From Minisyncoccia bacterium (GTDB lineage: Bacteria > Patescibacteriota > Minisyncoccia > SW-4-49-11): a stretch of DNA of 47,688 nucleotides. The notes under the pieces are model-generated. The model saw only the letters and a program-made list of their open reading frames with translations, ran no database searches and had not been told where the DNA came from. Positions within the stretch are counted from its first letter, which is position 1; each line of letters starts with the position of its first letter. This document shows positions 1 to 47,688 of the stretch, one piece after another. Location: assembly GCA_044341565.1 (NCBI GenBank), contig JBIIRM010000008.1, positions 1 to 47,688 of the forward strand. The letters run 5' to 3'. The translations under genes and the position numbers were made by a program.

Positions 1-114
1 CCAGGGTCCTCTGGAGGGAGAATAGCCTTATATTATGGAAGTAATATCTTTAGTGGAACCCTCACTGCAAATGGAGGAGTTGGAGGAGCAGGAGCAGGAA
101 CAATATATCAATAA
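1..114 (+). CDS. 3' end of an upstream gene (partial); Gly-rich C-terminus
   Basis: Frame 1 is open from the window edge to TAA at 112-114 (...GSSGGRIALYYGSNIFSGTLTANGGVGGAGAGTIYQ*). The rest of the gene lies outside the window. Confidence 0.4.
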   Translation, partial: PGSSGGRIALYYGSNIFSGTLTANGGVGGAGAGTIYQ

Positions 115-127
115 TAAGAATAATAAT

Positions 128-661
128 ATGAAAAAGAAGCTAATCATCGGAATAATCATTATCCTAGTATTAGGGGGAGGTTTGTATTTAGGATATAGTC
201 AAGGATATTTTAACTCTATTATTCCTAATATAGCAAAAGATAATTACCAGTATAAAAGTGAAGAATTAAAGAAAATGTCAGAAGAGGCAGGGATAAATTT
301 AGAGAAAGGAATGGTAGAGCAGCCCAAACAAGAGATACCTTTAGTATATGAGAAACAAAAAGAAGAAGAACTCATAAATAGGAATAGCCCAATATATAAA
401 GGAAAATTAACTATCAATGAAGCTAACAATAAAGAATGGTTAGTAAGAGTAGGAATTCCAACCGAGAAAGATAAAAAGTATGGTATATGGAAACAAGAAG
501 GAAGAACCCCAATAGTATTTATGGAAGAATTAAAATCTTCAGGATATGAAGAATGGGAATACAAAAGTGAAGGGAAGCAGGAATTAAAAGGAGGATTTTA
601 TATTGGAGTTATAGGTGATAATAATACGATTATTGATACCTTATATACGATACAAAAATAA
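128..661 (+). CDS. hypothetical membrane-anchored protein (N-terminal TM helix)
   Basis: ORF track 35..661. The ATG at 128 (MKKKLIIGIIIILVLGGGLYLG...) avoids overlapping the upstream partial gene; an N-terminal hydrophobic helix follows. Start choice is uncertain (35 vs 128). Confidence 0.5.
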   Translation: MKKKLIIGIIIILVLGGGLYLGYSQGYFNSIIPNIAKDNYQYKSEELKKMSEEAGINLEKGMVEQPKQEIPLVYEKQKEEELINRNSPIYKGKLTINEANNKEWLVRVGIPTEKDKKYGIWKQEGRTPIVFMEELKSSGYEEWEYKSEGKQELKGGFYIGVIGDNNTIIDTLYTIQK

Positions 662-695
662 TATTTCATACTAAATAAAGAAGTACAATAAAAAG

Positions 696-2771
696 ATGCA
701 AAAGCGGATAAAAGGATTTACATTATTAGAAATACTATTAGTAATAGCTGTAATAGGGATATTGGCAGCAATAGTATTGATAGCCATAAATCCAAATCGA
801 CAATTAGCCCAAGCAAGGAATGCAGAGAGAAGAGTAGATCTCAATACATTAAATAAAGGATTAGAACAAATATTAATCGATACGGGTTCATATCCTGCAG
901 GAATAACAGATAGTTATCAAGAAGTATGTGCGACAGGAAATAAAAGTAGTACAACTCCCTTAACAGATGCCCCGAGTGTAGATTGTGCGGGGAAACTAGA
1001 CTTAAGATCATTAATCCCAACATATATAGCAGCAATACCAAGAGACCCTCAATCTACAGGTTCTAGTACAGGATATTATGTAGCAAGAAATAGTAATAAT
1101 AATAGAATAAGTATAAAGAGTACAAATGCAGAACTGTCTCAATCGCTTGCTATTAATGATACAGGACAGAGTATAGGTAGTGGTGGTGATGTGTATTATA
1201 ATAATGTATCACTATTATTGCATATGGAAAATGGGTATACTGATTCTAGCCCCAATAATATTTCTGTTACTCCGGGTACTCCAACTACTTTTGCATATGA
1301 TCCATATTATAAATTTGGTGCAGGATCAGTTGTTTTGAATAATACAACAGATGCTTTTGTAGCAACACATCCAACAGCATTTGCAGTTACAGCAAATGAA
1401 GATTATACAATAGAATTTTGGCTAAAACCAAGTAGTACAGGAGGCTTTCAATATTTGGTATATTGTTATGGATCACTAGTAATATTTAATAACTCAGGTG
1501 GGATTCGTGTTGAACAAAATGGAGGTAATTTTGGATTAGAGGGAGGTAGTTTTGTTGTGGGACAATGGTATCATATTGTTACTACGAAATCTTCTGGTAC
1601 GATGCGATTATTTGTTGATGGGGTTTTAGTTTCAACAACGACTTCTAATACCACAGCTTCTAATCAGACAACTGCAGGTCTAAACCCTGGTCCATTTAGA
1701 TCAGCCAATGGAACTATTGTGGATGAAATTCGATTTACAAAAGGAGTAGCTCGATATACATCTAATTTTACACCTCCAACAGCACAATTTCCTGACTCTT
1801 TTTCAAGCTCACCTCCAACAGCTCCAACTGGATTAGCTGTCAATAATATAGATAATAATCAGATTACTTTAACGTGGAACTCTTCATTGAATTCAGAGAT
1901 AACCAATTATGTAATACAATATAGTAGTGATAATGGTGCAACATGGACTACTTCCACAAACCCAGTTTCAAGTTTACCTCGAAAAACAGTACAGGGATTA
2001 ATAAACGGGTCTACATATTTGTTTAGAGTAGCAGGGGTGAATGCCAATGGAACTGGTTCATATAGTGCTCCAACTAGTGCCTATACCTTACCTGAACTGG
2101 ACACATATTATGCTAATACTCCTACATTACTTCATTTTGATGGAAGTAATGGGAGTACTACATTTACGAATTCAGGGAATACAGCTATGACATTTACTCC
2201 AGCTGGGGGAGCCTCTATTAGTACTGCACAAAGTCAATTAGGTGGAGCTAGTGGACTTCTAAATGGTACAAATGCATGGATTCAAGCTCCATATAGTTCT
2301 ACTTTAGATTTTGATGGAGCCTTCACTTTTGAAGGATACTTTAGATTATCGAGTTTACCTGGTAGTATGATACTTTATTCTCGGGCGCAATCAACATGGG
2401 GTATTCCTATAGAGTCAGCTTTTTACCTCACATCTCCTACAAATGTTAATTTGTATTATGGACTCAGAGGATCCTGGATGCAACTAAGAAGTTTTACATT
2501 ACCGCAAACGCTTGTTACTAATCAATGGTATCATATTGCTATTACAAGAGATAGTAATAGTTTGTTAAGAGTATGGTTAGATGGTATCTCATCATCTAAT
2601 TTATATACTGATAATATAAATTTATCAGGAGCACATCCTCTCTATATTGGAGCATTTTTTGACGGTAGCTCATTGTTTAACGGTAATTTGGATGAATTTA
2701 GATTTACAAAAGGAGTTGCACGATATACTGCTCCATTTGTACCTCCTATAGCTCCATTTGCAAATAATTAA
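696..2771 (+). CDS. type IV prepilin-like protein with large C-terminal adhesin-like region (2 LamG/concanavalin-like repeats + fibronectin-III-like domain)
   Basis: N-terminus KGFTLLEILLVIAVIGILAAIV is a class III (type IV pilin) signal/N-methylation motif. An internal duplicated segment ends in ...DEIRFTKGVARYTSNFTPP and ...DEFRFTKGVARYTAPFVPP. The stretch LTWNSS...YVIQYSSDNGATW...GSTYLFRVAGVNANGTGS is FN3-like. Confidence 0.8.
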   Translation: MQKRIKGFTLLEILLVIAVIGILAAIVLIAINPNRQLAQARNAERRVDLNTLNKGLEQILIDTGSYPAGITDSYQEVCATGNKSSTTPLTDAPSVDCAGKLDLRSLIPTYIAAIPRDPQSTGSSTGYYVARNSNNNRISIKSTNAELSQSLAINDTGQSIGSGGDVYYNNVSLLLHMENGYTDSSPNNISVTPGTPTTFAYDPYYKFGAGSVVLNNTTDAFVATHPTAFAVTANEDYTIEFWLKPSSTGGFQYLVYCYGSLVIFNNSGGIRVEQNGGNFGLEGGSFVVGQWYHIVTTKSSGTMRLFVDGVLVSTTTSNTTASNQTTAGLNPGPFRSANGTIVDEIRFTKGVARYTSNFTPPTAQFPDSFSSSPPTAPTGLAVNNIDNNQITLTWNSSLNSEITNYVIQYSSDNGATWTTSTNPVSSLPRKTVQGLINGSTYLFRVAGVNANGTGSYSAPTSAYTLPELDTYYANTPTLLHFDGSNGSTTFTNSGNTAMTFTPAGGASISTAQSQLGGASGLLNGTNAWIQAPYSSTLDFDGAFTFEGYFRLSSLPGSMILYSRAQSTWGIPIESAFYLTSPTNVNLYYGLRGSWMQLRSFTLPQTLVTNQWYHIAITRDSNSLLRVWLDGISSSNLYTDNINLSGAHPLYIGAFFDGSSLFNGNLDEFRFTKGVARYTAPFVPPIAPFANN

Positions 2772-2829
2772 ATATGCATTGAGTCAATCTACTCAGTATG
2801 ATATACTATATCTATTGAATAGATACTAT

Positions 2830-3207
2830 ATGATAAGTGTATTTACGAAAATAAGAAATAAAGAAATCCCAGGAATTATATTTGATGATAATGGTGATTT
2901 TTTTGTAATACATAGTAATAATCCTGCTCAATTGGGACATTTACTCGTAATTCCTTATCAAGAAATAGATTATATTTTTGATTTAGAGACAGATTCTTAC
3001 CATAAATTATGGGATTATGTAAAGCAAATAGCAACTCGATTACAAAATATTACAGGAGCTAAAAAAATAGGAATTAGAGTAGAGGGATTAGAGGTAGCTC
3101 ACACACATATTCATCTTATCCCTATTAATCAGGCAGGGGATTTAGAAAATTCTACTCAAATTAGTGAAGAGAATATACAGCAATTATACCAACAATTCAA
3201 ACAATAA
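2830..3207 (+). CDS. HIT-family (histidine triad) hydrolase
   Basis: HTHIHLIP histidine-triad motif near the C-terminus. The in-frame ATG at 2830 (MISVFTKI...) fits the HIT N-terminus and removes the overlap with the upstream gene. Confidence 0.75.
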   Translation: MISVFTKIRNKEIPGIIFDDNGDFFVIHSNNPAQLGHLLVIPYQEIDYIFDLETDSYHKLWDYVKQIATRLQNITGAKKIGIRVEGLEVAHTHIHLIPINQAGDLENSTQISEENIQQLYQQFKQ

Positions 3208-3208
3208 T

Positions 3209-5365
3209 ATGCCAAAAAAGAAAACAACAGCCAATAAACCAAAAATCAAATCAGAAGCAAAGCGTTCCATTGTAGGAGTTATATTAATTGCCATTGCTTT
3301 ACTGAGTTTTTTGTCATTCTTCTCATCAGCGGGAGTATTCGGGAAGGGACTTAATGGGGGTATTGGATTTCTTTTTGGTGTAGGTAAATTCATATTACCA
3401 TTTGCATTACTTTATATAGGGCTTACATTATTAGCTCGGCCAAAGGATAGGGGATTATATTATTTTCAACTATTCGTATTAATTATGGGACTATTATTAT
3501 TCTTAGGATTAATACAATTAATACAATTCTCAGATGCAAAAGAATCATTAGCTGAGGCCCAAAAAGGGCTTGGGGGTGGCTATATAGGTCATTATGTAAG
3601 TGTAGGAACGCAATATATATTTGGGTATTGGGGCGCTTTTGTAGCATTAATCACAGGATTTATTACAGCAGGTATTATTGTGATGAATCAATCTATTCAT
3701 CTTGACGGTATAGTAGATTGGATAAAAGAAGTATTTGCTCCTAATAATAGCGAAAATACTATTGCTATTGCTCCCACAGATACATCAGAGGTAAAGGCAG
3801 AAAATACTCGAATATTTCATCAAGATGCAGAAGATGAGGATAAATTAGATAACAAAAAAGTTGCTGATAAGGGGAATATTATTCCAAAAACTCCTGAATG
3901 GATGACAGAAAGTTTATTTAATTTACCCACAGTTGACTTACTAGAAAAAGGAAAAACAGATGATATTGCCCAAAGTGGAGATACCAAAAAAAGCTCAGAA
4001 ATTATTAAAAGTACTTTATCCACATTTGGTATTGAGGTGGAAATGGGGAAAATTGATGTGGGTCCATCAGTAACTCGATTTATGTTACGCCCTTCCAATG
4101 GAATTAAATTATCTCGTATTACATCATTACAAAGTGATTTGGCTCTTGCAATGGCAGCACAGGCTATTCGTATAGAAGCACCTATTCCGGGAATGTCATA
4201 TGTTGGGGTAGAAACTCCAAATGCTAAGCGGGCTACTGTCAGAATTCGCAATATTTTTGAATCAAAAGAATTTAATGAAAATGATTTCCATTTGCCACTT
4301 GCACTTGGACTTGATGTTATGAATAAAGTTATTGTATTTCCGCTAGAGAAAATGCCTCATTTATTAATTGCAGGAGCAACAGGAGCAGGTAAATCTATGG
4401 GATTGAATGCTATGATATTGAGTATGCTATACAAAAATCCTCCATCCAAGCTTAAATTTATTTTTATTGATCCAAAACGAGTAGAATTATCTACATATAA
4501 TGGTATTCCTCATCTCCTAACCCCTGCTATTGTGAGTCCTGAAAAGGCAATGAATGCTCTTAATTGGTGTGTAACAGAAATGGAAAGACGATATGAAGTA
4601 TTGGCTCGTATGGGTTCTCGTAATATTTTTACCTATAATGAAAAAATTGCCTCAGGAACTATTAAAGCTGGAGAAGATGAACAAGAATATGAAATTATGC
4701 CATTTATTGTAGTAGTAATTGATGAACTTGCTGATTTGATGAGTAGTCATAAAAAAGAAGTTGAGGGCTCTATTGTGCGTATTGCACAAATGGCAAGAGC
4801 AGTCGGAATACATCTTATTCTTGCTACACAAAGACCATCAACTGATGTTATTACGGGTCTAATTAAAGCTAATTTACCTTCTCGAGTAAGTTTTCAAGTA
4901 GCTTCCCAAATTGATTCAAGAACTGTTTTGGATATGATGGGAGCAGAAAAATTATTAGGAATGGGGGATATGCTATTCCTAGGGGGAGATCTTGGTAAGC
5001 CGCAGCGTATACAAGGGGCTTTTGTACCAGAGCATGAAGTAAAGGCAGTGGTAGAATGGCTAAAAAGTCAAGGGGAAAACGAATATAATCTAGCTATTAC
5101 AGAAACTGATACTCCAAAACAAATATATCATGATGGGGGAGTTGATTATGGGGAGGGAACAGATCAATTATTCGAACAGGCAAAAGATTTAGTATTACAA
5201 ACAGGCAAAGGTTCAGCCTCATTATTACAAAGAAGATTAAAGGTTGGATATGCCAGGGCCGCCCGATTATTAGATGAATTAGAAGAAGCAGGAATAGTTG
5301 GTCCGGCTGAAGGTTCAAAACCTCGAGAAGTATTTTCAGATGGACATATTGAAGAAAATGAGTAA
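3209..5365 (+). CDS. ftsK: DNA translocase FtsK/SpoIIIE
   Basis: N-terminal polytopic membrane region. Walker A is GATGAGKS, Walker B is VVVIDELAD. The C-terminal gamma-like winged helix reads ASLLQRRLKVGYARAARLLDELE. The ATG at 3209 directly follows the HIT stop. Confidence 0.9.
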   Translation: MPKKKTTANKPKIKSEAKRSIVGVILIAIALLSFLSFFSSAGVFGKGLNGGIGFLFGVGKFILPFALLYIGLTLLARPKDRGLYYFQLFVLIMGLLLFLGLIQLIQFSDAKESLAEAQKGLGGGYIGHYVSVGTQYIFGYWGAFVALITGFITAGIIVMNQSIHLDGIVDWIKEVFAPNNSENTIAIAPTDTSEVKAENTRIFHQDAEDEDKLDNKKVADKGNIIPKTPEWMTESLFNLPTVDLLEKGKTDDIAQSGDTKKSSEIIKSTLSTFGIEVEMGKIDVGPSVTRFMLRPSNGIKLSRITSLQSDLALAMAAQAIRIEAPIPGMSYVGVETPNAKRATVRIRNIFESKEFNENDFHLPLALGLDVMNKVIVFPLEKMPHLLIAGATGAGKSMGLNAMILSMLYKNPPSKLKFIFIDPKRVELSTYNGIPHLLTPAIVSPEKAMNALNWCVTEMERRYEVLARMGSRNIFTYNEKIASGTIKAGEDEQEYEIMPFIVVVIDELADLMSSHKKEVEGSIVRIAQMARAVGIHLILATQRPSTDVITGLIKANLPSRVSFQVASQIDSRTVLDMMGAEKLLGMGDMLFLGGDLGKPQRIQGAFVPEHEVKAVVEWLKSQGENEYNLAITETDTPKQIYHDGGVDYGEGTDQLFEQAKDLVLQTGKGSASLLQRRLKVGYARAARLLDELEEAGIVGPAEGSKPREVFSDGHIEENE

Positions 5366-5987
5366 AGAGAAAATTACATTAGGATATGTCCTTACAAAAT
5401 ATCGGCTAAAGTCGAATTTAACCACGGAACAATTAGCTGATAAATTATCTATTGAAGAAAAATATCTAATTGCTCTTGAAAAAGGAGATTATCATGAATT
5501 TACTTCATTAAATCAACCCTTTCCCATTATTAAGAGGCTAAGTTATGTATTTGGACTTAAATATAATGTTTTAATCGAATTATATCATCAAGAATATGAA
5601 ATTTATATACATCAATTAGATCAAAAAAAAGCAAAACCTAAACTGATTATTAGTCATACTATGATGAGAATGTTTATAGGTATTACTATAGGATTGATTG
5701 TCGTAATATATTTAGGAATACAAGTATATCAATTAGGATATACTCCGGTATTAACACTTAATAATAAAGATAGCTATGAAATTAATAATAATACAGAATA
5801 TACTTTGACAGGAGATATATCAAGAGCGGGACAATTGACTTTAAATGGACAAAAGGTTACACTTAAAGAAGATGGGAAATTTGAAGTTATATTATCCCTA
5901 AGAGATGGAGAAAATAGATTAGAATTACAAGTTTCAAAAGATAATAAACCATTAAAAACAACACAAAAAATTGTGTATAAACAATAA
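5358..5987 (+). CDS. HTH (XRE-like) membrane protein, RodZ-like architecture
   Basis: N-terminal HTH (LTTEQLADKLSIEEKYLIALEKG), a single TM helix, and a small C-terminal beta-rich domain. The ATG at 5358 overlaps the ftsK stop by 8 nt. Confidence 0.5.
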   Translation: MSKEKITLGYVLTKYRLKSNLTTEQLADKLSIEEKYLIALEKGDYHEFTSLNQPFPIIKRLSYVFGLKYNVLIELYHQEYEIYIHQLDQKKAKPKLIISHTMMRMFIGITIGLIVVIYLGIQVYQLGYTPVLTLNNKDSYEINNNTEYTLTGDISRAGQLTLNGQKVTLKEDGKFEVILSLRDGENRLELQVSKDNKPLKTTQKIVYKQ

Positions 5988-5992
5988 ATACT

Positions 5993-7234
5993 ATGTCAAT
6001 CAAGCATATTTTTGGCTATGAAATATTAGACTCAAGGGGAAATCCTACTACTGCGAGTTTAGTAGAATTAGAAGATGGGAGCAAGGCGATAGCCTATGTG
6101 CCTTCAGGAGCATCAACCGGAGCTCATGAGGCAGTTGAACTTCGAGATGGAGATGAAAAACGATATCAGGGTCAGGGAGTATTGCGAGCAGTACATAATA
6201 TTAATACAGAAATTGCAACAGCTCTCATCGGTAAAGATAATTCAAAGCAAAGAGAATTAGATAATCTTTTAATAGCATTAGATGGTACTCCAAATAAGGC
6301 GAAACTCGGTGCTAATGCTATATTAGCTGTATCCCTAGCTCTTGCTCGTGCTACAGCAATTTCCCAAAAAAAAGAATTATATCAATATATTCGAGAATTA
6401 TATGGTAATGATATGGGGGTAGATAAGGTATTCCCACAAATTGGATTTAATGTATTGAATGGAGGTAAACATGCTGATTCAGGTCTAGATATCCAAGAAT
6501 ATATGATAATACCTCAAAAAGATTCAATAGCTGAGAATATTCGTGTTGCCTCTGAAATTTATCATACTCTCAAAAAGATTTTGGCAAAACAAGGACAAGT
6601 AACAGCTGTTGGTGATGAAGGTGGTTTTGCACCTCATTTAGATAATAATGAAGAGGGTCTCAAATTATTAGTACAAGCCATTACAGAAGCAGGATATATT
6701 CCAGGAACAGATTGTAGTATTGCCCTAGATGCTGCTGCTACTGAGTTTTTCTCAGCTGACAGCAATTTGTATACTCTTGATAAAAAACAGCATACAGCTT
6801 CAGAACTGGCAGAAATATATCATAATTGGATACAACAATATCCTATTGTCTCCCTAGAAGATCCTTTTGCAGAAGATGATTTTGCTTCTTGGCAAGCATT
6901 TAGGCAAAAAATGAGTCCGGAACTTCGATTAGTAGGGGATGATTTATTAGTGACGAATACTCAGCGTATTCAAGAAGCTATTGATAAGCAATTATGTAAT
7001 TCTGTTCTCATTAAACCAAATCAAATTGGGACTTTGACTGAAGTAATTGATGCTATTCAATTAGCACATCAAAATCAATTCACCACCATGATATCACATC
7101 GTAGTGGGGAGACTATTGATACCTTTATATCAGATTTAGCAGTTGCAAGTCGCTCAGCCTATATGAAGGCTGGAGCTCCAGCCAGAGCCGAAAGGGTAAG
7201 TAAATATAATCGATTATTAGAAATATCTTATTAA
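5993..7234 (+). CDS. eno: enolase (phosphopyruvate hydratase)
   Basis: Full-length match to the enolase family: IKHIFGYEILDSRGNPT, SGASTG..EA.ELRD, IKPNQIGTLTE, and SHRSGET metal and active-site motifs. Confidence 0.95.
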   Translation: MSIKHIFGYEILDSRGNPTTASLVELEDGSKAIAYVPSGASTGAHEAVELRDGDEKRYQGQGVLRAVHNINTEIATALIGKDNSKQRELDNLLIALDGTPNKAKLGANAILAVSLALARATAISQKKELYQYIRELYGNDMGVDKVFPQIGFNVLNGGKHADSGLDIQEYMIIPQKDSIAENIRVASEIYHTLKKILAKQGQVTAVGDEGGFAPHLDNNEEGLKLLVQAITEAGYIPGTDCSIALDAAATEFFSADSNLYTLDKKQHTASELAEIYHNWIQQYPIVSLEDPFAEDDFASWQAFRQKMSPELRLVGDDLLVTNTQRIQEAIDKQLCNSVLIKPNQIGTLTEVIDAIQLAHQNQFTTMISHRSGETIDTFISDLAVASRSAYMKAGAPARAERVSKYNRLLEISY

Positions 7235-7235
7235 T

Positions 7236-8207
7236 ATGATAGCAAGAAAAGCATATAGGATTTTACTTGTAGATGATGATGAACTAGTTCGGAGTATATA
7301 CTCAGAAAGATTAGCTCAAGAACCTGATTTTGTAATTGATACTGCAATAGATGGGGCTGATGGGCTTACTAAAATACAAGAAAATGATTATGATTTAATA
7401 TTCTCAGGAATACAAATGCCAAATCTCACAGGATTTGAATTATTTGAAAAATTACAAGGGAATGCAGAATGGATAACAATTCCATTTATAATATTTAGCC
7501 ATTTAGGAAGAATAGAAGATGTTCAAAGAGCTCATGATTTAGGTGTACAGCATTTTATTGTGAGAGGACAGGCAACCCCTAATGATATTACGCAAAAAAT
7601 TCGAGATATTCTCGTTGAAAGTGAGGAGTTGAAAATAGGAGCTATTACCCGATCACATATACTCATTGTAGAAGATGATCCAATTATACTCTCAACTTAT
7701 ATTGGACGATTTCAGGCAGAATCAAATTTTATGGTTGACTCTGCTGTGGATGGGGCAGATGCTTTAGCTAAAATCAAGCAAAATGTATATGATTTGATAT
7801 TTTCAGGAATACAAATGCCGAATCTTACAGGATTTCAATTATTCGAAGTCCTACAACAAGATGAAAAATACAAAAAAATCCCAGTAGTACTATTTAGTCA
7901 TTTAGGAAGAATAGAAGATATTGAAAATGCACATAGATTAGGGGTAAAACATGTCATTGTGAGAGGAGAAACTACCCCAAATGATGTGGTAAATAAAATA
8001 CAGGATATTCTTGATGTTAAAGATAAGAATTATAATTTGAGTATTAGTAAGAATTCTCCTGATTATGCAGAATTCATCAAGTTATTTTTTGGAGTAGATT
8101 GTGTAGAATATCAAGATATGGATACAACTCCTATTACTATTACTCTACAACAATCATCAGAACCCTATATATTTACTATAGAATTGAATTGTAAAAACCC
8201 CAAATAA
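7236..8207 (+). CDS. tandem pseudo-receiver (two CheY-like REC domains lacking the phospho-acceptor Asp)
   Basis: Two internally duplicated REC-like halves (ILLVDDDELV... and ILIVEDDPII...). Each has DLIFSGIQMPNLTGF, where canonical receivers carry ...D..MP (Asp57 replaced by Gly). The conserved Lys is Arg (IVRG). There is no output domain. Confidence 0.75.
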   Translation: MIARKAYRILLVDDDELVRSIYSERLAQEPDFVIDTAIDGADGLTKIQENDYDLIFSGIQMPNLTGFELFEKLQGNAEWITIPFIIFSHLGRIEDVQRAHDLGVQHFIVRGQATPNDITQKIRDILVESEELKIGAITRSHILIVEDDPIILSTYIGRFQAESNFMVDSAVDGADALAKIKQNVYDLIFSGIQMPNLTGFQLFEVLQQDEKYKKIPVVLFSHLGRIEDIENAHRLGVKHVIVRGETTPNDVVNKIQDILDVKDKNYNLSISKNSPDYAEFIKLFFGVDCVEYQDMDTTPITITLQQSSEPYIFTIELNCKNPK

Positions 8208-8213
8208 AATTAT

Positions 8214-10043
8214 ATGCAATCAAAATATAAATGGCATATAAAGCCAGCTATTACAAAAGATATCATCAATAGCTATCCAGAATTAAATCCTATTATTTTA
8301 CAATTATTATGGAATAGAGATATTCAGGCTACCAAGGATATAGATAATTTTATTAATTCTGATTATCAAGATTTATTGAATCCATTTTTGATATTGGATA
8401 TGCAAAAAAGCATAGATAGAATTATTGAAGCTTTACAGAAAAAAGAAAAAATTATTATTTTTGGAGATTATGATGCCGATGGAGTAACAGGAAGTACTAT
8501 TTTGTATCAGGGGCTAAAAACAGTATATTTTGCTTTGAATCAAAAAGGTGGATTCCAATTAGGAGATAAAGATATTACAGAATTTGATACATATGTTGAG
8601 GTATATATTCCAGATAGACATAAAGAAGGATATGGATTAAAAGATGAGGGAGTGGCCTATATTTTGTCTCAAAAGCCCAATATAGTTATTACCGTTGATT
8701 GTGGAGTAAGAAGTGCTAAGGAAATTGAAATAATACAAGAATCAGGAATTGATGTCATTGTAGTAGATCATCATTCGGTACCCGAAGAAATGCCTCCAGC
8801 ATTTGGAATTATTGTACCAAAACGAAAAGGAGATCCTTATCCCTTTAAAGAATTATGTGGAGCTGGACTCGCCTTTAAGGTTATTACTGCTCTTTTGAGT
8901 GAGGTCAGAACCAAAATAGGATATGACAGTATACCATTGGGATATGAAAAATGGCTTTTAGATTTAGCTGCTATTGGAACTATTGCTGATATGGTACCAC
9001 TTGTGGGGGAGAATAGAATTCTCGTTAGATATGGGCTTTATGTGCTCGCTAAGACTCGAAATATAGGGCTACAAGCCTTGATTGAAGAAACAGGTATTAT
9101 GCCTGAAGTTGATGAAATAGATGGTGTGGAGTCAGCTAATATTAGTGTATATTCAGTAGGATTTCAAATAGCTCCTCGTATTAATGCTGCGGGAAGAATT
9201 GCACATGCTAATCAAGCTTTTAAACTTTTTACTACGCAGGATATAACTGAGGCACAACATTTGGCTCAAGAATTACAAAAGCTCAATGATCATAGAAAAA
9301 GTCTTACTGATACAGTTCTCAAAGAAGTGGAAGCAAAATTAGCCCAATATGATGATATTTCTCAATTAGCAGTTATTTTTGAAGGAGATAAAAATTGGTC
9401 AATTGGTGTATTGGGGATAGTTGCTTCAAGATTAGTAGAAAAATATTATAGGCCAGTGATTTTGTATCAGGAACAGCCCCATCATAATGTCGCCTCAGCT
9501 CGAAGTATTCCAGAATTTAATATTGCTGATGCGGTACAAAATATGCAAGATATTATTATTTCAGGAGGAGGACATAGTCAAGCAGCAGGATTATCATTTG
9601 ATACTCATCAAACTGATGCTGTCAAAGAATCATTGCAAAGTCAAATTCGTAAGCAAGTTGATATTAATAGTTTATCCCCCTATAAAAAAGTAGATATAGA
9701 ATTATCAGCCGAAGCTGTAGACTGGGATTTATATGATACCTTTTATAAATTGGCTCCATTTGGTATGCAAAATCCAAATCCAGTATTTTTGGTGCGTAAA
9801 TTAAGAATAACTGATATTAAACCACTTGGAAAAGAACAAAATCATGTCAAATTACAATTGATATCAGAAGCTCAAGCAGGAAGGCCATTAACTATTTCTG
9901 CCATTGGATTTAATTTTGCTTATGTTTTGGATAAACTGCATCGTAATGATATTATTGATCTTGTATTTCGTCTAGAAATCAATGAATGGGGAGGCAATAG
10001 AGAATTGCAACTTCATATTATTGATTTGGCTTCTAGCGAATAA
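8214..10043 (+). CDS. recJ: single-stranded-DNA-specific exonuclease RecJ
   Basis: DHH phosphoesterase motifs (IIFGDYDADGVTG, VVDHHS) followed by a DHHA1-like region and a C-terminal OB-like tail. Confidence 0.9.
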   Translation: MQSKYKWHIKPAITKDIINSYPELNPIILQLLWNRDIQATKDIDNFINSDYQDLLNPFLILDMQKSIDRIIEALQKKEKIIIFGDYDADGVTGSTILYQGLKTVYFALNQKGGFQLGDKDITEFDTYVEVYIPDRHKEGYGLKDEGVAYILSQKPNIVITVDCGVRSAKEIEIIQESGIDVIVVDHHSVPEEMPPAFGIIVPKRKGDPYPFKELCGAGLAFKVITALLSEVRTKIGYDSIPLGYEKWLLDLAAIGTIADMVPLVGENRILVRYGLYVLAKTRNIGLQALIEETGIMPEVDEIDGVESANISVYSVGFQIAPRINAAGRIAHANQAFKLFTTQDITEAQHLAQELQKLNDHRKSLTDTVLKEVEAKLAQYDDISQLAVIFEGDKNWSIGVLGIVASRLVEKYYRPVILYQEQPHHNVASARSIPEFNIADAVQNMQDIIISGGGHSQAAGLSFDTHQTDAVKESLQSQIRKQVDINSLSPYKKVDIELSAEAVDWDLYDTFYKLAPFGMQNPNPVFLVRKLRITDIKPLGKEQNHVKLQLISEAQAGRPLTISAIGFNFAYVLDKLHRNDIIDLVFRLEINEWGGNRELQLHIIDLASSE

Positions 10044-10088
10044 GAATACAGTTGCTCTTTTGTCAAAAACCCTTATAATAAAGAGTAT

Positions 10089-10410
10089 CCAAGGAGAATG
10101 GTAATCGCGCATATCCATATATATGGTGAGTGAGGAAAGTCTGGACACCTATTACTTTGTAATAAATGATAGTGGGTAATACCCACCATTGAGCTTGCTC
10201 AATCGGGATAGTATCGCAGAAACAAGACATTTGAGTATATCTCATCTAAGGTGAAAAGAGATAAACCCTATCAGGTGCAAGGCCGTGCTTTTCTGTATTG
10301 AAAAGAGTGCCGCCAAGAATATGCTGGTAACAGTATATCAAGATAAATGATTACCTATGTATATTTGCTTGCAAGTATGCATAACAGAATCCAGCTTATA
10401 TTCTTCTTGG
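10089..10410 (+). ncRNA. rnpB: RNase P RNA (bacterial type)
   Basis: The 390-nt gap is ORF-free. It contains GAGGAAAGTCTGGACACC (P4 5' strand, cf. consensus AGGAAAGUCCGGGCUCC) and ACAGAATCCAGCTTA (cf. ACAGAAnCCGGCUUA). AAGGTGAAAAGAG and GAAAAGAGTGCCGCC resemble the P10-12 elements. The 5' CCAAGGAGAAT pairs with the 3' ATTCTTCTTGG as P1. Confidence 0.75.
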
Positions 10411-10435
10411 ATAATTCTATAAACAATTACTATAT

Positions 10436-11851
10436 ATGAATAGATTCGAGTTATTATTTAGTGCTATACGAGTACCCATAGATTTTTTTGTCATTCTTTT
10501 GGCAGGAATATTATCTTATCAATTACGTATATCTGAATTTGCAATAGAGGTTCGTCCCATACCATATGATTTCAGTAGTGACTGGTATAATGGATTTGTT
10601 ATTGTATTTGCATTAGTAACCGTAATTATCCTTGCAATATCAGGAATGTATAGTGTCAGGAAAACTCCAGGAATTGTGAGCGAATTTTATCGTATTTTGA
10701 GTTCTGTATCAATCACAATTTTAATTATTATTTTATATTATTTCTTTTATTCTCGTGATTTATTCTCATCAAGATTTTTGATTATTTCCCTTTGGGCATT
10801 AGCTATTATCTTATTATTAATTGGAAGATTATTAGTACATAGCATACAGGATGCTATTGTAAGGCATTATAAATGGGGAATACATAGAGTTGTTATTATT
10901 ACAGGAGAAGATATAGCTGGTAAATTAGTACTTGATGCACTTAATACTAAAGACGGTATAGGATATCAAATAGTAGAAACACAAAAAGTATTGAATCTGA
11001 AAGGCTTAAGGCATTTAGCATTGACTAAACAAATTGACGAAGTAATTTTAGCAGATACCAAATTACCACAAGATCAATTAATTACAGTAAATTATCTGTG
11101 TGAGGAATATAAAATTGATTTTCAATATATCCCCAATATATTCGATATATATACACAGGTAGAGGTAAAAAATCTCTCAGGAGTATTATTATTTAGAGTA
11201 AAGCGTACAACCTTAGAAGGATGGGGAAGTATCTGGAAGAGATTATTCGATATTATTGTTGCTACATTAGCTATTATTATCCTCTCCCCAATTTATCTTA
11301 TTACCATTATTGCAATAAAACTTGATTCACCAGGACCAATTCTCTATAAAAGTCGTAGAGTGGGAGTAGCAAAAAAACCATTTGATGTATACAAATTCCG
11401 GAGTATGTATGAGGAATTATGTACGGATGAAGATAATGCAGAATCTATTGCCTTAGAGCAGAAAATATTAGCAGAAAAAGGTATCAAAAAAGGTCCCGTC
11501 AATAAAATTAAAGATGACCCTCGTGTTACTAAATTAGGGAAATTTATTCGTAAAACCAGTATAGATGAATTACCGCAATTCTTTAATGTACTCGTAGGAA
11601 GTATGAGTCTTGTAGGTCCTCGCCCTCATCAACCACGAGAAGTAGATAAATATAAACAACATCATAAAAAAGTACTCACAATCAAACCTGGAATAACCGG
11701 TATGGCGCAAGTTAATGGCCGCTCAGACTTGAGTTTTGAAGAAGAAGTATTATATGATACCTTTTATATAGAGAATTGGAGTATATGGCTGGATATTATT
11801 ATACTACTCAAAACGCCTTGGGCAATCATAGCTCCCCGCAAAGCTGATTAA
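10436..11851 (+). CDS. polyprenyl-phosphate sugar phosphotransferase (bacterial sugar transferase, WbaP/EPS-type)
   Basis: N-terminal multi-TM region, then the conserved C-terminal sugar transferase domain: [21 protein letters not shown]...[16 protein letters not shown]...F.VYKFRSM...[21 protein letters not shown]. Confidence 0.85.
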
Positions 11852-11911
11852 AAAATTGAGAATTATATATCAATATGATATAATAAAAATAATGTAAAAT
11901 AAATAGATATT

Positions 11912-14900
11912 ATGGGAGAATCATTTAGACAAATACCCGAAGATTATAGAGAGCCTAATGAACATGATAGAGGTTTAGAAAATGGTCAAGGACTTATAGA
12001 ATTTGTTTCTGCTTCAGTCAAAAAAAGGAATAGATTTAATAAGGAATTAGGGCCAGTCATTGGTATTACGGACACAGATAATTTGGCTAAATTAAGACGT
12101 AAACTTCAAGAAGAATTGACAATCCCACAGTTAAATGGTAATACATTAGATTTAGAAACAGTAAATTTTTTACGTAATCGTTATGGTTTTGATGCTTTAG
12201 GACAAGAAGAATATGAGGTACAGCAAAGCCAGACACAGGAAGTTGAAAATAGTGTTGAACAGTTAGCTCCAGAAGAAAAAATTAGTCTTAACTCCCTAAA
12301 TTCAGAACAAACTCAAATAGTAGAAGAGGAAACAGGAATAACTCCTGAAATACCAGCTGAGCAAGAATTGGTATCAGAAGTATTGTCACCCATACAGGAC
12401 CAACAAGATCAAATTACCCCTATTGCGGAAGAATCAATTCTTCAAAATCCTGAGCAAGTTGCTCCAAAAGAAGAATTGACTTCTGAAAATCCAGATGTAC
12501 AGGGAATGTTGGCTGAGGTCACAGCTATTGTAGAGGCGGAACAACAGGAGGAAGAAAAATTAGATGTACCTGAAGGAGGAGAAAATAAAGGAGAAGAGAC
12601 TGAAAGATTAACACAAGAAGCTCGTGAAACTATTGCTATATATCAAAAATTTGGACAAGAGCATCCTATTTTTACAAGAGATCAGGCAACGCAAGAGCGA
12701 TATCGTCAATTAGAAGCTGAAGCTTGGGGAGCTCAGAATAGACTTGCTCATATGAATGGGGGAGAAATTTTTGCTTTACCACAAAAAAGAGATATAGAAT
12801 TATCACATCCAGAAGCAAAAGACACAAAAGACTATCTGGAATCATTAGAATATGGATTTGATGAGAAGGGTAATATTATTACCATTAAACATCATAATAA
12901 AAATATAGAATTGAATCGACCTTATAGTGTGGCAAATTTGATAGATAAAGCTCGACCAGCACAAATACTTACTGATATTAATTTAGATAATATCGATACA
13001 GATCTACATCGTATAGGATATGTATTACCGGGTTTGAATCCCCAAACCCCAGACTTTATTGTGAGTACACTCAGCAAAGATGAATTTATACAAGGAGTGA
13101 TTGTTGATGATATTGTTCCCGAACAAGTAGTAACACCTGAAGCTAATCCAGAGATACAAGCTTCTAGTGTTTTATTTCCGCCCGAGCCAACGGCAGAACA
13201 ATTACCAATCACCCCAGTACCAGAAGTTAATCTTGAAGTAGAAAACTCTACGCTTGAAGTTGTGATAAGTCCAGAAATAGAACAAGCACCAATAAATCCA
13301 GATTTGGGAAGTTTATATTATCAAGAAATTCAATTATGGAATAATATTCAAGCATTAAAAGAGCGAAGAGAGCAAAAAGAAGCTAAAGAAGAAGATATTG
13401 ATACACAAATTGAAAAAGCCGAGTCAGATTATCAAAGTTTTATAAACACATTATGGGGAAGTGAATTGGGAAGACGTTTTGTCCAATTTCTTGATTTGCG
13501 TACAGAGAGTGCATATACTGAAGAGCAAAATAATAAATATGGTAGAGATAAAGGTTTATTAGAGAAAATTCGTGATAAATTCTCAAGAGAAGATGTATCA
13601 GATACAGAAGAATTAAGTCCTAAAGATCAGGAACTTAAGGCTAGAAATGAATATAATCAAGCTTTACAAGAATTAATTAGAACTGAATCAGCTATTGGAT
13701 TAGAATCAGAAATACAAACATTATTTGCAACTGAAGTACAGCGTTTGCGAGATGAAAGAATAGTACAATCTCAGGAATTACAAGAATGGGATCAAACAGG
13801 ACTTGAAAAAATAGCTAATTCAACTAAAGAAAAACTATTCAACTGGTATATTAAACATAAAAATACTATTGGTAAAGTTAATCTTGCATTATTTGCAACA
13901 AGTACAACACTAGCATTAACTGGAGCTGGACTACCTGTAGCAGGAGCATTAGAGGCTGTAAGGCGTACAATAGCATATCCTATGGCTTTTGCTTCTGGAG
14001 TATCAAGTAGAGAACTTATAAGGTCAAAATTTGAAGATGGGGATGTTAATATACTTAATATTATTAAATATAAAGGGGGAATTACTAAACTAGTAGGGGA
14101 GTCTCTACAAGGAAATTATATTCAGGAAGCTCAAGATACTGAACTTACTGCAAAACTTAGTACCCTGGAGTCTTATTATCGGCTTAATGGAGGTAAATTT
14201 ACTGAATTGTCTCAGCAAAAAGCTTATGAGTTGATATTAACTGAATTAGGGCAGAGAGTAGAAAATCAAAAAATTGATGATGTTAAACCAGATATAGAGC
14301 AACCTGAAGAGCAAGAGACTACAGCTAACACAGGATTAGATTATAATATTAATTTAAAAGATAATCCTATAGAACAAAATCCAAACTATGTTAATAGCTT
14401 ATTAGAGACAGTATCAGAAAAGCGTATTACAGAATTACAAAGACTACAAAGGAATAGAACTATTGCAAATGTAGCAGGAACAGTTGTAGCGGGATCACTA
14501 TTAGTCAATTTAGCGGCACATGCTATTAAACTTGATAAACCAGATATTGCAGATACTCCTGATAATCTGTCTGTTGGGACAAGTCCAGAGACTGCTACTC
14601 CAAATCCTACAGAAATATCTCCAGTTAAACCTGATATTCCATCTTCAGAAGGAGCTGAATCTATGAATGAGGTTGCAAAAGAAGCTACTCAGCAATTATC
14701 AACAGAACAATTACAAGATATCTCTGAATTAAGTAAGGGAGAGACTTTATGGGGAGAAATAGCTAAAAAATTAGGAGCGAATGCCAGTGAAGCCCAAATT
14801 CAACAAGGAGTAGAAACATATATGCAATCAACACAAGGTTCAGAAACTATATTTAATTTAGCAAATCAAACTGAGGGGGGAAGAGCTTTATTATCTCAAT

Positions 14901-15859
14901 GGGGGATTGATAATGCAGGAGAACTATCACAAGTATCAAAAACAGATTTATATGAATTATCTCGTCATCTAGGAGTAGGACAATTAAAGGGGTTAGATAC
15001 ATTAGATATTACTAATCTCCCTCCTCTTGATGAGGTATCAACTCCTACAGGATTAACTCCTCCTGAAAGTCCTAGTTCTGGAGTAACTCCTCCTGGACCT
15101 GGAGCCGAGTCTATTCCTCCAACTGATACTAATACTTTTGCTCGAGAAGTATCTCATACATTGCGTTTAGAGAATACCTCTCTCGATGATAATCAAGTTA
15201 AAGATATTTTGGAAGCATATCATTCCACTGAGCAGGGACGTAATTCTATGTATGAATTAATATTATCCGCTCCTGAAGGAGATACCTATTTATCTAATTT
15301 AGGTATTAAGACTATAGAAGATTTTTCAAATCTATCAGAGGATCAATTATATGAGCTTTCCCAGAGTATTGATTTAAACAAGCTTGAAGGATTTAATTTC
15401 AATAATATTATCTTATCTCGATTTGAAGATGCTCCAAACTCCATTCCATTGATAAAAGGAACCGGAGCTTTATCCCAAGTAAACCAGTATATTGATTTGT
15501 ATGCGGGAGCATTGCCATATAATTCTACTTTGGGACAAGAAGTATTAACTACATATTTGAATACCCCAGAAGGAAAAGATTGGCTATATGATGCTATTGT
15601 AAATAATCCAGATACATTAAATGGAAATCAAGGTATTCAAATTGCAAAAGAATATTTCCGACAAAAGGGTATACAACAGGGAACAGATATTGATTGGACA
15701 CTCTTAAGTGGAGATAAAAAAAATCCCACCTCAATTTTCTGGAGAGAGACCTCTTTGACAGGAGGAAGAAAAATCCCACCATTATCTACTCTTTTGAAAC
15801 CAGGTACAATGCCAGGTATCAAGAAAGCACTTGAGCAAGTATTAACATTAAAACAATAA
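11912..15859 (+). CDS. giant hypothetical protein (1315 aa): acidic, coiled-coil-rich, two central hydrophobic segments, Pro-rich linker, C-terminal HhH-like repeats
   Basis: Uninterrupted 3.9-kb ORF. It has long E/Q-rich stretches and hydrophobic segments (LALFATSTTLALTGAGLPVAGAL; IANVAGTVVAGSLLVNLAAHAI). A repeated motif reads LS..GI.....LS.VS...LYELS. I recognise no known catalytic motif. Confidence 0.65.
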   Translation: MGESFRQIPEDYREPNEHDRGLENGQGLIEFVSASVKKRNRFNKELGPVIGITDTDNLAKLRRKLQEELTIPQLNGNTLDLETVNFLRNRYGFDALGQEEYEVQQSQTQEVENSVEQLAPEEKISLNSLNSEQTQIVEEETGITPEIPAEQELVSEVLSPIQDQQDQITPIAEESILQNPEQVAPKEELTSENPDVQGMLAEVTAIVEAEQQEEEKLDVPEGGENKGEETERLTQEARETIAIYQKFGQEHPIFTRDQATQERYRQLEAEAWGAQNRLAHMNGGEIFALPQKRDIELSHPEAKDTKDYLESLEYGFDEKGNIITIKHHNKNIELNRPYSVANLIDKARPAQILTDINLDNIDTDLHRIGYVLPGLNPQTPDFIVSTLSKDEFIQGVIVDDIVPEQVVTPEANPEIQASSVLFPPEPTAEQLPITPVPEVNLEVENSTLEVVISPEIEQAPINPDLGSLYYQEIQLWNNIQALKERREQKEAKEEDIDTQIEKAESDYQSFINTLWGSELGRRFVQFLDLRTESAYTEEQNNKYGRDKGLLEKIRDKFSREDVSDTEELSPKDQELKARNEYNQALQELIRTESAIGLESEIQTLFATEVQRLRDERIVQSQELQEWDQTGLEKIANSTKEKLFNWYIKHKNTIGKVNLALFATSTTLALTGAGLPVAGALEAVRRTIAYPMAFASGVSSRELIRSKFEDGDVNILNIIKYKGGITKLVGESLQGNYIQEAQDTELTAKLSTLESYYRLNGGKFTELSQQKAYELILTELGQRVENQKIDDVKPDIEQPEEQETTANTGLDYNINLKDNPIEQNPNYVNSLLETVSEKRITELQRLQRNRTIANVAGTVVAGSLLVNLAAHAIKLDKPDIADTPDNLSVGTSPETATPNPTEISPVKPDIPSSEGAESMNEVAKEATQQLSTEQLQDISELSKGETLWGEIAKKLGANASEAQIQQGVETYMQSTQGSETIFNLANQTEGGRALLSQWGIDNAGELSQVSKTDLYELSRHLGVGQLKGLDTLDITNLPPLDEVSTPTGLTPPESPSSGVTPPGPGAESIPPTDTNTFAREVSHTLRLENTSLDDNQVKDILEAYHSTEQGRNSMYELILSAPEGDTYLSNLGIKTIEDFSNLSEDQLYELSQSIDLNKLEGFNFNNIILSRFEDAPNSIPLIKGTGALSQVNQYIDLYAGALPYNSTLGQEVLTTYLNTPEGKDWLYDAIVNNPDTLNGNQGIQIAKEYFRQKGIQQGTDIDWTLLSGDKKNPTSIFWRETSLTGGRKIPPLSTLLKPGTMPGIKKALEQVLTLKQ

Positions 15860-15860
15860 T

Positions 15861-16277
15861 ATGGCAAATCCAGAAGACAATATTATCGCATTATTAGGAC
15901 TAGAAGATTTACCTGTTGAGAATAGAGCTCAATTAGTGGATGAATTAACCCAAATTCTTGAAGTTCGTGTACTCAGTGCCGCTTATGATACATTGAGTGA
16001 AGATCAGGCAAAACATTTAGATACACTACTTAATGAGAATAATCCAGAAGTAGTCACTACCTATATTCAAGAAAATGTTCCAACTCTTAGTGATATATTT
16101 GCCAATCAAATAGAAGTATTAAAAGAGGAATTAGTACAACATAAAGAGAAAATCACCAAGAATTTGACACAAGAATTAGAACTTGAGCATAATCACGATG
16201 AAGATGATGGACATACTCATGAACATGGAGAAGATCATATTCACACAGAATCAGGTGACGAAAATCCTACAGAATAA
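15861..16277 (+). CDS. small acidic protein with His/Asp/Glu-rich C-terminus, translationally coupled to the giant ORF
   Basis: The ATG at 15861 lies 1 nt after the TAA of the upstream gene (TAATATGG). The C-terminal tail is HNHDEDDGHTHEHGEDHIHTESGDE. Confidence 0.6.
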   Translation: MANPEDNIIALLGLEDLPVENRAQLVDELTQILEVRVLSAAYDTLSEDQAKHLDTLLNENNPEVVTTYIQENVPTLSDIFANQIEVLKEELVQHKEKITKNLTQELELEHNHDEDDGHTHEHGEDHIHTESGDENPTE

Positions 16278-17384
16278 TTATCCAATTACTGGTATAGAGA
16301 ATCTAGGTTCGGGGCTTGATTTACGAGATTTTTTGGCTTCAAATGTATTGAGATAAGCATAGTGATATTTATGTACTTGTCCTTCAATAGATAATATATC
16401 TTGAATTATTGGCATATATTCTGAGGCTATGCGCTTGAGAATAGGATACATATCCTCAATAATATTGAGCCCGGTTACAATAGAGCTATAATTATAAGGA
16501 GTAAAGAATATTCCATTTGCTTTTATTAATTCTTGATTATATTCTCCTTTTGAAGCAAGAACAGGAATCCCAGCAATTAGAGCTAGGGATAGAGGATATT
16601 TATCTTCATTATTCGGAGAAATTTCTACAAATATATGAGCATTTTGAATCAGAGACTGTTCGGTATTCCCGCTTAATTCTCCTACAAAAAGCATAGTATC
16701 ATTTTGATAAGACTCACGTATAGATGGCTTTACTTTACCCAGTACAATAACAGGAAGATTCAGATTATGTTTGCGATATGCCTTTAACCATAATTCTAAA
16801 CTTTCAGAATCTCTATATTGCCCATTATGAACCAGAATATATTCTTGAGGATATAAATCTTTGAAATTATTTTGAGAATTTACAATAGAAGCAGTATCAA
16901 TTCCTGTTGGTATACTATATACTTTTGATTTAAAAGAAGCGTTTAGGAGAGTTTGTAATTCTGGATTATCTATAATCAAAGAATCAGAAAACTGAGCAGA
17001 TATATAAGAGAGTAGCATATAGCGTCGTCTATTCTTTTTGCTATTGACAAAAGTATATTGATGATAATCAAAAATAACCCTTACTTGAGGCATTTGTAAT
17101 GATACCCAAAAAGCCACCCAAGCATATTCTAGCGATCTAATATGTACAATATCAAGATTTTCTATTTTCCGGAGCTCACGAATAATGGACTTAACTTTAG
17201 GTTGACTGGGAATAATATGAATATTCTTATATTCCGTTAATTGGGTGTAATTAGGGTCTGAGAGCACATATACAGAATGTCCTCGTCTTGCCAATTGAGT
17301 CGCTACAATTTCACAATTATACTCATTTCTATCTCGAGTATTTTGATAAGGAATTCCTCTGGTACCAACAAATGCTATGACCAT
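16278..17384 (-). CDS. glycosyltransferase family 4 (GT-B fold)
   Basis: The N-terminus MVIAFVGTRGIPY is typical of GT4. The C-terminal half has the GT1/GT4 EX7E-like region. The ORF-track start at 17408 is a TTG; the ATG at 17384 is preferred. The 3' end abuts the convergent gene at 16277 with no spacer. Confidence 0.8.
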   Translation of the reverse strand: MVIAFVGTRGIPYQNTRDRNEYNCEIVATQLARRGHSVYVLSDPNYTQLTEYKNIHIIPSQPKVKSIIRELRKIENLDIVHIRSLEYAWVAFWVSLQMPQVRVIFDYHQYTFVNSKKNRRRYMLLSYISAQFSDSLIIDNPELQTLLNASFKSKVYSIPTGIDTASIVNSQNNFKDLYPQEYILVHNGQYRDSESLELWLKAYRKHNLNLPVIVLGKVKPSIRESYQNDTMLFVGELSGNTEQSLIQNAHIFVEISPNNEDKYPLSLALIAGIPVLASKGEYNQELIKANGIFFTPYNYSSIVTGLNIIEDMYPILKRIASEYMPIIQDILSIEGQVHKYHYAYLNTFEAKKSRKSSPEPRFSIPVIG

Positions 17385-17453
17385 ATGGGATATTAGTTCT
17401 ACAGACAAAAACTATAGCATAAAATAGCAGTTTTGTCAATTTCTGATATTATT

Positions 17454-17956
17454 TTTCCACCCCTTTCCCTGCTACCCCTCAATTTATCTCCCGTAGGGAG
17501 AGAGGGGAATTAGCTAAGTCCACACCCGTCGACTTTGTCGACACCCTCGCCGGCGAGGCCTGCCTGCGGTAGGCAGGGACAGTTTTATTGTCCTCCCTTG
17601 GGGGAGCTTTGGTTCCTCCTATATTTGTTTAGGAGGGGGTGCCCGTAATAGACTGAAGGTCTGGGAAAGGGGTCGGGAAAACAGAAGTTTTCCCGTGGAG
17701 GAAGGTTGGGAAACCGTGAGGTTTCACAGGAGCAAATCCCATTTGCGACGGGGGAGGGAGGATAGAGTTTAAGTTTGTATTTTATCCACCCCGTCCAGCA
17801 AAGCTGTCCACCCCTCAAGAGGGGAATATATACAATGTACTGTCCTAAAAATTCCCCTCATGGGTTGTGAGTAGATAGGAGTCAGTATATAACAAAGTGC
17901 TTTGTCCGAAAAATTCCCCTCTTGAGGGGTGCCGTCGCTAGACGGCGGGGTGGAAA
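17454..17956. repeat. GC-rich hairpin-module element, copy A (largest)
   Basis: A ~500-nt G/C-rich island in AT-rich DNA packed with perfect short palindromes: GTCGACtttGTCGAC, CTCGCCGGCGAG, GCCTGCCTGCGGTAGGCAGGG, GGACAgttttatTGTCC, CCTCCCttGGGGGAG, CCTCCTatatttgtttAGGAGG, GGGAAAACagaaGTTTTCCC, CCCCTCaagaGGGG (twice), CGCCGTCgctaGACGGCG. Its core (17663-17755) is shared with copies B and C. The termini TTTCCACCCC (17454-63) and GGGGTGGAAA (17947-56) are inverted. Confidence 0.55.
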
Positions 17957-17959
17957 GTA

Positions 17960-18913
17960 TTACAATAACTCTCTATTCACAAAATACACCCCTGCATATC
18001 CATTCGCAAAGCTATCAGCAGTAATAGTATTTTTCCCCTCTACAGTTAATTCTTTGACCGCAATATTACCTATTTTTGTCCCAATAATCAGATTGTGACT
18101 GACAGAATCTAATTGCCAATATCCTGGCTTAAGTTTAATATCAGATATATGCTCAAGATCTAATCTATCCAATACTACTTTTTTGTCCGTATTGAGATAG
18201 GTATATACTTGTGGCCAAATAGTATAAGCTCTATAGGCATTATTAATGTCCTCGGCTGATTGACTCTCCCAATCAATAAGCCCATCCATTTTTTGAACCA
18301 TTTTCACAAAACTAGCTTTAGCATCATCTTGAACCCAGGGAGTAATTTCTCCATTCATAAAAGGAATAAGATTTTGTCTCAATATATCAGCCGCAACAGT
18401 GATAATTTTTGCCTCAAGTTCAATATAGGTATCGGTAGGAGATATAGTGATTTCCTCTTGAGCAATAATAGGTCCATGATCCATCAAATGATCAATTTCC
18501 ATCAAACTAACAGCAGTACTCTTGTCTCCATTACGGAGGCTCGCCTGTATAGGAGATGGCCCACGATACTGAGGTAGTCTTGAAGGATGAATATTCAACA
18601 CTCGATGAGGCATAATATCTAATATAGCTTGCGGAATAATTTTACCATAGGCAATAATTAGCCAAATATCAGCAGATAATCCTCGCAATAATTCACTAGT
18701 CTCAGGAGCTTTGAGAGAATGAGGACTATACACGGGAATAGAATGACTTTCCCCAAATACTTTGAGAGGACTAGGAGTTAATATTCTTTTACGCCCCTGC
18801 GGAGTATCAGGAGTAGTAATAATAGCCACAATATCAGCCCAATCGAGTAGAGACTCAGCAATAGCAACCGTAAGCTGAGGAGTACCCCAAACTACAATAC
18901 GGGGTTTAGACAT
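17960..18913 (-). CDS. fmt: methionyl-tRNA formyltransferase
   Basis: Its N-terminus RIVVWGTPQLTVAIAESLL...IITTPDTPQGRK matches the Fmt formyltransferase domain, followed by the C-terminal domain. The ATG at 18913 overlaps the def stop in an ATGTCTAA arrangement (8-nt overlap). The ORF-track start at 18925 is a GTG. Confidence 0.9.
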   Translation of the reverse strand: MSKPRIVVWGTPQLTVAIAESLLDWADIVAIITTPDTPQGRKRILTPSPLKVFGESHSIPVYSPHSLKAPETSELLRGLSADIWLIIAYGKIIPQAILDIMPHRVLNIHPSRLPQYRGPSPIQASLRNGDKSTAVSLMEIDHLMDHGPIIAQEEITISPTDTYIELEAKIITVAADILRQNLIPFMNGEITPWVQDDAKASFVKMVQKMDGLIDWESQSAEDINNAYRAYTIWPQVYTYLNTDKKVVLDRLDLEHISDIKLKPGYWQLDSVSHNLIIGTKIGNIAVKELTVEGKNTITADSFANGYAGVYFVNRELL

Positions 18914-19424
18914 ACATTTTCCCACTTTGTTTTAGCTTTACAGGAAGAGCCTTATCTGCGAATAATACGCCATCAAGATGATCAATTTCATGTTGCAGAA
19001 TTCGAGCAAAAATTCCAAAAGCCTTACCAGCAATTTTCTCACCTTTTAGATTAAGCCCCGTAAATTCAATACTCGTAGGACGAATCACATCAGCAAAATA
19101 TTCAGGTAAAGACAAACACCCCTCTTCCATAGTAGCAGTATCCTTACTTAAAGCGGTTAATTCAGGATTAATAATTACATAATGTTGATCCAGAGCACAA
19201 TCCTCAAATCCTGACTCTTCAAAATGATCTCCTGGGACATTAATCAAAATCAATCGCACATTATGTCCGACTTGTGGAGCAGCAAGCCCCATACCATGAT
19301 GAGGTCTAATACTAGATTTCATATCTCGAGCTAATTTATGAATATCTCGAGTAATAGAATCAATAGGTTCAGATTTGGTACGGAGAATAGGATTTTTAAG
19401 CCCTGTTTCAATATCAAGAATCAT
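18906..19424 (-). CDS. def: peptide deformylase
   Basis: The three PDF motifs are present: GLAAPQVG, EGCLSLP, and QHEIDHLDG. Gene order def-fmt is classic. Confidence 0.9.
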   Translation of the reverse strand: MILDIETGLKNPILRTKSEPIDSITRDIHKLARDMKSSIRPHHGMGLAAPQVGHNVRLILINVPGDHFEESGFEDCALDQHYVIINPELTALSKDTATMEEGCLSLPEYFADVIRPTSIEFTGLNLKGEKIAGKAFGIFARILQHEIDHLDGVLFADKALPVKLKQSGKMYV

Positions 19425-19483
19425 ATAATGCTATAACAATTTGTTACTATATTATAGCATAAATGAGGCAAAAAAGCAAGATG

Positions 19484-21421
19484 CTATACCAAATTCGGGG
19501 GATTGATTTCAATTTCCTGCCCATATTCTAATATGGGTACTAATTTGCGTTTGATAGAGGTGGCTTGTTTGGGTGAGGTTTGTATAGTGAGGGTAAAGCG
19601 ATACAGACCCTTGCCTCGAGCAATATATTTTTCTAAAGGTCCAAGAGCTCGTATATGTATACTAGACAAAGCCTCTTTGATGCGGAGAGCCTGTGCGAGA
19701 GATTTGGATCTGATATGATGTTGTGAATGTATGGCGATAATCTCATATTGCGGGGGATAATGATAGAGATTGCGATTCTCATATTCTTGTTCCCATAACT
19801 CGGCAATGGGGTGATTGAGTATGGTATGAATATGTGAGGGGCTTTCCTCATCACGATTCCAAGCGGTAAATGTCTGTATTAGAGTTTTATCACTATGCAT
19901 TATGAGCTCGGATAAAACCTGTATTGACTTTTCTCGAATAGTATAATCAGGGAAATTGACCAGGGATTCAGCTGAGGGAATAATGGTGAGAGTTTTCGGT
20001 ATTATATCTAGAAATTTATGTATCATACGCGTGGTGAGGAGAATTGCGGGTTTCACCTGATTAAAATTATCTATAATACTTTGCTGATGTTCCAAGTTAC
20101 TGGCGGTATCACTAGAAAGTACAAAATGGGGGGTGTTGGGGAATAAGGATTTACTAAAATCTTCAATTTTCTCAATTCCAATTCCTCCTTGATGTAAATT
20201 GAGGGATTTGCATTGTGGGCAAATATGTATCATCTTAAACCATTTATGTGAGCTATGGGATAATAATACTTGATTCTCGGTATAATTGGGTATGGCTTTT
20301 GGTAAAGTGTCTACACGATGTACTGTGAGTAAAGTTCCTGTTTTGGGGTCTCTGAGGTGATATCCACAATCTCGGCAAGATACATACAGGGATTCTCCTC
20401 GGCGATTGACATATATAATGGCGGATTGATTATTTTGTAGAGACTTCTGTATAGCTTTTTGGGCTGGTATTGATAATAAATCTCTATTTCCCTTATAGAA
20501 TTCGGTTTGCATTTCAATCAAATTGATTTTGGATTTAGGGATATGGGGATATAACTCAGTAGGGAGGCTAAGATTATGAGACTCTAGGATTGCAAGTGTA
20601 CTAATGCTCGGAATAGTAGAAGCAAGAGTAATATTGGCTTGATATAATTTAGCAACTTCTAAGGCGATACTGGTTGTATGATAATGAGGTTTGGTATCAA
20701 AAGAATAATAGGCTTCAGATGACTCATCTTCTATAATAATATGAGTTAAATGCTGAAAGGGTAAGAATATACTACTTCTGGTACCAATAATAATCTTAGC
20801 TTCTCCTGATTTAACTTGAGACCAAGCGGCTCTATGGGCGGTAATGCCAAGTTGTGAGCTGATGAGTAGGGGATTGAAGTCCGCAAATTCAAGAGCAAAA
20901 CTCTCGAGGCTAATAGTATCGGGTACTAATATCAGTATTTGGCCTATAGTTGATTTGAGAATAGTATGATAGTGTTTGATTCTTTTGGAGAGGGTCCCGA
21001 GGAATACTTTTGGGATATAATGAGGCCCTAACTCTATCTCTGGAGAGGCTACATTGAGTATATTTGGATAACGTTTTATTTTGTTTGATAATTTTGGCAG
21101 GAATAATTTAATAATATTGCCAAGAGCATGGGCATAATAATTACTCATCCATTGGGCTAAGTTTAATTGTTGGCTTGTTAATAGGCTATTATCAGAAAAT
21201 CGCTTACGAATTGGCTTGGGACTAAAGCTTGCAAATTTCTTTAAATCTTGTTTAGCATTTGTCAGCTCTTGACAAAAGTAAACTATTGCGGTAATATCTG
21301 TGTTACGAACTTCCACAACAATCAATGTTCCGGGGAGAATATTCTCGGAAGCATAATAGGTCAAAGTTTGGCTTATTTGACCAGGAAGTTTGATAAGAGG
21401 GACAACTTGCAAAATATACAT
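19484..21421 (-). CDS. priA: primosomal protein N' (PriA)-like helicase with degenerate ATP-binding motifs
   Basis: PriA-like N-terminus. The helicase core aligns to PriA (ILILVPDTISLESF...EAKIIIGTRSSIF...IIIEDESSEAY). A Cys4 zinc-binding insertion is present (CRDCGYH...CPQCKS). However the Walker A position reads GTLSKRIKHYHT instead of GxxGSGKT. Confidence 0.8.
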   Translation of the reverse strand: MYILQVVPLIKLPGQISQTLTYYASENILPGTLIVVEVRNTDITAIVYFCQELTNAKQDLKKFASFSPKPIRKRFSDNSLLTSQQLNLAQWMSNYYAHALGNIIKLFLPKLSNKIKRYPNILNVASPEIELGPHYIPKVFLGTLSKRIKHYHTILKSTIGQILILVPDTISLESFALEFADFNPLLISSQLGITAHRAAWSQVKSGEAKIIIGTRSSIFLPFQHLTHIIIEDESSEAYYSFDTKPHYHTTSIALEVAKLYQANITLASTIPSISTLAILESHNLSLPTELYPHIPKSKINLIEMQTEFYKGNRDLLSIPAQKAIQKSLQNNQSAIIYVNRRGESLYVSCRDCGYHLRDPKTGTLLTVHRVDTLPKAIPNYTENQVLLSHSSHKWFKMIHICPQCKSLNLHQGGIGIEKIEDFSKSLFPNTPHFVLSSDTASNLEHQQSIIDNFNQVKPAILLTTRMIHKFLDIIPKTLTIIPSAESLVNFPDYTIREKSIQVLSELIMHSDKTLIQTFTAWNRDEESPSHIHTILNHPIAELWEQEYENRNLYHYPPQYEIIAIHSQHHIRSKSLAQALRIKEALSSIHIRALGPLEKYIARGKGLYRFTLTIQTSPKQATSIKRKLVPILEYGQEIEINPPNLV

Positions 21422-21550
21422 ACATATAGTATACTCTATTAACAGTAAAAGTGAATATACAATTTATACATTCACACAAAAGAACAGAATTAATCTCTAA
21501 CAGATATAATGCCTGTCATTTACTGTTATCTAATTAATCATTTATATATT

Positions 21551-22006
21551 ATGAAGAAGTATCATATGACCCAATCAGGGCTAGAAAAGGCACAAGTAGA
21601 ACTTGAGGCTCTTTTGGTACGACGCAAGGAAATTGTTGAAAAAATTAAATTTGCTAAGGAACAAGGGGATTTGAAAGAGAATTCAGAGTATCATGAAGCT
21701 AAAAATGATATGGCTTTTAATGAATCTAAGATTCTAGAGTTAGAAGATTTGATTCGAAATGCAGAAATTATTGAGGCTCCAAAGCAATCTCAATTTGTAT
21801 CAATAGGGTCTCGTATCAAAGTAAAAGGGAAAAGAGGAGAAAGAGAATTCCTTATTGTAGGAGCTTCTGAAGCTAATCCAGCTGAGAGTAAAATTTCAGA
21901 TGAATCTCCACTTGGATCTGCTTTTATACATCGCAGTGTTGGAGAAGAAGTAGAAGTAGCAACTCCTGCTGGAAATCAACAATATACTATTATTGAAATC
22001 GCATAA
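21551..22006 (+). CDS. greA: transcription elongation factor GreA
   Basis: MKKYHMTQSGLEKAQVELEAL...GDLKENSEYHEAKN matches the GreA N-terminal coiled-coil including the conserved acidic tip. A C-terminal FKBP-like domain follows. The start is chosen by analogy to the E. coli N-terminus; 21509 and 21566 are also possible. Confidence 0.85.
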   Translation: MKKYHMTQSGLEKAQVELEALLVRRKEIVEKIKFAKEQGDLKENSEYHEAKNDMAFNESKILELEDLIRNAEIIEAPKQSQFVSIGSRIKVKGKRGEREFLIVGASEANPAESKISDESPLGSAFIHRSVGEEVEVATPAGNQQYTIIEIA

Positions 22007-22060
22007 TTTAGTCCTGATTCGTTTGCACAAATAGATAGTATTTGGTATTATAACAATAAT

Positions 22061-23542
22061 ATGAGTAAATCATTTTTTGTTACCACACCAATTTATTATC
22101 TGAATGGGGAACCTCATCTCGGGCATTATTATGCAACCACTATTGCTGATGTATTAGCACGCTATAATCGTAAATTTGGAGAGGGGGCTTTTTTCTTAAC
22201 TGGAACCGATGAACATGGACAAAAAGTAGCCGAAGCAGCAAACAAAGATAATATAACTCCCCAAGAATATACCGATAAATTATCTGCTATTTGGGAAGGA
22301 GTTTGGAAAGATTTGGATATTAGCTATGATTATTTTATTCGCACCACTAATCCTACTCATAAGGCTTTATGTCAATTTGTTATTCAAACATTATTAGAAA
22401 CTGATGATATATACCCACAAGAATATGAGGCATTATATTGTGTAGGAGCTGAGTCTTTTGTCACTCAATCTGAATTGAGAGTGGGGGGATTATGTCCTGA
22501 TCATGATGAGAAGCCACAAATTGTATTAGAAAAGAATTACTTTTTCCGATTAAATAAGTATAAGGATAGAGTTTTACAGCTTATAGATGATGGTAAGATT
22601 AATATTGTACCAGAATCTCGACGCAATGAGGCAATTGAGCTATTGAAAAATCCAGAAGTGGGAGATTTTTCGGTAACCCGAGAAAAAGTAAGCTGGGGTA
22701 TACCAGTGCCATTTGATACTAGTCAAACATTATATGTTTGGATTGATGCTTTATTTAATTATATGTCTGGAATATTGGCGAGTCAAAATATAGATATTAA
22801 GGATTTATCTATAGGAGAGATTTTAGCTAAAATTGGAGATATTTGGCCACCAGATTTGCATATTATTGGTAAGGATATTTTGAAATTCCATGCAGTATAT
22901 TGGCCAGCCTTCCTTTTGGCCTTCGGAATACCAGAAGAGAATTTACCGAAGACAATTCTCATCACAGGATTTTTCCTCTCTGATGGGCGTAAAATGAGTA
23001 AAAGTATTGGAAATGTAATAGTTCCTCAAGATATTATTACATATTTTGATGAGATAACGGATGGACTTGGGAATGATATTTTGAGATATGTGATCCTGAG
23101 AGAAATGCGAATTGGGAATGATGGAGATATTACCAAGGAGAAAATTATTGGAATTTATCAATCGGAACTTGTCAATAAATTTGGCAATACTTTTAGTCGT
23201 GTAATTGGAATGGCAAAGAAATATGACGTGCAAGTACAGCCTGAATCAAGTGCAGTCTTTCAAGATTATCATAATGCTTTTCAAAAATATGATATTTATG
23301 GTACAATACATAGTATATTTGAGCAGATCAATATCATTGGTCAAGAAATAGAGTCTCATAAACCCTGGGAATTATATAAAGAGGGAAAAACTGAGGAATT
23401 ATTTACTCTTATGCAGAATTGGCTAAAGTCTCTTCATCAAATTACAGAGATAATTGAACCAATAATGCCATCAACCGCAAATTTGATGAAGAAGCTACTT
23501 GCAGGAGAGAGTATTCACATATTCCCACGCATAGAAAAGTAA
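22061..23542 (+). CDS. metG: methionyl-tRNA synthetase (short form, no C-terminal appended domain)
   Basis: PIYYLNGEPHLGH (the HIGH motif plus the MetRS-specific context) and GRKMSKSIGN (the KMSKS motif). Confidence 0.9.
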   Translation: MSKSFFVTTPIYYLNGEPHLGHYYATTIADVLARYNRKFGEGAFFLTGTDEHGQKVAEAANKDNITPQEYTDKLSAIWEGVWKDLDISYDYFIRTTNPTHKALCQFVIQTLLETDDIYPQEYEALYCVGAESFVTQSELRVGGLCPDHDEKPQIVLEKNYFFRLNKYKDRVLQLIDDGKINIVPESRRNEAIELLKNPEVGDFSVTREKVSWGIPVPFDTSQTLYVWIDALFNYMSGILASQNIDIKDLSIGEILAKIGDIWPPDLHIIGKDILKFHAVYWPAFLLAFGIPEENLPKTILITGFFLSDGRKMSKSIGNVIVPQDIITYFDEITDGLGNDILRYVILREMRIGNDGDITKEKIIGIYQSELVNKFGNTFSRVIGMAKKYDVQVQPESSAVFQDYHNAFQKYDIYGTIHSIFEQINIIGQEIESHKPWELYKEGKTEELFTLMQNWLKSLHQITEIIEPIMPSTANLMKKLLAGESIHIFPRIEK

Positions 23543-23547
23543 AAAGT

Positions 23548-24528
23548 ATGAATTGGTTTCGAAGACAAACAGTAATATTCAAAATAGGGATAATCATTAT
23601 CTTGATTTTGGGATGTATTGTATTACTGAGAGGAGGTAATATTAAAAAAATAGAAGTTGCTCAGACAGGGACATATACTTATACGGGTGCTACTAATTAT
23701 ACTAATACATGTACAGGTGGTTTTGTGTGTACCAATATTGCTTATAATGATATTAATAATAAACCAGTTAATGTGGTTGTTTTTTCGGATAAACTAACTA
23801 CTCCTTCCCCAGTAGATTTAGTTGATGTTTTAGTGGTATATCATGGAACAGTGGATACCAATGATAAAATTGAAGGGGCTGCAAAACAAACTTTGGCACA
23901 GTTTAAAAATATATTAAGTTCCCAAAATAAAGATATGCTTATAATAAGTGTTGCTTACCCTGAAGGGGATTTATTAATGGGGGATAATGTTACAGCTTCA
24001 TTAGCTGCATTAGATTGGGCTTTGGATAAAACTGGAGTTAATGGTGCTAGTAAAACATTAGGGGTGAATATTAATAAGGTATTTATTGCTGGACACTCGC
24101 AAGGTGGATATACTGTGGTTCGTTTGAATAGTCTTAGAGAAACAGCAGGAGTAATTGCAAATGCACCCGGACCTATTGATTTAGTATATCGATGTGGTCT
24201 TGATGAGGCTACTAAAAATGGGAAGTCTAGTAAGACTTGTGTCAATTTATATAATGAGTATGGTTCGGTATCTACTAATCCCAATCCATACAAAGATAGA
24301 TCTCTCTCTGGTTTTACTAATAATTTTAAATCTGATATATTATTGAATCAAGGAATGCAAGATGATGAAATTCAGATTTATCTTTGGCCAGGATTCAAAC
24401 AACAGGTGAAAGATTGCACAACCTGTAAAGAGACAAAATTTGTAGAAGTGCAGGGAAAACACGCATCATTATTCGTCAATCCTATTTCAATACAAGAGTT
24501 TAATACATTTATATCTACTCGTAGATAA
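23548..24528 (+). CDS. membrane-anchored/secreted alpha/beta-hydrolase-fold esterase
   Basis: N-terminal TM/signal anchor. VVYHG (oxyanion HG) and IAGHSQGG (G-x-S-x-G nucleophile elbow). Several Cys residues suggest disulfides. Confidence 0.6.
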   Translation: MNWFRRQTVIFKIGIIIILILGCIVLLRGGNIKKIEVAQTGTYTYTGATNYTNTCTGGFVCTNIAYNDINNKPVNVVVFSDKLTTPSPVDLVDVLVVYHGTVDTNDKIEGAAKQTLAQFKNILSSQNKDMLIISVAYPEGDLLMGDNVTASLAALDWALDKTGVNGASKTLGVNINKVFIAGHSQGGYTVVRLNSLRETAGVIANAPGPIDLVYRCGLDEATKNGKSSKTCVNLYNEYGSVSTNPNPYKDRSLSGFTNNFKSDILLNQGMQDDEIQIYLWPGFKQQVKDCTTCKETKFVEVQGKHASLFVNPISIQEFNTFISTRR

Positions 24529-24867
24529 TTACTATCTTGATTTTAGTATATATTACTCTCAGTAATATATACTAAAAGAACAGAAGCTCCTTTTGTTCCA
24601 TATAATGGGGGTACATGAGAGGGATTCTCAATAGAAGAACCTATTAATTATTGGGTAAAAAGGAATCGAACGACTCAAATACCAATAATTACTAATTTCC
24701 CTGATATTAATAAAAAAGATAAAAGTATATATATAGATGGTGTGTGAGGTATGGAATTTCTTAAAAAATAAATCGAAGTAAAAGGCTTCTCATCTCATAC
24801 AACTTCTAGCAAAATTATAGAATATATGGTATAATGAGGTATAAAATAATACCTATACAGTGTTTAT

Positions 24868-26355
24868 ATGAGAGAATACGAAGCAGTGATCGGGATGGAA
24901 GTACATGTCGAGTCCAAAACAAATTCTAAAATGTTCTGCTCCTGTATAAATGGGAGAGGATTAGAAGATAAGCCTAATATCAATATTTGTCCTATTTGTA
25001 CTGGGCATCCTGGGACACTACCAGTTCCTAATCGTGAGGCTTTGGTTAAAATAACTCGATTTGGGCAAGCTTTAAATTGTCAAATTTCTGATTATACTTG
25101 GTTTGAACGTAAAAGTTATTTTTATCCCGATTTGCCAAAGGGTTATCAGATTACCCAATATGAAAGACCTATTTGTTATGAGGGTGATATTGAAATATTA
25201 ACCTCAAAAGGTCCAAAGCATATTCGTATTACCCGAATTCATATGGAAGAGGATACGGGTAAATTATCTCATATTAATGGGAAAACCGTTGTGGATTATA
25301 ATAGAGCGGGACTTCCTTTGATGGAACTTGTGACTGAGCCTGATATTCGAAATGCCGAGGAGGCAAAAATATTCTGTGAAGAATTGCAATTAATATTGCG
25401 TTATCTTGATATCTCAGATGGAGATATGGATAAAGGACAAATGCGCTGTGAGGTCAATATTTCTCTTCGAGAAAAGGGGACTGAAGCTTTTGGAACTAAG
25501 GTGGAAATTAAAAATTTAAATTCATTTCGTGTAGTAGAGCAAGCTATTGAATATGAAATTATCCGTCAAACTGAGGTTATATCACAGGGTGGAGAAATAG
25601 TGCAGGAAACCAGAGGTTGGGATGATGCTAAATCTATTACCTTTAGTCAGCGTAAAAAAGAAAATGCACATGATTATCGATACTTTGTAGAGCCTGATAT
25701 TCCTCCTTTTGAGACGGCAGATATTGTGACTGATGCAGCCTCTATTACTGCTGAACTTCCTATTGCAAAGAGAAAGCGATTCATGGATGAATATCAATTA
25801 GCTATACAGCAGGTTGAGATTTTAGTCCGTAATAAGGCTCTAGCTGATTATTTTGAACAGACAATATCTGAATTAAAAGCTTGGACAGAAGCTGAGACTA
25901 AAGAATTTACTGCTGAAGAGACTGCTAAATTAATCAAATTATCTGCTAATTATCTTCTGACTGAGCTAATTAAGCATTATTCTGAGAAAGGTTTGACATT
26001 TGATAATTCTCCTATTAGTCCTGAGAATTATGCTGAATTTATCAAAATTGTATTTAGTGGAGAGGTATCATCTACAGGAGCACAGACATTATTATTCCAA
26101 ATGATTGAGACGGGTTCAGACCCTAGTGATATTGTGGAATCTCAAGGATTAAAGCAAGTAAATGATACGAATGCTCTGCAGGGAATTGTAGATCAAGTCA
26201 TTACCGAAAACCCCAAAGTAGTGCTAGACTATCAGAATGGGAATGAAAATGTGTTACAATTCTTAATAGGGCAGGTAATGCGCTATTCTAAGGGTAGTGC
26301 TAATCCACAAATTGCAAGACAAATTCTTCACGATACTATTACTCAGAATAAATAA
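24868..26355 (+). CDS. gatB: Asp-tRNA(Asn)/Glu-tRNA(Gln) amidotransferase subunit B
   Basis: MREYEAVIGMEVHVE...SK.FC.C at the N-terminus and a full-length GatB/GatE-like body with a C-terminal YqeY-like tail. Confidence 0.9.
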   Translation: MREYEAVIGMEVHVESKTNSKMFCSCINGRGLEDKPNINICPICTGHPGTLPVPNREALVKITRFGQALNCQISDYTWFERKSYFYPDLPKGYQITQYERPICYEGDIEILTSKGPKHIRITRIHMEEDTGKLSHINGKTVVDYNRAGLPLMELVTEPDIRNAEEAKIFCEELQLILRYLDISDGDMDKGQMRCEVNISLREKGTEAFGTKVEIKNLNSFRVVEQAIEYEIIRQTEVISQGGEIVQETRGWDDAKSITFSQRKKENAHDYRYFVEPDIPPFETADIVTDAASITAELPIAKRKRFMDEYQLAIQQVEILVRNKALADYFEQTISELKAWTEAETKEFTAEETAKLIKLSANYLLTELIKHYSEKGLTFDNSPISPENYAEFIKIVFSGEVSSTGAQTLLFQMIETGSDPSDIVESQGLKQVNDTNALQGIVDQVITENPKVVLDYQNGNENVLQFLIGQVMRYSKGSANPQIARQILHDTITQNK

Positions 26356-26361
26356 TCAGAT

Positions 26362-26952
26362 ATGCAGATTCAATGGCAAAATAATACGACAATTACAATA
26401 AAAGGAAAAGATTATCGGGTGATTATCAATCCTATTGAGGCTGAGGAGGGGAAATTTATTATACCTCAAAAAGAAAATGATTTATTGATTTCTACGAAAG
26501 CTGTGACAATAGCTGATGTGAAGGGATTTCATATTAATGGGGCTGGAGAATATTCTTATCAGGGAGTTACAGTCAGAGCTGCTGCAATTCGGCAAATTGA
26601 AGATGAAGATAAAATTAATCTTATTTCTCTTTCCGTAGAAAATATATTAGTGGCAATAGTATTTGGTATCAAAAAAGAATTAACTTCAGAGGATTTAGAA
26701 TTCATAGGGAGCCCAGATATTCTTGTATTATCATTGAGTGAATCATTTGGATCAGAGAAATCTCTCCATCTTATTAATGCTATTGAGCCTCGTATTGTAA
26801 TCCCGGTATATACACAGGATTCACAATTACAGGGATTAGTGAGTGAATATGGGGTAAAACAAGAGCCTCAAGATGATTTTAGTATCAAAAAATCAGAGCT
26901 TCCATTCGATACTGTCGAAATAAAACCTCTTATACAGCAGATTAAATCTTAA
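26362..26952 (+). CDS. hypothetical protein
   Basis: Clean ORF starting 7 nt after gatB. No recognisable motif. Confidence 0.5.
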
Positions 26953-26957
26953 AGACT

Positions 26958-29453
26958 ATGGCAGACGATACCAAAATTTCAACAATTGAGAATATAGGAA
27001 CTATTGAGCTTACAGATATTGTGGCTGAGATGGAGCGCGCCTATATTGATTATTCAATGAGCGTAATTGTAGATAGAGCTCTTCCTGATGTAAGAGATGG
27101 ATTAAAACCAGTGCACAGAAGAATTTTGTATGCTATGCATGAACTTGGTTTGAGGCCAGAAGCAAAATTCCGTAAATCAGCTACCATAGTTGGAGAAGTA
27201 CTCGGAAAATACCATCCTCATGGAGATACTGCTGTATATGATTCTTTGGTTCGTATGGCACAAGATTTCTCTTTGAGATATACCTTGGTAAAAGGACAGG
27301 GAAACTTTGGATCTATGGATGGTGACTCAGCTGCAGCTATGCGATATACTGAGGCTAAAATGGACAAAATTGCTCGAGAAATGCTTGTCGATATTGATAA
27401 GAAAACTGTCAATTTTATTCCTAATTATGATGGAAGTATAGAAGAGCCAACAGTATTACCAGCGAGAGTTCCTAATCTTCTTATTAATGGAGGAACAGGA
27501 ATTGCTGTAGGTATGGCAACTAATATTCCACCTCATAATTTAAAAGAAATTGTAGGAGCAACTATTGCTTTGATTGAAAATCCAGAAATTACTATTGAAG
27601 AATTATTACATTTTGTTAAGGGACCAGATTTCCCAACTGGAGGAGAATTATATAATATTGAAAATATTCGGCAAGTATATGCTACTGGAAGAGGACCTCT
27701 TGTTACTCGAGCTAAAGCTGAAATTGTAGAGCGAACCAAAAAGGGAAATGCTTTTGATATTATTGTCTCAGAAATGACATATCAAACCAATAAATCTACT
27801 TTGATTGAGAAAATGGCTAATATGGTCAGGGATAAAAAACTTGATGGTATTAAGGATATTCGAGATGAATCTGATAGAGATGGAGTAAGAGTAGTAATTG
27901 AGCTTAAATCTGATGCTTATCCACAAAAAGTTCTCAATAAATTATACAAATTAACTGATTTACAAAAAACCTATCATGTGAATATGTTGGCTCTTTGTGA
28001 TGGTATTGAACCTAAAACCTTATCATTAAAGCAAGCCCTACAATATTATATTATTCATCGTAAAGAAGTTGTAACCCGAAAAACTGAATTCGAATTACAA
28101 CAGGCTAAAGATAGAGCTCATATTTTGGAAGGACTCAAAAAAGCTCTTGATTTTATTGATGAAGTTATTACAATTATTCGAGGATCTGAGAGTAAAGAAC
28201 TTGCTAAAGTAAATTTGATTAAGCGTTTTGAATTCAGCACATTACAAGTTCAAGCTATTCTCGATATGAGATTACAAACTCTGGCTGGATTAGAGCGACA
28301 AAAAATCCTTGATGAATTAGCAGAATTATTAATCCTTATCAAAGAACTGGAATCAATTCTTGGTTCAGAAGAAAGAATTTCCCAAATTATTAAAGATGAT
28401 TTGAAACAAGTATCCGAGCAATATGGTGATGAGCGAAAAACTCGTGTATTCCAAGAAGAGTTAGGAGATTTTAAAGAAACAGACTTTATTCCTAATGAGG
28501 ATACTATTATTATTTTGACTAAGGATGGATATATTAAGCGAGTAGACCCTAAAGAATATCGTTCTCAAAGACGAGGTGGGGTTGGAATTTCTGGAGTTAA
28601 AACTCGAGAAGATGATTCGGTATCAATTTTCCTCCATACCATTACCCATGCAAAATTATTATTCTTTACTAATGATGGAAGAGTATTGAAATTGAAGGCT
28701 TATGAAATCCCACAAGGATCTCGTATTGCCAAAGGTCAATCTATTGTGAATTTCTTGGAACTTACGAAAGATGAGCAAATTCAATCCATTTTACCAACTG
28801 AGGATGCTTCAGATAGCTTTGTATCCATTGTTACCAAATTTGGTATTATCAAGAAAAGTGCAATGTCAGTATATTCCAATGTGAGAAAGGGTGGAATTAT
28901 TGCTATTAATCTCAAGGACAAAGATAGTCTTATACAGGCAACTATTACTCATCCTGATGATGATGTGATTTTATTTACAGCTCAAGGAAAAGCTATACGA
29001 TTTTCTCAAGAAGAATTAAGACCAATGGGAAGAACTGCATCTGGAGTAAAAGCAATTACATTAAAACCTGATGACTCAGTATTATCTATGCAAACAATTC
29101 GTTCTGGAGATGAGCAAGGATGGCTTGTGATTGCAACAGCCCAAGGATATGGTAAAAAAAGTAAATTAAGTCATTATAAAGTACAAAGACGAGGTGGGGG
29201 AGGAGTAAAGGTTTCTAAAATTACCACTAAAACTGGTCTTGTTATGGGAGCTCAAGTAGTAACCCCAGATAGTAAGGAATTGATCGCTATTTCTCTAGGG
29301 GGGAATATTATTAAGCTTAATATTCAAAAAGATATTCCGACCCTTTCCAGAGATACACAAGGGGTAAAAATTATGAGACTTAATAAAGATGATACTATTG
29401 CTTCAATCGCTGTTACTACGGAAGATGAAAAAGAAGAAGAAATAGAATCATAG
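26958..29453 (+). CDS. gyrA: DNA gyrase subunit A
   Basis: [32 protein letters not shown]; the active-site Tyr context [10 protein letters not shown]; C-terminal beta-pinwheel repeats. Confidence 0.95.
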
Positions 29454-29459
29454 AAATAG

Positions 29460-29488
29460 TTGACGATTTATAGGAATAACTATATACT
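29460..29488 (+). promoter_or_regulatory. sigma70-like promoter (TTGACG - 17 nt - TATACT) upstream of the methyltransferase gene
   Basis: TTGACG at 29460-65, a 17-nt spacer, and TATACT at 29483-88, in the gyrA-MTase intergenic region. Confidence 0.4.
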
Positions 29489-29516
29489 AGATACAGGTAT
29501 AAAATAAAATCTCATT

Positions 29517-30059
29517 ATGTTAGAAACCACTACTCGATTTCTATCACCTCGTGAAATAGTACAGCAATTTGATTTAGAAGTTGGTATGAAAATTGCTGAT
29601 TTTGGATCAGGGGCAGGAGATTTTTCTATTGCCATTGCTCAATATATTCAGCCTACAGGGAAAGTCTTTGCAATTGATGTGATGGAATCAGCTCATCAAT
29701 CTCTTAGAAGTAAATATAAAATTCAAGGAATTACGAATATTGAACTGATTTTGACTAATCTAGAGACTGAAACAGGTTCTACTTTACCAAAAGAATCAGT
29801 AGATAGAGTAATGATACATAATATTTTATTTCAAGTAAATGATAAAAAACATTTGCTCAAAGAAGCTCATAAAATCTTAAAAGATAAAGGAAAATTAGTT
29901 GTAATAGAATGGGATATTTCAAGTCCAATAGGACCTCTTAAATCATCAAGAATTCCAGAGAGAGAATTAGTGTCCCTGATACAGAATAATGGTTTTGAAA
30001 TTGATCATAAAATTGACTCAGGAAAATACCATTATGGATATATATTTAATAAATCATAA
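29517..30059 (+). CDS. class I SAM-dependent methyltransferase
   Basis: Motif I DFGSGAGDFS and the downstream acidic residue (AIDVME). Small single-domain MTase. Confidence 0.75.
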   Translation: MLETTTRFLSPREIVQQFDLEVGMKIADFGSGAGDFSIAIAQYIQPTGKVFAIDVMESAHQSLRSKYKIQGITNIELILTNLETETGSTLPKESVDRVMIHNILFQVNDKKHLLKEAHKILKDKGKLVVIEWDISSPIGPLKSSRIPERELVSLIQNNGFEIDHKIDSGKYHYGYIFNKS

Positions 30060-30061
30060 AT

Positions 30062-31408
30062 ATGGCAGGGAATAATTCTCTTGATTCATTTACCAAAAAT
30101 CGCAACGTAATTATTATTGCTGGTGTCGCTATATTAGCTATTGTTATATTGATGCTTGGTAATGCGCTTGGATTCAAAATTGGAGGTGAGAAAAAAGTAC
30201 AAAAAGCAAATTTGGTAGTATGGGGAGTCTGGGATGAAAGTGAGACAATGACGAAATTGGGAAGTGATTTTCGTAAAATATATCCTAATGTAAGTATAGA
30301 ATATCGTAAATTCAAGCCACAAGATTATGAGACAGAACTTATTAATGCTTTAGCTGAGGGACGAGGTCCAGATATATTGGCAATGGAGAGAACTTGGCTT
30401 GGTAAACATAAGAATAAGTTAGCCCCAATGCCAGAAGAAATTATGACACTCAAAGAGTATCAAGATACTTTTGTAGATGTGGTTAATCAAGATTTTATTG
30501 ATGAGGGTAAAATATATGGATTCTCTCTATACACCGATACTTTAGCATTATTATATAACAAAGATGCTTTTAATGATGCTGGAATTGCAAATCCACCAGT
30601 AACTTGGGAAGAATTACAAAGTATAGTACCCAAATTAACTAAAATAGATCAATTTGGTGAGATTAAACAGGCGGGAGTTGCATTAGGTACAGGAGATAAT
30701 ATAAATCGTTCACCAGATGTTTTGATGGCATTAATGTTACAGTCTGGAGCTCAATTTACTGACCCTAAAGATACTAGTAGAATTACTTTTTCTCAAAGTA
30801 AAAATGTCAATGGACAAAATATAAATCCTGCTCAATTATCTTTAGCTTATTATACCGATTTTGCTAATCCTCGAAAAGGAGTATATACCTGGAATTCAAC
30901 CTTAAATAATTCAATAGATGCTTTTTATGAAAGAGAAGTTGCTATGATATTTGGATATTCATATCAGGTAGAAGCAATTAAAGCAAAAGCCCCAAGACTT
31001 AATTTTGCAGTAGCTCCTCTCCCTCAGGTATCTACAGATTCTGGCCTTGCTAATTTTGCAAATTATTGGGGATATGGAGTAAGTGGTCAATCTAAATACC
31101 CAAAAGAAGCCTTTGCATTCCTCAAATCAGCCACTGAAAAGGAAAATGCTCAAGAGTATTTCTTGAAAACCAAGCGCCCAACAGCCAGAAGAGATTTAGT
31201 AGATACACAATCACAAGACATTGATTATGGAGTATTTGTAAAACAAATATTACAAGCTAAAACCTGGAGACAACCCGATAATAATTCAGTAGATAAAATA
31301 TTTATCAATGCTATTAATGGAGTAAATTCAGGATTACTTGACTATAGTAAAGCTATTTCGCAAGCTCAAACAGAAATACAGACATTAGCTGATAATGTGA
31401 AAAAATGA
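30062..31408 (+). CDS. extracellular solute-binding protein (ABC-type, family-1 carbohydrate-binding like) with N-terminal membrane anchor
   Basis: N-terminal TM anchor. LVVWGVWDE...Y...FEK and overall length and composition typical of SBP_bac_1. No permease or ATPase genes are adjacent. Confidence 0.7.
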   Translation: MAGNNSLDSFTKNRNVIIIAGVAILAIVILMLGNALGFKIGGEKKVQKANLVVWGVWDESETMTKLGSDFRKIYPNVSIEYRKFKPQDYETELINALAEGRGPDILAMERTWLGKHKNKLAPMPEEIMTLKEYQDTFVDVVNQDFIDEGKIYGFSLYTDTLALLYNKDAFNDAGIANPPVTWEELQSIVPKLTKIDQFGEIKQAGVALGTGDNINRSPDVLMALMLQSGAQFTDPKDTSRITFSQSKNVNGQNINPAQLSLAYYTDFANPRKGVYTWNSTLNNSIDAFYEREVAMIFGYSYQVEAIKAKAPRLNFAVAPLPQVSTDSGLANFANYWGYGVSGQSKYPKEAFAFLKSATEKENAQEYFLKTKRPTARRDLVDTQSQDIDYGVFVKQILQAKTWRQPDNNSVDKIFINAINGVNSGLLDYSKAISQAQTEIQTLADNVKK

Positions 31409-32730
31409 AATATATAAAGTTCAGTATAGTTTTTGGTATAATATTCTTAGTAGTTTCATTTTTTAGTATTAACTATACTAATGCACAGAGTGCAGATGGA
31501 GCTTGTAGTGCAGGGGCAACATCATTAGAGCAAAACTGTACTTTTCAAAATGGAAGCTCTCGTTTAAATGGAAAATGCCAGGTTAAAGATAAAAATAATC
31601 CAGGTTTAGGATTAACTTGTCGTACTAGCTTAGGATCATCCTGCTCAGGTGATACTTGTCAAAATGGATTAGCCTGTATTAATCAGGTTTGTTCCAGTCC
31701 AAGAGGGGCTAAAACTCAAGGTCAATCTTGTTCAGGGAATGGAAATGAATGTATTGCAGGTCTTGAATGTAGAAATTTTATATGTACAAAAGAAGCTGCC
31801 ATTACTGGTGGAGGGTCTGGGCAAACTGGAGGTGGTCAAGTCGGTACCCCTGGAGGCTCAACAGGGGCAGAAACAGGCCTTGTTAAATGTGGAGTGAGTC
31901 GAGATTGTACTATTTGTGATATATTTATCTTAATTCGAGATATCTTTAATTTTGCTTTAGGGCTACTAGCCTCACTCGCGGTATTAAGTGTTGTTATTGG
32001 TGGGGTCTATGTGTTGACTTCAGCAGGTAATCCTGGAGCGGTAAGTACAGGATATGGCATTATTACCAATGCAGTAATTGGACTATTACTCGTAATGGCA
32101 AGCTTTCTCTTATTTAGTTTCCTTCTTGTGGGGCTTGGATTTCAAGAACAAAATTTCTCAGCTGTACTTACTTTTCAACCAGGTAAAGTATTCGAGGTAA
32201 AATGTGATAATGCTAGTACTTTTAATGATAATGGATCAAATGGAGGAGGGTCTGCTGTACTGGGTAATGGTGGGAGTAACTCATCAACTATAAGTTGTGC
32301 GAGTTTAAATGATTCGGTTAAGGCGGATTTAAATAATGCTAGTTCTCAGACGGGTGTTCCTTCTGAACTATTGGCTGGAATTATGCAAAGAGAATGTCCT
32401 GCAGCCTTTAATAATGCTAATGCTTGTCCAAATGAAAATGGCTCTGGAGCAGCTGGAGCAGGTCAATTTTTACAAAGTAGCTGGAATGAGCTGGGATGTA
32501 GTGGAAGTAGAACGAATCGAAGAGATGCCCTTGTTTGTATGGGGAAACATTTAAAACGGTATAATAAATGTTCTAGTCAATGTAATGGATATTCTAATTT
32601 TTCATCCAGAGCTTGTTCTGATTGTGTGGCAGGAGATTATTGTGGTGCATGTTCAGGTTCATCAGCTTGTGGAGGTAATTATTGTGATGGGGTGTGGAGT
32701 AACTATCAAAAATTTAAAACATGTAAATAA
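31405..32730 (+). CDS. Cys-rich secreted protein: VirB2/TrbC-like pilin hairpin fused to a C-terminal SLT/VirB1-like lytic transglycosylase domain
   Basis: Signal peptide, then a Cys-rich module (many C.G..C spacings). Next comes a pilin-like two-helix region (GGVYVLTSAGNPGAVSTGYGIITNAVIGLLLVMASFLLF) homologous to the downstream small pilins. At the C-terminus SELLAGIMQREC...FNNANA...GSGAAGAGQFLQSSW matches the SLT signature (E-S...GLMQ). Confidence 0.65.
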   Translation: MKYIKFSIVFGIIFLVVSFFSINYTNAQSADGACSAGATSLEQNCTFQNGSSRLNGKCQVKDKNNPGLGLTCRTSLGSSCSGDTCQNGLACINQVCSSPRGAKTQGQSCSGNGNECIAGLECRNFICTKEAAITGGGSGQTGGGQVGTPGGSTGAETGLVKCGVSRDCTICDIFILIRDIFNFALGLLASLAVLSVVIGGVYVLTSAGNPGAVSTGYGIITNAVIGLLLVMASFLLFSFLLVGLGFQEQNFSAVLTFQPGKVFEVKCDNASTFNDNGSNGGGSAVLGNGGSNSSTISCASLNDSVKADLNNASSQTGVPSELLAGIMQRECPAAFNNANACPNENGSGAAGAGQFLQSSWNELGCSGSRTNRRDALVCMGKHLKRYNKCSSQCNGYSNFSSRACSDCVAGDYCGACSGSSACGGNYCDGVWSNYQKFKTCK

Positions 32731-32734
32731 TAAT

Positions 32735-33841
32735 ATGAATAAAATCTTCAGTCTATTTTTACTAATAGCATCTTTCTATTCTATTTCTCCAGTATATGCA
32801 GATACTAGTATATACTCAAGTTTCTTATATCCAAGTTTTGCTGTAAATAATGAAATTTTATATTTTGATCAATATGCAGGAGCTATTGTGAAACAAAATG
32901 TTATTACTGGTGAGAAGTCAGAGATATTTGATTTAATACCTTCTGCTACTAACTTAGTATCAATTTCTCCTGAACAATCTAAAATATTACTTTATCCTCC
33001 TAATATATCATTTCCAAAATATCAAGCACCATTTTTTGATAGTTCAAGAAAATCTCCCGATAATCAATGGTGGGTATATGATTTTAATACAACAAATAAA
33101 ATACTACTAGATGATAAAATTAATTTAGTTGGCTGGTATTCTGATAATGAAATTATATATGTATTTAATAATAAAGATATCACAGTTGCCCCAACCAATG
33201 ACCTATCTAAATTTAATATTCTATACTCTAATATACCATCTAATGTGGATATTAATAAACAAATTATAGCAAATGATAACCATCAAATAATTCCATTAGT
33301 TGATGGTTATCTTGTGGGAAATAAGAAAAACTTTGTATATCAAAAAAGTACTAATTATCAAATTTCAGCCAATCCAAAATTGAATTATTTTTTGGAATAT
33401 AATAATAGTCAGATAAAAGTTTTTGATTGGGATAGTAAGCAAGTAGGTAGTATTATTAATATCAGTAACAGGAAAGCTTTGTTACTGAATAATGATACTA
33501 TAGCTATATTGGCTACAAATGGTAATTTGATACAATATAATTTACAAGGGCAGGAGCAATCAAATGTATCATTAAATCCAATAGTTACTGATATATATTC
33601 GGTTGATCAATCTGGAAATGAACTATTAATTAATCAAAATAATCAAATACGTACTTATAATTTATTAAAAAAAGAGCAGGGAACCATCCTATTATCCACC
33701 AATACTCCTACTCCTAATACTGACACAAATTCAGAGACAGAACAATCCAACACATTAGGGAATATTGCTATTTTAATAGGAGGAATAGTATTCCTTGCTG
33801 GGGGACTGGGGCTATTTATTTGGAAATTAAGAAAAAGATGA
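32735..33841 (+). CDS. secreted repeat/beta-rich protein with C-terminal TM anchor
   Basis: The ATG at 32735 gives a signal peptide MNKIFSLFLLIASFYSISPVYA. A long N/S/Y-rich body follows. The C-terminal anchor is GNIAILIGGIVFLAGGLGLFIWKLRKR. The ORF-track start at 32585 would overlap the upstream gene. Confidence 0.6.
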   Translation: MNKIFSLFLLIASFYSISPVYADTSIYSSFLYPSFAVNNEILYFDQYAGAIVKQNVITGEKSEIFDLIPSATNLVSISPEQSKILLYPPNISFPKYQAPFFDSSRKSPDNQWWVYDFNTTNKILLDDKINLVGWYSDNEIIYVFNNKDITVAPTNDLSKFNILYSNIPSNVDINKQIIANDNHQIIPLVDGYLVGNKKNFVYQKSTNYQISANPKLNYFLEYNNSQIKVFDWDSKQVGSIINISNRKALLLNNDTIAILATNGNLIQYNLQGQEQSNVSLNPIVTDIYSVDQSGNELLINQNNQIRTYNLLKKEQGTILLSTNTPTPNTDTNSETEQSNTLGNIAILIGGIVFLAGGLGLFIWKLRKR

Positions 33842-33871
33842 TATAATTAAAAATAATTAAATACAGATACT

Positions 33872-34711
33872 ATGAAATTAATCATATCTACAGCATTTGG
33901 AATTGTCTTTGCACTAGTATTCTTTAGTAATTCTAATATAACACTTGCTCAATGTGGAAGTGGTCCAAGCTGTACAGGGAATTTTGTTTGTGTGAACGCA
34001 GATGGTACTCCTAAATGTTTGCTAAATCAGGTTAGTAATAATGGTTTATGTGAGGGCGACTCTTCTGTGAAATGTTCAGCAAATCAAGCTTGTATTCAAA
34101 ATAATGCAACAGAAATTGTATGTGCCCCTTTAGCGGGATCATCAGCTAATACAAATTTACCAGGTTCTGGAAGTACAACAACTTGTCCAACCTGTAAATC
34201 TGGTGAAACATGTATTAAGAGTGCAGCAGGACCACTCGTATGTAGATCCGCCGCTACAAATTGTACTCCTGCTTGTACAACAGGTAAGGTGTGTGTTAAA
34301 GCAACGCCAACAGCAACTACTGGAACTTGTGTAGATAATGCGCCTACTCAAGCTGCTGGAGGAGCTGGTGGTAATGGTGCTGGAGGGAATGGATCTTCAG
34401 GAGGAAGTGGTGGTGGCTTATTAGAAGGTCTCAATGCTTTTGGTAGTGCAGATTCTGGACTTAATACAGAGGGAACTCTCATTGGGTTTATTTCTAATAT
34501 TATTCGTTGGATATTAGGACTTCTTGGAACTGTGTTCTTTGTAATCATAGTTTTACAAGGGTATCTTTATATGACATCTTCAGGAGATGCGAGTAAAACA
34601 GCAGCAGCTACGGGGGCTATTACTAATGCAGTAATAGGACTACTGATTATTATGGGAGCTTTCCTCATTACTAATTTTGTGACAAGTGGTTTGATTGCCG
34701 CTGGGTCTTAA
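33872..34711 (+). CDS. Cys-rich/Gly-rich secreted protein with C-terminal VirB2/TrbC-like pilin hairpin
   Basis: Signal peptide, then Cys-rich repeats (C...C.....C), then a G/A/N-rich linker. The C-terminus IIRWILGLLGTVFFVIIVLQGYLYMTSSGDASKTAAATGAITNAVIGLLIIMGAFLI is shared with the paralogs. Confidence 0.65.
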   Translation: MKLIISTAFGIVFALVFFSNSNITLAQCGSGPSCTGNFVCVNADGTPKCLLNQVSNNGLCEGDSSVKCSANQACIQNNATEIVCAPLAGSSANTNLPGSGSTTTCPTCKSGETCIKSAAGPLVCRSAATNCTPACTTGKVCVKATPTATTGTCVDNAPTQAAGGAGGNGAGGNGSSGGSGGGLLEGLNAFGSADSGLNTEGTLIGFISNIIRWILGLLGTVFFVIIVLQGYLYMTSSGDASKTAAATGAITNAVIGLLIIMGAFLITNFVTSGLIAAGS

Positions 34712-34721
34712 TATCTTATAT

Positions 34722-35069
34722 ATGATAGAAGCATTTATATCCAATTTCATCATAGTAACAGCTAAAGCCCAGGAGACATCGCCTCCTCCTATATTAGCTA
34801 TACCTACAGGAACAGGAGTGGGGGAGCAAGGAGATCTGTTTACTTTTGTGTCAGCTATTGTGCAATGGGGATTGGGATTAATAGGGATAGTATTATTTGT
34901 ACTTATACTCTTTTCTGGATTCCAATATGCAACAGCAGGGGGCGACTCTAAAAAAACTGAAGAAGCTATTAGTAGAATTACTTCTGCAGTAATCGGAGTA
35001 TTCATTGTAGGGGTGGCTTTTATACTATCCAATGCAGTATTAGGATTTGTTTTTAGTCTAGGATCTTAA
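34722..35069 (+). CDS. small VirB2/TrbC-like pilin paralog
   Basis: Signal peptide MIEAFISNFIIVTAKAQE. ...IVQWGLGLIGIVLFVLILFSGFQYATAGGDSKKTEEAISRITSAVIGVFIVGVAF. Confidence 0.65.
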   Translation: MIEAFISNFIIVTAKAQETSPPPILAIPTGTGVGEQGDLFTFVSAIVQWGLGLIGIVLFVLILFSGFQYATAGGDSKKTEEAISRITSAVIGVFIVGVAFILSNAVLGFVFSLGS

Positions 35070-35097
35070 TATACTGACTTATCCACAATAGTATCAC

Positions 35098-35126
35098 TTG
35101 CATAGTAATATAAGATATGATAGTAT
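35098..35126 (+). promoter_or_regulatory. sigma70-like promoter (TTGCAT - 17 - TAGTAT) for the pilin gene at 35170
   Basis: TTGCAT at 35098-103, a 17-nt spacer, and TAGTAT at 35121-26. Confidence 0.35.
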
Positions 35127-35169
35127 AAAAACATAGAACATATTATTCAATAATTATTAAGATATTCTT

Positions 35170-35553
35170 ATGAATACTTCCCAGATAAAATCAATAGCAA
35201 CAAGAGCATTATTACCTGTATTAGTATTAGCTCCTACTTTAGCTGGAGCTGCAACTCCCATAAAAGATACTAGAGTCATAGGTGAAATACCTCAAGTAGC
35301 TGGTACTAATCAATCTACTGACCTTGTGGCTACAGTACAAGTGGTTATTCAATGGGCATTAGGATTTATCGGAATTGTAATATTCATTATTTTCTTATTT
35401 GCAGGATTTGAATATGCAACAGCAGGAGGAGATGAAGGAAAAGCAAAAACTGCACAGTCTCGAATGATTAACGCGGTAATTGGACTTATTATTATATTCT
35501 TTGCCTTTGTAGCTTCAAATGCAATATTGTCATTCGTATTCCCAGGAAATTAA
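35170..35553 (+). CDS. small VirB2/TrbC-like pilin paralog
   Basis: Signal peptide. ...VIQWALGFIGIVIFIIFLFAGFEYATAGGDEGKAKTAQSRMINAVIGLIIIFFAF. Confidence 0.7.
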   Translation: MNTSQIKSIATRALLPVLVLAPTLAGAATPIKDTRVIGEIPQVAGTNQSTDLVATVQVVIQWALGFIGIVIFIIFLFAGFEYATAGGDEGKAKTAQSRMINAVIGLIIIFFAFVASNAILSFVFPGN

Positions 35554-35574
35554 TCAAATTGATAGATACTATGA

Positions 35575-35611
35575 AACAATAAAAAGGGATTATATCCCTT
35601 TTTATTGTTTA
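35575..35611. terminator. perfect 16-bp palindrome (AAACAATAAAAAGGGA ttata TCCCTTTTTATTGTTT), likely a bidirectional terminator
   Basis: Exact inverted repeat with a 5-nt loop, 22 nt after the stop of the 35170 pilin gene. Confidence 0.55.
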
Positions 35612-35641
35612 GAGAATACATATTCAAATAGTATAATCTTC

Positions 35642-35670
35642 TTGTCAGATAATAGAATACTTGATATACT
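35642..35670 (+). promoter_or_regulatory. sigma70-like promoter (TTGTCA - 17 - TATACT) for the pilin gene at 35698
   Basis: TTGTCA at 35642-47, a 17-nt spacer, and TATACT at 35665-70. Confidence 0.35.
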
Positions 35671-35697
35671 TGTAATATATAGAATAGTAAAATAGAT

Positions 35698-36114
35698 ATG
35701 AGAGTCTTATTGATTATAATAGCTTTATTGATGGGGGTATTTGTATTAAGTTCTAATATATCTCTAGCTCAAAGAGCCCCTGATGCCACTCTCCCTGGTC
35801 CAGGAACAATCCCAATTAATACCGGAATAGCTGAGGGACCAAGCTTGATAGAAACAGTGTCTATTATTATAAGGTGGATATTAGGATTTATTGGAATTAT
35901 AATATTTATTATATTCCTATATGCAGGATTTGAATATGCAACAGCAGGAGGGGATGAGAAGCAGGCTGAATCAGCTCAAAAAAGAATGGTAAATGCAATC
36001 ATAGGACTGATTATTATATTCTTTGCATTTGTATTGTCGAATGCAGTATTAAGCTTTGTATTTCCTCCAGACGATACAGTAGATGATCCTAATATGCCAT
36101 TAAATGTAAATTAG
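35698..36114 (+). CDS. small VirB2/TrbC-like pilin paralog
   Basis: ...IIRWILGFIGIIIFIIFLYAGFEYATAGGDEKQAESAQKRMVNAIIGLIIIFFAF. Closest paralog of 35170. Confidence 0.7.
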   Translation: MRVLLIIIALLMGVFVLSSNISLAQRAPDATLPGPGTIPINTGIAEGPSLIETVSIIIRWILGFIGIIIFIIFLYAGFEYATAGGDEKQAESAQKRMVNAIIGLIIIFFAFVLSNAVLSFVFPPDDTVDDPNMPLNVN

Positions 36115-36115
36115 T

Positions 36116-36556
36116 ATGAAATATCTATCAATAGTAATAATTGCAATAATGATACTAATGAGTAATCCTTTTATTAGCTTTGCAGGTACCCCATCAGGGG
36201 GAGGAACTACTCCAGCTACGGGTGGTACTCCATCAGGGGGAGGAACTACTCCAGCTACGGGTGGTACTCCCACAACCCCAACTGACAATACTTCTGCTCA
36301 AAGTGTAGGATTTGTGAATCCAATTCGATTTAATTCTATCCCTGAGCTTATAGCAGGTATTATCAATGCTCTCTTGGGTATACTCGGAGCTATTACTGTG
36401 GCAATATTAGTGATGTCAGGATTTAAATATATGACAGCTTCTAATCCAGGAGCAGTAGGGCAAGCTTTAGATGGTATTAGGAATGCAATTGTAGGACTTA
36501 TGATTATTATGGGGGCTTTTCTCATCACACAATATATTATATCTGCTTTGGTGTAA
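36116..36556 (+). CDS. small VirB2/TrbC-like pilin paralog with exact tandem 13-aa repeat in the linker
   Basis: The ATG sits 1 nt after the previous stop. GTPSGGGTTPATG is repeated, encoded by an exact 39-bp tandem duplication (36191-36229 = 36230-36268). The C-terminus is GIINALLGILGAITVAILVMSGFKYMTASNPGAVGQALDGIRNAIVGLMIIMGAFLI. Confidence 0.7.
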   Translation: MKYLSIVIIAIMILMSNPFISFAGTPSGGGTTPATGGTPSGGGTTPATGGTPTTPTDNTSAQSVGFVNPIRFNSIPELIAGIINALLGILGAITVAILVMSGFKYMTASNPGAVGQALDGIRNAIVGLMIIMGAFLITQYIISALV

Positions 36557-36574
36557 ATATTAGATAAAGAAAAA

Positions 36575-36598
36575 CACCCTGTACTTTCGTAAAGGGTG
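36575..36598 (-). terminator. hairpin terminator (CACCCT - 12 nt loop - AGGGTG) followed by a T-run on the minus strand
   Basis: Lies between the convergent genes ending at 36556 (+) and 36613 (-). Confidence 0.5.
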
Positions 36599-36612
36599 CT
36601 ATGTATCTATAC

Positions 36613-37323
36613 TCAGCGAGCTTGTATCACTGGGTATCCAGATTGCCCACCTGGCATCTTCTGGTAATATTCATAATCATTATTAACATCTGCTCCGATA
36701 TTAAATTTCCTTTTAATATCGGGAGTATATTGTTTACCAAATACTCCTAGGGATATTTTGATCCTTTTCCCAGAAAGTGATGAAGGTAAATCGTGGCATT
36801 TAGCGTAAGGCTCAATAACCCTCCAATTGTCACCAATGGTAACCTCTTGATTTATCCAGTGTTTCTCTGGATGGCCAGTCTGTTTGAAGCAGACCTTGAG
36901 AGGTCGTGCTGGGAGATCATACTCACCATCACGATTGATCACGATGGGAGTCATTTCCCCGGGGGGATTGAGTTGTGCCTGCCTTGCACTATGTATGCTC
37001 TGGTTGAAGTTAGCTGAGCAATAGTTCAAGAGGAGAATTACTCCAATCACAGTAGCAGCAAACCTGAGCTTGCTATTGAGTACCGCTGCAATTATAGTAA
37101 TGGCCATCAAAAAGAATATCTCACCATCAGAAATACTTCCTCCGATGAGAATCATTTTGGCCCCCAACCAAAGACCAGCCAAACTAATCAGTAAAACTGA
37201 CCAGTTCAGTCCGCGAGCTTTACTCCACAAATTCCCAGAACTTGCCGGAGATGGGGAGGAGTTTGTGGATGATGAGGTGTTTGAGCCTCTAGATCCACGG
37301 GACCCGTATTGACGATTTGTCAT
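36613..37323 (-). CDS. hypothetical membrane protein (Ser-rich N-terminus, ~3 TM helices, C-terminal soluble domain)
   Basis: Clean ORF. Its G+C is visibly higher than the flanking pilin genes. It has its own promoter and terminator. Confidence 0.6.
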   Translation of the reverse strand: MTNRQYGSRGSRGSNTSSSTNSSPSPASSGNLWSKARGLNWSVLLISLAGLWLGAKMILIGGSISDGEIFFLMAITIIAAVLNSKLRFAATVIGVILLLNYCSANFNQSIHSARQAQLNPPGEMTPIVINRDGEYDLPARPLKVCFKQTGHPEKHWINQEVTIGDNWRVIEPYAKCHDLPSSLSGKRIKISLGVFGKQYTPDIKRKFNIGADVNNDYEYYQKMPGGQSGYPVIQAR

Positions 37324-37346
37324 GATAAAATGAACGAATTACTTTC

Positions 37347-37377
37347 TATATATAGCATATTTTAGGTAAAATGTCAA
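37347..37377 (-). promoter_or_regulatory. sigma70-like promoter on the minus strand (TTGACA - 17 - TATATA)
   Basis: Reverse complement of 37347-37377 reads TTGACAttttacctaaaatatgcTATATA, ~20 nt upstream of the start at 37323. Confidence 0.45.
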
Positions 37378-37389
37378 TATTTATAGACA

Positions 37390-37417
37390 ATAAAAAAGCC
37401 GTGACATTGTCACGGCT
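37390..37417 (-). terminator. rho-independent terminator (AGCCGTGACA tt GTCACGGCT + T-run on the minus strand)
   Basis: GC-rich 9-bp stem followed by TTTTTT on the minus strand, 18 nt past the 3' end of the SPFH gene. Confidence 0.6.
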
Positions 37418-37434
37418 TGGTAATATGCTGCTGA

Positions 37435-38460
37435 TCAGTCTTTGGAAGCTTCGAGAGCTCCCAGGACTTGATTTGCTATATCTTGCCCTTTACCCCCTCC
37501 ATGGAAAATAACTTTGGCATTGGTACCAAGAGTTTTTTCCAAAATAGGATATTGGGCGAGTTTAGCAAAAAGCTGTTGCTCTGAGATATCAGAGCCCATT
37601 GCTCCAGCTTTAATTGCAGCTGTGAATCCTTTGGTTTCAGCCAATAGATTCTCATTCTGTTGCTTAATAACCAGACCACGGGCTGTCTCGCGATCGAGAT
37701 CAGCTTTTTGCTCAGCTTTTGCTATGGCAGATTTATTCTTGGCATCATTGACCTCGGACGGTAACTCTAAATCATCTATATTTATTGCAGATAGCTCAAT
37801 ACCAATATTATCTAGTTTCTTCAGAATGGTCTTACCAAGAGCAAGAGCTTCAATATCCTCTGTAGTATCCATACCCTTAATACGAGATCCATCTTGCTCC
37901 AGACCAAGAGCTTGAAGTAATTGATCAGGAGTCATTGTAGATATTTGAATATCCTGAACCTCTTTACCCGCAGCTATATGCTTGGAGTATTCTTGATAGG
38001 TATGTTGTTGCAGTACTAGACGAATATAAGGGTTCAAGATGCGTTCAGTTGCCTGACGTTCATCCTGATCCTCTGCATTATAGTGCAAGTTATAAACATG
38101 CTTTATTTTTTCCTGCAGAGTATTTCCTTTAATTTGAGCAATTACGCTAACTCTTGCTTCTAGAGTAACATCAGCCAATTCTAATTTGGCAAAGTCATCA
38201 GTACTAGGAGCATCAGATCTATCCTGAGGGGCTACTTTTCTAGGCCCGTCATGTCTAAAAAGATAGACAGGAAACTGGTTGGTTTCATACCATCCAGCTA
38301 ATTTTGATCCCGGTACAATCAGATGAGGTCCCGGAGTAGCAATTTTGGAAAGAATTCCACTCCCATTATGATTTGGACGGCTTCCTAACCATGAAATCAC
38401 ATGAACTTCATCATCAGGTACAATCCAGATAGGGGGGATAAAGAAAGAATCAAAGGCCAT
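37435..38460 (-). CDS. SPFH/band-7 (stomatin/prohibitin/flotillin-like) domain protein, no N-terminal TM helix
   Basis: N-terminus VPDDEVHVISWLG....ILSKIATPGPHLIVPG resembles the SPFH core (V.ERFGK...L.PGLHF.IP). The central region is charged and A/E/K-rich, coiled-coil-like. Confidence 0.7.
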   Translation of the reverse strand: MAFDSFFIPPIWIVPDDEVHVISWLGSRPNHNGSGILSKIATPGPHLIVPGSKLAGWYETNQFPVYLFRHDGPRKVAPQDRSDAPSTDDFAKLELADVTLEARVSVIAQIKGNTLQEKIKHVYNLHYNAEDQDERQATERILNPYIRLVLQQHTYQEYSKHIAAGKEVQDIQISTMTPDQLLQALGLEQDGSRIKGMDTTEDIEALALGKTILKKLDNIGIELSAINIDDLELPSEVNDAKNKSAIAKAEQKADLDRETARGLVIKQQNENLLAETKGFTAAIKAGAMGSDISEQQLFAKLAQYPILEKTLGTNAKVIFHGGGKGQDIANQVLGALEASKD

Positions 38461-38578
38461 TTTGTGAATGAACGAGGGACTTCTTATTCATAACACAAAA
38501 TCATAAATTTGTCAACTCATAATAACAGGTGTATATACATAAAATTATTCCGACTCAGGTCAATGAGTACTTATAATG

Positions 38579-38775
38579 TCCTCCCTTGGGGGAGGTGGGG
38601 AAAGGGGTCGGGAAAACGAGAGGTTTCACAGGAGCAAATTTTATTTGCGACGGAGGAGGATAATTCAAAAAGTCCACACCCACCGCTAACGCGGTACCCC
38701 CTCGCCAGCGAGTGACAGATTTAATATCCTCCCCCGGGGGAGGATAAAATAGTACAGGCGACTGAAAGGTCGCCC
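38579..38775. repeat. GC-rich hairpin-module element, copy B
   Basis: CCTCCCttGGGGGAGG, then a core (38597-38660: GGGGAAAGGGGTCGGGAAAACGAGAGGTTTCACAGGAGCAAATtttATTTGCGACGGAGGA) that is a deletion variant of copy A's core. Then AGTCCACACCC, CCCTCGCCAGCGAG, CCTCCCCCGGGGGAGG, GGCGACtgaaagGTCGCC. Confidence 0.5.
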
Positions 38776-38821
38776 CTACAAAATTGATAATTCACAACTA
38801 TTACTTCATCTCAACCTTGTA

Positions 38822-38850
38822 TTGACAAATAGCACTATATATACTACAAT
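38822..38850 (+). promoter_or_regulatory. sigma70-like promoter (TTGACA - 17 - TACAAT) of the rpsL-rpsG-fusA operon
   Basis: TTGACA at 38822-27, a 17-nt spacer, and TACAAT at 38845-50, ~80 nt upstream of the rpsL ATG. Confidence 0.5.
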
Positions 38851-38931
38851 AGAACAAGTTCCCAAAAGAGGTGTGCTTTTGAGTGTCTTTAGGTGTAAAG
38901 ATGCTCACCCCGCTAATTATAATTATTATTT

Positions 38932-39345
38932 ATGCCTACTATACAACAATTAGTACGAAAAGGTCGTAAGACCGGAGTAAAGAAAACCAAGTCCCCAGCA
39001 TTGGCTAGAACTTTTAATGTTCTCAAAAACAAGCCTATGGAGAGTAATTCTCCTTTCAAAAGAGGAGTATGTGTGAAAGTTACTACTACCACTCCAAAAA
39101 AACCTAACTCAGCTTTACGTAAAATTGCAAGAGTTCGATTATCTAATGGACAAGAAGTTACTGCGTATATTCCAGGAATGGGACATAATCTTCAAGAGCA
39201 TTCAGTAGTAATGCTAAGAGGAGGGCGAGTAAAAGATTTGCCTGGAGTACGATATCATATTGTTCGAGGAGTATTAGATACTGCTGGAGTAGATGGACGA
39301 TCTCAAGAGCGAAGTAAATATGGGGTAAAAAAGCCGAAGAAATAA
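38932..39345 (+). CDS. rpsL: 30S ribosomal protein S12
   Basis: [13 protein letters not shown]...[10 protein letters not shown]...[24 protein letters not shown]. Near-universal S12 sequence. Confidence 0.95.
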
Positions 39346-39369
39346 GGTTAATTAAGATATTGTAATATT

Positions 39370-39837
39370 ATGGCTAGAAGAAAGCGCAATTATACCAGAG
39401 AAATCGAACTTGATCCACGATACAAGAATCTTTTGGTTTCTCAATTCATCAACTATATTATGTTGGATGGTAAAAAGTCAGTAGCTCGAAATGTATTTTA
39501 TGGAGCTATGGATATTATTGAGAAAGATTATTCACAAGAACCATTAAATGTATTCAATACTGCGGTAAAGAATGTATCTCCTGCCGTTGAGGTAAAATCT
39601 CGAAGAGTTGGGGGTGCTAATTATCAAGTACCGGTAGAAGTTCGACCAGAACGAAAAACTTCTCTTGCTTTTCGATGGATTCTGGATGCTGTACGTAAGA
39701 AAAAAGGTAAGTCAACTGATAAAAAATTAGCTGAAGAGTTAATGGATGCTTTCAATAAAACTGGTTCTGTTATCAAGAAAAAAGATGATACCCAGAGAAT
39801 GGCGGAAGCAAACCGAGCTTTTGCTCATTTGAGATAA
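39370..39837 (+). CDS. rpsG: 30S ribosomal protein S7
   Basis: MARRKR...DPRY...V.KFIN..M.DGKKS.A......A...I motif pattern of S7 and its typical length. Confidence 0.95.
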   Translation: MARRKRNYTREIELDPRYKNLLVSQFINYIMLDGKKSVARNVFYGAMDIIEKDYSQEPLNVFNTAVKNVSPAVEVKSRRVGGANYQVPVEVRPERKTSLAFRWILDAVRKKKGKSTDKKLAEELMDAFNKTGSVIKKKDDTQRMAEANRAFAHLR

Positions 39838-39926
39838 TTGAAATACTGCTAAGAATCCTGCCTATGAATATCATGGTCAGGATTTGAGCGGTGAGTATAC
39901 TAATTAGTAATTAATAATCAAATACC

Positions 39927-42047
39927 ATGGCCAAAGATCACAAAGATATTCCTCTTGATGATGTTCGTAATATTGGAATTATTGCGCATATTGATGCAGG
40001 TAAAACTACTACTACGGAGCGAATTTTGTATTTCACTGGATTAAAGCATAAAATTGGTGAGGTTCATGATGGTGCGGCTGAAATGGATTGGATGGCACAA
40101 GAGCGAGAGCGAGGAATTACTATTACCTCAGCAGCTACTACGTGTTTTTGGAAAGATCATAGAATTAATATTATTGATACTCCTGGCCATGTTGATTTTA
40201 CTATGGAAGTGGAGCGATCTCTTCGTGTACTTGATGGTGCTGTTACTGTATTCGATGGAAAATCCGGTGTAGAACCACAATCTGAGACAGTTTGGCGACA
40301 AGCTGATCGATATAATGTACCGCGAATTTGTTTTGTGAATAAAATTAATCAAACGGGAGGGGATTTTTATAAATCATTTGCATCTATTCAAGAGCGACTA
40401 TCTAAGGATGCAGTAGTTATTGCTCTTCCTATTGGATTTGAGCAAGGTATACGAGGGCTTGTAGATTTGGTAGAGAATAAAGCTTATGTCTATGCTGATG
40501 AAGCTGGTATGACTGAAATTGTTGAGGCTGAAATCCCCGCAGATATGCTCGAGCAAGTAGAAGAATATCGACAAGTATTAATGGAGAAAGTCTCAGAAGT
40601 AGATGATAGACTTATTGAATTATTCTTGAATGATGGTGTGCTCTCAACTGAAGAGATGAAATATGCTATTCGACGAGGAACTCTAGAATCAAAGATTTTC
40701 CCCGTACTTGGAGGAGATTCTCGAACTGCTATTGTACGAAAACTTCTTGATGCTGTTATTGATTATCTTCCATCCCCATTAGATATTGATGCCGCTAAGG
40801 GTACTGATGTTAATGATGAGGAAAAAGAATTAGAAAGAAAGGCAGACAAGAATGAGCCATTTGCAGGACTTGCTTTCAAAATTGCAACTGACCCTTATAT
40901 TGGACAATTAGTATTTTTCCGTGTATATTCTGGAACTCTTAAGAGTGGAAGTTATGTGTATAATTCAACCAAGGGGGAGAAAGAGCGAATTTCTCGACTT
41001 GTTTTGATGCATGCTAATTCTCGAACCGAAGTAGATGAATTATCTGCAGGAGAAATTGGAGCTATTGTAGGACTTAAGAATACTACTACTGGAGATACTC
41101 TTTGTGATGAGAAAGATCCTATTATTTTGGAGAAAATTGTTATCCCAGAACCTGTTATTCAGATTAAACTTGAGCCAAAGACTAAGGTAGATCAAGAAAA
41201 AATGAGTTTAGCTCTTCACAAATTATCTGATGAAGATCCAACTCTTAAAGTTAGCTCTGATGAAGTGACAGGAGATACCCTTATTGCAGGAATGGGAGAG
41301 CTTCATCTTGATATTATTGTGGATCGTATGAAGCGAGAATTTGGTGTAGAAGTAAATGTAGGACAACCACAAGTAGCCTATAAAGAAACTATTCAAAGTT
41401 CTGCTGAAGCACAAGGGAAATATATCAAACAATCAGGAGGAAAAGGACAATATGGAGATGTATATCTTCGAGTTGAGTCATTTGATCCTGAAACAACTGA
41501 AATTGATCCAAAGAAACCACAACATTATATTTTTGGAAATGAATTAAAGGGAGGATCTATTCCATCTGAATATGTGCCTGCTATTGAAAAGGGAGTAAAA
41601 GAATCTATAGATCGTGGTGTTATAGCTGGATATCCATTGATTAATATCAAGGCAACCGTATATGATGGATCATATCATGATGTTGACTCCTCTGAATCAG
41701 CTTTCAAAATTGCAGGTTCTATGGCTCTTTCAGCCGCTGTAAAAAAAGCAAATCCTATTATTCTTGAGCCAATTATGGCTGTCGAAGTAACTATCCCAGA
41801 ACAATATATGGGAGATGTAGTAGGAGATTTGAATTCACGACGAGGACTTATTGAAGAAATGAATGATAGAACTGGTGGACTTAAAGTTGTATCAGCAAAA
41901 GTACCTCTATCTTCAATGTTCGGATATGTGACTACACTTCGGTCTATGACACAAGGACGAGGAAATGCAGTGATGGAATTCAATGATTATCAGCCAGTTC
42001 CTAGCAATGTACAACAAGATATTATTGCCAAGAGAACAGCGAAATAA
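39927..42047 (+). CDS. fusA: elongation factor G
   Basis: [20 protein letters not shown] (G1), DTPGHVDF (G3), NKID-like NKIN, and a full five-domain length. Confidence 0.95.
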
Positions 42048-42072
42048 TAGTGTAAATCTATAAACCTAAAAA

Positions 42073-42099
42073 GCCTGAGAATAAAAACTCAGGTTTTTT
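42073..42099 (+). terminator. rho-independent terminator (GCCTGAG - loop - CTCAGG + TTTTTT)
   Basis: Hairpin 25 nt after the fusA stop, followed by a T-run at 42094-42099. Confidence 0.6.
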
Positions 42100-42122
42100 G
42101 GTATATACTCACTATAGGTAAT

Positions 42123-42216
42123 CCTCCTCCGTTCCTCCTATATATAATAGGAGGAACACCTCCCCCCAAGGGAGGACAGAAATTTTGTCCCTCGCCAGCG
42201 AGGGACAATAATACGT
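42123..42216. repeat. GC-rich hairpin-module cluster, copy D (hairpin modules only, no long core)
   Basis: TTCCTCCTatatataatAGGAGGAA, CCTCCCcccaaGGGAGG, GGACAgaaattttGTCC, GTCCCTCGCCAGCGAGGGAC. These are the same modules as copy A but in a different order. Confidence 0.45.
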
Positions 42217-42253
42217 TTATGCTATACTGTAAGTATTACTATAATTATCCTTT

Positions 42254-43393
42254 ATGCCACTTGCAGATAGAGTCAGGCCCATCGATCTGAATACCTTTAT
42301 AGGGCAAAAACACCTTGTAGGAGAAGGTAAACCCCTCTACCTGTGTATTACACAGCAATTACCACAATCTTTTATTTTGTGGGGTCCCCCTGGAGTGGGT
42401 AAAACCACTTTAGCCCGTATATACAGTAATGCAATTGATGGTAAATTATATGAAGTCTCAGCGGTCAGAGCAGGGAAAAAAGATATAGAAGCAATTATCA
42501 AAGATAATACGGAACAGCAAAAGATTTTATTCCTGGATGAGATACATCGTTTTAATAAAGCTCAGCAAGATTATTTACTTCCTTTTGTGGAAGACGGGAC
42601 TTTGATTTTGATTGGAGCTACCACAGAGAATCCAAGTTTTGAAATTATAGCCGCCCTACAATCTCGTTGTATTATTTATACCCTTATAGCACTCACCGTA
42701 GAGGAAATACAAGATATATTAGCTCAGGCGGGATTAAAGGATACTGCTATAAGTGAGTATATTGCTCAATATACTAATGGAGATGCCCGCAAGGCTTTGG
42801 GAATTTATGAGAGAGCTAAATCTATGTATTCAGATACTCTAAGTATTGAGAATATTGAAGCTATTTTGAAGGATACCAATCTTAGATATGATAGGGCAGG
42901 GGAGGAGCATTATGATGTTATTAGTGCTTTTATCAAAAGTATGAGAGCCAGCCAAGTGGATGCAGCTTTATATTATCTTGCTCGTATGTTAGAAGGGGGC
43001 GAAGACCCTAAATTTATTGCACGTAGAATGATTATATTTGCAAGTGAGGATATTGGTATGGCTCTTCCCACAGCTCTTGTGATTGCCAATGAAGTATTCC
43101 GAACAGTAGAAGTAGTGGGATTACCGGAGGCTTCTATTAATCTCGCGCATGGAGTAGTATATTTAGCTCAAGCCCCCAAGGATAGACGAGTATATGATGC
43201 TATTAAAGATGCTCAAAGAGAAGTGAAACAGTCAGGGAACCTTACAATACCATTAAATATTCGCAATGCTCCTACTAATTTGATGAAAGATTTGGGCTAT
43301 GGCAAAGAGTATGAATTGTATGATACAGAAAGTTATCTCCCAGAAAAAATACAGAATAAAGCTTTTTGGAAAAAATCTAAAAAAGAGAAGTAA
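42254..43393 (+). CDS. rarA: replication-associated recombination protein A (RarA/MgsA-like AAA+ ATPase), short form
   Basis: LADRVRPIDLNTFIGQKHLVGEGKPL...ILWGPPGVGKTTLARI (Walker A), ILFLDEIHRFNKAQQD (Walker B/sensor), and the C-terminal MgsA helical domain. Confidence 0.8.
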   Translation: MPLADRVRPIDLNTFIGQKHLVGEGKPLYLCITQQLPQSFILWGPPGVGKTTLARIYSNAIDGKLYEVSAVRAGKKDIEAIIKDNTEQQKILFLDEIHRFNKAQQDYLLPFVEDGTLILIGATTENPSFEIIAALQSRCIIYTLIALTVEEIQDILAQAGLKDTAISEYIAQYTNGDARKALGIYERAKSMYSDTLSIENIEAILKDTNLRYDRAGEEHYDVISAFIKSMRASQVDAALYYLARMLEGGEDPKFIARRMIIFASEDIGMALPTALVIANEVFRTVEVVGLPEASINLAHGVVYLAQAPKDRRVYDAIKDAQREVKQSGNLTIPLNIRNAPTNLMKDLGYGKEYELYDTESYLPEKIQNKAFWKKSKKEK

Positions 43394-43445
43394 ATAAAAA
43401 AGAGAGTTTATCGGCTCCCTTTTTTCTTTTTGATATTCTCAAGAT

Positions 43446-46163
43446 TTAATTGAAGTCTTTTTTACGGAATATTTTTCTCCATACAAATCGTCGAGTATGA
43501 GCCAAGGCAACATAGAATACCGGATAGGCAAATATTACCAATAGGGTACTAGATGCGAGTCCGAATACCAATGCATAGGCAAGCCCTTCCCAGAACGGGT
43601 CAGCAAAGGCGAGAGGCAGTATACCAACAATAGTTGAGAGAGAAGTAGTAATCAAAGCTCGGAAACGATATTTGATTGCCCCAGAAATTGATTCTCGAAT
43701 AGATCCCGTTTCTGCTAAGACTGTATTAGAATAGTCGAGTAAGAGAATAGTATTATTAACTACAATACCGACAAGCCCCGTAATACCAATTAAGGCAAAG
43801 AAGCTCAGAGGATTATTGGTCAAATAGAGTCCAAAGAATAATCCAGGGAATGAGAATGGTACGGCCATTAAGATAAGGAATGGTTGACTCAAGGAATTGA
43901 ATTGCAATACCAAGAGTATATACATAATGATAATAGCCGCAATAAGAGCAAATATTGCTGATTGGAAGGAGTCAAGATTTTCTCCTTGTTGTCCTAGATC
44001 AAATGCAACTCCATCTTTAGCTAAATCATATTTAGCACGGAATTCATCAGTATCAAATTTTTCTTTGATAGCAGTTTGAGCTTCTAATACCAAATTAGTA
44101 TTCTCAGGGTCAGATACTGCAACTTGTACAGAAGCATAACGTCGGCCATCTTTTCGGGTAATAGTATCAATATTATTGATAATGACATCTTTGATTTCAC
44201 CACCATCTAATTTGATATCTTGAGTAAAGTCTCGAATTTCTTTGGTTGAATTCTCAAGAGTTTTTTGGTCATCTGAGAATACTTGGAAAGTAATTTGATA
44301 ATCATCGGTTGGAGGCCCAGCTCCAGATATACCAGCCTTTACTTTCAAATCCTTAAGCTTTACATTATCTGCAATTTTATCATTAATTTCTGCTACCATA
44401 GTTGCAGAAGTTTTCTCTCTTTCTCCAAGAGGAGTAAGAGTAATATACATCAATACACCAGATGCATCTGCATTAAAGTAGGTAATATCATCAATATAAT
44501 CTGCATTGGTATCCTTTATGATTTTCTCAATTTCCTTAGTGGTATCAATAGATTTCTGAAGATCACGATTATCTTTTAATATAGAAGTAACCGTAATCTC
44601 ATTGGTGTCTTTGGCTGGAGCAAAAATAGCAAATTTGAGCTTACTTGCAGTAAATATTCCTCCTCCGATAAGTGCTATCGTCAAAACAAATATTATCGTA
44701 CTACGCCATATATTATTAAGATACCAATTGGTATACTGATACACCTTAATATTAATCCAATCAATAATACCAGGAACAAAATAGAGAACATTATATAATG
44801 CTTTACTAATACCTTTTCTTTTTACTTTAACTCCAGTCTCAGCCTCATAATGAGGTAATACCAGATTTGCAAAGAAAGGAATCAGAGTAAGACTTACAAT
44901 AAGAGATAAAGCTAAAGTCAAGATAACGGTAATAGGAATAAGCTTAATAAATTCTCCTAAAGTACCAGATACAAGAGCAATAGGAATAAAGGCTAGAATG
45001 GTAGTAACAGTTCCTGATATATCAGCTAGCCCAACAGTATTAATGGCCTTTATAACCGCTTGTTTACCTCGGTGTCCCGCTTTACGGGCATTATCAATAG
45101 CATCAATCACAAGAATAGCATCATCGGCGATTAATCCAATCACCAGAATCAGTCCAAATAAAGTCAGGGTATTAAGAGAATATCCAATCAGATATAATCC
45201 TAAAGAAGTAAGTGCAATAGAGACAGGGATAAACACCGCAATTACAATAGAAGCTCTCCAGTTAACAATTAATATCATAATAATCATTACTGCAAGAAGC
45301 CCAGATATAGCACTTTCCTGGAGTAAAGATAATTGAGCTTTGAGTGAATTAGAAGCATCTCCACCCCCAAATATCACATCATATCCATCTAAATCCCCTG
45401 AATCTTTGAGCTTTTGAACTTTATCTTGAATAGCCTGTGAGAATTCAATAGTACCAACATTAGTGTCTCTGACAGCACCAATAAGAATGGCATCAGTAAA
45501 TACTAATTTATTATCAGCATTACGATGAGCAGATCTTCCAAATTTAATTTGCTCTAAATTAGATTCTCCCGTAATAGGATTCGTTTGAACTTCTTGTAAA
45601 TCAATTACATTTGTTCGAATAACTGAATTAACAGCATCTATTTCCTTTGCTACAAAATTAGCTTTATCTTGTAATTCTTGAGTAGATTTCCCATTGCTAA
45701 TCAAACTGAATACAAGGTCATTTTCTCCATCAAAAGAAGCAGCATTAATAGTGACAAAAGAAGGCTTGGTATCCTTGGGTAGGGTAGCGCCATTAACTGC
45801 ATCCTCTAATAATTTAGCCCCAGCCTTAGAAGTTGTACCTTCTTTGAACTCGACTGTAATATTAGAGAAATTATCAGTGCTGGTAGAGGTAATAGCTTTA
45901 ATCTCCTGTATACTTCCAATAGCCGATTTAATTGGGCCGGTAACATCTTTATCTACAAGCCCTTTGTCATTAACAAAATAAGGCGTTTGAATAAGGGCAA
46001 CCGGAACCTCAATAGTAGGGAAGCCTTCTCGTTTAAGGAATGTGGTATAAGCCGCAGTTCCAATTGCAAGAATACCCACTAATAAAAGAACAGTAATTCG
46101 CCATTTATTCAGGAAGAATAAGGCAATTTTTGTTAATGCATCTGGTTTATTGGATGTATCCAT
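43446..46163 (-). CDS. RND-superfamily exporter (AcrB/MMPL-like; 12 TM helices with two large extracytoplasmic loops)
   Basis: 905 aa with the topology pattern TM1 - large loop - TM2-6 - large loop - TM8-12. The conserved patch is GLIADDAILVIDAI... Confidence 0.75.
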   Translation of the reverse strand: MDTSNKPDALTKIALFFLNKWRITVLLLVGILAIGTAAYTTFLKREGFPTIEVPVALIQTPYFVNDKGLVDKDVTGPIKSAIGSIQEIKAITSTSTDNFSNITVEFKEGTTSKAGAKLLEDAVNGATLPKDTKPSFVTINAASFDGENDLVFSLISNGKSTQELQDKANFVAKEIDAVNSVIRTNVIDLQEVQTNPITGESNLEQIKFGRSAHRNADNKLVFTDAILIGAVRDTNVGTIEFSQAIQDKVQKLKDSGDLDGYDVIFGGGDASNSLKAQLSLLQESAISGLLAVMIIMILIVNWRASIVIAVFIPVSIALTSLGLYLIGYSLNTLTLFGLILVIGLIADDAILVIDAIDNARKAGHRGKQAVIKAINTVGLADISGTVTTILAFIPIALVSGTLGEFIKLIPITVILTLALSLIVSLTLIPFFANLVLPHYEAETGVKVKRKGISKALYNVLYFVPGIIDWINIKVYQYTNWYLNNIWRSTIIFVLTIALIGGGIFTASKLKFAIFAPAKDTNEITVTSILKDNRDLQKSIDTTKEIEKIIKDTNADYIDDITYFNADASGVLMYITLTPLGEREKTSATMVAEINDKIADNVKLKDLKVKAGISGAGPPTDDYQITFQVFSDDQKTLENSTKEIRDFTQDIKLDGGEIKDVIINNIDTITRKDGRRYASVQVAVSDPENTNLVLEAQTAIKEKFDTDEFRAKYDLAKDGVAFDLGQQGENLDSFQSAIFALIAAIIIMYILLVLQFNSLSQPFLILMAVPFSFPGLFFGLYLTNNPLSFFALIGITGLVGIVVNNTILLLDYSNTVLAETGSIRESISGAIKYRFRALITTSLSTIVGILPLAFADPFWEGLAYALVFGLASSTLLVIFAYPVFYVALAHTRRFVWRKIFRKKDFN

Positions 46164-46308
46164 ACTGATAATTAATTACTACATAGAGTTGCTGCATTCA
46201 GTATATACGATATATAGGTTTCTAGCAAACAAAATAATAGATTGCTAAATGAAAAAGAGGAGCTCATATTGAGCTCCTTGGTGAGAGGGGGGTAGAGCGC
46301 ATCCTTAT

Positions 46309-46563
46309 TCAGTCAGGCTCATAGAATGCACTGGAGTAGGGGAGGGCTTCAGTAAGGTTGAATGCCTCTTTTCGAGACATGGAGTTCAATTGCCGTGTGC
46401 GACAACAGCTACAGAATCTTCCATTTTGTTCGAATACCCGCACTTCTCCATGAACTCGAATGTGGATATCTGCGCCTACCCAGCGTGAGACTTGATTTGT
46501 GCAATTAGGCGTTGCACATGGGGCATTGAGTACATAATCAAGAATCCGATCAAGAAATGACAT
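46309..46563 (-). CDS. small Cys-rich (zinc-ribbon-like) hypothetical protein
   Basis: 84 aa; C..PNC ... C.CC cysteine clusters. It is GC-richer than its surroundings. A plausible minus-strand promoter (TTGACA-17-TATGGT) lies at ~46585-46613. Confidence 0.45.
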   Translation of the reverse strand: MSFLDRILDYVLNAPCATPNCTNQVSRWVGADIHIRVHGEVRVFEQNGRFCSCCRTRQLNSMSRKEAFNLTEALPYSSAFYEPD

Positions 46564-46635
46564 GACAGAAAGTCGAGTTTACAAAAATAACCATACCATA
46601 TTTTTGCAAAAATGTCAATATGTATAAACAATTTA

Positions 46636-46890
46636 TTATTTTGTATATATAAATCTCTGGATAGCAAGAGTCGACCAAAGTATAACTGATATCACGGTCA
46701 CAGCAGTAGATAACCAAAGTTCGAGAGAAGCAAAAGATAAACCAATTGCAGTTAAAGACAGAGCATAAGGAATAGAAGTCCAATAGCGAACTGGTCCTAT
46801 TTTGGTCTTAAAGCCCAATACAACCTGAGGTATCAGAGATAGGGAAATAATAATGCTCGCAATAGTAATAACAATATCTTGTATATTCAT
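46636..46890 (-). CDS. SemiSWEET-like PQ-loop sugar transporter (3-TM, 84 aa)
   Basis: Three hydrophobic helices. TM1 ends in LSLIPQVVLGFKTK (the PQ-loop motif), comparable to bacterial SemiSWEETs (..FLPQV....TK). Confidence 0.6.
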   Translation of the reverse strand: MNIQDIVITIASIIISLSLIPQVVLGFKTKIGPVRYWTSIPYALSLTAIGLSFASLELWLSTAVTVISVILWSTLAIQRFIYTK

Positions 46891-46974
46891 AAAATAATTT
46901 AGTATATATGTATAGTAAACCGATATATAACTCTAGTCAATAAATCAAATATCTGATAAAATAATCAAGATAAT

Positions 46975-47060
46975 GGAGAGTTCGCATAGTTGGTCTAGTG
47001 CGCACGCTTGGAAAGCGTGTATACCGCAAGGTATCAAGAGTTCGAATCTCTTACTCTCCG
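46975..47060 (+). tRNA. tRNA-Ser (anticodon GGA), class II with long variable arm
   Basis: Acceptor stem GGAGAGT/ACTCTCC. D-stem GCAT/GTGC. Anticodon stem CACGC/GCGTG with loop TTGGAAA (anticodon GGA). Variable arm ATACC-GCAA-GGTAT. T-stem AAGAG/CTCTT with loop TTCGAAT. Discriminator G. CCA is not encoded. Confidence 0.85.
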
Positions 47061-47068
47061 CAAAAATT

Positions 47069-47100
47069 AAAAATAGGGGTTTTTGCCCCTATTTTTAATT
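47069..47100 (+). terminator. hairpin terminator after tRNA-Ser (AAAAATAGGGG ttttg CCCCTATTTTT)
   Basis: 11-bp inverted repeat immediately downstream of the tRNA, followed by a T-rich tail. Confidence 0.5.
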
Positions 47101-47131
47101 TCCGTGAGTTAGTAAAGAGAAATTCGAACTC

Positions 47132-47303
47132 GGGAAGGGGTCGGGAAACGGAAGTTTCCTGTGGCGGAAGTAATCAATACCCCTAGATAGGAAGGCAATG
47201 AGGAGCTTGCTCCGAATGTCGGAAACCGTGGGTGTCCGAGATGGGGTTGTAGGGGTATTGAGGGAACTGAGGGGGTTTCAAAGAGCAAATCCCATTTGCG
47301 ACG
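47132..47303. repeat. GC-rich hairpin-module element, copy C (core split by ~100-nt insert)
   Basis: GGGAAGGGGTCGGGAAACGGAAGTTTCC ... GGTTTCAAAGAGCAAATCCCATTTGCGACGAG; these are the same core ends as copies A and B. Confidence 0.5.
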
Positions 47304-47324
47304 AGTTCGGAATCTCTTACTATC
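47303..47324 (+). repeat. direct repeat of the tRNA-Ser 3' end (att-like)
   Basis: GAGTTCGGAATCTCTTACTATC at 47303-47324 matches the tRNA T-arm/acceptor segment GAGTTCGAATCTCTTACTCTCC (47038-47059) at 20 of 21 aligned positions with one 1-nt indel. Confidence 0.55.
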
Positions 47325-47512
47325 TATATTCCGACACTCGGGAATAAATCCCTCGCTGCCTTCCTGCACGGGGGATTTTGCCTTCATACATACGATGTAT
47401 GAAATCCTGAAGGAGTTATTTAGATTCAAACTTCATTTTTAATTGGACTAAATAAATTTTAGTTGGTATTCTATTTATTAGGTGGTATATCAGTTAATCT
47501 AAAAATAATTTT

Positions 47513-47688
47513 ATGTTGAATATATTGTTTTTAATATTACCATTGGCGATAGTAGATAGCTTAAATCCCTTTACTATTGCAACACATGTTTTTTTATTAA
47601 CCACAAAGAATCCTTTGCCAAAGGCAATTTTTCATATTATTGGTATCTATTTAATGTATTTGATAGGTGGTATTTTAATATTTTTAGG
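47513..47688 (+). CDS. 5' part of a membrane protein gene (partial, runs off the window)
   Basis: The ATG at 47513 opens a frame to the window end: MLNILFLILPLAIVDSLNPFTIATHVFLLTTKNPLPKAIFHIIGIYLMYLIGGILIFL, which is strongly hydrophobic. Confidence 0.4.
   Translation, partial: MLNILFLILPLAIVDSLNPFTIATHVFLLTTKNPLPKAIFHIIGIYLMYLIGGILIFL

What the first reader, a model, noticed from the sequence alone, without database searches (positions are those of the whole stretch)
10436..17408. 1315-aa acidic giant protein with translationally coupled His-rich partner, sandwiched between a sugar-phosphotransferase and a GT4 glycosyltransferase
The 3.9-kb ORF encodes a highly acidic protein with E/Q-rich coiled-coil stretches, two central hydrophobic segments, a Pro-rich linker, and C-terminal repeats. 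The repeats (LS.LGI.T...FS.LSEDQLYELS, twice) resemble helix-hairpin-helix / RNAP alpha-CTD-like motifs. Its stop overlaps the start of a 138-aa protein with a His/Asp/Glu-rich, metal-binding-looking tail. The pair is flanked by a WbaP-type initiating sugar transferase upstream and a convergent GT4 glycosyltransferase downstream, which abuts with zero intergenic bases. This may be a glycosylated giant surface or envelope protein module typical of CPR 'dark matter'. I recognise no known function for it.
Basis: partly seen in the sequence, partly recalled or inferred. Interest (0 to 1): 0.5.

Follow-up and report, generated by a model that had tools for sequence, protein, structure and literature searches.

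The report
Orphan mosaic giant protein with DUF5663 partner
This is a real, intact 1,315-residue gene of unknown function, found only in a small group of freshwater ultra-small (CPR/Paceibacteria) bacteria, always paired with a small conserved DUF5663 gene beside a sugar-chain-initiating enzyme, and unusual because its domains are swapped between strains while neighbouring genes stay nearly identical.

Summary
One detail is wrong: the giant's stop and the partner's start do not overlap (TAA-T-ATG).

- **Narrow family.** A profile search of 1.84 billion representatives found 32 proteins. All placeable ones come from Paceibacteria/Parcubacteria metagenomes.
- **Architecture.** N-terminal region, Ndom (hairpin plus alpha/beta), acidic linkers and helices, Mid (two marginally hydrophobic Gly-rich helices), Pro/Ser/Thr linkers, then three ~95-aa helical repeats (R1-R3).
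- **Conserved unit.** X and DUF5663 share a conserved extended -10 promoter. The pair sits directly after the glycosylphosphotransferase (PGT) even in lineages where the PGT is only 52-62% identical. TM-less "mini" forms of 376-598 aa occupy the same slot.
- **Mosaic evolution.** X is 37-54% identical across most of its length (73-89% in R1, R3 and the ends) where flanking genes are 95-99% identical. Module types are reshuffled among 26 alleles.

Best guess (about 0.4): a non-enzymatic, membrane-associated scaffold working with DUF5663 beside PGT-initiated envelope glycan synthesis. A surface-exposed or glycosylated reading is not excluded. The HhH/alpha-CTD and metal-binding ideas are not supported.

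The parts
10436..11851 (+). Large polyprenyl-phosphate glycosylphosphotransferase (PGT; Bac_transf with a CoA_binding_3-like domain). It is the conserved upstream neighbour of X.
   Evidence: PF02397 at 1.1e-66 and PF13727 at 1.2e-8. TIGR03025 EPS_sugtrans scores 391.6, above the 295.55 cutoff, but the protein is below the WbaP and WcaJ cutoffs. It lies directly upstream of X in the window clade and in L013, L015/16, L017 and L027, where the PGT is 52-62% identical.
11856..11884 (+). Promoter-like site (TTGAGA-17-TATAAT with an extended -10 TG) in the 60-nt PGT-X spacer.
   Evidence: It matches 11 of 12 consensus positions. An extended -10 (TGnTAnAAT) about 35-40 nt before the X start is present in the spacer of the window, L003-L011, L013, L015 and L017. 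Function is inferred, not shown.
11912..15859 (+). Gene X: an orphan 1315-aa acidic modular protein (coordinates include the stop codon).
   Evidence: ORF. The family has 7 homologues among 5.8 billion clusters and 32 among 1.84 billion representatives. The gene is intact in all loci. There is no Pfam, NCBIfam, PHROG, PADLOC or PDB match.
11912..12211 (+). X N-terminal region, aa 1-100. It begins MGESF and is conserved in only some alleles.
   Evidence: Identity to the window is 89% in L011 but 34% in L001. Against L001, dN is 0.75 and dS is 0.88.
12593..13117 (+). X Ndom, aa 228-402. This family-defining domain is a long alpha-hairpin followed by an alpha/beta subdomain of about 105 residues.
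13637..14530 (+). X Mid module, aa 576-873. It is helical and carries hydrophobic helix H1 (aa 656-674, nt 13877-13933), a conserved segment of about 150 aa with the motif YYRLNGG, and hydrophobic helix H2 (aa 851-872, nt 14462-14527).
   Evidence: Own HMM. Kyte-Doolittle scores are 1.33-1.72. Simple Hessa sums are +3.5 and +4.0, against -4.6 to +1.0 for the best-scoring hydrophobic segments of four membrane or exported proteins in the same window. Flank charges in 16 sequences: H1 N-flank 53 K/R and 1 D/E, C-flank 32 and 10; H2 N-flank 93 and 31, C-flank 22 and 45. AlphaFold confidence is low here.
14531..14713 (+). Pro/Ser/Thr-rich acidic linker 1, aa 874-934.
   Evidence: 36% P+S+T, pI 4.05. 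pLDDT is below 50.
14714..15007 (+). R1, aa 935-1032: first copy of the ~95-aa all-helical R domain (motif L-x-x-G-E-T-L-W ... T-E-G-G ... L-S-x-x-Q-L-Y-E-L-S).
   Evidence: R1 against R2 scores z=13.4. pLDDT is 75-87. It is the least variable module, with 2 types among 26 alleles.
15008..15124 (+). Pro/Ser/Thr-rich linker 2, aa 1033-1071.
   Evidence: 56% P+S+T.
15125..15406 (+). R2, aa 1072-1165: second R-domain copy. It is optional in the family.
   Evidence: It is absent from P0001/L001 and P0009/L011. It falls into 8 sequence types among the alleles.
15407..15856 (+). R3, aa 1166-1315: a degenerate R-type core plus a conserved basic C-terminal tail. It is family-defining and the only non-acidic module (pI 8.1).
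   Evidence: pLDDT is 83-95. R2 against R3 scores z=6.1. Invariant C-terminal residues are listed. pI comes. It is present in the mini forms.
15861..16277 (+). DUF5663 partner, 138 aa, pI 4.3, with a lineage-specific His-rich tail at aa 110-128 (nt 16188-16244).
   Evidence: PF18908 scores 30.3 bits, above the 23.7 cutoff. A search found 73 clusters at 47-100% identity, nearly all at 61% or more, with a highly conserved core at aa 1-105; the His tail occurs only in the five closest. It lies directly downstream of X in all window-clade loci and in L012, L013, L014, L017, L027 and L028.
16278..17408 (-). Convergent GT4-family glycosyltransferase. A promoter-like site lies at 17439-17411 (-).
   Evidence: PF13439 scores 40.7, above the 28.5 cutoff. 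Promoter-like site. It neighbours X only in the window clade and, in a different arrangement, in L015.

Best explanation
Gene X encodes an orphan, lineage-restricted, non-enzymatic modular scaffold or adaptor protein. X and the small acidic DUF5663 protein form a two-gene unit with its own promoter. That unit is genetically coupled to the polyprenyl-phosphate glycosylphosphotransferase (PGT) that starts envelope glycan synthesis.

Shown:
- The family core is Ndom plus the C-terminal R3 module.
- Giant forms add an N-terminal region, acidic and Pro-rich disordered linkers, helical segments, a Mid module with two marginally hydrophobic Gly-rich helices, and extra R copies.
- Modules are exchanged between alleles by recombination. 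Structured modules remain under purifying selection.

Inferred:
- X is held at the cytoplasmic face of the membrane by the Mid helices, which may be re-entrant or marginal transmembrane segments.
- X binds DUF5663. The only non-acidic module, the R3 tail, is the obvious candidate site.
- X organises, localises or regulates PGT-initiated glycan assembly through protein-protein contacts.

Whether R1-R3 stay inside the cell or are displayed outside in the giant forms is unresolved.
For: 1. **Real and constrained.** The gene is intact in every relative. Against L001, dN/dS in the structured modules is 0.22-0.37, below 1.
2. **Conserved partnership beyond general synteny.** PGT-X-DUF5663 recurs in L013, L017 and L027. 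PGT-X recurs in L015/16. X-DUF5663 recurs in L012, L014 and L028. In L013, L015, L017 and L027 the PGT is 52-62% identical to the window's; X is 19-25% identical in L012-L015, L017 and L028, and the downstream (in L015/16 also upstream) genes differ. In L015 the mini X sits inside a glycan cluster: PGT, X, a sub-threshold Wzz-like gene, Wzy_C and GT4.
3. **Own transcription unit.** A conserved extended -10 lies in the PGT-X spacer across lineages. The X-to-DUF5663 spacing is 1 nt in the window.
5. **Cytoplasmic core.**
   - There is no signal peptide.
   - The orthologous mini forms P0023, P0026 and P0035 lack any hydrophobic segment yet keep Ndom and the R modules.
   - H1 and H2 are much less hydrophobic than the best-scoring hydrophobic segments of four membrane or exported proteins in the same window.
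   - Both flanks of H1 are basic.
6. **Modular build.** Architecture and optional modules are shown. R3 has pI 8.1 and DUF5663 has pI 4.3.
Against: - No interaction, localisation or phenotype is known. Everything functional rests on gene neighbourhood and composition.
- X has its own promoter, so adjacency to the PGT need not mean co-regulation.
- L014 has X-DUF5663 without an adjacent PGT.
- DUF5663 occurs alone in an unrelated high-GC contig.
- Extreme allelic divergence next to 95-99% identical neighbours is more typical of exposed or conflict proteins than of housekeeping scaffolds.
- H2 has a textbook positive-inside pattern: 93 K/R before it and 22 after, in 16 sequences. P/S/T-rich stalks follow it, and the protein is Cys-free. 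These features favour an exported C-terminus.
- Some alleles carry a Pfam Ltp domain, which is normally extracytoplasmic.
Confidence: 0.4

Rival explanations
1. X is a membrane-anchored surface protein. The N-terminal ~850 aa stay in the cytoplasm, H1 is re-entrant, and H2 is the single transmembrane anchor. R1-R2-R3 are displayed outside on Pro/Ser/Thr stalks, which may be O-glycosylated using the glycan started by the neighbouring PGT and GT4. The protein would act as an adhesin or variable antigen under diversifying selection from hosts or phages.
For: - H2 shows a positive-inside pattern, and both H1 flanks are basic.
- The linkers after H2 and between R1 and R2 are 36-56% P+S+T.
- There are 0 Cys in 1315 aa, and 0-2 in other giants.
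- Alleles are mosaic and deeply diverged beside near-identical neighbours.
- P0034 combines an R domain with DxDGDG-type acidic repeats.
- An Ltp domain is present in P0010 and P0013.
- Glycan genes are adjacent.
Against: - There is no signal peptide.
- H2 scores +4.0 on a simple Hessa sum, against -4.6 to +1.0 for the best-scoring hydrophobic segments of four membrane or exported proteins in the same window.
- The orthologous mini forms in the same slot have no hydrophobic segment. This includes P0035 in L015, the locus with Wzy_C, which also has no P/S/T stalk. Their R modules are therefore cytoplasmic.
- Divergence is not concentrated in the putatively exposed part. R1 is the least variable module, and the N-terminal region and Ndom are among the most variable.
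- No Wzy_C/O-oligosaccharyltransferase was found among the ten other window ORFs scanned, and no flippase was identified.
- dN/dS is below 1.
Confidence: 0.3
2. X-DUF5663 has a function unrelated to glycan synthesis. One candidate is a polar-landmark or cytoskeletal hub, comparable to HubP, FimV or PodJ. Under this reading, the position next to the PGT is only inherited gene order in a small clade.
For: - X has its own conserved promoter.
- L014 lacks an adjacent PGT.
- The window-clade synteny extends over many housekeeping genes: FtsK, enolase, RecJ, Fmt, Def and PriA.
- The architecture is giant, acidic, disordered, helical and membrane-associated.
Against: - PGT-X adjacency survives where other synteny has decayed, in L013, L015/16 and L027.
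- In L015 the mini X is embedded in a glycan cluster.
- There is no LysM, FimV, TPR or other hub-family domain.
Confidence: 0.15
3. X-DUF5663 is a conflict module, such as a phage-exclusion, toxin-antitoxin-like or self/non-self system. Its fast, mosaic evolution would reflect an arms race.
For: - Allelic divergence is extreme and modules are shuffled.
- An Ltp (superinfection-exclusion-type) domain is inserted in some alleles.
- A source database names some DUF5663 proteins 'SdhE/CptB antitoxin', and there is a weak Sdh5 hit.
Against: - PADLOC and PHROGs give no hits.
- hhalign of DUF5663 against SdhE gives probability 14% over a 32-aa motif only, and no RGxxE motif is present.
- The gene is fixed at one housekeeping locus in every genome examined, rather than sporadically present.
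- No relatives were found in viral contigs.
- There are no DGR-type repeats.
Confidence: 0.08

Closest known systems
Giant acidic, modular, membrane-anchored hub/scaffold proteins (HubP, FimV, PodJ). The comparison rests on my own knowledge of those proteins.
   Same: All are very large and strongly acidic. All have long disordered Pro/Glu-rich linkers and coiled or helical segments, a membrane-associating element in mid-protein, small globular interaction modules at the ends, and no catalytic domain. All evolve fast outside the globular modules.
   Different: There is no sequence or fold relationship. X has no LysM, FimV C-terminal, TPR/Sel1 or peptidoglycan-binding domain. X is tied to a PGT and to DUF5663. 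X's hydrophobic helices are marginal.
Accessory proteins of Wzy-type glycan pathways that act on or next to the initiating PGT: polysaccharide co-polymerase plus BY-kinase (Wzc, CpsC/CpsD). The comparison rests on my own knowledge.
   Same: The gene lies next to the initiating PGT. The protein has two hydrophobic segments flanking a helical region. It has large cytoplasmic parts with a presumed regulatory or scaffolding role.
   Different: X has no Wzz domain and no P-loop kinase hit. In L015 a separate, sub-threshold Wzz-like gene coexists with mini X. Mini forms have no membrane segments at all.
Mosaic, recombining envelope proteins, for example Wolbachia wsp (PMC2843615, abstract seen), and hypervariable large-protein modules in conserved contexts, for example the Thermococcales Ig-domain module (PMC8416519, abstract seen).
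   Same: One gene is far more diverged than its neighbours. Discrete sequence types per segment are recombined in different combinations. The position in the genome is conserved.
   Different: For X, exposure is unproven. Divergence is not concentrated in the candidate exposed part. dN/dS is below 1. The protein families are unrelated.
S-layer or pilin O-glycosylation clusters, in which the acceptor protein is encoded beside a WbaP-like PGT, glycosyltransferases and a Wzy_C-type O-oligosaccharyltransferase. The comparison rests on my own knowledge.
   Same: A large acidic Cys-free protein with Ser/Thr/Pro-rich stretches is encoded between a PGT and a GT4. The L015 relative also has a Wzy_C gene.
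   Different: X has no signal peptide. No Wzy_C was found among the ten other window ORFs scanned. The X in the Wzy_C-containing locus is a cytoplasmic mini form without S/T/P linkers.

Membership tests
DUF5663 (PF18908), for the 138-aa partner | Score at or above the Pfam gathering threshold for the DUF5663 profile | tested here: met
   30.3 bits, above the 23.7 cutoff, covering profile positions 2-83 of 84. All 73 relatives are precomputed as PF18908.
Polyprenyl glycosylphosphotransferase, EPS_sugtrans subfamily (TIGR03025 / PF02397), for the upstream gene | Full-length match above the curated cutoff | tested here: met
   TIGR03025 scores 391.6, above the 295.55 cutoff. PF02397 scores 224 bits.
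WbaP / WcaJ in the strict sense (TIGR03022, TIGR03023) | Score above the subfamily (TIGR03022) or equivalog (TIGR03023) cutoff | tested here: not met
   290.1 is below 403, and 339.4 is below 410.75. The sugar specificity is therefore unknown.
GT4 glycosyltransferase, for the downstream gene | Glyco_transf_4 N-terminal domain plus Glycos_transf_1 C-terminal domain | tested here: met
   PF13439 scores 40.7, above the 28.5 cutoff. PF00534 scores 25.1, just under its 26.4 cutoff.
Helix-hairpin-helix / RNAP alpha-CTD-like domain, for the R repeats | Profile similarity to HhH or alpha-CTD, with the GhG hairpin motif | tested here: not met
No HhH Pfam hit appeared in 35 members at E<=1. There is no PDB sequence hit. 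A fold-level test of R alone was not possible.
LysM, for the N-terminal 'GETLWGEIAKKLG' motif of R1 | Match to the LysM profile (beta-alpha-alpha-beta) | tested here: not met
   No LysM hit in any of 35 members at E<=1.
Polysaccharide co-polymerase (Wzz, PF02706) | Wzz domain, with two true transmembrane helices flanking a periplasmic helical domain | tested here: not met
   No Wzz hit for X. Its hydrophobic helices are marginal. A separate Wzz-like gene (23.2 bits, below the 25.5 cutoff) coexists with mini X in L015.
Sec-exported surface protein | N-terminal signal peptide or a strongly hydrophobic signal anchor | tested here: not met
   The N-terminus, MGESFRQIPEDYREPNE..., is acidic with no hydrophobic core. 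The only hydrophobic segments are at aa 656 and 851 and are weak. No dedicated predictor was available.
SdhE / Sdh5 (CptB antitoxin), for DUF5663 | Sdh5 profile above threshold, with the RGxxE motif | tested here: not met
   PF03937 scores 16.8, below the 27 cutoff. DUF5663 has no RGxxE motif.
Target of a diversity-generating retroelement | Template/variable repeat pair with adenine-specific mismatches, near a reverse transcriptase | tested here: not met
   No direct repeat of 40 nt or more involves the X gene anywhere in the 47.7-kb window. Divergence is protein-wide, not confined to one variable region.
Known anti-phage defence systems (PADLOC) and phage protein families (PHROGs, BFVD) | Significant profile or fold match | tested here: not met
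   PADLOC gave no hits. PHROGs gave none for X. The best Foldseek BFVD hit has E=0.023 and TM<=0.1. No relatives were found in viral contigs.

The most novel reading that the evidence does not exclude
X, DUF5663 and the PGT would form a previously unrecognised three-part envelope module of Paceibacteria.
- X is a recombination-shuffled modular protein built from at least two domain folds with no match among solved (PDB) structures (Ndom and the R domain).
- Together with a universally conserved small partner, X couples the initiation of a surface glycan to a strain-specific, exchangeable set of interaction modules.
- The effect would be a protein-level 'serotype' system. It would determine how these ultra-small cells present or localise their glycan, or attach to partners, and it would be maintained as ancient alleles by frequency-dependent selection.
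Probability: 0.25. Interest if true: 0.7.

Novelty: new variant of a known kind. Interest (0 to 1): 0.5.

Why it matters
CPR/Patescibacteria genomes are small, yet they spend 4 kb on this gene. They keep it intact and let its modules recombine while the flanking housekeeping genes stay at 95-99% identity. That pattern marks a protein at some biological interface, whether envelope, partner cell or phage.

The consistent pairing gives the first functional context for the Pfam family DUF5663. It also gives a concrete, testable candidate accessory factor for large PGTs in organisms that lack the usual co-polymerase and kinase regulators.

Ndom and the R domain are candidate new folds. If the C-terminal array is exposed, X would be a strain-typing marker and a candidate attachment determinant for freshwater Paceibacteria. 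If not, it is an unusual case of deep allelic mosaicism in a cytoplasmic scaffold.

Tried and rejected
**Searches on X that found nothing**
- Pfam, NCBIfam, PHROGs and PADLOC on X gave nothing above noise. The TUG-UBL1 and AmcB hits at E about 0.02-0.035 were dismissed.
- PDB sequence searches with profiles of X (A2), DUF5663 (A4) and the R domain (A6) gave nothing below E=0.05.
- Foldseek of the 1091-residue model against PDB found only long-helix noise, with E>=3.8.
- Foldseek of the same model against BFVD found tape-measure-like helical noise, with E>=0.02 and TM<=0.1.
- The afdb50 library was not installed.
- The search for homologous proteins with the Ndom alignment (A5) returned no hit at all, although family members are in that database. 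I treat this as a sensitivity artefact, not evidence.

**Ideas tested and not supported**
- Repeats resembling RNAP alpha-CTD or HhH: hhalign probability 0.1%.
- DUF5663 related to SdhE: hhalign probability 14%.
- LysM-like start of R1: no hit.
- DGR-driven variation: no repeats involving X.
- Phage-borne copies: none found.
- X as a polysaccharide co-polymerase: no Wzz domain, and a separate Wzz-like gene exists in L015.
- His-rich tail as a family feature: it is present only in the five closest relatives.
- P0032 as evidence for a single transmembrane helix between Ndom and R1: it is a frameshifted gene in a low-quality contig, and its 'TM' scores +7.2.
- P0036, a eukaryote-like PLAT-repeat protein at E=1.8e-4: treated as spurious.

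Full report
**1. The observation**

The ORF map matches the finding:
- PGT at 10436-11851 (+).
- A 1315-aa ORF at 11912-15859 (+).
- A 138-aa ORF at 15861-16277 (+).
- A convergent 376-aa ORF at 16278-17408 (-).

The junction reads ...CAA TAA T ATG.... The giant's stop and the partner's start are therefore separated by one base and do not overlap. The partner's TAA ends at 16277 and the GT4 stop (TTA on the plus strand) begins at 16278, so there are zero intergenic bases.

The giant has these properties:
- It is acidic, with pI 4.49, 11.4% E and 7.1% Q.
- It has no Cys, where about 10 are expected from the window's other ORFs.
- It has two hydrophobic stretches, aa 656-674 and 851-872.
- It has two Pro/Ser/Thr-rich linkers.
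- It has a significant internal repeat. R1 against R2 scores z=13.4, and R2 against part of R3 scores z=6.1.

The flanking enzymes were checked against curated models:
- The upstream enzyme is a large polyprenyl glycosylphosphotransferase. It scores above the TIGR03025 cutoff but below the WbaP and WcaJ cutoffs.
- The downstream enzyme is GT4-type.
- The partner is a member of Pfam DUF5663.
- An RNase P RNA lies at 10089-10414, just upstream of the PGT.

**2. How widespread it is**

A word-indexed search of 5.8 billion protein clusters found 7 homologues at 36-64% identity, all 1268-1458 aa. A full HMMER profile search of 1.84 billion representatives found 32 proteins. About half are fragments and about ten are distant.

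A scan of GTDB species representatives gave 8 loci. All are MAGs labelled Paceibacteria, Parcubacteria or Minisyncoccia, apart from one labelled only 'uncultured bacterium' and one labelled Saccharibacteria. Several are from freshwater lake series. The ORF is intact in every locus, at 1180-1890 aa where complete. X is therefore a real gene belonging to a narrow CPR clade.

**3. Architecture**

HMMs built from slices of the alignment define the following order:
- A variable N-terminal region.
- Ndom (aa 228-402).
- A variable acidic, Pro-rich and helical segment.
- Mid (aa 576-873, containing both hydrophobic helices and a conserved YYRLNGG segment).
- A P/S/T linker.
- R1, a second linker, R2 (optional) and R3.

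AlphaFold was run on aa 225-1315 with 35 sequences. Confidence by region was:
- Ndom above 90.
- R1 75-87.
- R2 76-88.
- R3 83-95.
- Linkers and the region around both hydrophobic helices below 50.

Ndom modelled alone gave pLDDT 87 and pTM 0.80. It consists of a 25+24-residue alpha-hairpin followed by an alpha/beta subdomain. The R domains are all-helical bundles of 6-7 short helices, closed by a beta-bridge between their ends.

Every module is acidic except R3, which has pI 8.1.

Some alleles (P0010, P0013) carry one or two Pfam Ltp domains between Ndom and Mid, at E about 1e-13.

Distant relatives show that the family core is Ndom plus R3, with or without R1:
- P0023 (474 aa) and P0026 (598 aa) are Ndom-R1-R3.
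- P0035 (376 aa) is Ndom-R3.
- All three lack any hydrophobic segment.

**4. No known relative**

No significant hit was found in any of these searches:
- Pfam, NCBIfam, PHROGs and PADLOC.
- Profile searches of PDB sequences.
- Foldseek against PDB and against BFVD.

Three limits apply:
- R1 and R3 could not be searched as isolated domains.
- The AFDB libraries were unavailable.

**5. Genomic context**

In the window's clade the whole neighbourhood is syntenic: response regulator, RecJ, RNase P RNA, PGT, X, DUF5663, GT4 (convergent), Fmt, Def. By itself that says little about functional linkage.

The informative cases are the distant lineages, whose PGT (where one is present) is only 52-62% identical to the window's:

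| Locus | Gene order |
|---|---|
| L013 | PGT, mini X, DUF5663, MnmA |
| L017 | (FtsK to RecJ), PGT, X, DUF5663, MnmA |
| L027 | PGT, X (1737 aa), DUF5663, HAD hydrolase |
| L015/16 | ABC transporter, PGT, mini X, Wzz-like (23.2 bits, sub-threshold), Wzy_C, GT4, DUF218 |
| L014 | X, DUF5663, RNase J, with no adjacent PGT |
| L012 | X, DUF5663 |
| L028 | Two tandem X copies, then DUF5663 |

A metagenome scan seeded with DUF5663 returned 9 loci:
- Eight have X immediately upstream.
- The ninth, a high-GC contig with type III CRISPR-Cas-like genes, has DUF5663 alone.

The PGT-X spacer carries a conserved extended -10 element about 35-40 nt before the X start in all lineages examined. X-DUF5663 therefore looks like its own bicistronic unit, parked directly after the PGT.

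**6. Evolution**

X diverges far faster than its neighbours. In L011 the flanking proteins are 95-99% identical to the window's. X is 89% identical over its first 100 aa and 77-100% over the last ~120 aa. Ndom and Mid are about 47-54% identical, R1 and R3 are 73-76%, and the inter-module regions are much lower or unalignable. These sharp boundaries indicate allele replacement by recombination.

Per-module identities to the window vary independently:

| Module | L001 | L011 |
|---|---|---|
| N-terminal 100 aa | 34% | 89% |
| Ndom | 81% | 47% |
| Mid | 89% | 54% |

I clustered each module at 65% identity across 26 alleles. The same Ndom type is combined with four different Mid types, the same Mid type with three Ndom types, and so on. 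This is a four-gamete-style signature of module shuffling.

Between the window and L001:
- Neighbouring genes have dS 0.27-0.45 and dN/dS 0.05-0.16.
- X modules have dS ranging from 0.13 (Mid) to 0.88 (N-terminal region), and dN/dS of 0.22-0.37.

The structured modules are thus under purifying but relaxed selection. The uneven dS again indicates mosaic ancestry. No DGR-like repeats exist, and no copies were found in viral contigs.

DUF5663, in contrast, is 47-100% identical over 73 clusters (nearly all at 61% or more), with an almost invariant core. The His-rich tail is confined to the five closest relatives.

**7. Topology (unresolved)**

Evidence for an exposed C-terminus:
- In 16 family members, the 15 residues before H2 hold 93 K/R and the 15 after hold 22. 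Both H1 flanks are basic: 53 K/R and 1 D/E before, 32 and 10 after. This fits N-in, H1 re-entrant, H2 spanning, C-out.
- P/S/T-rich stalks follow H2.
- The protein has no Cys.

Evidence for an entirely cytoplasmic or peripheral protein:
- There is no signal peptide.
- H1 and H2 give simple Hessa sums of +3.5 and +4.0 (family range +2.5 to +4.7). The best-scoring hydrophobic segments of the same window's PGT, RND pump, pilin-like protein and solute-binding-protein anchor give -4.6 to +1.0.
- The orthologous mini forms keep Ndom and the R modules with no membrane segment at all.

A plain two-TM hairpin with an external loop is the least likely option, because three of the four flanks contradict the positive-inside rule. 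I put the cytoplasmic or monotopic reading at about 45%, C-terminus-out at about 35%, and the two-TM loop-out reading at about 15%.

**8. Interpretation**

Shown:
- X is a constrained, orphan, modular, non-catalytic-looking protein.
- It has a conserved operon-like pairing with DUF5663.
- It is repeatedly placed just after a PGT across deep divergence.
- Its evolution is recombinational and mosaic.

Inferred: X is a scaffold or adaptor acting with DUF5663 at the membrane, next to PGT-initiated glycan assembly (confidence about 0.4). The basic R3 tail is a candidate contact for the acidic DUF5663.

Rivals:
- An anchored, possibly glycosylated surface protein or variable antigen (about 0.3).
- A hub protein unrelated to glycan synthesis (about 0.15).
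- A conflict module (about 0.08).

X works most like the giant acidic hub proteins (HubP, FimV, PodJ) or like PGT-adjacent accessory proteins (Wzc, CpsCD). It is a member of none of these, since every defining feature I could test was absent.

**9. Novelty and score**

X is a new protein family with no detectable relative. It gives the first consistent genomic context for DUF5663. Orphan giant proteins are common in CPR genomes, and fast-evolving large envelope-associated genes next to glycan loci are a known phenomenon. I therefore rate it a new variant of a known kind rather than categorically new, with interest 0.5.

The more novel reading is a PGT-coupled, module-shuffling 'protein serotype' system built on new folds. 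It keeps a probability of about 0.25.

Noticed in passing
window 17409-17959: This is a 550-nt spacer between the GT4 start and the fmt stop. Its G+C is about 42%, against about 33% for the region. It is packed with short GC-rich palindromes, for example cctgcctgcggtaggcaggg and gccgtcgctagacggcgg. No Rfam family matches. The spacer length varies from 63 to 417 nt among relatives. It may be a REP- or MITE-like insertion.
   Followed up: partly
window 17704-17757, 38606-38659, 47257-47310: A 54-nt repeat (GGTTGGGAAACCGTGAGGTTTCACAGGAGCAAATCCCATTTGCGACGGGGGAGG) occurs three times at 69-100% identity. The first copy lies in the GC-rich spacer above. It could be a dispersed repeat element or a small-RNA family.
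   Followed up: no
window 10089-10414 (+): Bacterial class A RNase P RNA (140 bits) lies between recJ and the PGT. In the relatives L003 and L017 a gap of about 400 nt between recJ and the PGT occupies the same position.
   Followed up: no
window 31405-36556 (+): This is a cluster of genes with T4SS_pilin-like (PF18895) C-terminal domains: 31405-32730 and 33872-34711, plus related small ORFs. Their shared segments form repeat families D1 and D3.
   Followed up: no
window 7236-8207 (+): The 323-aa response regulator is an internal tandem duplication of two receiver domains. The 299-nt direct repeat at 7319-7617 and 7718-8016 is 74% identical. No output domain was evident from reading the translation; this was not checked with a domain search.
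   Followed up: no
P0010 aa 603-653; P0013 aa ~400-501 (homologues of X): Some X alleles carry one or two Pfam Lipoprotein_Ltp domains (E about 1e-13 to 1e-12) inserted between Ndom and Mid. This domain type is known from a phage superinfection-exclusion lipoprotein. It shows that the variable region accepts foreign modules.
   Followed up: partly
L026 6770-7138: A DUF5663 homologue (about 50% identical) stands alone, with no X gene. It sits in a high-G+C contig next to what look like type III CRISPR-Cas (Cas10/RAMP-like) genes. DUF5663 is therefore not restricted to CPR or to the X partnership.
   Followed up: partly
L028 1-4031: One distant lineage has two X-family genes in tandem. The upstream copy ends with R1...R3. 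The second copy is P0032 plus a frameshifted R3 piece. A DUF5663 reading frame follows, interrupted by stops. This is either a low-quality assembly or a decaying copy.
   Followed up: partly
(tool behaviour): The alignment-based homologous-protein search with the Ndom alignment returned zero hits, although known family members are in that database. This null result should not be read as absence.
   Followed up: no

Follow-up and report, generated by a model that had tools for sequence, protein, structure and literature searches.

GC-rich intergenic islands of a Minisyncoccia bacterium as probable clusters of nested palindromic repeats

The four GC-rich islands of the window (the whole stretch of 47,688 nt that was analysed) are probably clusters of lineage-specific, non-autonomous, nested GC-rich palindromic repeats of the REP/BIME/REPIN or MITE type, and the family is apparently undescribed so far. 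CPR/Patescibacteria have small, streamlined genomes that are commonly regarded as repeat-poor; a full-text literature search found no REP-, BIME- or MITE-like family described in them. The original prediction offered two readings, a MITE- or REP-BIME-like mobile repeat and a family of structured sRNA genes. The mobile-repeat reading is supported by strain-variable sites, nesting, inverted doublets, many copies per genome, the lack of associated genes and, for islands B and D, a location in promoter-upstream spacers; the sRNA reading has been neither demonstrated nor overturned, the core having covarying stems and an orientation bias. The units would move or be copied as folded single strands, either through an enzyme acting in trans from elsewhere in the genome (HUH/RAYT-like or a recombinase) or through replication template switching between copies. 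Such repeats would be essentially selfish, and some copies might as a side effect serve as terminator-like hairpins.

The G+C content of the islands is 51-54% against 35% window-wide: 0.517 for island A (17454-17956), 0.543 for island B (38579-38775), 0.511 for island D (42123-42216) and 0.535 for the segment of core copy C (47132-47303), with 0.351 for the window. The window has 18 perfect GC-rich hairpins with a stem of 6 bp or more; half of them (9) fall in the islands, which are indeed built of short palindromes and make up about 2% of its length. The hairpin modules named as recurring among the islands are each confined to them within the window: GGACA-n7-TGTCC (2 copies), CCTCC..GGAGG (3 copies), TCCTCCTATA..AGGAGG (2 copies), CTCGCCRGCGAG (3 copies) and GTCCACACCC (2 copies). 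One building block is a three-part T/m1 module of about 35-45 nt, consisting of hairpin 1, a small hairpin 2 and a 3'-arm repeat; T/m1 modules often form inverted doublets around an AT-rich spacer (forward T-module, AT spacer of about 55 nt and reverse T-module in nine aligned copies). The other building blocks are a 20-nt mini-hairpin, the S module, a REP-like GTAG-palindrome, the module M of about 130 nt and the three-hairpin core, whose size ranges from 83 to 108 nt.

A shared core had been proposed for three of the islands, and the covariance model detects it in exactly three: copy A at 17663-17750 (117 bits, E 8e-30), copy C at 47131-47303 (59 bits, E 8e-14) and copy B at 38588-38652 (47 bits, E 2e-10). 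Copy B, described as an internal-deletion variant, has a loss between the similar hairpins P2 and P3, and its orthologue L081 (related loci carry the prefix L) keeps the full 88 nt. Copy C, described as a core split by an insert, consists of the 83-nt form, as in the orthologues L016 and L139, plus a nested module of about 85-89 nt. The statement that the islands are not rRNA, tmRNA, SRP RNA or CRISPR also holds: a search of the whole window with Rfam 15, whose families include tmRNA, SRP, 6S, HEARO, group I/II introns and ribozymes, at gathering thresholds gives RNase P and tRNA-Ser only, both outside the islands, and ARAGORN finds no tmRNA. At E <= 10, islands A and C give best values of 0.08-0.24, for unrelated families far below threshold. 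Concerning the open reading frames called spurious, the ORF 47109-47429 (minus strand) lies wholly on copy C and its flanks and was likewise judged spurious.

Island A begins with the left terminal m1 module at 17454-17511 (minus strand), which was recognised from its sequence and reads in reverse TTTCCACCCC ... CCCCTC, a nested 20-nt hairpin and GGGGAATT; the nested hairpin, TCTCCC-GTA-GGGAGA with an AT tail, occupies 17481-17503. In L007, L046 and L049, m1 is found in forward orientation, with and without this hairpin. The region 17512-17593 (+) contains the S module (AGTCCACACCC, a GTCGAC-TTT-GTCGAC hairpin and CTCGCCGGCGAG) and, 3' of it, the hairpins CCTGCCT..AGGCAGG and then GGACA-n7-TGTCC, a module order repeated in island B (38664-38719), L114 and L081. 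The 5' part of a forward T-module at 17590-17662 (+) comprises hairpin 1 (GTCCTCCC-TTGG-GGGAG), a TTCCTCC..AGGAGG hairpin, GCCCGTAA and the leader hairpin TAGACTGAAGGTCTG, and was aligned to about 30 class-1 copies from other genomes. Core copy A (17663-17750, +; 88 nt) contains P2 (CGGGAAAAC-AGAA-GTTTTCCCG), the junction GTGGAGGAAGG, P3 (GGGAAACC-GTGA-GGTTTC), P4 (GCAAAT-CCC-ATTTGC) and the tail GACG. At 17751-17828 the third arm of the T-module (GGGGAGGGAGGATA), an AT-rich spacer and a reverse m1 (TATCCACCCC-GTCCAGCAAAGCTGTCCAC-CCCTCAAGAGGGGAAT) complete an inverted doublet; the same forward-spacer-reverse layout is present in nine class-1 copies and in L047. The right terminal m1 module at 17905-17956 (+) is in forward orientation (AATTCCCCTC-TTGA-GGGG, CCGTC-GCTA-GACGG, GGGGTGGAAA), and the 10-bp inverted termini noted for this island are real; they are formed by the outer arms of one module that is present twice, in opposite orientations. 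The minus strand of the right m1 reads CCCCTCAAGAGGGG plus AATTTTT and is terminator-like, directly after fmt. Both genes beside core copy A run antisense to it, and read-through from fmt would copy the wrong strand. An fmt-based metagenome scan for an empty island A site gave only four loci, and in the closest of them (L134, 65% identity) the same spacer holds a smaller, different set of modules. Searches for identical proteins, made with def, fmt and an 84-aa ORF, returned the same strain only.

Island B contains, at 38578-38663 (+), a forward T-module (GTCCTCCC-TTGG-GGGAGG ... GGAGGAGGATA) with core copy B, placed here at 38598-38652, in the hairpin-2 position and, at 38664-38779 (+), an S module (GTCCACACCC..CTCGCCAGCGAG) plus the palindrome ATCCTCCCCCGGGGGAGGAT. 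The latter region also holds a REP-like unit, CAGGCGAC-TGAAAG-GTCGCC-CCTAC, which on the opposite strand is GTAG plus palindrome and is found also in L110, L114, L115 and L134. At the same SPFH-rpsL spacer, L111 is empty, L110 has a minimal form (a T-module without core) and L081 has the full core. Island D, at 42122-42215 (minus strand), has a reverse T-module without core (TCCTCCTCCG / TTCCTCC..GGAGGAA / CACCTCCCCCCAAGGGAGGAC), followed by a forward GGACA..TGTCC and CTCGCCAGCGAG hairpin. Its fusA-mgsA spacer shows three different module sets in the window, in L114 (a forward T-module at the same spot) and in L116 (a third combination), and is 87-88 nt long and empty of modules in L110-L113. 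Both islands have a terminator or divergent promoter on one side and the next promoter on the other, and the spacers holding them are probably untranscribed; core copy B is flanked by divergent promoters.

It had been suggested that the variability of these sites be checked in related MAGs. Between strains about 96% identical in rpsL-fusA, sites are empty, minimal or filled, and module orientation also differs. Modules are gained and lost as discrete units, at precise positions in other hairpins' loops. The orthologous pair L144 and L076 shares more than 97% identity around one doublet, and the two are set apart solely by two clean indels, both located in hairpin loops: a hairpin of 20 nt, and a core unit of 104 nt in hairpin 2. 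At its junction the 104-nt unit shows a repeat of just 2-3 nt (CG/CGA); the 20-nt unit has no clear repeat. The filled and empty states of the island D site show no target-site duplication, and the core as a whole has neither fixed-length target-site duplications nor consistent terminal inverted repeats. Some insertions do carry long direct target duplications, variable in length (13-38 nt), a pattern better matched by recombination or template switching than by a classical transposase. T-modules and module M are found in both orientations, and modules pile up 3' of terminators, 5' of promoters and at tRNA 3' ends. A crude regular-expression search of 0.5-1 Mb of related loci gave no HUH-Y1 enzyme, and tblastn of such loci with an approximate IS200 TnpA sequence as query gave no match.

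The 17-nt 3' motif of the core is found at 109 genomic loci, about 57 of them with the remainder of the core as well. These core copies, 57 or more, all come from 12 Paceibacteria/Parcubacteria MAGs, one of which contains 15 or more. The covariance model gives 73 matches at E <= 1 (58 of them below 1e-8) and none in viral contigs. All core copies are intergenic, and no neighbouring gene or protein family recurs among 53 copies. Most copies (classes 1 and 2) lie away from tRNAs and are nested in T-modules; deleted stumps are common (copy B of the window, L041, L141). Comparison of divergent copies reveals compensatory changes in P2, P3 and P4, the core lies on the locally G-rich strand in 34 cases vs 11, and where both flanking genes share a direction it is co-directional with them in 19 cases vs 4. 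The compensatory changes and the orientation bias indicate that a single-strand fold matters, be it ssDNA or RNA.

If that fold is RNA, the core of about 88 nt with its closing stem would be a multicopy structured non-coding RNA and the surrounding modules would be incidental, which we consider unlikely. The compensatory changes in all three stems agree with such an RNA gene, as do GNRA loops (GGGA, GGTA, GTGA, GAGA) and UNCG-type loops, conserved purine-rich junctions (GGGAAAGGGG, GUGGAGGAAGG and GCGACG), fold z-scores of -3.2 to -4.1 and the 19 to 4 bias toward the gene direction. G.U cells also outnumber A.C cells by 11 to 2 in the hand-curated alignment, but in the model-fitted alignment there is no clear G.U excess and mismatches are about as frequent as G.U, so that this test cannot separate RNA from ssDNA folding; the orientation and G.U statistics are moreover soft, since copies from related MAGs are not independent. 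Against an RNA gene, consensus scans placed no promoter at a constant distance from the core, divergent promoters flank copy B, copy A is antisense to both neighbours, copies are dispensable between strains and often reduced to stumps, and no Rfam family was matched.

Copy C belongs to a tRNA-linked form of the repeat, a link that the original prediction did not mention. In the segment 46975-47131 (+), the tRNA-Ser(GGA) gene (46975-47061) is followed by a terminator hairpin at about 47066-47098 and by an inverted copy of the tRNA-Ser 3' end (IRL, 47111-47131), and the tRNA 3' end, terminator and IRL form one long palindrome. Core copy C (47132-47303, +; 172 nt) consists of the 83-nt tRNA-linked form and a nested module M (about 47173-47257) with its own stem (TCAATACCCC/GGGGTATTGA); among its orthologues, the 83-nt form is found in L016, L139 and L144 and the 172-nt form in L104. 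A direct degenerate copy of the tRNA-Ser 3' end follows at 47304-47325 (+; AGTTCGGAATCTCTTACTATCT), and 3' of it, up to 47432, lies a truncated second module M in the opposite orientation, ending in the IRL-like AGATTCAAACT; L041, L057 and L141 have a complete module M at the same place relative to the tRNA. The tRNA-Ser flank is found in five different states among strains, and an empty tRNA-Ser(GGA) flank was found in none of those compared.

In general, a core copy next to a tRNA gene has the 3' end of that tRNA repeated on both sides, once inverted and once direct, and the inverted copy matches each local tRNA. Without exception these core copies are found 3' of a tRNA gene and co-directional with it (Ser-GGA, Ser-GCT, Ser-CGA, Gln and Asp); the units are about 225-315 nt long and gene-less. 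The direct copy on their 3' side is 13-38 nt long and starts in the T-loop, the anticodon loop or the acceptor stem; it bounds the insert in copy C of the window, L016, L034, L043, L047, L058, L104, L106, L139 and L144, and is absent from L141. For the RNA-gene reading, this form would be a long hairpin that ends like the local tRNA acceptor stem (5'-GGAG...CUCC-GCCA-3') and carries the three-hairpin domain at its tip; the fold predicted for L106 has a 3' GCCA overhang.

The same layout would suit remnants or miniatures of site-specific tRNA-gene integrators, with the direct repeat as att core and the core plus inverted copy as a folded attachment site, like the ssDNA hairpin attP of CTX phage or integron attC. 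We regard this origin of copy C and its relatives as quite unlikely. The co-directional position downstream of tRNA genes, followed by the copy of the tRNA 3' part, speaks for it, as do the tandem arrays of units with differing cargo in L034 and L058, and an order of X-terminator-X'-core-X would be the expected leftover of one-strand exchange with a hairpin site. However, no integrase or recombinase domain was found in 10 proteins flanking tRNA-linked copies or in the window, the genes in both places being housekeeping ones without integrase or transposase; the core is absent from viral contigs, most copies are not near tRNAs, L141 has no direct repeat, and simple site-specific recombination would not yield an inverted copy that fits each local tRNA. 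A related idea, to which we give equally little credence, is that the tRNA-linked units are the smallest known tRNA-targeting mobile elements, composed of terminator, inverted tRNA 3' copy, three-hairpin core and direct tRNA 3' copy. The hairpin copy of the tRNA end would then be their own attachment site or an RNA-level mimic of the tRNA acceptor, re-matched to each new tRNA (Ser, Gln, Asp). In that case the core would be a recognition or priming domain for a host or other enzyme, and the copies nested in T-modules would be the same core with other hairpins as landing sites.

Dedicated mobility could also be dispensed with altogether: in an AT-rich genome, GC-rich words (GGAGG/CCTCC, GGGG/CCCC) would let islands grow and reshuffle through slippage, ectopic gene conversion and replication template switching that extends quasi-palindromes; we find this improbable. 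It would account for inverted copies of adjacent sequence that lengthen hairpins, as in the single palindrome of tRNA 3' end, terminator and IRL, for the long and variable direct duplications, for copy B as a deletion between near-identical P2 and P3, and for the insertion in L139, which besides modules has AT-rich sequence of unknown origin. But identical 88-108-nt units with sharply defined ends are present at many unrelated sites, so something must first disperse them, and the covarying stems indicate selection on the fold.

Mobile palindromic repeats remain our preferred reading, and the islands resemble several known systems. The REP/BIME/REPIN elements of proteobacteria, mobilised by the HUH-Y1 transposase RAYT, are likewise short GC-rich imperfect palindromes of lineage-specific sequence, strictly extragenic and present in many copies per genome, with mosaic clusters, alternating orientation, conserved linkers and inverted doublets around a spacer. 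As to their GTAG/GTGG head, one module, the REP-like unit of island B, reads GTAG plus palindrome on one strand, and the others have no consistent head. The islands differ in having many more module types, nested in one another's loops, and an 88-nt three-hairpin unit with covarying stems that has no REP counterpart; no RAYT was found in 0.5-1.0 Mb of related loci, and the host, a CPR bacterium, has an AT-rich and presumably small genome. MITEs (such as Correia/NEMIS of Neisseria, RUP/BOX of Streptococcus, Nezha of cyanobacteria) are similarly non-autonomous, 50-500 bp long, with long hairpins and insertion polymorphism between strains, and BOX elements are modular too. Unlike them, the islands have no fixed-length target-site duplication or terminal inverted repeats matching known IS, and their units go down to 20 nt and insert into hairpin loops, not at a sequence motif. 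The tRNA-linked units share with tRNA-targeting integrative elements and folded ssDNA sites (CTX phage attP, integron attC) the targeted tRNA 3' part, the direct repeat bounding the insert, tandem accretion and a hairpin that reproduces the target as duplex; they differ in their small size, the absence of genes and of a nearby recombinase, and the re-matched inverted copy. Yeast mitochondrial GC clusters and related hairpin elements are GC-rich hairpin modules in the intergenic regions of an AT-rich, reduced genome, occur in both orientations and have nested or recombinant forms; no transposase is known for them. They belong to another domain of life and are unrelated in sequence, and the islands add the larger multi-hairpin core and the tRNA-linked form.

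Several other candidates were rejected. A group II intron left only a trace (E = 6.8), with no domain 5 and no RT; for a self-cleaving ribozyme there is no hammerhead-like core by eye and no Rfam match. TnpB/IscB guide RNAs or IS200/IS605 ends do not agree with the absence of a recurrent gene among 53 copies and of an HUH-Y1 signal. Two scans of viral contigs for a phage origin gave only chance pattern matches, and pattern matches in Micrarchaeota, where the motif overlaps the 3' end of a tRNA-Glu gene, were judged to be chance at one conserved locus. TIGR-Tas and CRISPR arrays were dismissed by comparison with described TIGR array features (PMC12045711): an array with regular spacing is absent, and a Pfam scan of ORFs, taking in all island flanks and the greater part of the window, shows neither a Tas (Nop-domain) nor a cas gene.

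The loop-in-loop insertion and the tRNA-mirroring form point to a mechanism of mobility or copying outside classical transposase models, a question shared with the mitochondrial GC clusters. Repeats of this kind would supply regulatory or terminator variation beside core genes (rpsL, fusA, tRNA-Ser) and would serve as strain-level markers for freshwater Paceibacteria. Their fast turnover and nesting would also account for breaks in assemblies, such as the end of contig L132 within island A.

The four GC-rich intergenic islands of the window (A, 17454-17956; B, 38579-38775; D, 42123-42216; C, 47132-47303) have a G+C content of 51-54% against a window mean of 35.1%; half of the window's GC-rich perfect hairpins (stems ≥6 bp) fall within them, although they occupy about 2% of its length. 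Each hairpin module listed in the original prediction is real and, within the window, confined to the islands. An unbiased repeat search of the window found a shared 54-nt stretch at 17704, 38606 and 47257 and a shared 24-nt module at 17583, 38571 and 38719. The core, a unit of about 88 nt with three hairpins (stems P2, P3 and P4), had been claimed for three islands, and a covariance model built on 42 distinct copies gives exactly three matches in the window: copy A at 17663-17750 (117 bits), copy C at 47131-47303 (59 bits) and copy B at 38588-38652 (47 bits). Copy B is indeed an internal-deletion variant, with its deletion between two hairpins of almost the same sequence (the orthologue L081 is full length), and the insert noticed in copy C resolves into an 83-nt form, as in the orthologues L016, L139 and L144, plus a nested module of about 85-89 nt. 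The 10-bp inverted termini of island A are present because two oppositely oriented m1 modules bound it.

The islands match no Rfam family: at gathering thresholds the window contains only RNase P RNA (10089-10414) and tRNA-Ser(GGA) (46975-47061), and under permissive cut-offs islands A and C gave weak matches to unrelated families and nothing more. The RNase P RNA (plus strand; bacterial class A, 140 bits, E 4.5e-43) is AT-rich (38% G+C), with shortened P3/P12-type helices, and is flanked by recJ and a sugar transferase gene. The ORFs scanned with Pfam, which cover most of the window and every island flank, are all housekeeping genes or have no match (glycosyltransferase, fmt, def, SPFH protein, rpsL, EF-G, MgsA, AcrB-like transporter, enolase, FtsK, RecJ, gyrA and others), and no gene for a transposase, integrase, RT or nuclease is among them. 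Related contigs annotate the ORF that separates rpsL and fusA as ribosomal protein S7.

The distribution of the modules was compared across ten contigs whose S12 protein is identical to that of the window (about 96% identity across rpsL-fusA), and two spacers differ in modules between these strains. The fusA-mgsA spacer is module-free in L110-L113 (87-88 nt), contains a reverse T-module and a hairpin in the window (island D), a forward T-module and the S module in L114, with the right end as in the window, and a third combination in L116. The SPFH-rpsL spacer is empty in L111, has only GGTGGGGGAGGA in L113 and a minimal T-module with the REP-like unit in L110; in the window these two are joined by the core and three further modules. 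The cleanest case is L144 vs L076. Around a doublet these two loci exceed 97% identity, and two exact indels separate them: hairpin 1 has or lacks a 20-nt hairpin in its loop, and hairpin 2 has or lacks a 104-nt unit (leader hairpin and core), with CG(A) alone repeated at the junction of that unit. Modules thus come and go as discrete units within hairpin loops. A classical target-site duplication is absent from the fusA-mgsA spacer comparison and from L144 vs L076. The short-read contig L132 (1724 nt), from the strain of the window, stops 171 nt past the fmt stop, within island A, which suggests that the repeats break assemblies.

The T-module comprises hairpin 1 (GTCCTCCC-TTGG-GGGAGG), a short hairpin 2 (e.g. 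GGCC-GTGA-GGCC or CCC-GTAA-GGG) and a third part which repeats the 3' arm (GGAGGAGGAYA); m1 has the same design with CCCCTC/GAGGGG. Nesting is seen at three levels: the 20-nt hairpin within the loop of hairpin 1, the core within hairpin 2, and module M within the core. Module M occurs in both orientations relative to core and tRNA, and its copies differ by a compensatory change in the stem (AATCCCCC/GGGGGATT vs AATACCCC/GGGGTATT). Read on the minus strand, m1 gives CCCCTCAAGAGGGG followed by AATTTTT (17916-17929, also 17811-17824), a terminator-like site directly past the fmt stop; some modules may thus have been co-opted as terminators.

The search of related CPR genomes envisaged in the original prediction was run with the 17-nt 3' motif of the core, AGCAAATNNNATTTGCGACG, on one genome per species. 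It returned 109 loci, with about 70 expected by chance by our own arithmetic (17 fixed bases, 596 Gb). The remainder of the core is present at about 57 of them, all within 12 MAGs labelled Paceibacteria, Parcubacteria and Minisyncoccia, with two labelled Saccharibacteria; one MAG has at least 15 copies, and the viral contigs scanned contain no true copy. These matches mark the repeats as a family restricted to a single clade. At least some core-bearing MAGs are close relatives, the EF-G proteins of JBIKVS and the window being 96% identical. In DPANN archaea the motif also matches a tRNA-Glu gene at its 3' end (..CCCGAGGGGAGCAAATGATATTTGCGACG..), at Micrarchaeota MAG loci L048, L060, L071, L074, L092 and L103, where T-arm-like fragments (CTCGGGTTCGGAAAC, GACGGGTTCGAATAC) follow it; we judged these to be chance matches at one conserved locus, which could be an integration site.

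The core is found in three settings. In class 1 it is nested in the three-part T-module, with a small leader hairpin before it, and the elements are inverted doublets (forward T-module, AT-rich spacer of about 55 nt, reverse T-module); class 2 adds a GGTC-AAA-GACC hairpin flanked by tandem G.A pairs. In class 3 the core comes directly after a tRNA gene (tRNA-Ser of three isoacceptors, tRNA-Gln or tRNA-Asp), always in the tRNA direction. A 13-38-nt copy of the 3' part of that tRNA follows, starting in the T-loop, anticodon loop or acceptor stem; copies starting in the T-loop carry an altered loop (TTCGTAAT, TTCGGAAT or TTCTAAT). Before the core stands the same 3' part in inverted form, and its sequence varies with the local tRNA: TTTGAAG goes with a TTCAAAT T-loop, and TTGGCGGGGACGA with tRNA-Asp, the complement of CCA included. 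The tRNA end, terminator and inverted copy form one long palindrome; alternatively, the inverted copy is predicted to pair with the downstream direct copy, placing the core at the hairpin tip. Tandem units with differing cargo are found in L034 and L058. At L058 1506-1700 a second GC-rich cargo (GGAGCCCGGTGTGAGTTTCCC-TGAA-AGGGAA...GTGAC), between tRNA-Ser(CGA) and the core unit, has an ATTCGAA-type inverted copy before it and a tRNA 3'-end copy after it, and might be distantly related to the core.

No integrase is found among ten genes flanking the tRNA-linked copies. The long, variable duplications and the inverted copies matched to the local tRNA do not suit a cut-and-paste transposase; they would be compatible with either recombination or template switching, and likewise with a folded-strand attachment site. 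In L139 a coreless T-module doublet is inserted in the tRNA-Ser(GGA) promoter region (reverse complement of 1700-2520), flanked by a direct target duplication of about 33 nt (ACTCT(C)TAGTCAATAMAGCAAATATCTGATAAAA); the window carries the undisrupted site. The L139 insertion also includes an AT-rich stretch of about 85 nt in addition to the doublet.

Whether the family acts as DNA or as a folded single strand was considered from both sides. A selfish element at the DNA level is favoured by modules in both orientations, inverted doublets, common stumps and deletion variants, and copies dispensable between strains. Island placement is also compatible with untranscribed DNA: island A separates the fmt stop from a predicted glycosyltransferase promoter (17439-17411), with its core antisense to both neighbours; island B is upstream of a strong predicted rpsL promoter (38822-38850) and of the divergent SPFH gene; and island D is between the fusA terminator and the region upstream of mgsA. 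Selection on the single-strand fold of the core is suggested by P2, P3 and P4, which are kept by compensatory changes in four divergent copies, three of them from L034 and the other from L047. In a model-fitted, structure-leaning alignment, 95.9% of the cells pair, with double changes at 22/23 pairs, and 0/500 shuffles reach this. G.U outnumber A.C cells 11 to 2 in a hand-made alignment, the core is co-directional with both neighbour genes in 19 vs 4 cases, and it lies on the locally G-rich strand in 34 vs 11. The copies behind these signals are not independent. An RNA would fit them, as would a strand-specific ssDNA intermediate of the kind known from IS200/IS605-type and REP/RAYT elements.

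The family is built and behaves like REP/BIME/REPIN elements and MITEs, and the original MITE/REP-BIME-like reading gains support from module turnover, both orientations, inverted doublets and dispensable copies. The descriptive features of REP/BIME are present; for the defining RAYT gene, a crude HUH-Y1 pattern and a tblastn query with an IS200 TnpA gave no match in 0.5-1 Mb of related loci. The TIRs with fixed target-site duplication of MITEs are not found. Mitochondrial GC clusters are also alike, as GC-rich hairpins in an AT-rich reduced genome. Full-text literature searches found no prior description of such repeats in CPR bacteria. The features worth pursuing are the units that mirror tRNAs and the loop-in-loop mode of insertion.

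Other repeats were also found in the window. Paralogous genes whose C-terminal regions are T4SS-pilin-like follow one another at 31405-36556, where repeat families D1, D3, D7 and D13 connect 32061, 34618, 35353, 35875 and 36475; in related strains, this gene family is also found upstream of the SPFH gene. At 36185-36262 a 39-nt sequence is duplicated in tandem almost perfectly. The 40-nt sequence ATAGCATATTTTAGGTAAAATGTCAATATTTATAGACAAT occurs twice (37352-37391 and 46593-46632, 85% identity); on the minus strand it resembles a TTGACA...-10 promoter and precedes the minus-strand genes 36613-37323 and 46309-46563. Two adjoining minus-strand ORFs of 84 aa (46309-46563 and 46636-46890) have no Pfam match; a homologue is named 'protein with PQ loop repeat' in one source, and one or two copies lie beside tRNA-Ser in related strains.

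Follow-up and report, generated by a model that had tools for sequence, protein, structure and literature searches.

A probable VirB2-like pilin gene array with one copy fused to a putative muralytic domain at a fixed chromosomal site in Paceibacteria/Parcubacteria

Results

Overview of the locus

The region 30062–36556 of the analysed DNA (a stretch of 47.7 kb, called the window below) is probably a VirB2-like pilin gene array of a Paceibacteria/Parcubacteria bacterium, located at a fixed chromosomal site away from virB4. Its products would be structural subunits of a monoderm-type (MPF-FATA-related) type IV secretion system (T4SS). This kind of array is already described: sets of 2–11 VirB2-like pilins have been catalogued in Patescibacteria (PMC12102498, PMC10633639, PMC12857230), and the sequence-only reading of the region as an undescribed appendage system has to be withdrawn. 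What appears to be new is the muralytic domain on one pilin copy, which is swapped among close strains. Overall, the earlier observations were partly confirmed and their interpretation was partly supported. The features are as follows.

30062–31408, + strand: orphan solute-binding protein (SBP_bac_1; PF01547, E = 1.7e-28)
31405–32730, + strand: pil1, pilin::muralytic fusion, 441 aa (PF18895, 26.3 bits)
32250–33678, no strand: replaceable segment covering the pil1 muralytic domain and the ectodomain (aa 1–314) of the next gene (blastn)
32251–32727, + strand: type-A lysozyme-like/lytic-transglycosylase-like domain of pil1 (profile match, predicted fold, invariant residues)
32735–33841, + strand: non-pilin "mid" gene (signal-like segment, β-propeller-like ectodomain, Thr/Pro/Asn-rich stalk, C-terminal transmembrane (TM) anchor, basic tail)
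33872–34711, + strand: pil2, 279 aa (PF18895, 37.9 bits)
34722–35069, + strand: pil3, minimal pilin-like, 115 aa (PF18895, 41.6 bits)
35170–35553, + strand: pil4, minimal pilin-like, 127 aa (PF18895, 35.9 bits; NF045849, 38.2 bits)
35574–35610, + strand: terminator-like hairpin between pil4 and pil5 (17-bp stem, A-tract/T-tract flanks)
35698–36114, + strand: pil5, minimal pilin-like, 138 aa (PF18895, 39.8 bits; NF045849, 40.6 bits, cut-off 40)
36116–36556, + strand: pil6, 146 aa (PF18895, 39.5 bits)
36613–37323, − strand: multi-TM protein, convergent with the array, membership uncertain (TM region aa ~41–106)
37435–38460, − strand: SPFH/Band-7 protein, conserved neighbour, membership uncertain (PF01145, E = 5.8e-6)

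Six proteins with a shared two-helix module

All six open reading frames, pil1 to pil6, were confirmed on the same strand. They are not strictly consecutive, as had been thought, because the mid gene, described earlier as a secreted repeat protein preceding the set, lies between pil1 and pil2. In a Pfam profile search all six proteins matched PF18895 (T4SS_pilin; E from 8e-6 to 1e-10), five of them above the Pfam cut-off of 26.6 bits and pil1 just under it. By these profile matches, the two-helix module falls in the family called "type IV secretion system pilin" by both Pfam and NCBI. The module consensus proposed from the letters alone agrees with two alignments (A1 and A4). The module is indeed shared by all six proteins; in pil1 it is not terminal but central (aa ~169–243), with 195 aa after it.

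Hydropathy and TM prediction gave each protein a hydrophobic signal-like N-terminal segment and two TM helices, showing a predicted topology of signal segment, outside, TM, inside, TM, outside. As first described, three of the pilins are minimal: pil3 (orthologs of 111–113 aa), pil4 and pil5 consist of the bare hairpin, whose inter-helix loop is charged. In the AlphaFold2 (AF2) model of pil5 the hairpin spans residues 50–81 and 87–121, with pLDDT ~85–92. These mini-pilins fit the operational definition of monoderm VirB2-like proteins, namely 50–150 aa, (S)OMIMO topology and a charged loop (bioRxiv 10.64898/2025.12.18.695078). In pil1, pil2 and pil6 the loops are uncharged or weakly charged and extracytoplasmic extensions are present. 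The Cys-rich or Gly-rich N-terminal extensions reported for two of the genes are real. That of pil2 consists of four Cys-rich mini-modules (16 Cys) and a Gly-rich linker in front of the hairpin, and it shows little conservation among genomes. In pil6, whose loop is uncharged, a Gly/Thr/Pro-rich repeat extension is coded by a 39-bp tandem repeat (36185–36270); its orthologs range from 146 to 321 aa and the module is conserved at 89%.

The pilin::muralytic fusion

The product of pil1 comprises a signal-like segment (aa 1–28), a Cys-rich N-terminal extension (aa 29–157), a conserved core (aa 158–282) and a GH23-like domain (aa 283–441). AF2 places the hairpin helices at 169–205 and 210–243, and all 30 cysteines lie outside the hairpin. 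The near-invariant core was present in all 57 homologs, and PF18895 was matched by 25 of the 25 fusion homologs tested. The fusion forms a conserved family in which the C-terminal domain comes in at least five interchangeable types, and the SLT/VirB1-like ending assigned to the first gene holds in its essentials.

The C-terminal domain of pil1 is a divergent lysozyme-like domain (GH23, lytic transglycosylase type). This assignment draws on a profile match, on the predicted fold and on a candidate catalytic Glu330 (codon 32392–32394) that is invariant among relatives. The type-A profile (A5) matched Slt35/MltB (E = 6e-4) and g-type lysozyme (E = 0.014) in the PDB, and a PHROG "transglycosylase" family also matched (E = 1.8e-4). 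The best Foldseek matches were a GH23 chitinase, goose lysozyme, MltC and the phi6 lysin (probability ~1, with modest E values from 7e-3). Alignment of type-A domains revealed the invariant residues E, G..Q, D, Y.G and Y, and the GAGQF motif of pil1 begins at aa 351. On its own the domain stays under the Pfam SLT thresholds; a relative, P0187, clears the threshold, and other members of the family carry a bona fide SLT (PF01464/PF18896) or phage-lysozyme-type domain in the same position. Since the domain follows the second TM helix, it is expected to be outside, and its fusion to the C-terminus of the hairpin would make it membrane-tethered.

A replaceable segment within the array

Comparison of the window by blastn with two related loci of 98–99% GyrA identity (L012 and L003) defined a segment, 32250–33678, which is replaced among such strains and is bordered on either side by conserved DNA. 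Similarity to L012 (92.1% across 26901–32249) and to L003 (last piece 31868–32249, 87.4%) stops at 32249 and picks up again at 33679/33680; between these points blastn detected no similarity to either locus. Close strains replace the muralytic domain of pil1, in some cases along with part of the next gene.

The type-A domain is invariably accompanied by a long ectodomain in the mid gene. The mid protein, with its TM segment at 340–365, had no Pfam match by itself; its homologs gave weak WD40, PD40 and PQQ matches, and its profile (A7) matched designed and WD40-type propellers (Scone, E = 3.8e-6). A homolog of the mid gene also lies downstream of distant type-A fusions (E = 6e-24).

Synteny and divergence of the paralogs

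In at least 11 Paceibacteria/Parcubacteria genomes the locus lies at one and the same place in the chromosome (gyrA…rpsL), with the same six positional orthologs every time. The array is not a product of chance, since its six genes recur in synteny in at least 11 genomes besides this one. Paralog number, order and size classes are constant over 11 complete loci with GyrA divergence of up to ~10%. Within the array, pairwise module identity is 19–71%, the upper value being that of pil4 and pil5. Between genomes, positional orthologs share 68–89% of module residues, against 24–65% for different paralog positions; therefore, the copies are old, differentiated subunits and not an antigenic-variation set. 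At the level of sequence, the constant set and positional orthology indicate non-redundant roles under purifying selection. From strain to strain it is the extensions exposed at the surface, and the replaceable segment, that vary.

Transcription signals

A single strong and conserved terminator-like hairpin (ΔG −19.9 kcal/mol, z −6.3) divides the array behind the fourth pilin. Most of 10 other loci have an equivalent hairpin between pil4 and pil5, and its stem shows compensatory changes; L014 and L016, where the gap is larger, fold differently there. A promoter scan found promoter-like sites at 35608–35670, 5′ of pil5. Elsewhere such matches are hardly more frequent than the AT-rich background predicts (57 found vs 40±6 expected). 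The claim of a promoter and/or terminator for each minimal pilin thus holds only in part.

Discussion

Relation to VirB2 and to known systems

The region was initially called VirB2/TrbC-type. Membership in the T4SS pilin family is borne out; homology to experimentally characterised VirB2/TrbC could not be shown by Pfam, hhalign or PDB sequence searches. Pfam TrbC (PF04956) reached E = 0.34 in one paralog only, hhalign against eight bona fide VirB2/TrbC proteins gave a probability of 2.6%, and the module had no sequence match in the PDB. Fold searches, which are uninformative for a helical hairpin, returned only generic ones.

The closest published parallels are the arrays found in 383 Patescibacteria assemblies (2–11 genes, tandem or with one non-pilin interruption; PMC12102498). 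They share with the present array the PF18895 family, divergent tandem paralogs of low pairwise identity, a single interrupting non-pilin gene, a chromosomal location and the absence of a relaxase or coupling protein nearby. In the same survey a pilin gene lay near virB4 in 1,135 of 1,948 assemblies. Southlakia epibionticum, in which the pilin series is essential in strain ML1 (Wang et al. 2023, PMC10633639), has six VirB2-like pilins according to a review (PMC12857230), as many as here. Unlike the published arrays, ours has no virB4 cluster around or beside it as far as the window reaches. It further differs in that one of its pilins carries a muralytic domain, which is replaced, together with the neighbour's ectodomain, among near-identical strains. 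Most VirB2-bearing genomes lack VirB1 in the survey of Quiñonero-Coronel et al. 2025 (PMC12102498), which makes no mention of pilin::muralytic fusions.

PrgF of Enterococcus pCF10 and other Gram-positive VirB2-like proteins (bioRxiv 10.64898/2025.12.18.695078) resemble the mini-pilins in their monoderm envelope, length (50–150 aa), SP-out-TM-in-TM-out topology and charged loop. They too have next to no sequence similarity to Gram-negative VirB2, and a VirB6-based wall-spanning conduit has been proposed for them. PrgF, however, is a single gene of a plasmid T4SS operon, whereas here six differentiated paralogs, three with extracellular extensions, are chromosomal. Another parallel is NF045849 (Mbov_0395 family pilin-like conjugal transfer protein of a Mycoplasma ICE), a model of 80 positions that the alignments of the five non-fused paralogs cover almost completely. 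There pil5 passes the cut-off, the other four score 28–38 bits and pil1 gave no match; in Mycoplasma the proteins are encoded by single genes on an ICE.

A GH23 wall-cutting enzyme coupled with a two-helix pilin recalls VirB1 and VirB2 of Agrobacterium and other MPF-T systems, as does, on sequence inspection, the A-x-A/Q signal-peptide cleavage context in four of the six proteins. In classical MPF-T operons a lytic transglycosylase gene was directly 5′ of virB2 in 7 of 8 loci examined, which provides a precedent for pairing the two functions. There the proteins are separate and the transglycosylase gene comes first; here the hairpin comes first and the enzyme is C-terminal. Tandem amplification of pilin genes is shared with the VirB2 sets of Bartonella and Anaplasma, which are read as antigenic variation (cited in PMC12102498), while positional orthology argues here for fixed, distinct roles.

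As first noted, the window has no VirB4, VirB6 or VirD4 and no pilus ATPase; family searches agree and found no virB3 either. Nor were virB4, virB6 or virD4 among the called genes within ±10 kb at the related loci read that way (13 genome-collection loci were scanned for the pilin module and locus segments only). Dependence of the array on a T4SS is suggested by analogy with other Patescibacteria.

Alternative explanations

The most serious alternative, though a doubtful one, is that the module is a membrane anchor or hetero-oligomeric scaffold which displays extracytoplasmic domains, never forms a filament and works independently of a T4SS. The passenger domains on three of the six proteins, the generic structural matches, the statistically unsupported link to VirB2 and the lack of an assembly ATPase or VirB6 within ±10 kb at the related loci whose called genes were read would all suit it, as would distant pilin::lytic transglycosylase fusions with a β-propeller partner that lie beside envelope polysaccharide genes without a pilin array. 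Yet the strongly conserved pil3–pil5 are bare hairpins with nothing to display, one paralog clears the cut-off of the Mycoplasma ICE family, and PF18895 proteins adjoin virB4 in more than 1,000 Patescibacteria assemblies and are essential along with the T4SS in S. epibionticum.

Antigenic or phase variation, in which interchangeable, independently transcribed paralogs would change a surface filament, was the earlier interpretation and now seems improbable. Several divergent paralogs in at least two transcription units, and the Bartonella/Anaplasma precedent, speak for it; the constant set of positional orthologs and the confinement of between-strain variability to extensions and the replaceable segment speak against it. 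Moreover, a tandem-repeat scan of the array found only the short pil6 repeat, and neither an invertase/recombinase family match nor silent copies were seen in the window. Least credible of all is the view that the locus is left over from a mobile element or prophage, either as the pilin set of a conjugative element or as an endolysin joined to a holin-like two-TM protein. PHROG endolysin and transglycosylase matches, JGI names such as "muramidase (phage lysozyme)" and a family name that comes from conjugation systems hint at such an origin. Against it, the locus lies between gatB–gyrA and rpsL–fusA in all genomes read, and integrase, relaxase, coupling protein and phage structural genes are absent from these loci. 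There were zero relatives in 2.9 million viral contigs and no plasmid match by tblastn, GC content is about equal to that of the flanks, and a signal segment with a Cys-rich ectodomain is unlike a holin.

Proposed mechanism

If the locus is a T4SS pilin array, Sec would insert the bare hairpins pil3–pil5 into the membrane, and a VirB4 encoded elsewhere would then drive their extraction and their polymerisation on a VirB6-like platform. The product might be a short pilus or a wall-spanning conduit of the kind suggested for PrgF in Gram-positive T4SSs; according to reviews, a pilus has not yet been observed in any Patescibacterium. pil2 and pil6 could be minor or decorating subunits. The bulky domains at either end of pil1 make it an unlikely component of a helical filament; its hairpin may let it dock where the other subunits assemble, and there it would serve as a tethered counterpart of VirB1, opening the peptidoglycan locally. 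The conserved terminator behind pil4 would let the genes before and after it be expressed at different levels.

Flanking genes

The stop of the solute-binding gene and the start of pil1 overlap over 4 nt (ATGA). In all related loci that were read the solute-binding gene directly precedes pil1, and no ABC permease was noticed in its vicinity. Its product had been described as lipid-anchored; since it contains no cysteine, it cannot be a lipoprotein, and it has an N-terminal TM anchor (segment 10–42) instead. On the other side of the array, a Band_7-matching gene occupies the same position in three related loci (L003, L005 and L007), the match being weak or faint in two of the three. The product of 36613–37323, for which Pfam and NCBIfam gave no family match, is syntenic but hypervariable, with 26–40% identity where GyrA is 98–99% identical.

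Genomic context and conservation of the array

The window is chromosomal and of low GC content (about 33-40%), with housekeeping genes (ftsK, eno, recJ, metG, gatB, gyrA and rpsL-rpsG-fusA) and an AcrB-like transporter. The interval between gyrA and rpsL holds, all on the plus strand, a methyltransferase gene followed by a solute-binding protein gene (SBP), six pilin-module genes (pil1-pil6) and one non-pilin gene (mid).

Genes of the array and its upstream neighbor
30062-31408, plus strand: SBP, solute-binding protein
31405-32730, plus strand: pil1, match to PF18895
32735-33841, plus strand: mid, non-pilin
33872-34711, plus strand: pil2, match to PF18895
34722-35069, plus strand: pil3, match to PF18895
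35170-35553, plus strand: pil4, match to PF18895
35698-36114, plus strand: pil5, match to PF18895
36116-36556, plus strand: pil6, match to PF18895

The sequence-only reading had the set preceded by a lipid-anchored solute-binding protein and a secreted repeat protein. The SBP gene is indeed upstream, its stop overlapping the pil1 start by 4 nt, but mid sits inside the set (32735-33841). Additionally, the SBP has no cysteine and is thus TM-anchored rather than lipidated. This sugar-type SBP (30062-31408, plus strand) adjoins pil1 in every related locus read, and it is an orphan: no ABC permease or ATPase for it was found in the window or among the called genes within ±10 kb of those loci.

We found 57 cluster-level homologs of pil1. 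In a scan of species-representative genomes, related loci occurred in MAGs labelled Parcubacteria, Paceibacteria, Paceibacterota or Minisyncoccia, and in two records labelled Saccharibacteria. The latter two (L012 and L019, both with a Paceibacteria-type locus) bear the label 'uncultured Candidatus Saccharibacteria'. The GyrA of L012 is 99% identical to that of the window, and the other close relatives of the window are labelled Parcubacteria/Paceibacteria; the label is probably a taxonomic mis-assignment.

In every locus of sufficient length the gene order is constant: gatB, a metallo-β-lactamase-fold gene, gyrA, the methyltransferase gene, SBP, pil1, mid, pil2 to pil6, and then, on the minus strand, a TM protein and an SPFH protein gene. 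According to a mini-pilin profile, all 11 complete loci contain exactly six module-bearing genes, unchanged in order and size class. Module identity reaches 68-89% between positional orthologs vs 24-65% between different positions. Judged by these identities, the six pil genes are old, individually constrained paralogs, a pattern that speaks against the antigenic variation suggested earlier.

The two minus-strand neighbors form a second hypervariable patch. Both the multi-TM protein (36613-37323, minus strand) and the SPFH/Band-7 protein (37435-38460, minus strand) keep their position beside the array, and in strains whose GyrA is 98-99% identical they share only 26-40% and 54-59% identity, respectively.

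Family membership of the pilin module

All six pil proteins match PF18895 (T4SS_pilin) with E values of 8e-6 to 1e-10. With the gathering threshold at 26.6 bits, pil2-pil6 lie above it (35.9-41.6 bits) and pil1 just below (26.3 bits); all 25 members of the pil1 family match PF18895 (best E 3.5e-10). Hydropathy gives each protein the topology of this family, namely a signal-like hydrophobic stretch at the N-terminus and, after it, two long helices that are also hydrophobic. AlphaFold (AF2) models show a confident helical hairpin in pil5 (H50-81/H87-121, pLDDT about 85-92) and in pil1 (H169-205/H210-243). The shared two-helix module of six same-strand genes is therefore real. In pil1 the hairpin is central, not terminal as first described.

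NF045849 (Mbov_0395, a pilin-like conjugal transfer protein of a Mycoplasma ICE) aligns with five of the six proteins: pil5 (40.6 bits), pil4 (38.2), pil6 (34.1), pil3 (32.6) and pil2 (28.0), with pil5 alone exceeding the 40-bit cut-off; pil1 gave no match. A recent preprint defines monoderm VirB2-like proteins by a length of 50-150 aa, a charged loop and a signal-out-TM-in-TM-out topology; it observes that their sequences have next to no similarity to one another (bioRxiv 10.64898/2025.12.18.695078). The size, (S)OMIMO topology and short charged cytoplasmic loop of these PrgF-type proteins are all present in pil3-5 (115-138 aa). The pil6 protein has their size and topology but an uncharged loop, and pil1 and pil2 are larger than the 50-150 aa range.

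Strict membership of the classical TrbC/VirB2 family is, in turn, unsupported. PF04956 gave no more than a subthreshold match to pil5 (E=0.34, 11.6 bits vs a threshold of 27.9). In hhalign, the mini-pilin profile aligned with eight annotated VirB2/TrbC proteins from plasmids in a topologically sensible way, at a probability of only 2.6% (E 0.018); these proteins were retrieved with a VirB2 query sequence that matched real records at 99%. The same profile matched no PDB sequence, and fold searches do not discriminate helical hairpins, the T4SS pilin fold included. Thus, of the pilin assignment in the sequence-only reading, the T4SS part holds through PF18895 and the TrbC/VirB2 part, in the strict sense, is not supported. 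A tblastn search with pil5 against 72,556 plasmids found no match.

The pil6 extension contains a 39-bp tandem repeat (36185-36270; 2.2 copies, 97% match) that encodes GTPSGGGTTPATG units. The length of pil6 orthologs varies between 146 and 321 aa, a sign that the repeat may have expanded and contracted.

Transcription signals

Against the AT-rich background, promoter-like matches show only a slight excess (57 vs 40±6 expected). In the 144-nt gap between pil4 and pil5 we detected a terminator-like hairpin (35574-35610) with a 17-bp stem flanked by A- and T-tracts (ΔG -19.9, z -6.3). A consensus terminator scan missed it; it emerged from reading and folding the sequence. An equivalent hairpin occupies the same gap in most of ten other loci (L003, L005, L007, L011, L012, L015, L019 and L021), and stem changes across genomes are compensatory, with pairing kept (GGGAT/ATCCC vs GAGAG/CTCTC). 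In L014 and L016, where the gap is larger, it folds differently.

Promoter-like sites follow the hairpin at 35608-35670. Upstream of it, the 4-nt overlap of SBP and pil1 is succeeded by gaps of 4, 30 and 10 nt; downstream, pil5 and pil6 are 1 nt apart. Together, the hairpin and the promoter-like sites make it probable that the array consists of two transcription units, SBP to pil4 and pil5-pil6.

The pil1 fusion and its predicted muralytic domain

Members of the pil1 family have variable N-termini, strikingly heterogeneous C-termini and a near-invariant core: GLVKCG.SRDCT.CDIFILIRDIFNFALGLL…VIGGVY.LTSAGN…ITNAVIGLLL..SFLLFSF.L..LGFQ..NF…F..G..F.V.CD..S.FN..G. The conserved segment after TM2 (LGFQ..NF…FN..G) is modelled with low confidence. 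Motif sorting divided the C-termini into at least five types.

C-terminal types of the pil1 family
Type A: MQREC…GAGQF; the type of the window
Type B: YYE…YGRYQ; phage-lysozyme-like, the majority type, matches a PHROG endolysin family
Type C: AMAES…YGLWQINM; passes Pfam SLT and SLT_3
Types D1 and D2: IDEGEG… and IDTENADG…CGILQL

Type A is a rare type, with 18 matches at E≤1e-3 among 1.84 billion representatives searched exhaustively; most of these are pilin fusions in more distant lineages. The SLT-like domain reported for pil1 in the sequence-only reading stays below threshold in Pfam (PF01464, PF13406), where only SLT_2 gave a hit (E=0.084, 12.5 bits vs 24.3); profile, fold and motif evidence nonetheless points the same way. 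One relative, P0187, passes Pfam SLT in the homologous region (23.1 vs 21.3). A profile of 12 type-A sequences (A5) matched E. coli Slt35/MltB in the PDB (E=6e-4), with a Glu falling in the Slt35 catalytic region, and also goose-type lysozyme, MltC, MltE and phage transglycosylases. The profile was needed, as a single-sequence PDB search with the C-domain produced only a chance match to alkaline phosphatase. The isolated C-terminal 150 aa found nothing in a word-indexed protein search, not even the parent protein, which is likely an index artefact. Among PHROGs, the type-A domain matched a transglycosylase (E=1.8e-4).

The AF2 model of the type-A domain has a pLDDT of mostly about 80-90, and the top 50 Foldseek matches are almost all GH23 enzymes (best probabilities near 1, with modest E values from 7e-3). 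As expected of a GH23 enzyme, the domain has a predicted lysozyme-like fold with a candidate catalytic Glu at a helix end and downstream G-x-x-Q and Y-x-G. Its invariant residues (Glu330, G..Q at 351-355, D, Y.G and Y) reproduce the motif pattern of family-1 SLTs. From the profiles and the model, we conclude that the C-domain is a predicted GH23-type muralytic domain, its sequence being compatible with either lytic transglycosylase or hydrolase activity. Given signal cleavage and two TM helices, the two pil1 extensions are predicted to be extracytoplasmic, where the peptidoglycan is.

All 30 pil1 cysteines lie outside the hairpin: 12 in the N-extension, 3 just before TM1, 1 just after TM2 and 14 in the C-domain. 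Cys162, 168 and 171 (31888-31917; C-x5-C-x2-C before TM1) and Cys267 (32203-32205, after TM2) are near-invariant and flank the hairpin on the outside. By loose analogy with the head-to-tail cyclisation of TrbC/VirB2, these four residues could clamp both hairpin ends by disulfides.

A distant pilin::type-A fusion, P0180 (L032 3553-4932), is extended at its N-terminus by a region that weakly matches GDSL/SGNH hydrolases (E=0.002). If the match is real, this region could de-O-acetylate peptidoglycan as a partner of the transglycosylase.

A sharply bounded replaceable segment

We compared the locus with L012, L003 and L014, whose GyrA is 98-99% identical to that of the window. At the protein level it is 76-99% identical outside a few variable parts. 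These are the C-domain of pil1 and the ectodomain of mid, for which no similarity was detected, together with the N-extensions of pil2 and pil6 and the two minus-strand genes (26-59%). DNA collinearity with L012 extends at 92% up to 32249, is lost, and returns at 33679; both breakpoints are the same for L003. L015 and L013 are more distant (GyrA about 90%), and the type-A domain is 87-90% identical in them. Type A is thus replaced in near-identical strains and shared with distant ones, so the history of the segment (32250-33678) is incongruent with that of the genome. This implies exchange by recombination between conserved flanks.

The mid protein is β-propeller-like by its profile matches, which are to designed and WD40-type propellers; it also has a stalk rich in Thr, Pro and Asn and is anchored by a C-terminal TM segment. 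The long β-propeller-like ectodomain accompanies type A exclusively (4/4), and types B, C, D1 and D2 come with a shorter ectodomain family. A homolog of this long mid protein (E=6e-24) also stands directly behind a type-A pilin fusion in two distant lineages, there without a pilin array. The fusion and mid thus form a unit in its own right.

Search for secretion machinery and mobile-element signs

In agreement with the sequence-only reading, no VirB4, VirB6 or VirD4 gene was found in the window. Among the called genes within ±10 kb of the related loci read, those for VirB4, VirB6 or VirB3-like proteins were likewise missing, and a VirB3-like gene was absent from the window too. Chromosomal FtsK (3164-5365) came into question as a coupling protein, but its FtsK alpha and gamma domains led us to reject this. 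A 1315-aa ORF (11912-15859, plus strand) between a sugar transferase and a DUF5663 gene has no match in Pfam, NCBIfam or PDB sequences, and we found no T4SS components in it or in the other unannotated ORFs of the window.

No integrase, relaxase, coupling protein or phage gene was found at the locus or in related loci. As a search of viral contigs yielded no relative of the fusion and the pilins had no PHROG match, we rejected a phage origin of the array.

Relation to known systems

Arrays of this kind are already described, contrary to the earlier proposal of an undescribed appendage system. In Patescibacteria, 441 PF18895/VirB2-like arrays of 2-11 genes were reported from 383 assemblies, in tandem or with one non-pilin gene between and with an average identity of 25%, and most VirB2-bearing members lack a VirB1-like wall-opening enzyme (2025 survey, PMC12102498). 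Our locus fits that description, with six genes, one interruption (32735-33841) and module identities of 19-71%. Six VirB2-like pilins were counted in S. epibionticum, where a pilus or conduit was speculated (2025 review, PMC12857230). In the one species tested, the T4SS-like machine and its pilin series are essential for epibiotic growth (PMC10633639), and a preprint argues for a general dependence of Gram-positive T4SSs on VirB2-like proteins (bioRxiv 10.64898/2025.12.18.695078).

Three features appear undescribed: a pilin::muralytic fusion that is conserved and has interchangeable enzyme types, a replaceable segment with sharp bounds, and a fixed six-member set away from virB4. Precomputed Pfam annotations already place PF18895 and PF18896/PF01464 together on some pil1-family members; a pilin-lysozyme fusion is mentioned neither in the text and text supplements of PMC12102498 nor in the searchable literature. 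The functional pairing is not without precedent, as virB2 is directly preceded by a transglycosylase gene in seven of eight classical VirB2/TrbC loci. There, however, the two are separate genes with the transglycosylase first, whereas in pil1 the order is reversed, the two form one fusion and the enzyme is tethered. VirB1 itself is a soluble secreted enzyme of a virB4-containing operon; the pil1 enzyme sits behind a two-TM hairpin with no virB4 nearby. It may work like VirB1, though it is not a member of that family.

Patescibacteria account for much of bacterial diversity. In at least one clade of Paceibacteria and in some more distant lineages, a pilin paralog can evidently carry a predicted wall-opening activity. 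Near-identical strains exchange the enzyme type and keep the membrane hairpins constant. The locus offers testable candidates for the wall-opening step, for major vs minor subunits and for strain-level determinants of host specificity.

Possible mechanism and alternatives

We infer, as a reasonably probable reading, that the locus encodes subunits of a wall-spanning conduit or short pilus together with a tethered wall-opening enzyme, pil1. The bare charged-loop hairpins pil3-5 would be the bulk subunits, which a VirB4 ATPase encoded elsewhere would extract and polymerise on a VirB6-like platform. The pil2 and pil6 proteins, with uncharged or weakly charged loops and exposed extensions that vary between strains, would be minor or decorating subunits. 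The pil1 hairpin would sit at the assembly site, its enzyme opening the peptidoglycan locally as a tethered VirB1 analogue, with the β-propeller protein (mid) as its putative partner. The terminator after pil4 may tune the ratio of the two array halves.

The main weakness of this mechanism is the absence of virB4 and virB6 from the window and from the flanks of the related loci read. Its chief rival, that the hairpin is a mere membrane anchor or scaffold and a filament is never formed, seems unlikely to us. An interchangeable pilin set serving antigenic variation is quite improbable, as six individually constrained positional paralogs argue against it. We give even less credence to a mobile-element or phage remnant, given the lack of integrase, relaxase, coupling protein and phage genes and of any relative in plasmids or viral contigs.

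Returning to the conduit with a tethered enzyme, a tentative and rather doubtful extension is that the replaceable segment (the muralytic domain of pil1, alone or together with the β-propeller ectodomain) determines host range, the enzyme being aimed at host peptidoglycan and not at the cell's own wall. If so, the host wall would be opened for the T4SS-like conduit to reach the host membrane, strains would adapt to different hosts by swapping enzyme types through recombination at the conserved flanks, and the co-transcribed orphan SBP might capture released glycan fragments.

A further surface protein in the window

In a 691-aa protein (696-2771, plus strand), two LamG-like domains and an FN3 domain come after a prepilin N-terminal methylation motif (PF07963, TIGR02532, GspG-like N-terminus). 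The protein resembles a giant type IV pilin or a pseudopilin-like adhesin, belonging to a surface system unrelated to the T4SS-type pilins.

Follow-up and report, generated by a model that had tools for sequence, protein, structure and literature searches.

In the 47,688-nt stretch of DNA analysed here (the window), the 3′ end of the tRNA-Ser(GGA) gene recurs downstream of the gene, and this second copy is best explained as the distal junction of a small insertion which carries no recombinase gene. Comparison with related genomes further suggests, as the best explanation, that the tRNA-Ser(GGA) of this Paceibacteria lineage serves as a platform where integrase-less cassettes accumulate. We favour, with a probability of about 0.6, a mechanism in which the tRNA gene recombined with a copy of its 3′ end carried by the element, the enzyme being supplied in trans. 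This figure and the weights given below to alternative mechanisms are separate estimates and need not total 1.

The tRNA-Ser(GGA) gene (46975-47061, forward strand), which would be both the integration target and the proximal boundary of the array, is intact according to ARAGORN and the Rfam tRNA model (55.3 bits), and its sequence is 99-100% identical across relatives. Sequence inspection and a fuzzy search define within it the first direct copy of the repeat, D1 (47038-47059, forward strand, GAGTTCGAATCTCTTACTCTCC), which covers three nucleotides of the T-stem, the T-loop, the 3′ strand of the T-stem and the 3′ strand of the acceptor. The second direct copy, D2 (47303-47324, forward strand, GAGTTCGGAATCTCTTACTATC), was recovered by the fuzzy search and has homologous arms in relatives. 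The earlier note had described it as a recurrence of the tRNA 3′ end with a single indel, and this description holds: D1 and D2 agree at 20 of 21 aligned positions and differ by a 1-nt insertion. Within an edit distance of 3 from the 22-mer, D2 is the sole other site in the 47.7-kb window, and composition-preserving shuffles give a chance expectation of about 0.01 such matches per window. Between D1 and D2 lie 243 nt (47060-47302), which comprise a terminator-like hairpin and a GC-rich element, again as the earlier note had it. The 5′ part of D2 (GAGTTCG+G) is of the element type, with one extra nucleotide in the T-loop; D2 resembles an attR site, and its 3′ part may represent the former tRNA end, displaced. 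Since the region is identical in all three available assemblies of the source strain, the repeat is no assembly artefact of one sample. Annotators should treat the 22-mer as a piece of the tRNA, not as a gene in itself.

Starting from D1 in the tRNA, the local order is hairpin H, an inverted copy (the I arm), a GC-rich core, D2, a segment termed module X, a truncated inverted arm and the start of an SfLAP gene. The inverted copy (47107-47132), the second-unit remnant (47329-47431) and the identity of the three assemblies were absent from the earlier note. Genes for a small membrane protein, a Cys-rich ORF and an AcrB-like pump lie 5′ of the tRNA. The Cys-rich ORF, a zinc ribbon in the earlier note, has no family match, and the name SemiSWEET given to a gene on the same side has as its sole basis a PQ-loop match at E = 0.31.

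Related loci were collected from Paceibacteria/Parcubacteria (CPR) MAGs via the neighbouring AcrB-like gene, and more were added by exact-protein look-ups of AcrB homologues; the comparison data are metagenome assemblies throughout. tRNA-Ser is syntenic with the AcrB-like gene in every MAG retrieved and, overall, in more than 20 related loci. A search of relatives for an empty tRNA-Ser site, proposed in the earlier note, identified three (L007, L011 and L160); in L007, the tRNA trailer GCAAAATC directly abuts a convergent 131-aa flank gene. One to three extra direct copies of the tRNA end are present in 11 distinct related loci, where they enclose cassettes of 0.05-3.3 kb containing no gene, SfLAP, an ABC transporter or a hydrolase/HTH/NTPase set. 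L110 has an insert of at least 4.8 kb with a Type III restriction-modification (R-M) system, the tRNA end of this locus lying off the contig. Four loci (L008, L010, L025 and L110) have the L007-type flank gene but carry inserts, the shortest of about 200 nt and the longest of at least 4.8 kb. All of these inserts terminate in GAGTTTGTAATCTCTTACTCTCCGCAAAATC followed by the L007-type flank, and in the alignment the distal copy with its flank is colinear with the tRNA end and flank of L007. Empty sites in relatives and filled sites ending in a colinear copy bear out the proposal that the direct repeat marks an insertion; a second copy shared by all relatives was not observed, and the site shows insertion polymorphism. 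L007 could be the product of a precise deletion between repeats and not a never-occupied site.

Several loci contain arrays of such units. In L155/L156, the AcrB of which is 96% identical to that of the window, four direct copies are located at offsets 65 (the tRNA), 271, 2734 and 3570; the cassettes are successively empty, five-gene (hydrolase, HTH, NTPase and two orphans) and SfLAP only, and are followed by the 131-aa flank gene. Four copies surround a 260-aa membrane ORF in L005, and three an ABC transporter in L025. In L120, an HTH gene is accompanied by a Dam-type methylase and a 264-aa ORF; further cargo among relatives consists of orphan ORFs or an Mrr nuclease. Occupants do not match hosts. 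The nearest strain, L003 (97% identical in AcrB and in the 60 nt 5′ of the tRNA), has a different occupant, of the module X type, and in L003, L010 and L014 module X directly follows the tRNA. The clade-2 loci L041, L110 and L120, with AcrB only about 72% (protein) and 73% (DNA) identical to that of the window, carry a unit 91% identical to window positions 47062-47172. Element type does not follow host phylogeny, a pattern that speaks for mobility and against decay in place. Exact-protein look-ups for strain-level variants returned identical contigs only. We also considered the 131-aa flank protein as an IS200/RAYT-type HUH enzyme and rejected this candidate, because the protein lacks histidine altogether and is matched by nothing in Pfam or the PDB.

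The distal junctions fall into two families. Type 1 junctions read ...GCGAC and then, across the boundary, GAGTTCG(N)AATCTC, with an extra T-loop base in all of them; this base is found in the direct arm only, a conserved asymmetry. Type 2 junctions (L148, L143, L155 and L005) read ...TCTGTGACC followed across the boundary by GAATCTC, and their stems have no bulge. From the two families it follows that tRNA homology begins inside the T-loop and extends over 21-31 nt, stopping a few bases beyond the acceptor end. In the distant locus L098, a type 1 unit is located at tRNA-Ser(CGA), the T-stem of which is different, and the tRNA retains its native CCCTT. The distal copy of L098 is composite, element-type through AATCTC and local-type beyond. 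Accordingly, the arms belong to the element, and the crossover in L098 would have occurred 3′ of the T-stem. The same junction geometry is known from T-arm-targeting integrative elements (PMC1762012, PMC4383910, PMC9897764), including those with attB of the T-loop class, such as mycobacteriophage Ms6 (PMC1762012), and a regenerated tRNA together with a displaced 3′ fragment is an established sign of integration into a tRNA gene (PMC4383910, PMC9897764).

Between the tRNA and the core, the unit has a palindromic organization. Hairpin H (47064-47101, forward strand) is predicted by folding to have a 17-bp A/T-rich stem with a GGGG/CCCC top, is followed by a T-run and is terminator-like for tRNA-Ser. 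It is also the centre of a palindrome built by D1 and the I arm (47107-47132, reverse strand, AGTAAAGAGAAATTCGAACTCG), which was defined by sequence, fold and related loci as an inverted copy of the tRNA 3′ end; its reverse complement is CGAGTTCGAAT-TTCTCTTTACTAAC. Together, the I arm and the tRNA end make up an extended imperfect palindrome with the loop of H at its centre, as also seen in the self-BLAST match of 47038-47101 to 47064-47131 and in microRNA-like hairpin matches. In the minimum-energy fold of 47062-47400 (-128 kcal/mol, z = -5.2), the I arm pairs with 47302-47327, that is with D2 and its immediate borders, closing the GC-rich core. Folded as single-stranded DNA, the I arm, core and direct arm give a multi-hairpin junction closed by the arms, and this fold is seen in both element types and in distant lineages. 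Substitutions in the arms (GAGTTTG and TTCATAAT variants) are uncompensated between partners, and no covariation was found in the closing stem among related loci. The I arm is present in all occupied related loci but the 55-nt insert of L143/L144, and in the longest array, L155, direct and inverted copies take turns. In cargo-bearing units, the palindrome (D-H...H′-I) widens to inverted repeats of 230-250 nt, which are 100% identical in L120.

Three other interpretations of these sequences were tried and rejected. A degenerate inverted tRNA gene was not detected by ARAGORN, and the match is limited to the portion with the T-arm and acceptor. A retroelement primer-binding site in the I arm is at odds with complementarity that enters the trailer of the gene and includes no CCA end. 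Cut-and-paste at a restriction site (TTCGAA) is contradicted by the type 1 inverted arm, which spans this site and does not end there.

The GC-rich core (47132-47302, forward strand), called copy C in the earlier note, has no Rfam match. It consists of GGGAAGGGGTCG, hairpin 1, a nested insert, hairpins 2 and 3 and a final CGAC. In its canonical form, found in relatives, it is about 75 nt long with three conserved hairpins; covariation is weak, with two pairs, both in hairpin 3. The insert is a hairpin module (47173-47261, forward strand; stem ATCAATACCCCTA / TAGGGGTATTGA) identified by BLAST with module X of L003. It holds part of module X in reverse, L003 module X positions 5-51 matching window positions 47259-47212, and a part of module X is also present at 47329-47375. 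The nested variant recurs in core 2 of L025.

Related GC-rich sequences extend beyond the tRNA. The host genome has 33% GC, and small GC-rich hairpin modules are scattered in its intergenic regions, nested and in both orientations. Core copies A (17662-17750) and B (38597-38651), as well as those of L009 and L005, have no tRNA-like arms; in the window and the 22-kb related loci searched, such arms are restricted to the tRNA-Ser locus and not dispersed. Alignments to relatives break at every GC-rich cluster of the window, and at these breaks relatives have other modules, nothing, or inserted genes, for example a Type III R-M system between rpsL and a Band-7 gene. The GC-rich modules are thus associated more widely with variable intergenic sites of this lineage, and are not tRNA-integrating elements per se. 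Accordingly, the earlier suggestion that the GC-rich elements are small non-autonomous elements mobilised in trans remains tenable for the tRNA-linked unit and not for GC-rich elements in general, copies A and B being armless.

Downstream of D2, the window retains what appears to be the remnant of an older unit. The segment 47329-47426 (forward strand) is 97% identical to positions 39-137 of L003 module X and would be the 5′ module of that unit; 47421-47431 (reverse strand, TAGATTCAAAC) is, by comparison with L003 and L155, a putative truncated inverted arm. Relative to L003, the core and direct arm of the older unit have presumably been deleted. The window then ends within an SfLAP-family gene (47513-47688, forward strand; Pfam SfLAP, E = 1e-7). 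In L155/L156, SfLAP is preceded by the same sequence as here and forms a cassette by itself, which a further copy of the tRNA end closes; in L155, the sequence 5′ of this gene and window positions 47310-47530 are nearly identical, and the gene order past the window end (SfLAP, an opposite-strand 131-aa ORF and GSHPx) matches that of L155. From this agreement in upstream sequence and gene order we infer that the array of the window runs through SfLAP to a tRNA-end copy, most likely about 0.6 kb past the window end. The predicted arrangement, as in L155, is SfLAP, then ...TATTTGCGAC joined to GAGTTTGGAATCTCTTACTCTC, then the convergent 131-aa gene. The window is best read as an L003-like array in which unit 1 was added at the tRNA and the older unit was partly lost. 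As an alternative to small elements, the earlier note had suggested the stump of a larger island continuing beyond the window; the array very probably does continue, and the 10 kb past the window end contain no integrase or phage genes.

Searches for a recombinase were negative. No tyrosine recombinase was found by phmmer with XerC and lambda Int queries among 607 ORFs from the window together with the first 21 related loci (L001-L014, L025, L040, L041, L098, L110 and L120), and neither precomputed nor new Pfam annotations of the cargo and ±10-kb flanks contain recombinase families; serine recombinases, DDE and HUH enzymes were covered by Pfam on selected ORFs and by the precomputed annotations. 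Of the attribution to a tyrosine integrase in the earlier note, the geometry of the tRNA-end repeat stands, and the integrase itself was found neither in the window nor around relatives. The unit is unmatched in known phages and plasmids (blastn, distant mode). Pattern scans of IMG/VR gave chance matches only (opposite-strand phage tRNA-Ser genes and a coding region of a GC-rich phage), and a metagenome pattern scan with 17 specified bases yielded mostly noise from GC-rich contigs, the relevant matches being L025, L040, L041, L098, L110 and L120. Rfam 15 at gathering thresholds detected tRNA and RNase P only; a permissive scan of 46900-47500 added hairpin noise, its microRNA-like matches mirroring the palindrome. 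The tRNA-Thr locus, checked in L007 and L110, is clean and has no palindrome.

In the mechanism that we prefer, an incoming unit would bring its own copy of the tRNA 3′ end, starting at the T-loop and continuing for a few bases beyond the acceptor end. Recombination of this copy with the tRNA gene, with a crossover between the T-loop and the acceptor end, would splice the unit into the gene: the copy of the unit would rebuild a working tRNA, and the old tRNA end would be pushed to the far side and kept as the direct repeat. Successive insertions would stack units, the newest adjoining the tRNA and older ones later being worn down by deletions, with the recombinase, whatever its nature, acting in trans. 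The window would then comprise the tRNA, unit 1 (H, inverted arm, core and D2; 47062-47324), what erosion has left of the 5′ portion of an older unit (47329-47431), and SfLAP. The intermediate might be a circle or a hairpin; excision as a circle should give the junction ...GCGACGAGTTCG(N) joined to AATCTCTTACTCTCCGC, followed by hairpin H. Besides the negative searches for a recombinase and for the unit in phage, plasmid and viral collections, several observations fit this mechanism poorly. A classical double-stranded attP needs no inverted copy, so the presence of the inverted arm in nearly all occupied loci counts against it. The extra T-loop base of type 1 direct arms is hard to accommodate if the crossover falls within the loop. 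A length of about 245 bp would be very short for a double-stranded circle, and the genome has further copies of the GC-rich core that lack tRNA-like arms.

Two alternatives accept the same integration footprint and differ from the preferred mechanism in chemistry only. The first, which we consider rather doubtful, dispenses with a dedicated recombinase: units would enter by RecA-type homologous recombination after DNA uptake, anchored on the tRNA, the GC-rich modules and the tRNA-end copies, with inverted copies and nested palindromes arising by fold-back or template-switch repair, or else by insertion with long target duplication as in R-M units. No recombinase was found in the window, cargo or flanks searched, the window has a pilin-like gene cluster of the sort associated with type IV secretion, and the repeat (21-31 nt) might be bounded simply by the end of homology. 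The other GC-rich clusters, lacking tRNA-like arms, are insertion and deletion hot spots too, and hairpin modules are nested in both orientations. R-M units with long inverted repeats or long target duplications and no mobility genes are documented (PMC2853133), which also speaks for this alternative. However, 20-30 nt of homology is marginal for RecA. Such a process also leaves unaccounted for the tRNA-end copy on the incoming DNA, the restriction to tRNA-Ser when tRNA-Thr in the same contigs is clean, and the element-type arm with its extra base at the tRNA-Ser(CGA) of a distant genome.

According to the second, which we regard as unlikely, the units recombine as folded single strands, like integron cassettes (attC x attI) or Xer-exploiting phages. 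The inverted and direct arms would pair into a duplex copy of the T-arm/acceptor region of the tRNA, with the core as a variable terminal loop and the tRNA T-arm in the role of attI, and the junction would be resolved via replication. This model is attractive in that the topology of the array is that of an integron (target, 3′ part of the site, cargo, inverted half-site, variable loop, 5′ part, target), and it would give a role to the arm-closed multi-hairpin junction in DNA folds of both element types and distant lineages and to the stem asymmetry conserved in type 1. Cassettes free of recombinases and often single-gene (SfLAP) or empty are consistent with it, as is the 230-250-nt palindrome with 100% identity, which in single-stranded form would fold into a long stem that has the core and the cargo at its opposite ends. 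Yet no IntI-like or other tyrosine recombinase adjoins the platform, the arms are unlike GTTRRRY/RYYYAAC core sites, and no Rfam or other model matches. In addition, arm changes are uncompensated between partners, type 2 stems have no bulge, and some cargo (the SfLAP cassette) is located between the inverted arm and what remains of the core and not 5′ of the hairpin. If the analogy is taken further, CPR bacteria of the Paceibacteria might possess an integron-like cassette system, unrelated in sequence to integrons, with the T-arm/acceptor end of tRNA-Ser as a fixed attachment site and the recombinase encoded elsewhere, a proposal to which we give little credence. Each cassette would then be closed by a hairpin mimicking the duplex tRNA end, defence and transporter cassettes would enter on the tRNA-proximal side, and the GC-rich modules of the genome's remaining hot spots could be related to this machinery.

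It is very improbable that the inverted arm, core and direct arm are instead a structured RNA or a regulator in the tRNA 3′ trailer with no mobile footprint, the inverted arm being an anti-tRNA-3′-end sequence and the direct arm its competitor: the strong predicted folding (z = -5.2), the three conserved core hairpins with two covarying pairs and compensated stem-length changes, and the higher conservation of the unit than of adjacent coding DNA are set against its location 3′ of the terminator-like hairpin, its absence from some relatives, replacement by unrelated modules in the closest strain and erosion by deletions in others, a closing stem without covariation, the lack of an Rfam family, and a distal copy colinear with the original flank, which an RNA element does not require.

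CPR bacteria (Patescibacteria) have tiny genomes in which few mobile elements have been recognised, and their routes of gene acquisition are poorly understood. A single tRNA gene acting as a reusable docking site would offer a concrete and testable case of gene flux in these organisms. Strains that are 94-97% identical in neighbouring genes differ in small cassettes with R-M systems, a transporter, the SfLAP membrane protein and orphans, and none of the cassettes at tRNA-Ser encodes its own recombinase as far as our searches extend. Cassette arrays would also explain the assembly breaks at the tRNA-Ser locus in this lineage. Should the hairpin architecture prove functional, it would represent a second, independent invention of the integron principle.

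Several known systems share part of these features. Like MITEs and the RHEs of sponge mitochondria (PMC2800124), the modules described here are small, GC-rich hairpins in an AT-rich genome, nested and in both orientations. MITEs, however, have terminal inverted repeats, a short target-site duplication and many dispersed copies with identical ends, whereas the unit lacks a short duplication of this kind and has a flanking repeat of 21-31 nt that matches the tRNA, with arms at tRNA-Ser only. The R-M units of Furuta et al. 2010 (PMC2853133) resemble L110 and L120 in combining an R-M operon, inverted repeats and a polymorphic site with no transposase. In L110 and L120, the R-M operons include a C-protein-like HTH gene and the flanking inverted repeats measure 230-250 nt, but these repeats run outward into copies of the tRNA 3′ end, and the same ends are also found with an ABC transporter or no cargo.

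In integrons, clusters of attC sites without an integrase are known as CALINs, and attC contains the core sites R″ (RYYYAAC) and R′ (GTTRRRY). Integron cassettes and CALINs share with the units described here arrays of short recombinase-less cassettes at one platform (L155, L025 and L005), including empty and single-gene ones; in both, an imperfect palindrome with a variable centre, here recognized in DNA folds, closes each cassette, and the crossover site is split between neighbours. The integron platform is attI next to intI, whereas here it is a tRNA gene with no IntI/attI at the array. The attC core sites are not matched by the arms (...ATTCGAACTC and GAGTTCG(N)AATCTC), in which the fourth base after GTT is C and not a purine. 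Furthermore, unlike in integron cassettes, the arms copy a tRNA 3′ end, and some cargo is multi-gene with its own regulators.

Islands and prophages in tRNA genes (tyrosine integrase; Islander-type) likewise combine an intact, regenerated tRNA on one side with a direct repeat on the far side, formed by a displaced 3′ fragment which begins in the T-arm and continues beyond the acceptor end, with empty sites in relatives, foreign composition of the insert and tandem accumulation (PMC4383910, PMC9897764, PMC1762012). These islands span 5-100 kb and have an integrase gene next to the att site; the units at tRNA-Ser measure 0.05-3.3 kb (at least 4.8 kb in L110), with no integrase gene found in or near them, and differ further in the inverted att copy (in all occupied loci except L143/L144) and in the long inverted repeats that end cargo units. 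CIMEs (cis-mobilizable elements), reportedly the subject of work by Pavlovic in 2004 and Bellanger in 2011, are att-flanked elements without recombination modules which accrete with ICEs in Streptococcus. They resemble the present units in being non-autonomous, with attL/attR-type repeats at the 3′ end of a tRNA or other gene, site-specific accretion and an integrase in trans. Nevertheless, CIMEs are decayed ICEs of several kb with a cognate ICE, whereas the units here are far smaller and have a conserved hairpin architecture; we know of no autonomous partner for them. In principle, then, the units are akin to tRNA-targeted islands and CIME-type elements, but, unlike these, they are miniature, integrase-less, palindromic and arrayed, in a CPR bacterium.

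Clusters of nested GC-rich hairpin modules occupy intergenic sites of the window at 17460-17975, 38551-38760 and 42120-42215, in a genome of 33% GC. The modules include CCTCCCTTGGGGGAGG, CCTCCTATAT..AGGAGG and GGGACA..TGTCCC. Breaks in the alignment with relatives coincide exactly with these clusters, and at the corresponding sites relatives carry different modules, no module or inserted genes. Two related loci (L006 and L012) have an extra ORF between fusA and rarA, and three others (L148, L149 and L159) a Type III restriction-modification system between rpsL and Band-7, each at the site of a GC-rich cluster.

GC-rich sequences also bracket cargo at the tRNA-Ser locus of relatives. In L120, L110 and L025, GC-rich inverted repeats of 230-250 nt lie on either side of an operon for restriction-modification or for a transporter, the pair in L120 (100-329 and 2391-2640, reverse strand) being 100% identical. 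The outer ends of these repeats run on into the terminator hairpin and copies of the tRNA end, and there is no transposase.

Variability is not confined to the distal side of tRNA-Ser; its AcrB-facing side differs among loci too. In the window this stretch (46309-46890) encodes a Cys-rich 84-aa ORF, to which no family was assigned, and an 84-aa membrane protein. The latter had been taken for a SemiSWEET in the earlier note, an assignment that is unconfirmed because its PQ-loop match reached only E = 0.31. In place of these two genes, L004 (7157-9110) and L155 have a DNA methylase and further ORFs. The distal boundary of the array is marked by a 131-aa ORF (L155, 2036-2431; L025, 3560-3955; L110, 6954-7343; L148, 8727-9122), placed just past the window end in the source genome. 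This ORF lacks histidines and has no match in Pfam or PDB, and its conservation is unusually strong, with 85-89% identity between clades versus only 72% for AcrB. The window contig itself stops at 47688, inside the cassette array, and an independent assembly of the same strain (L001) stops at the equivalent of window position ~47228, inside the GC-rich core, which suggests that repeats or strain heterogeneity limit assembly here.

Elsewhere in the window, small paralogous genes whose products end in a type IV secretion pilin-like region (Pfam T4SS_pilin) form an array at 33872-36556, within which a 39-nt tandem duplication in perfect register lies at 36185-36262. Two copies of a 40-nt repeat (37352-37391 and 46593-46632; 85% identical), each upstream of one of two mutually unrelated minus-strand genes, contain a promoter-like TTGACA-17-TATGGT site on that strand and may represent a shared promoter or operator. 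Finally, the RNase P RNA at 10089-10414 matches bacterial class A with 140 bits and has a compact form in which P12 and P3 are shortened.
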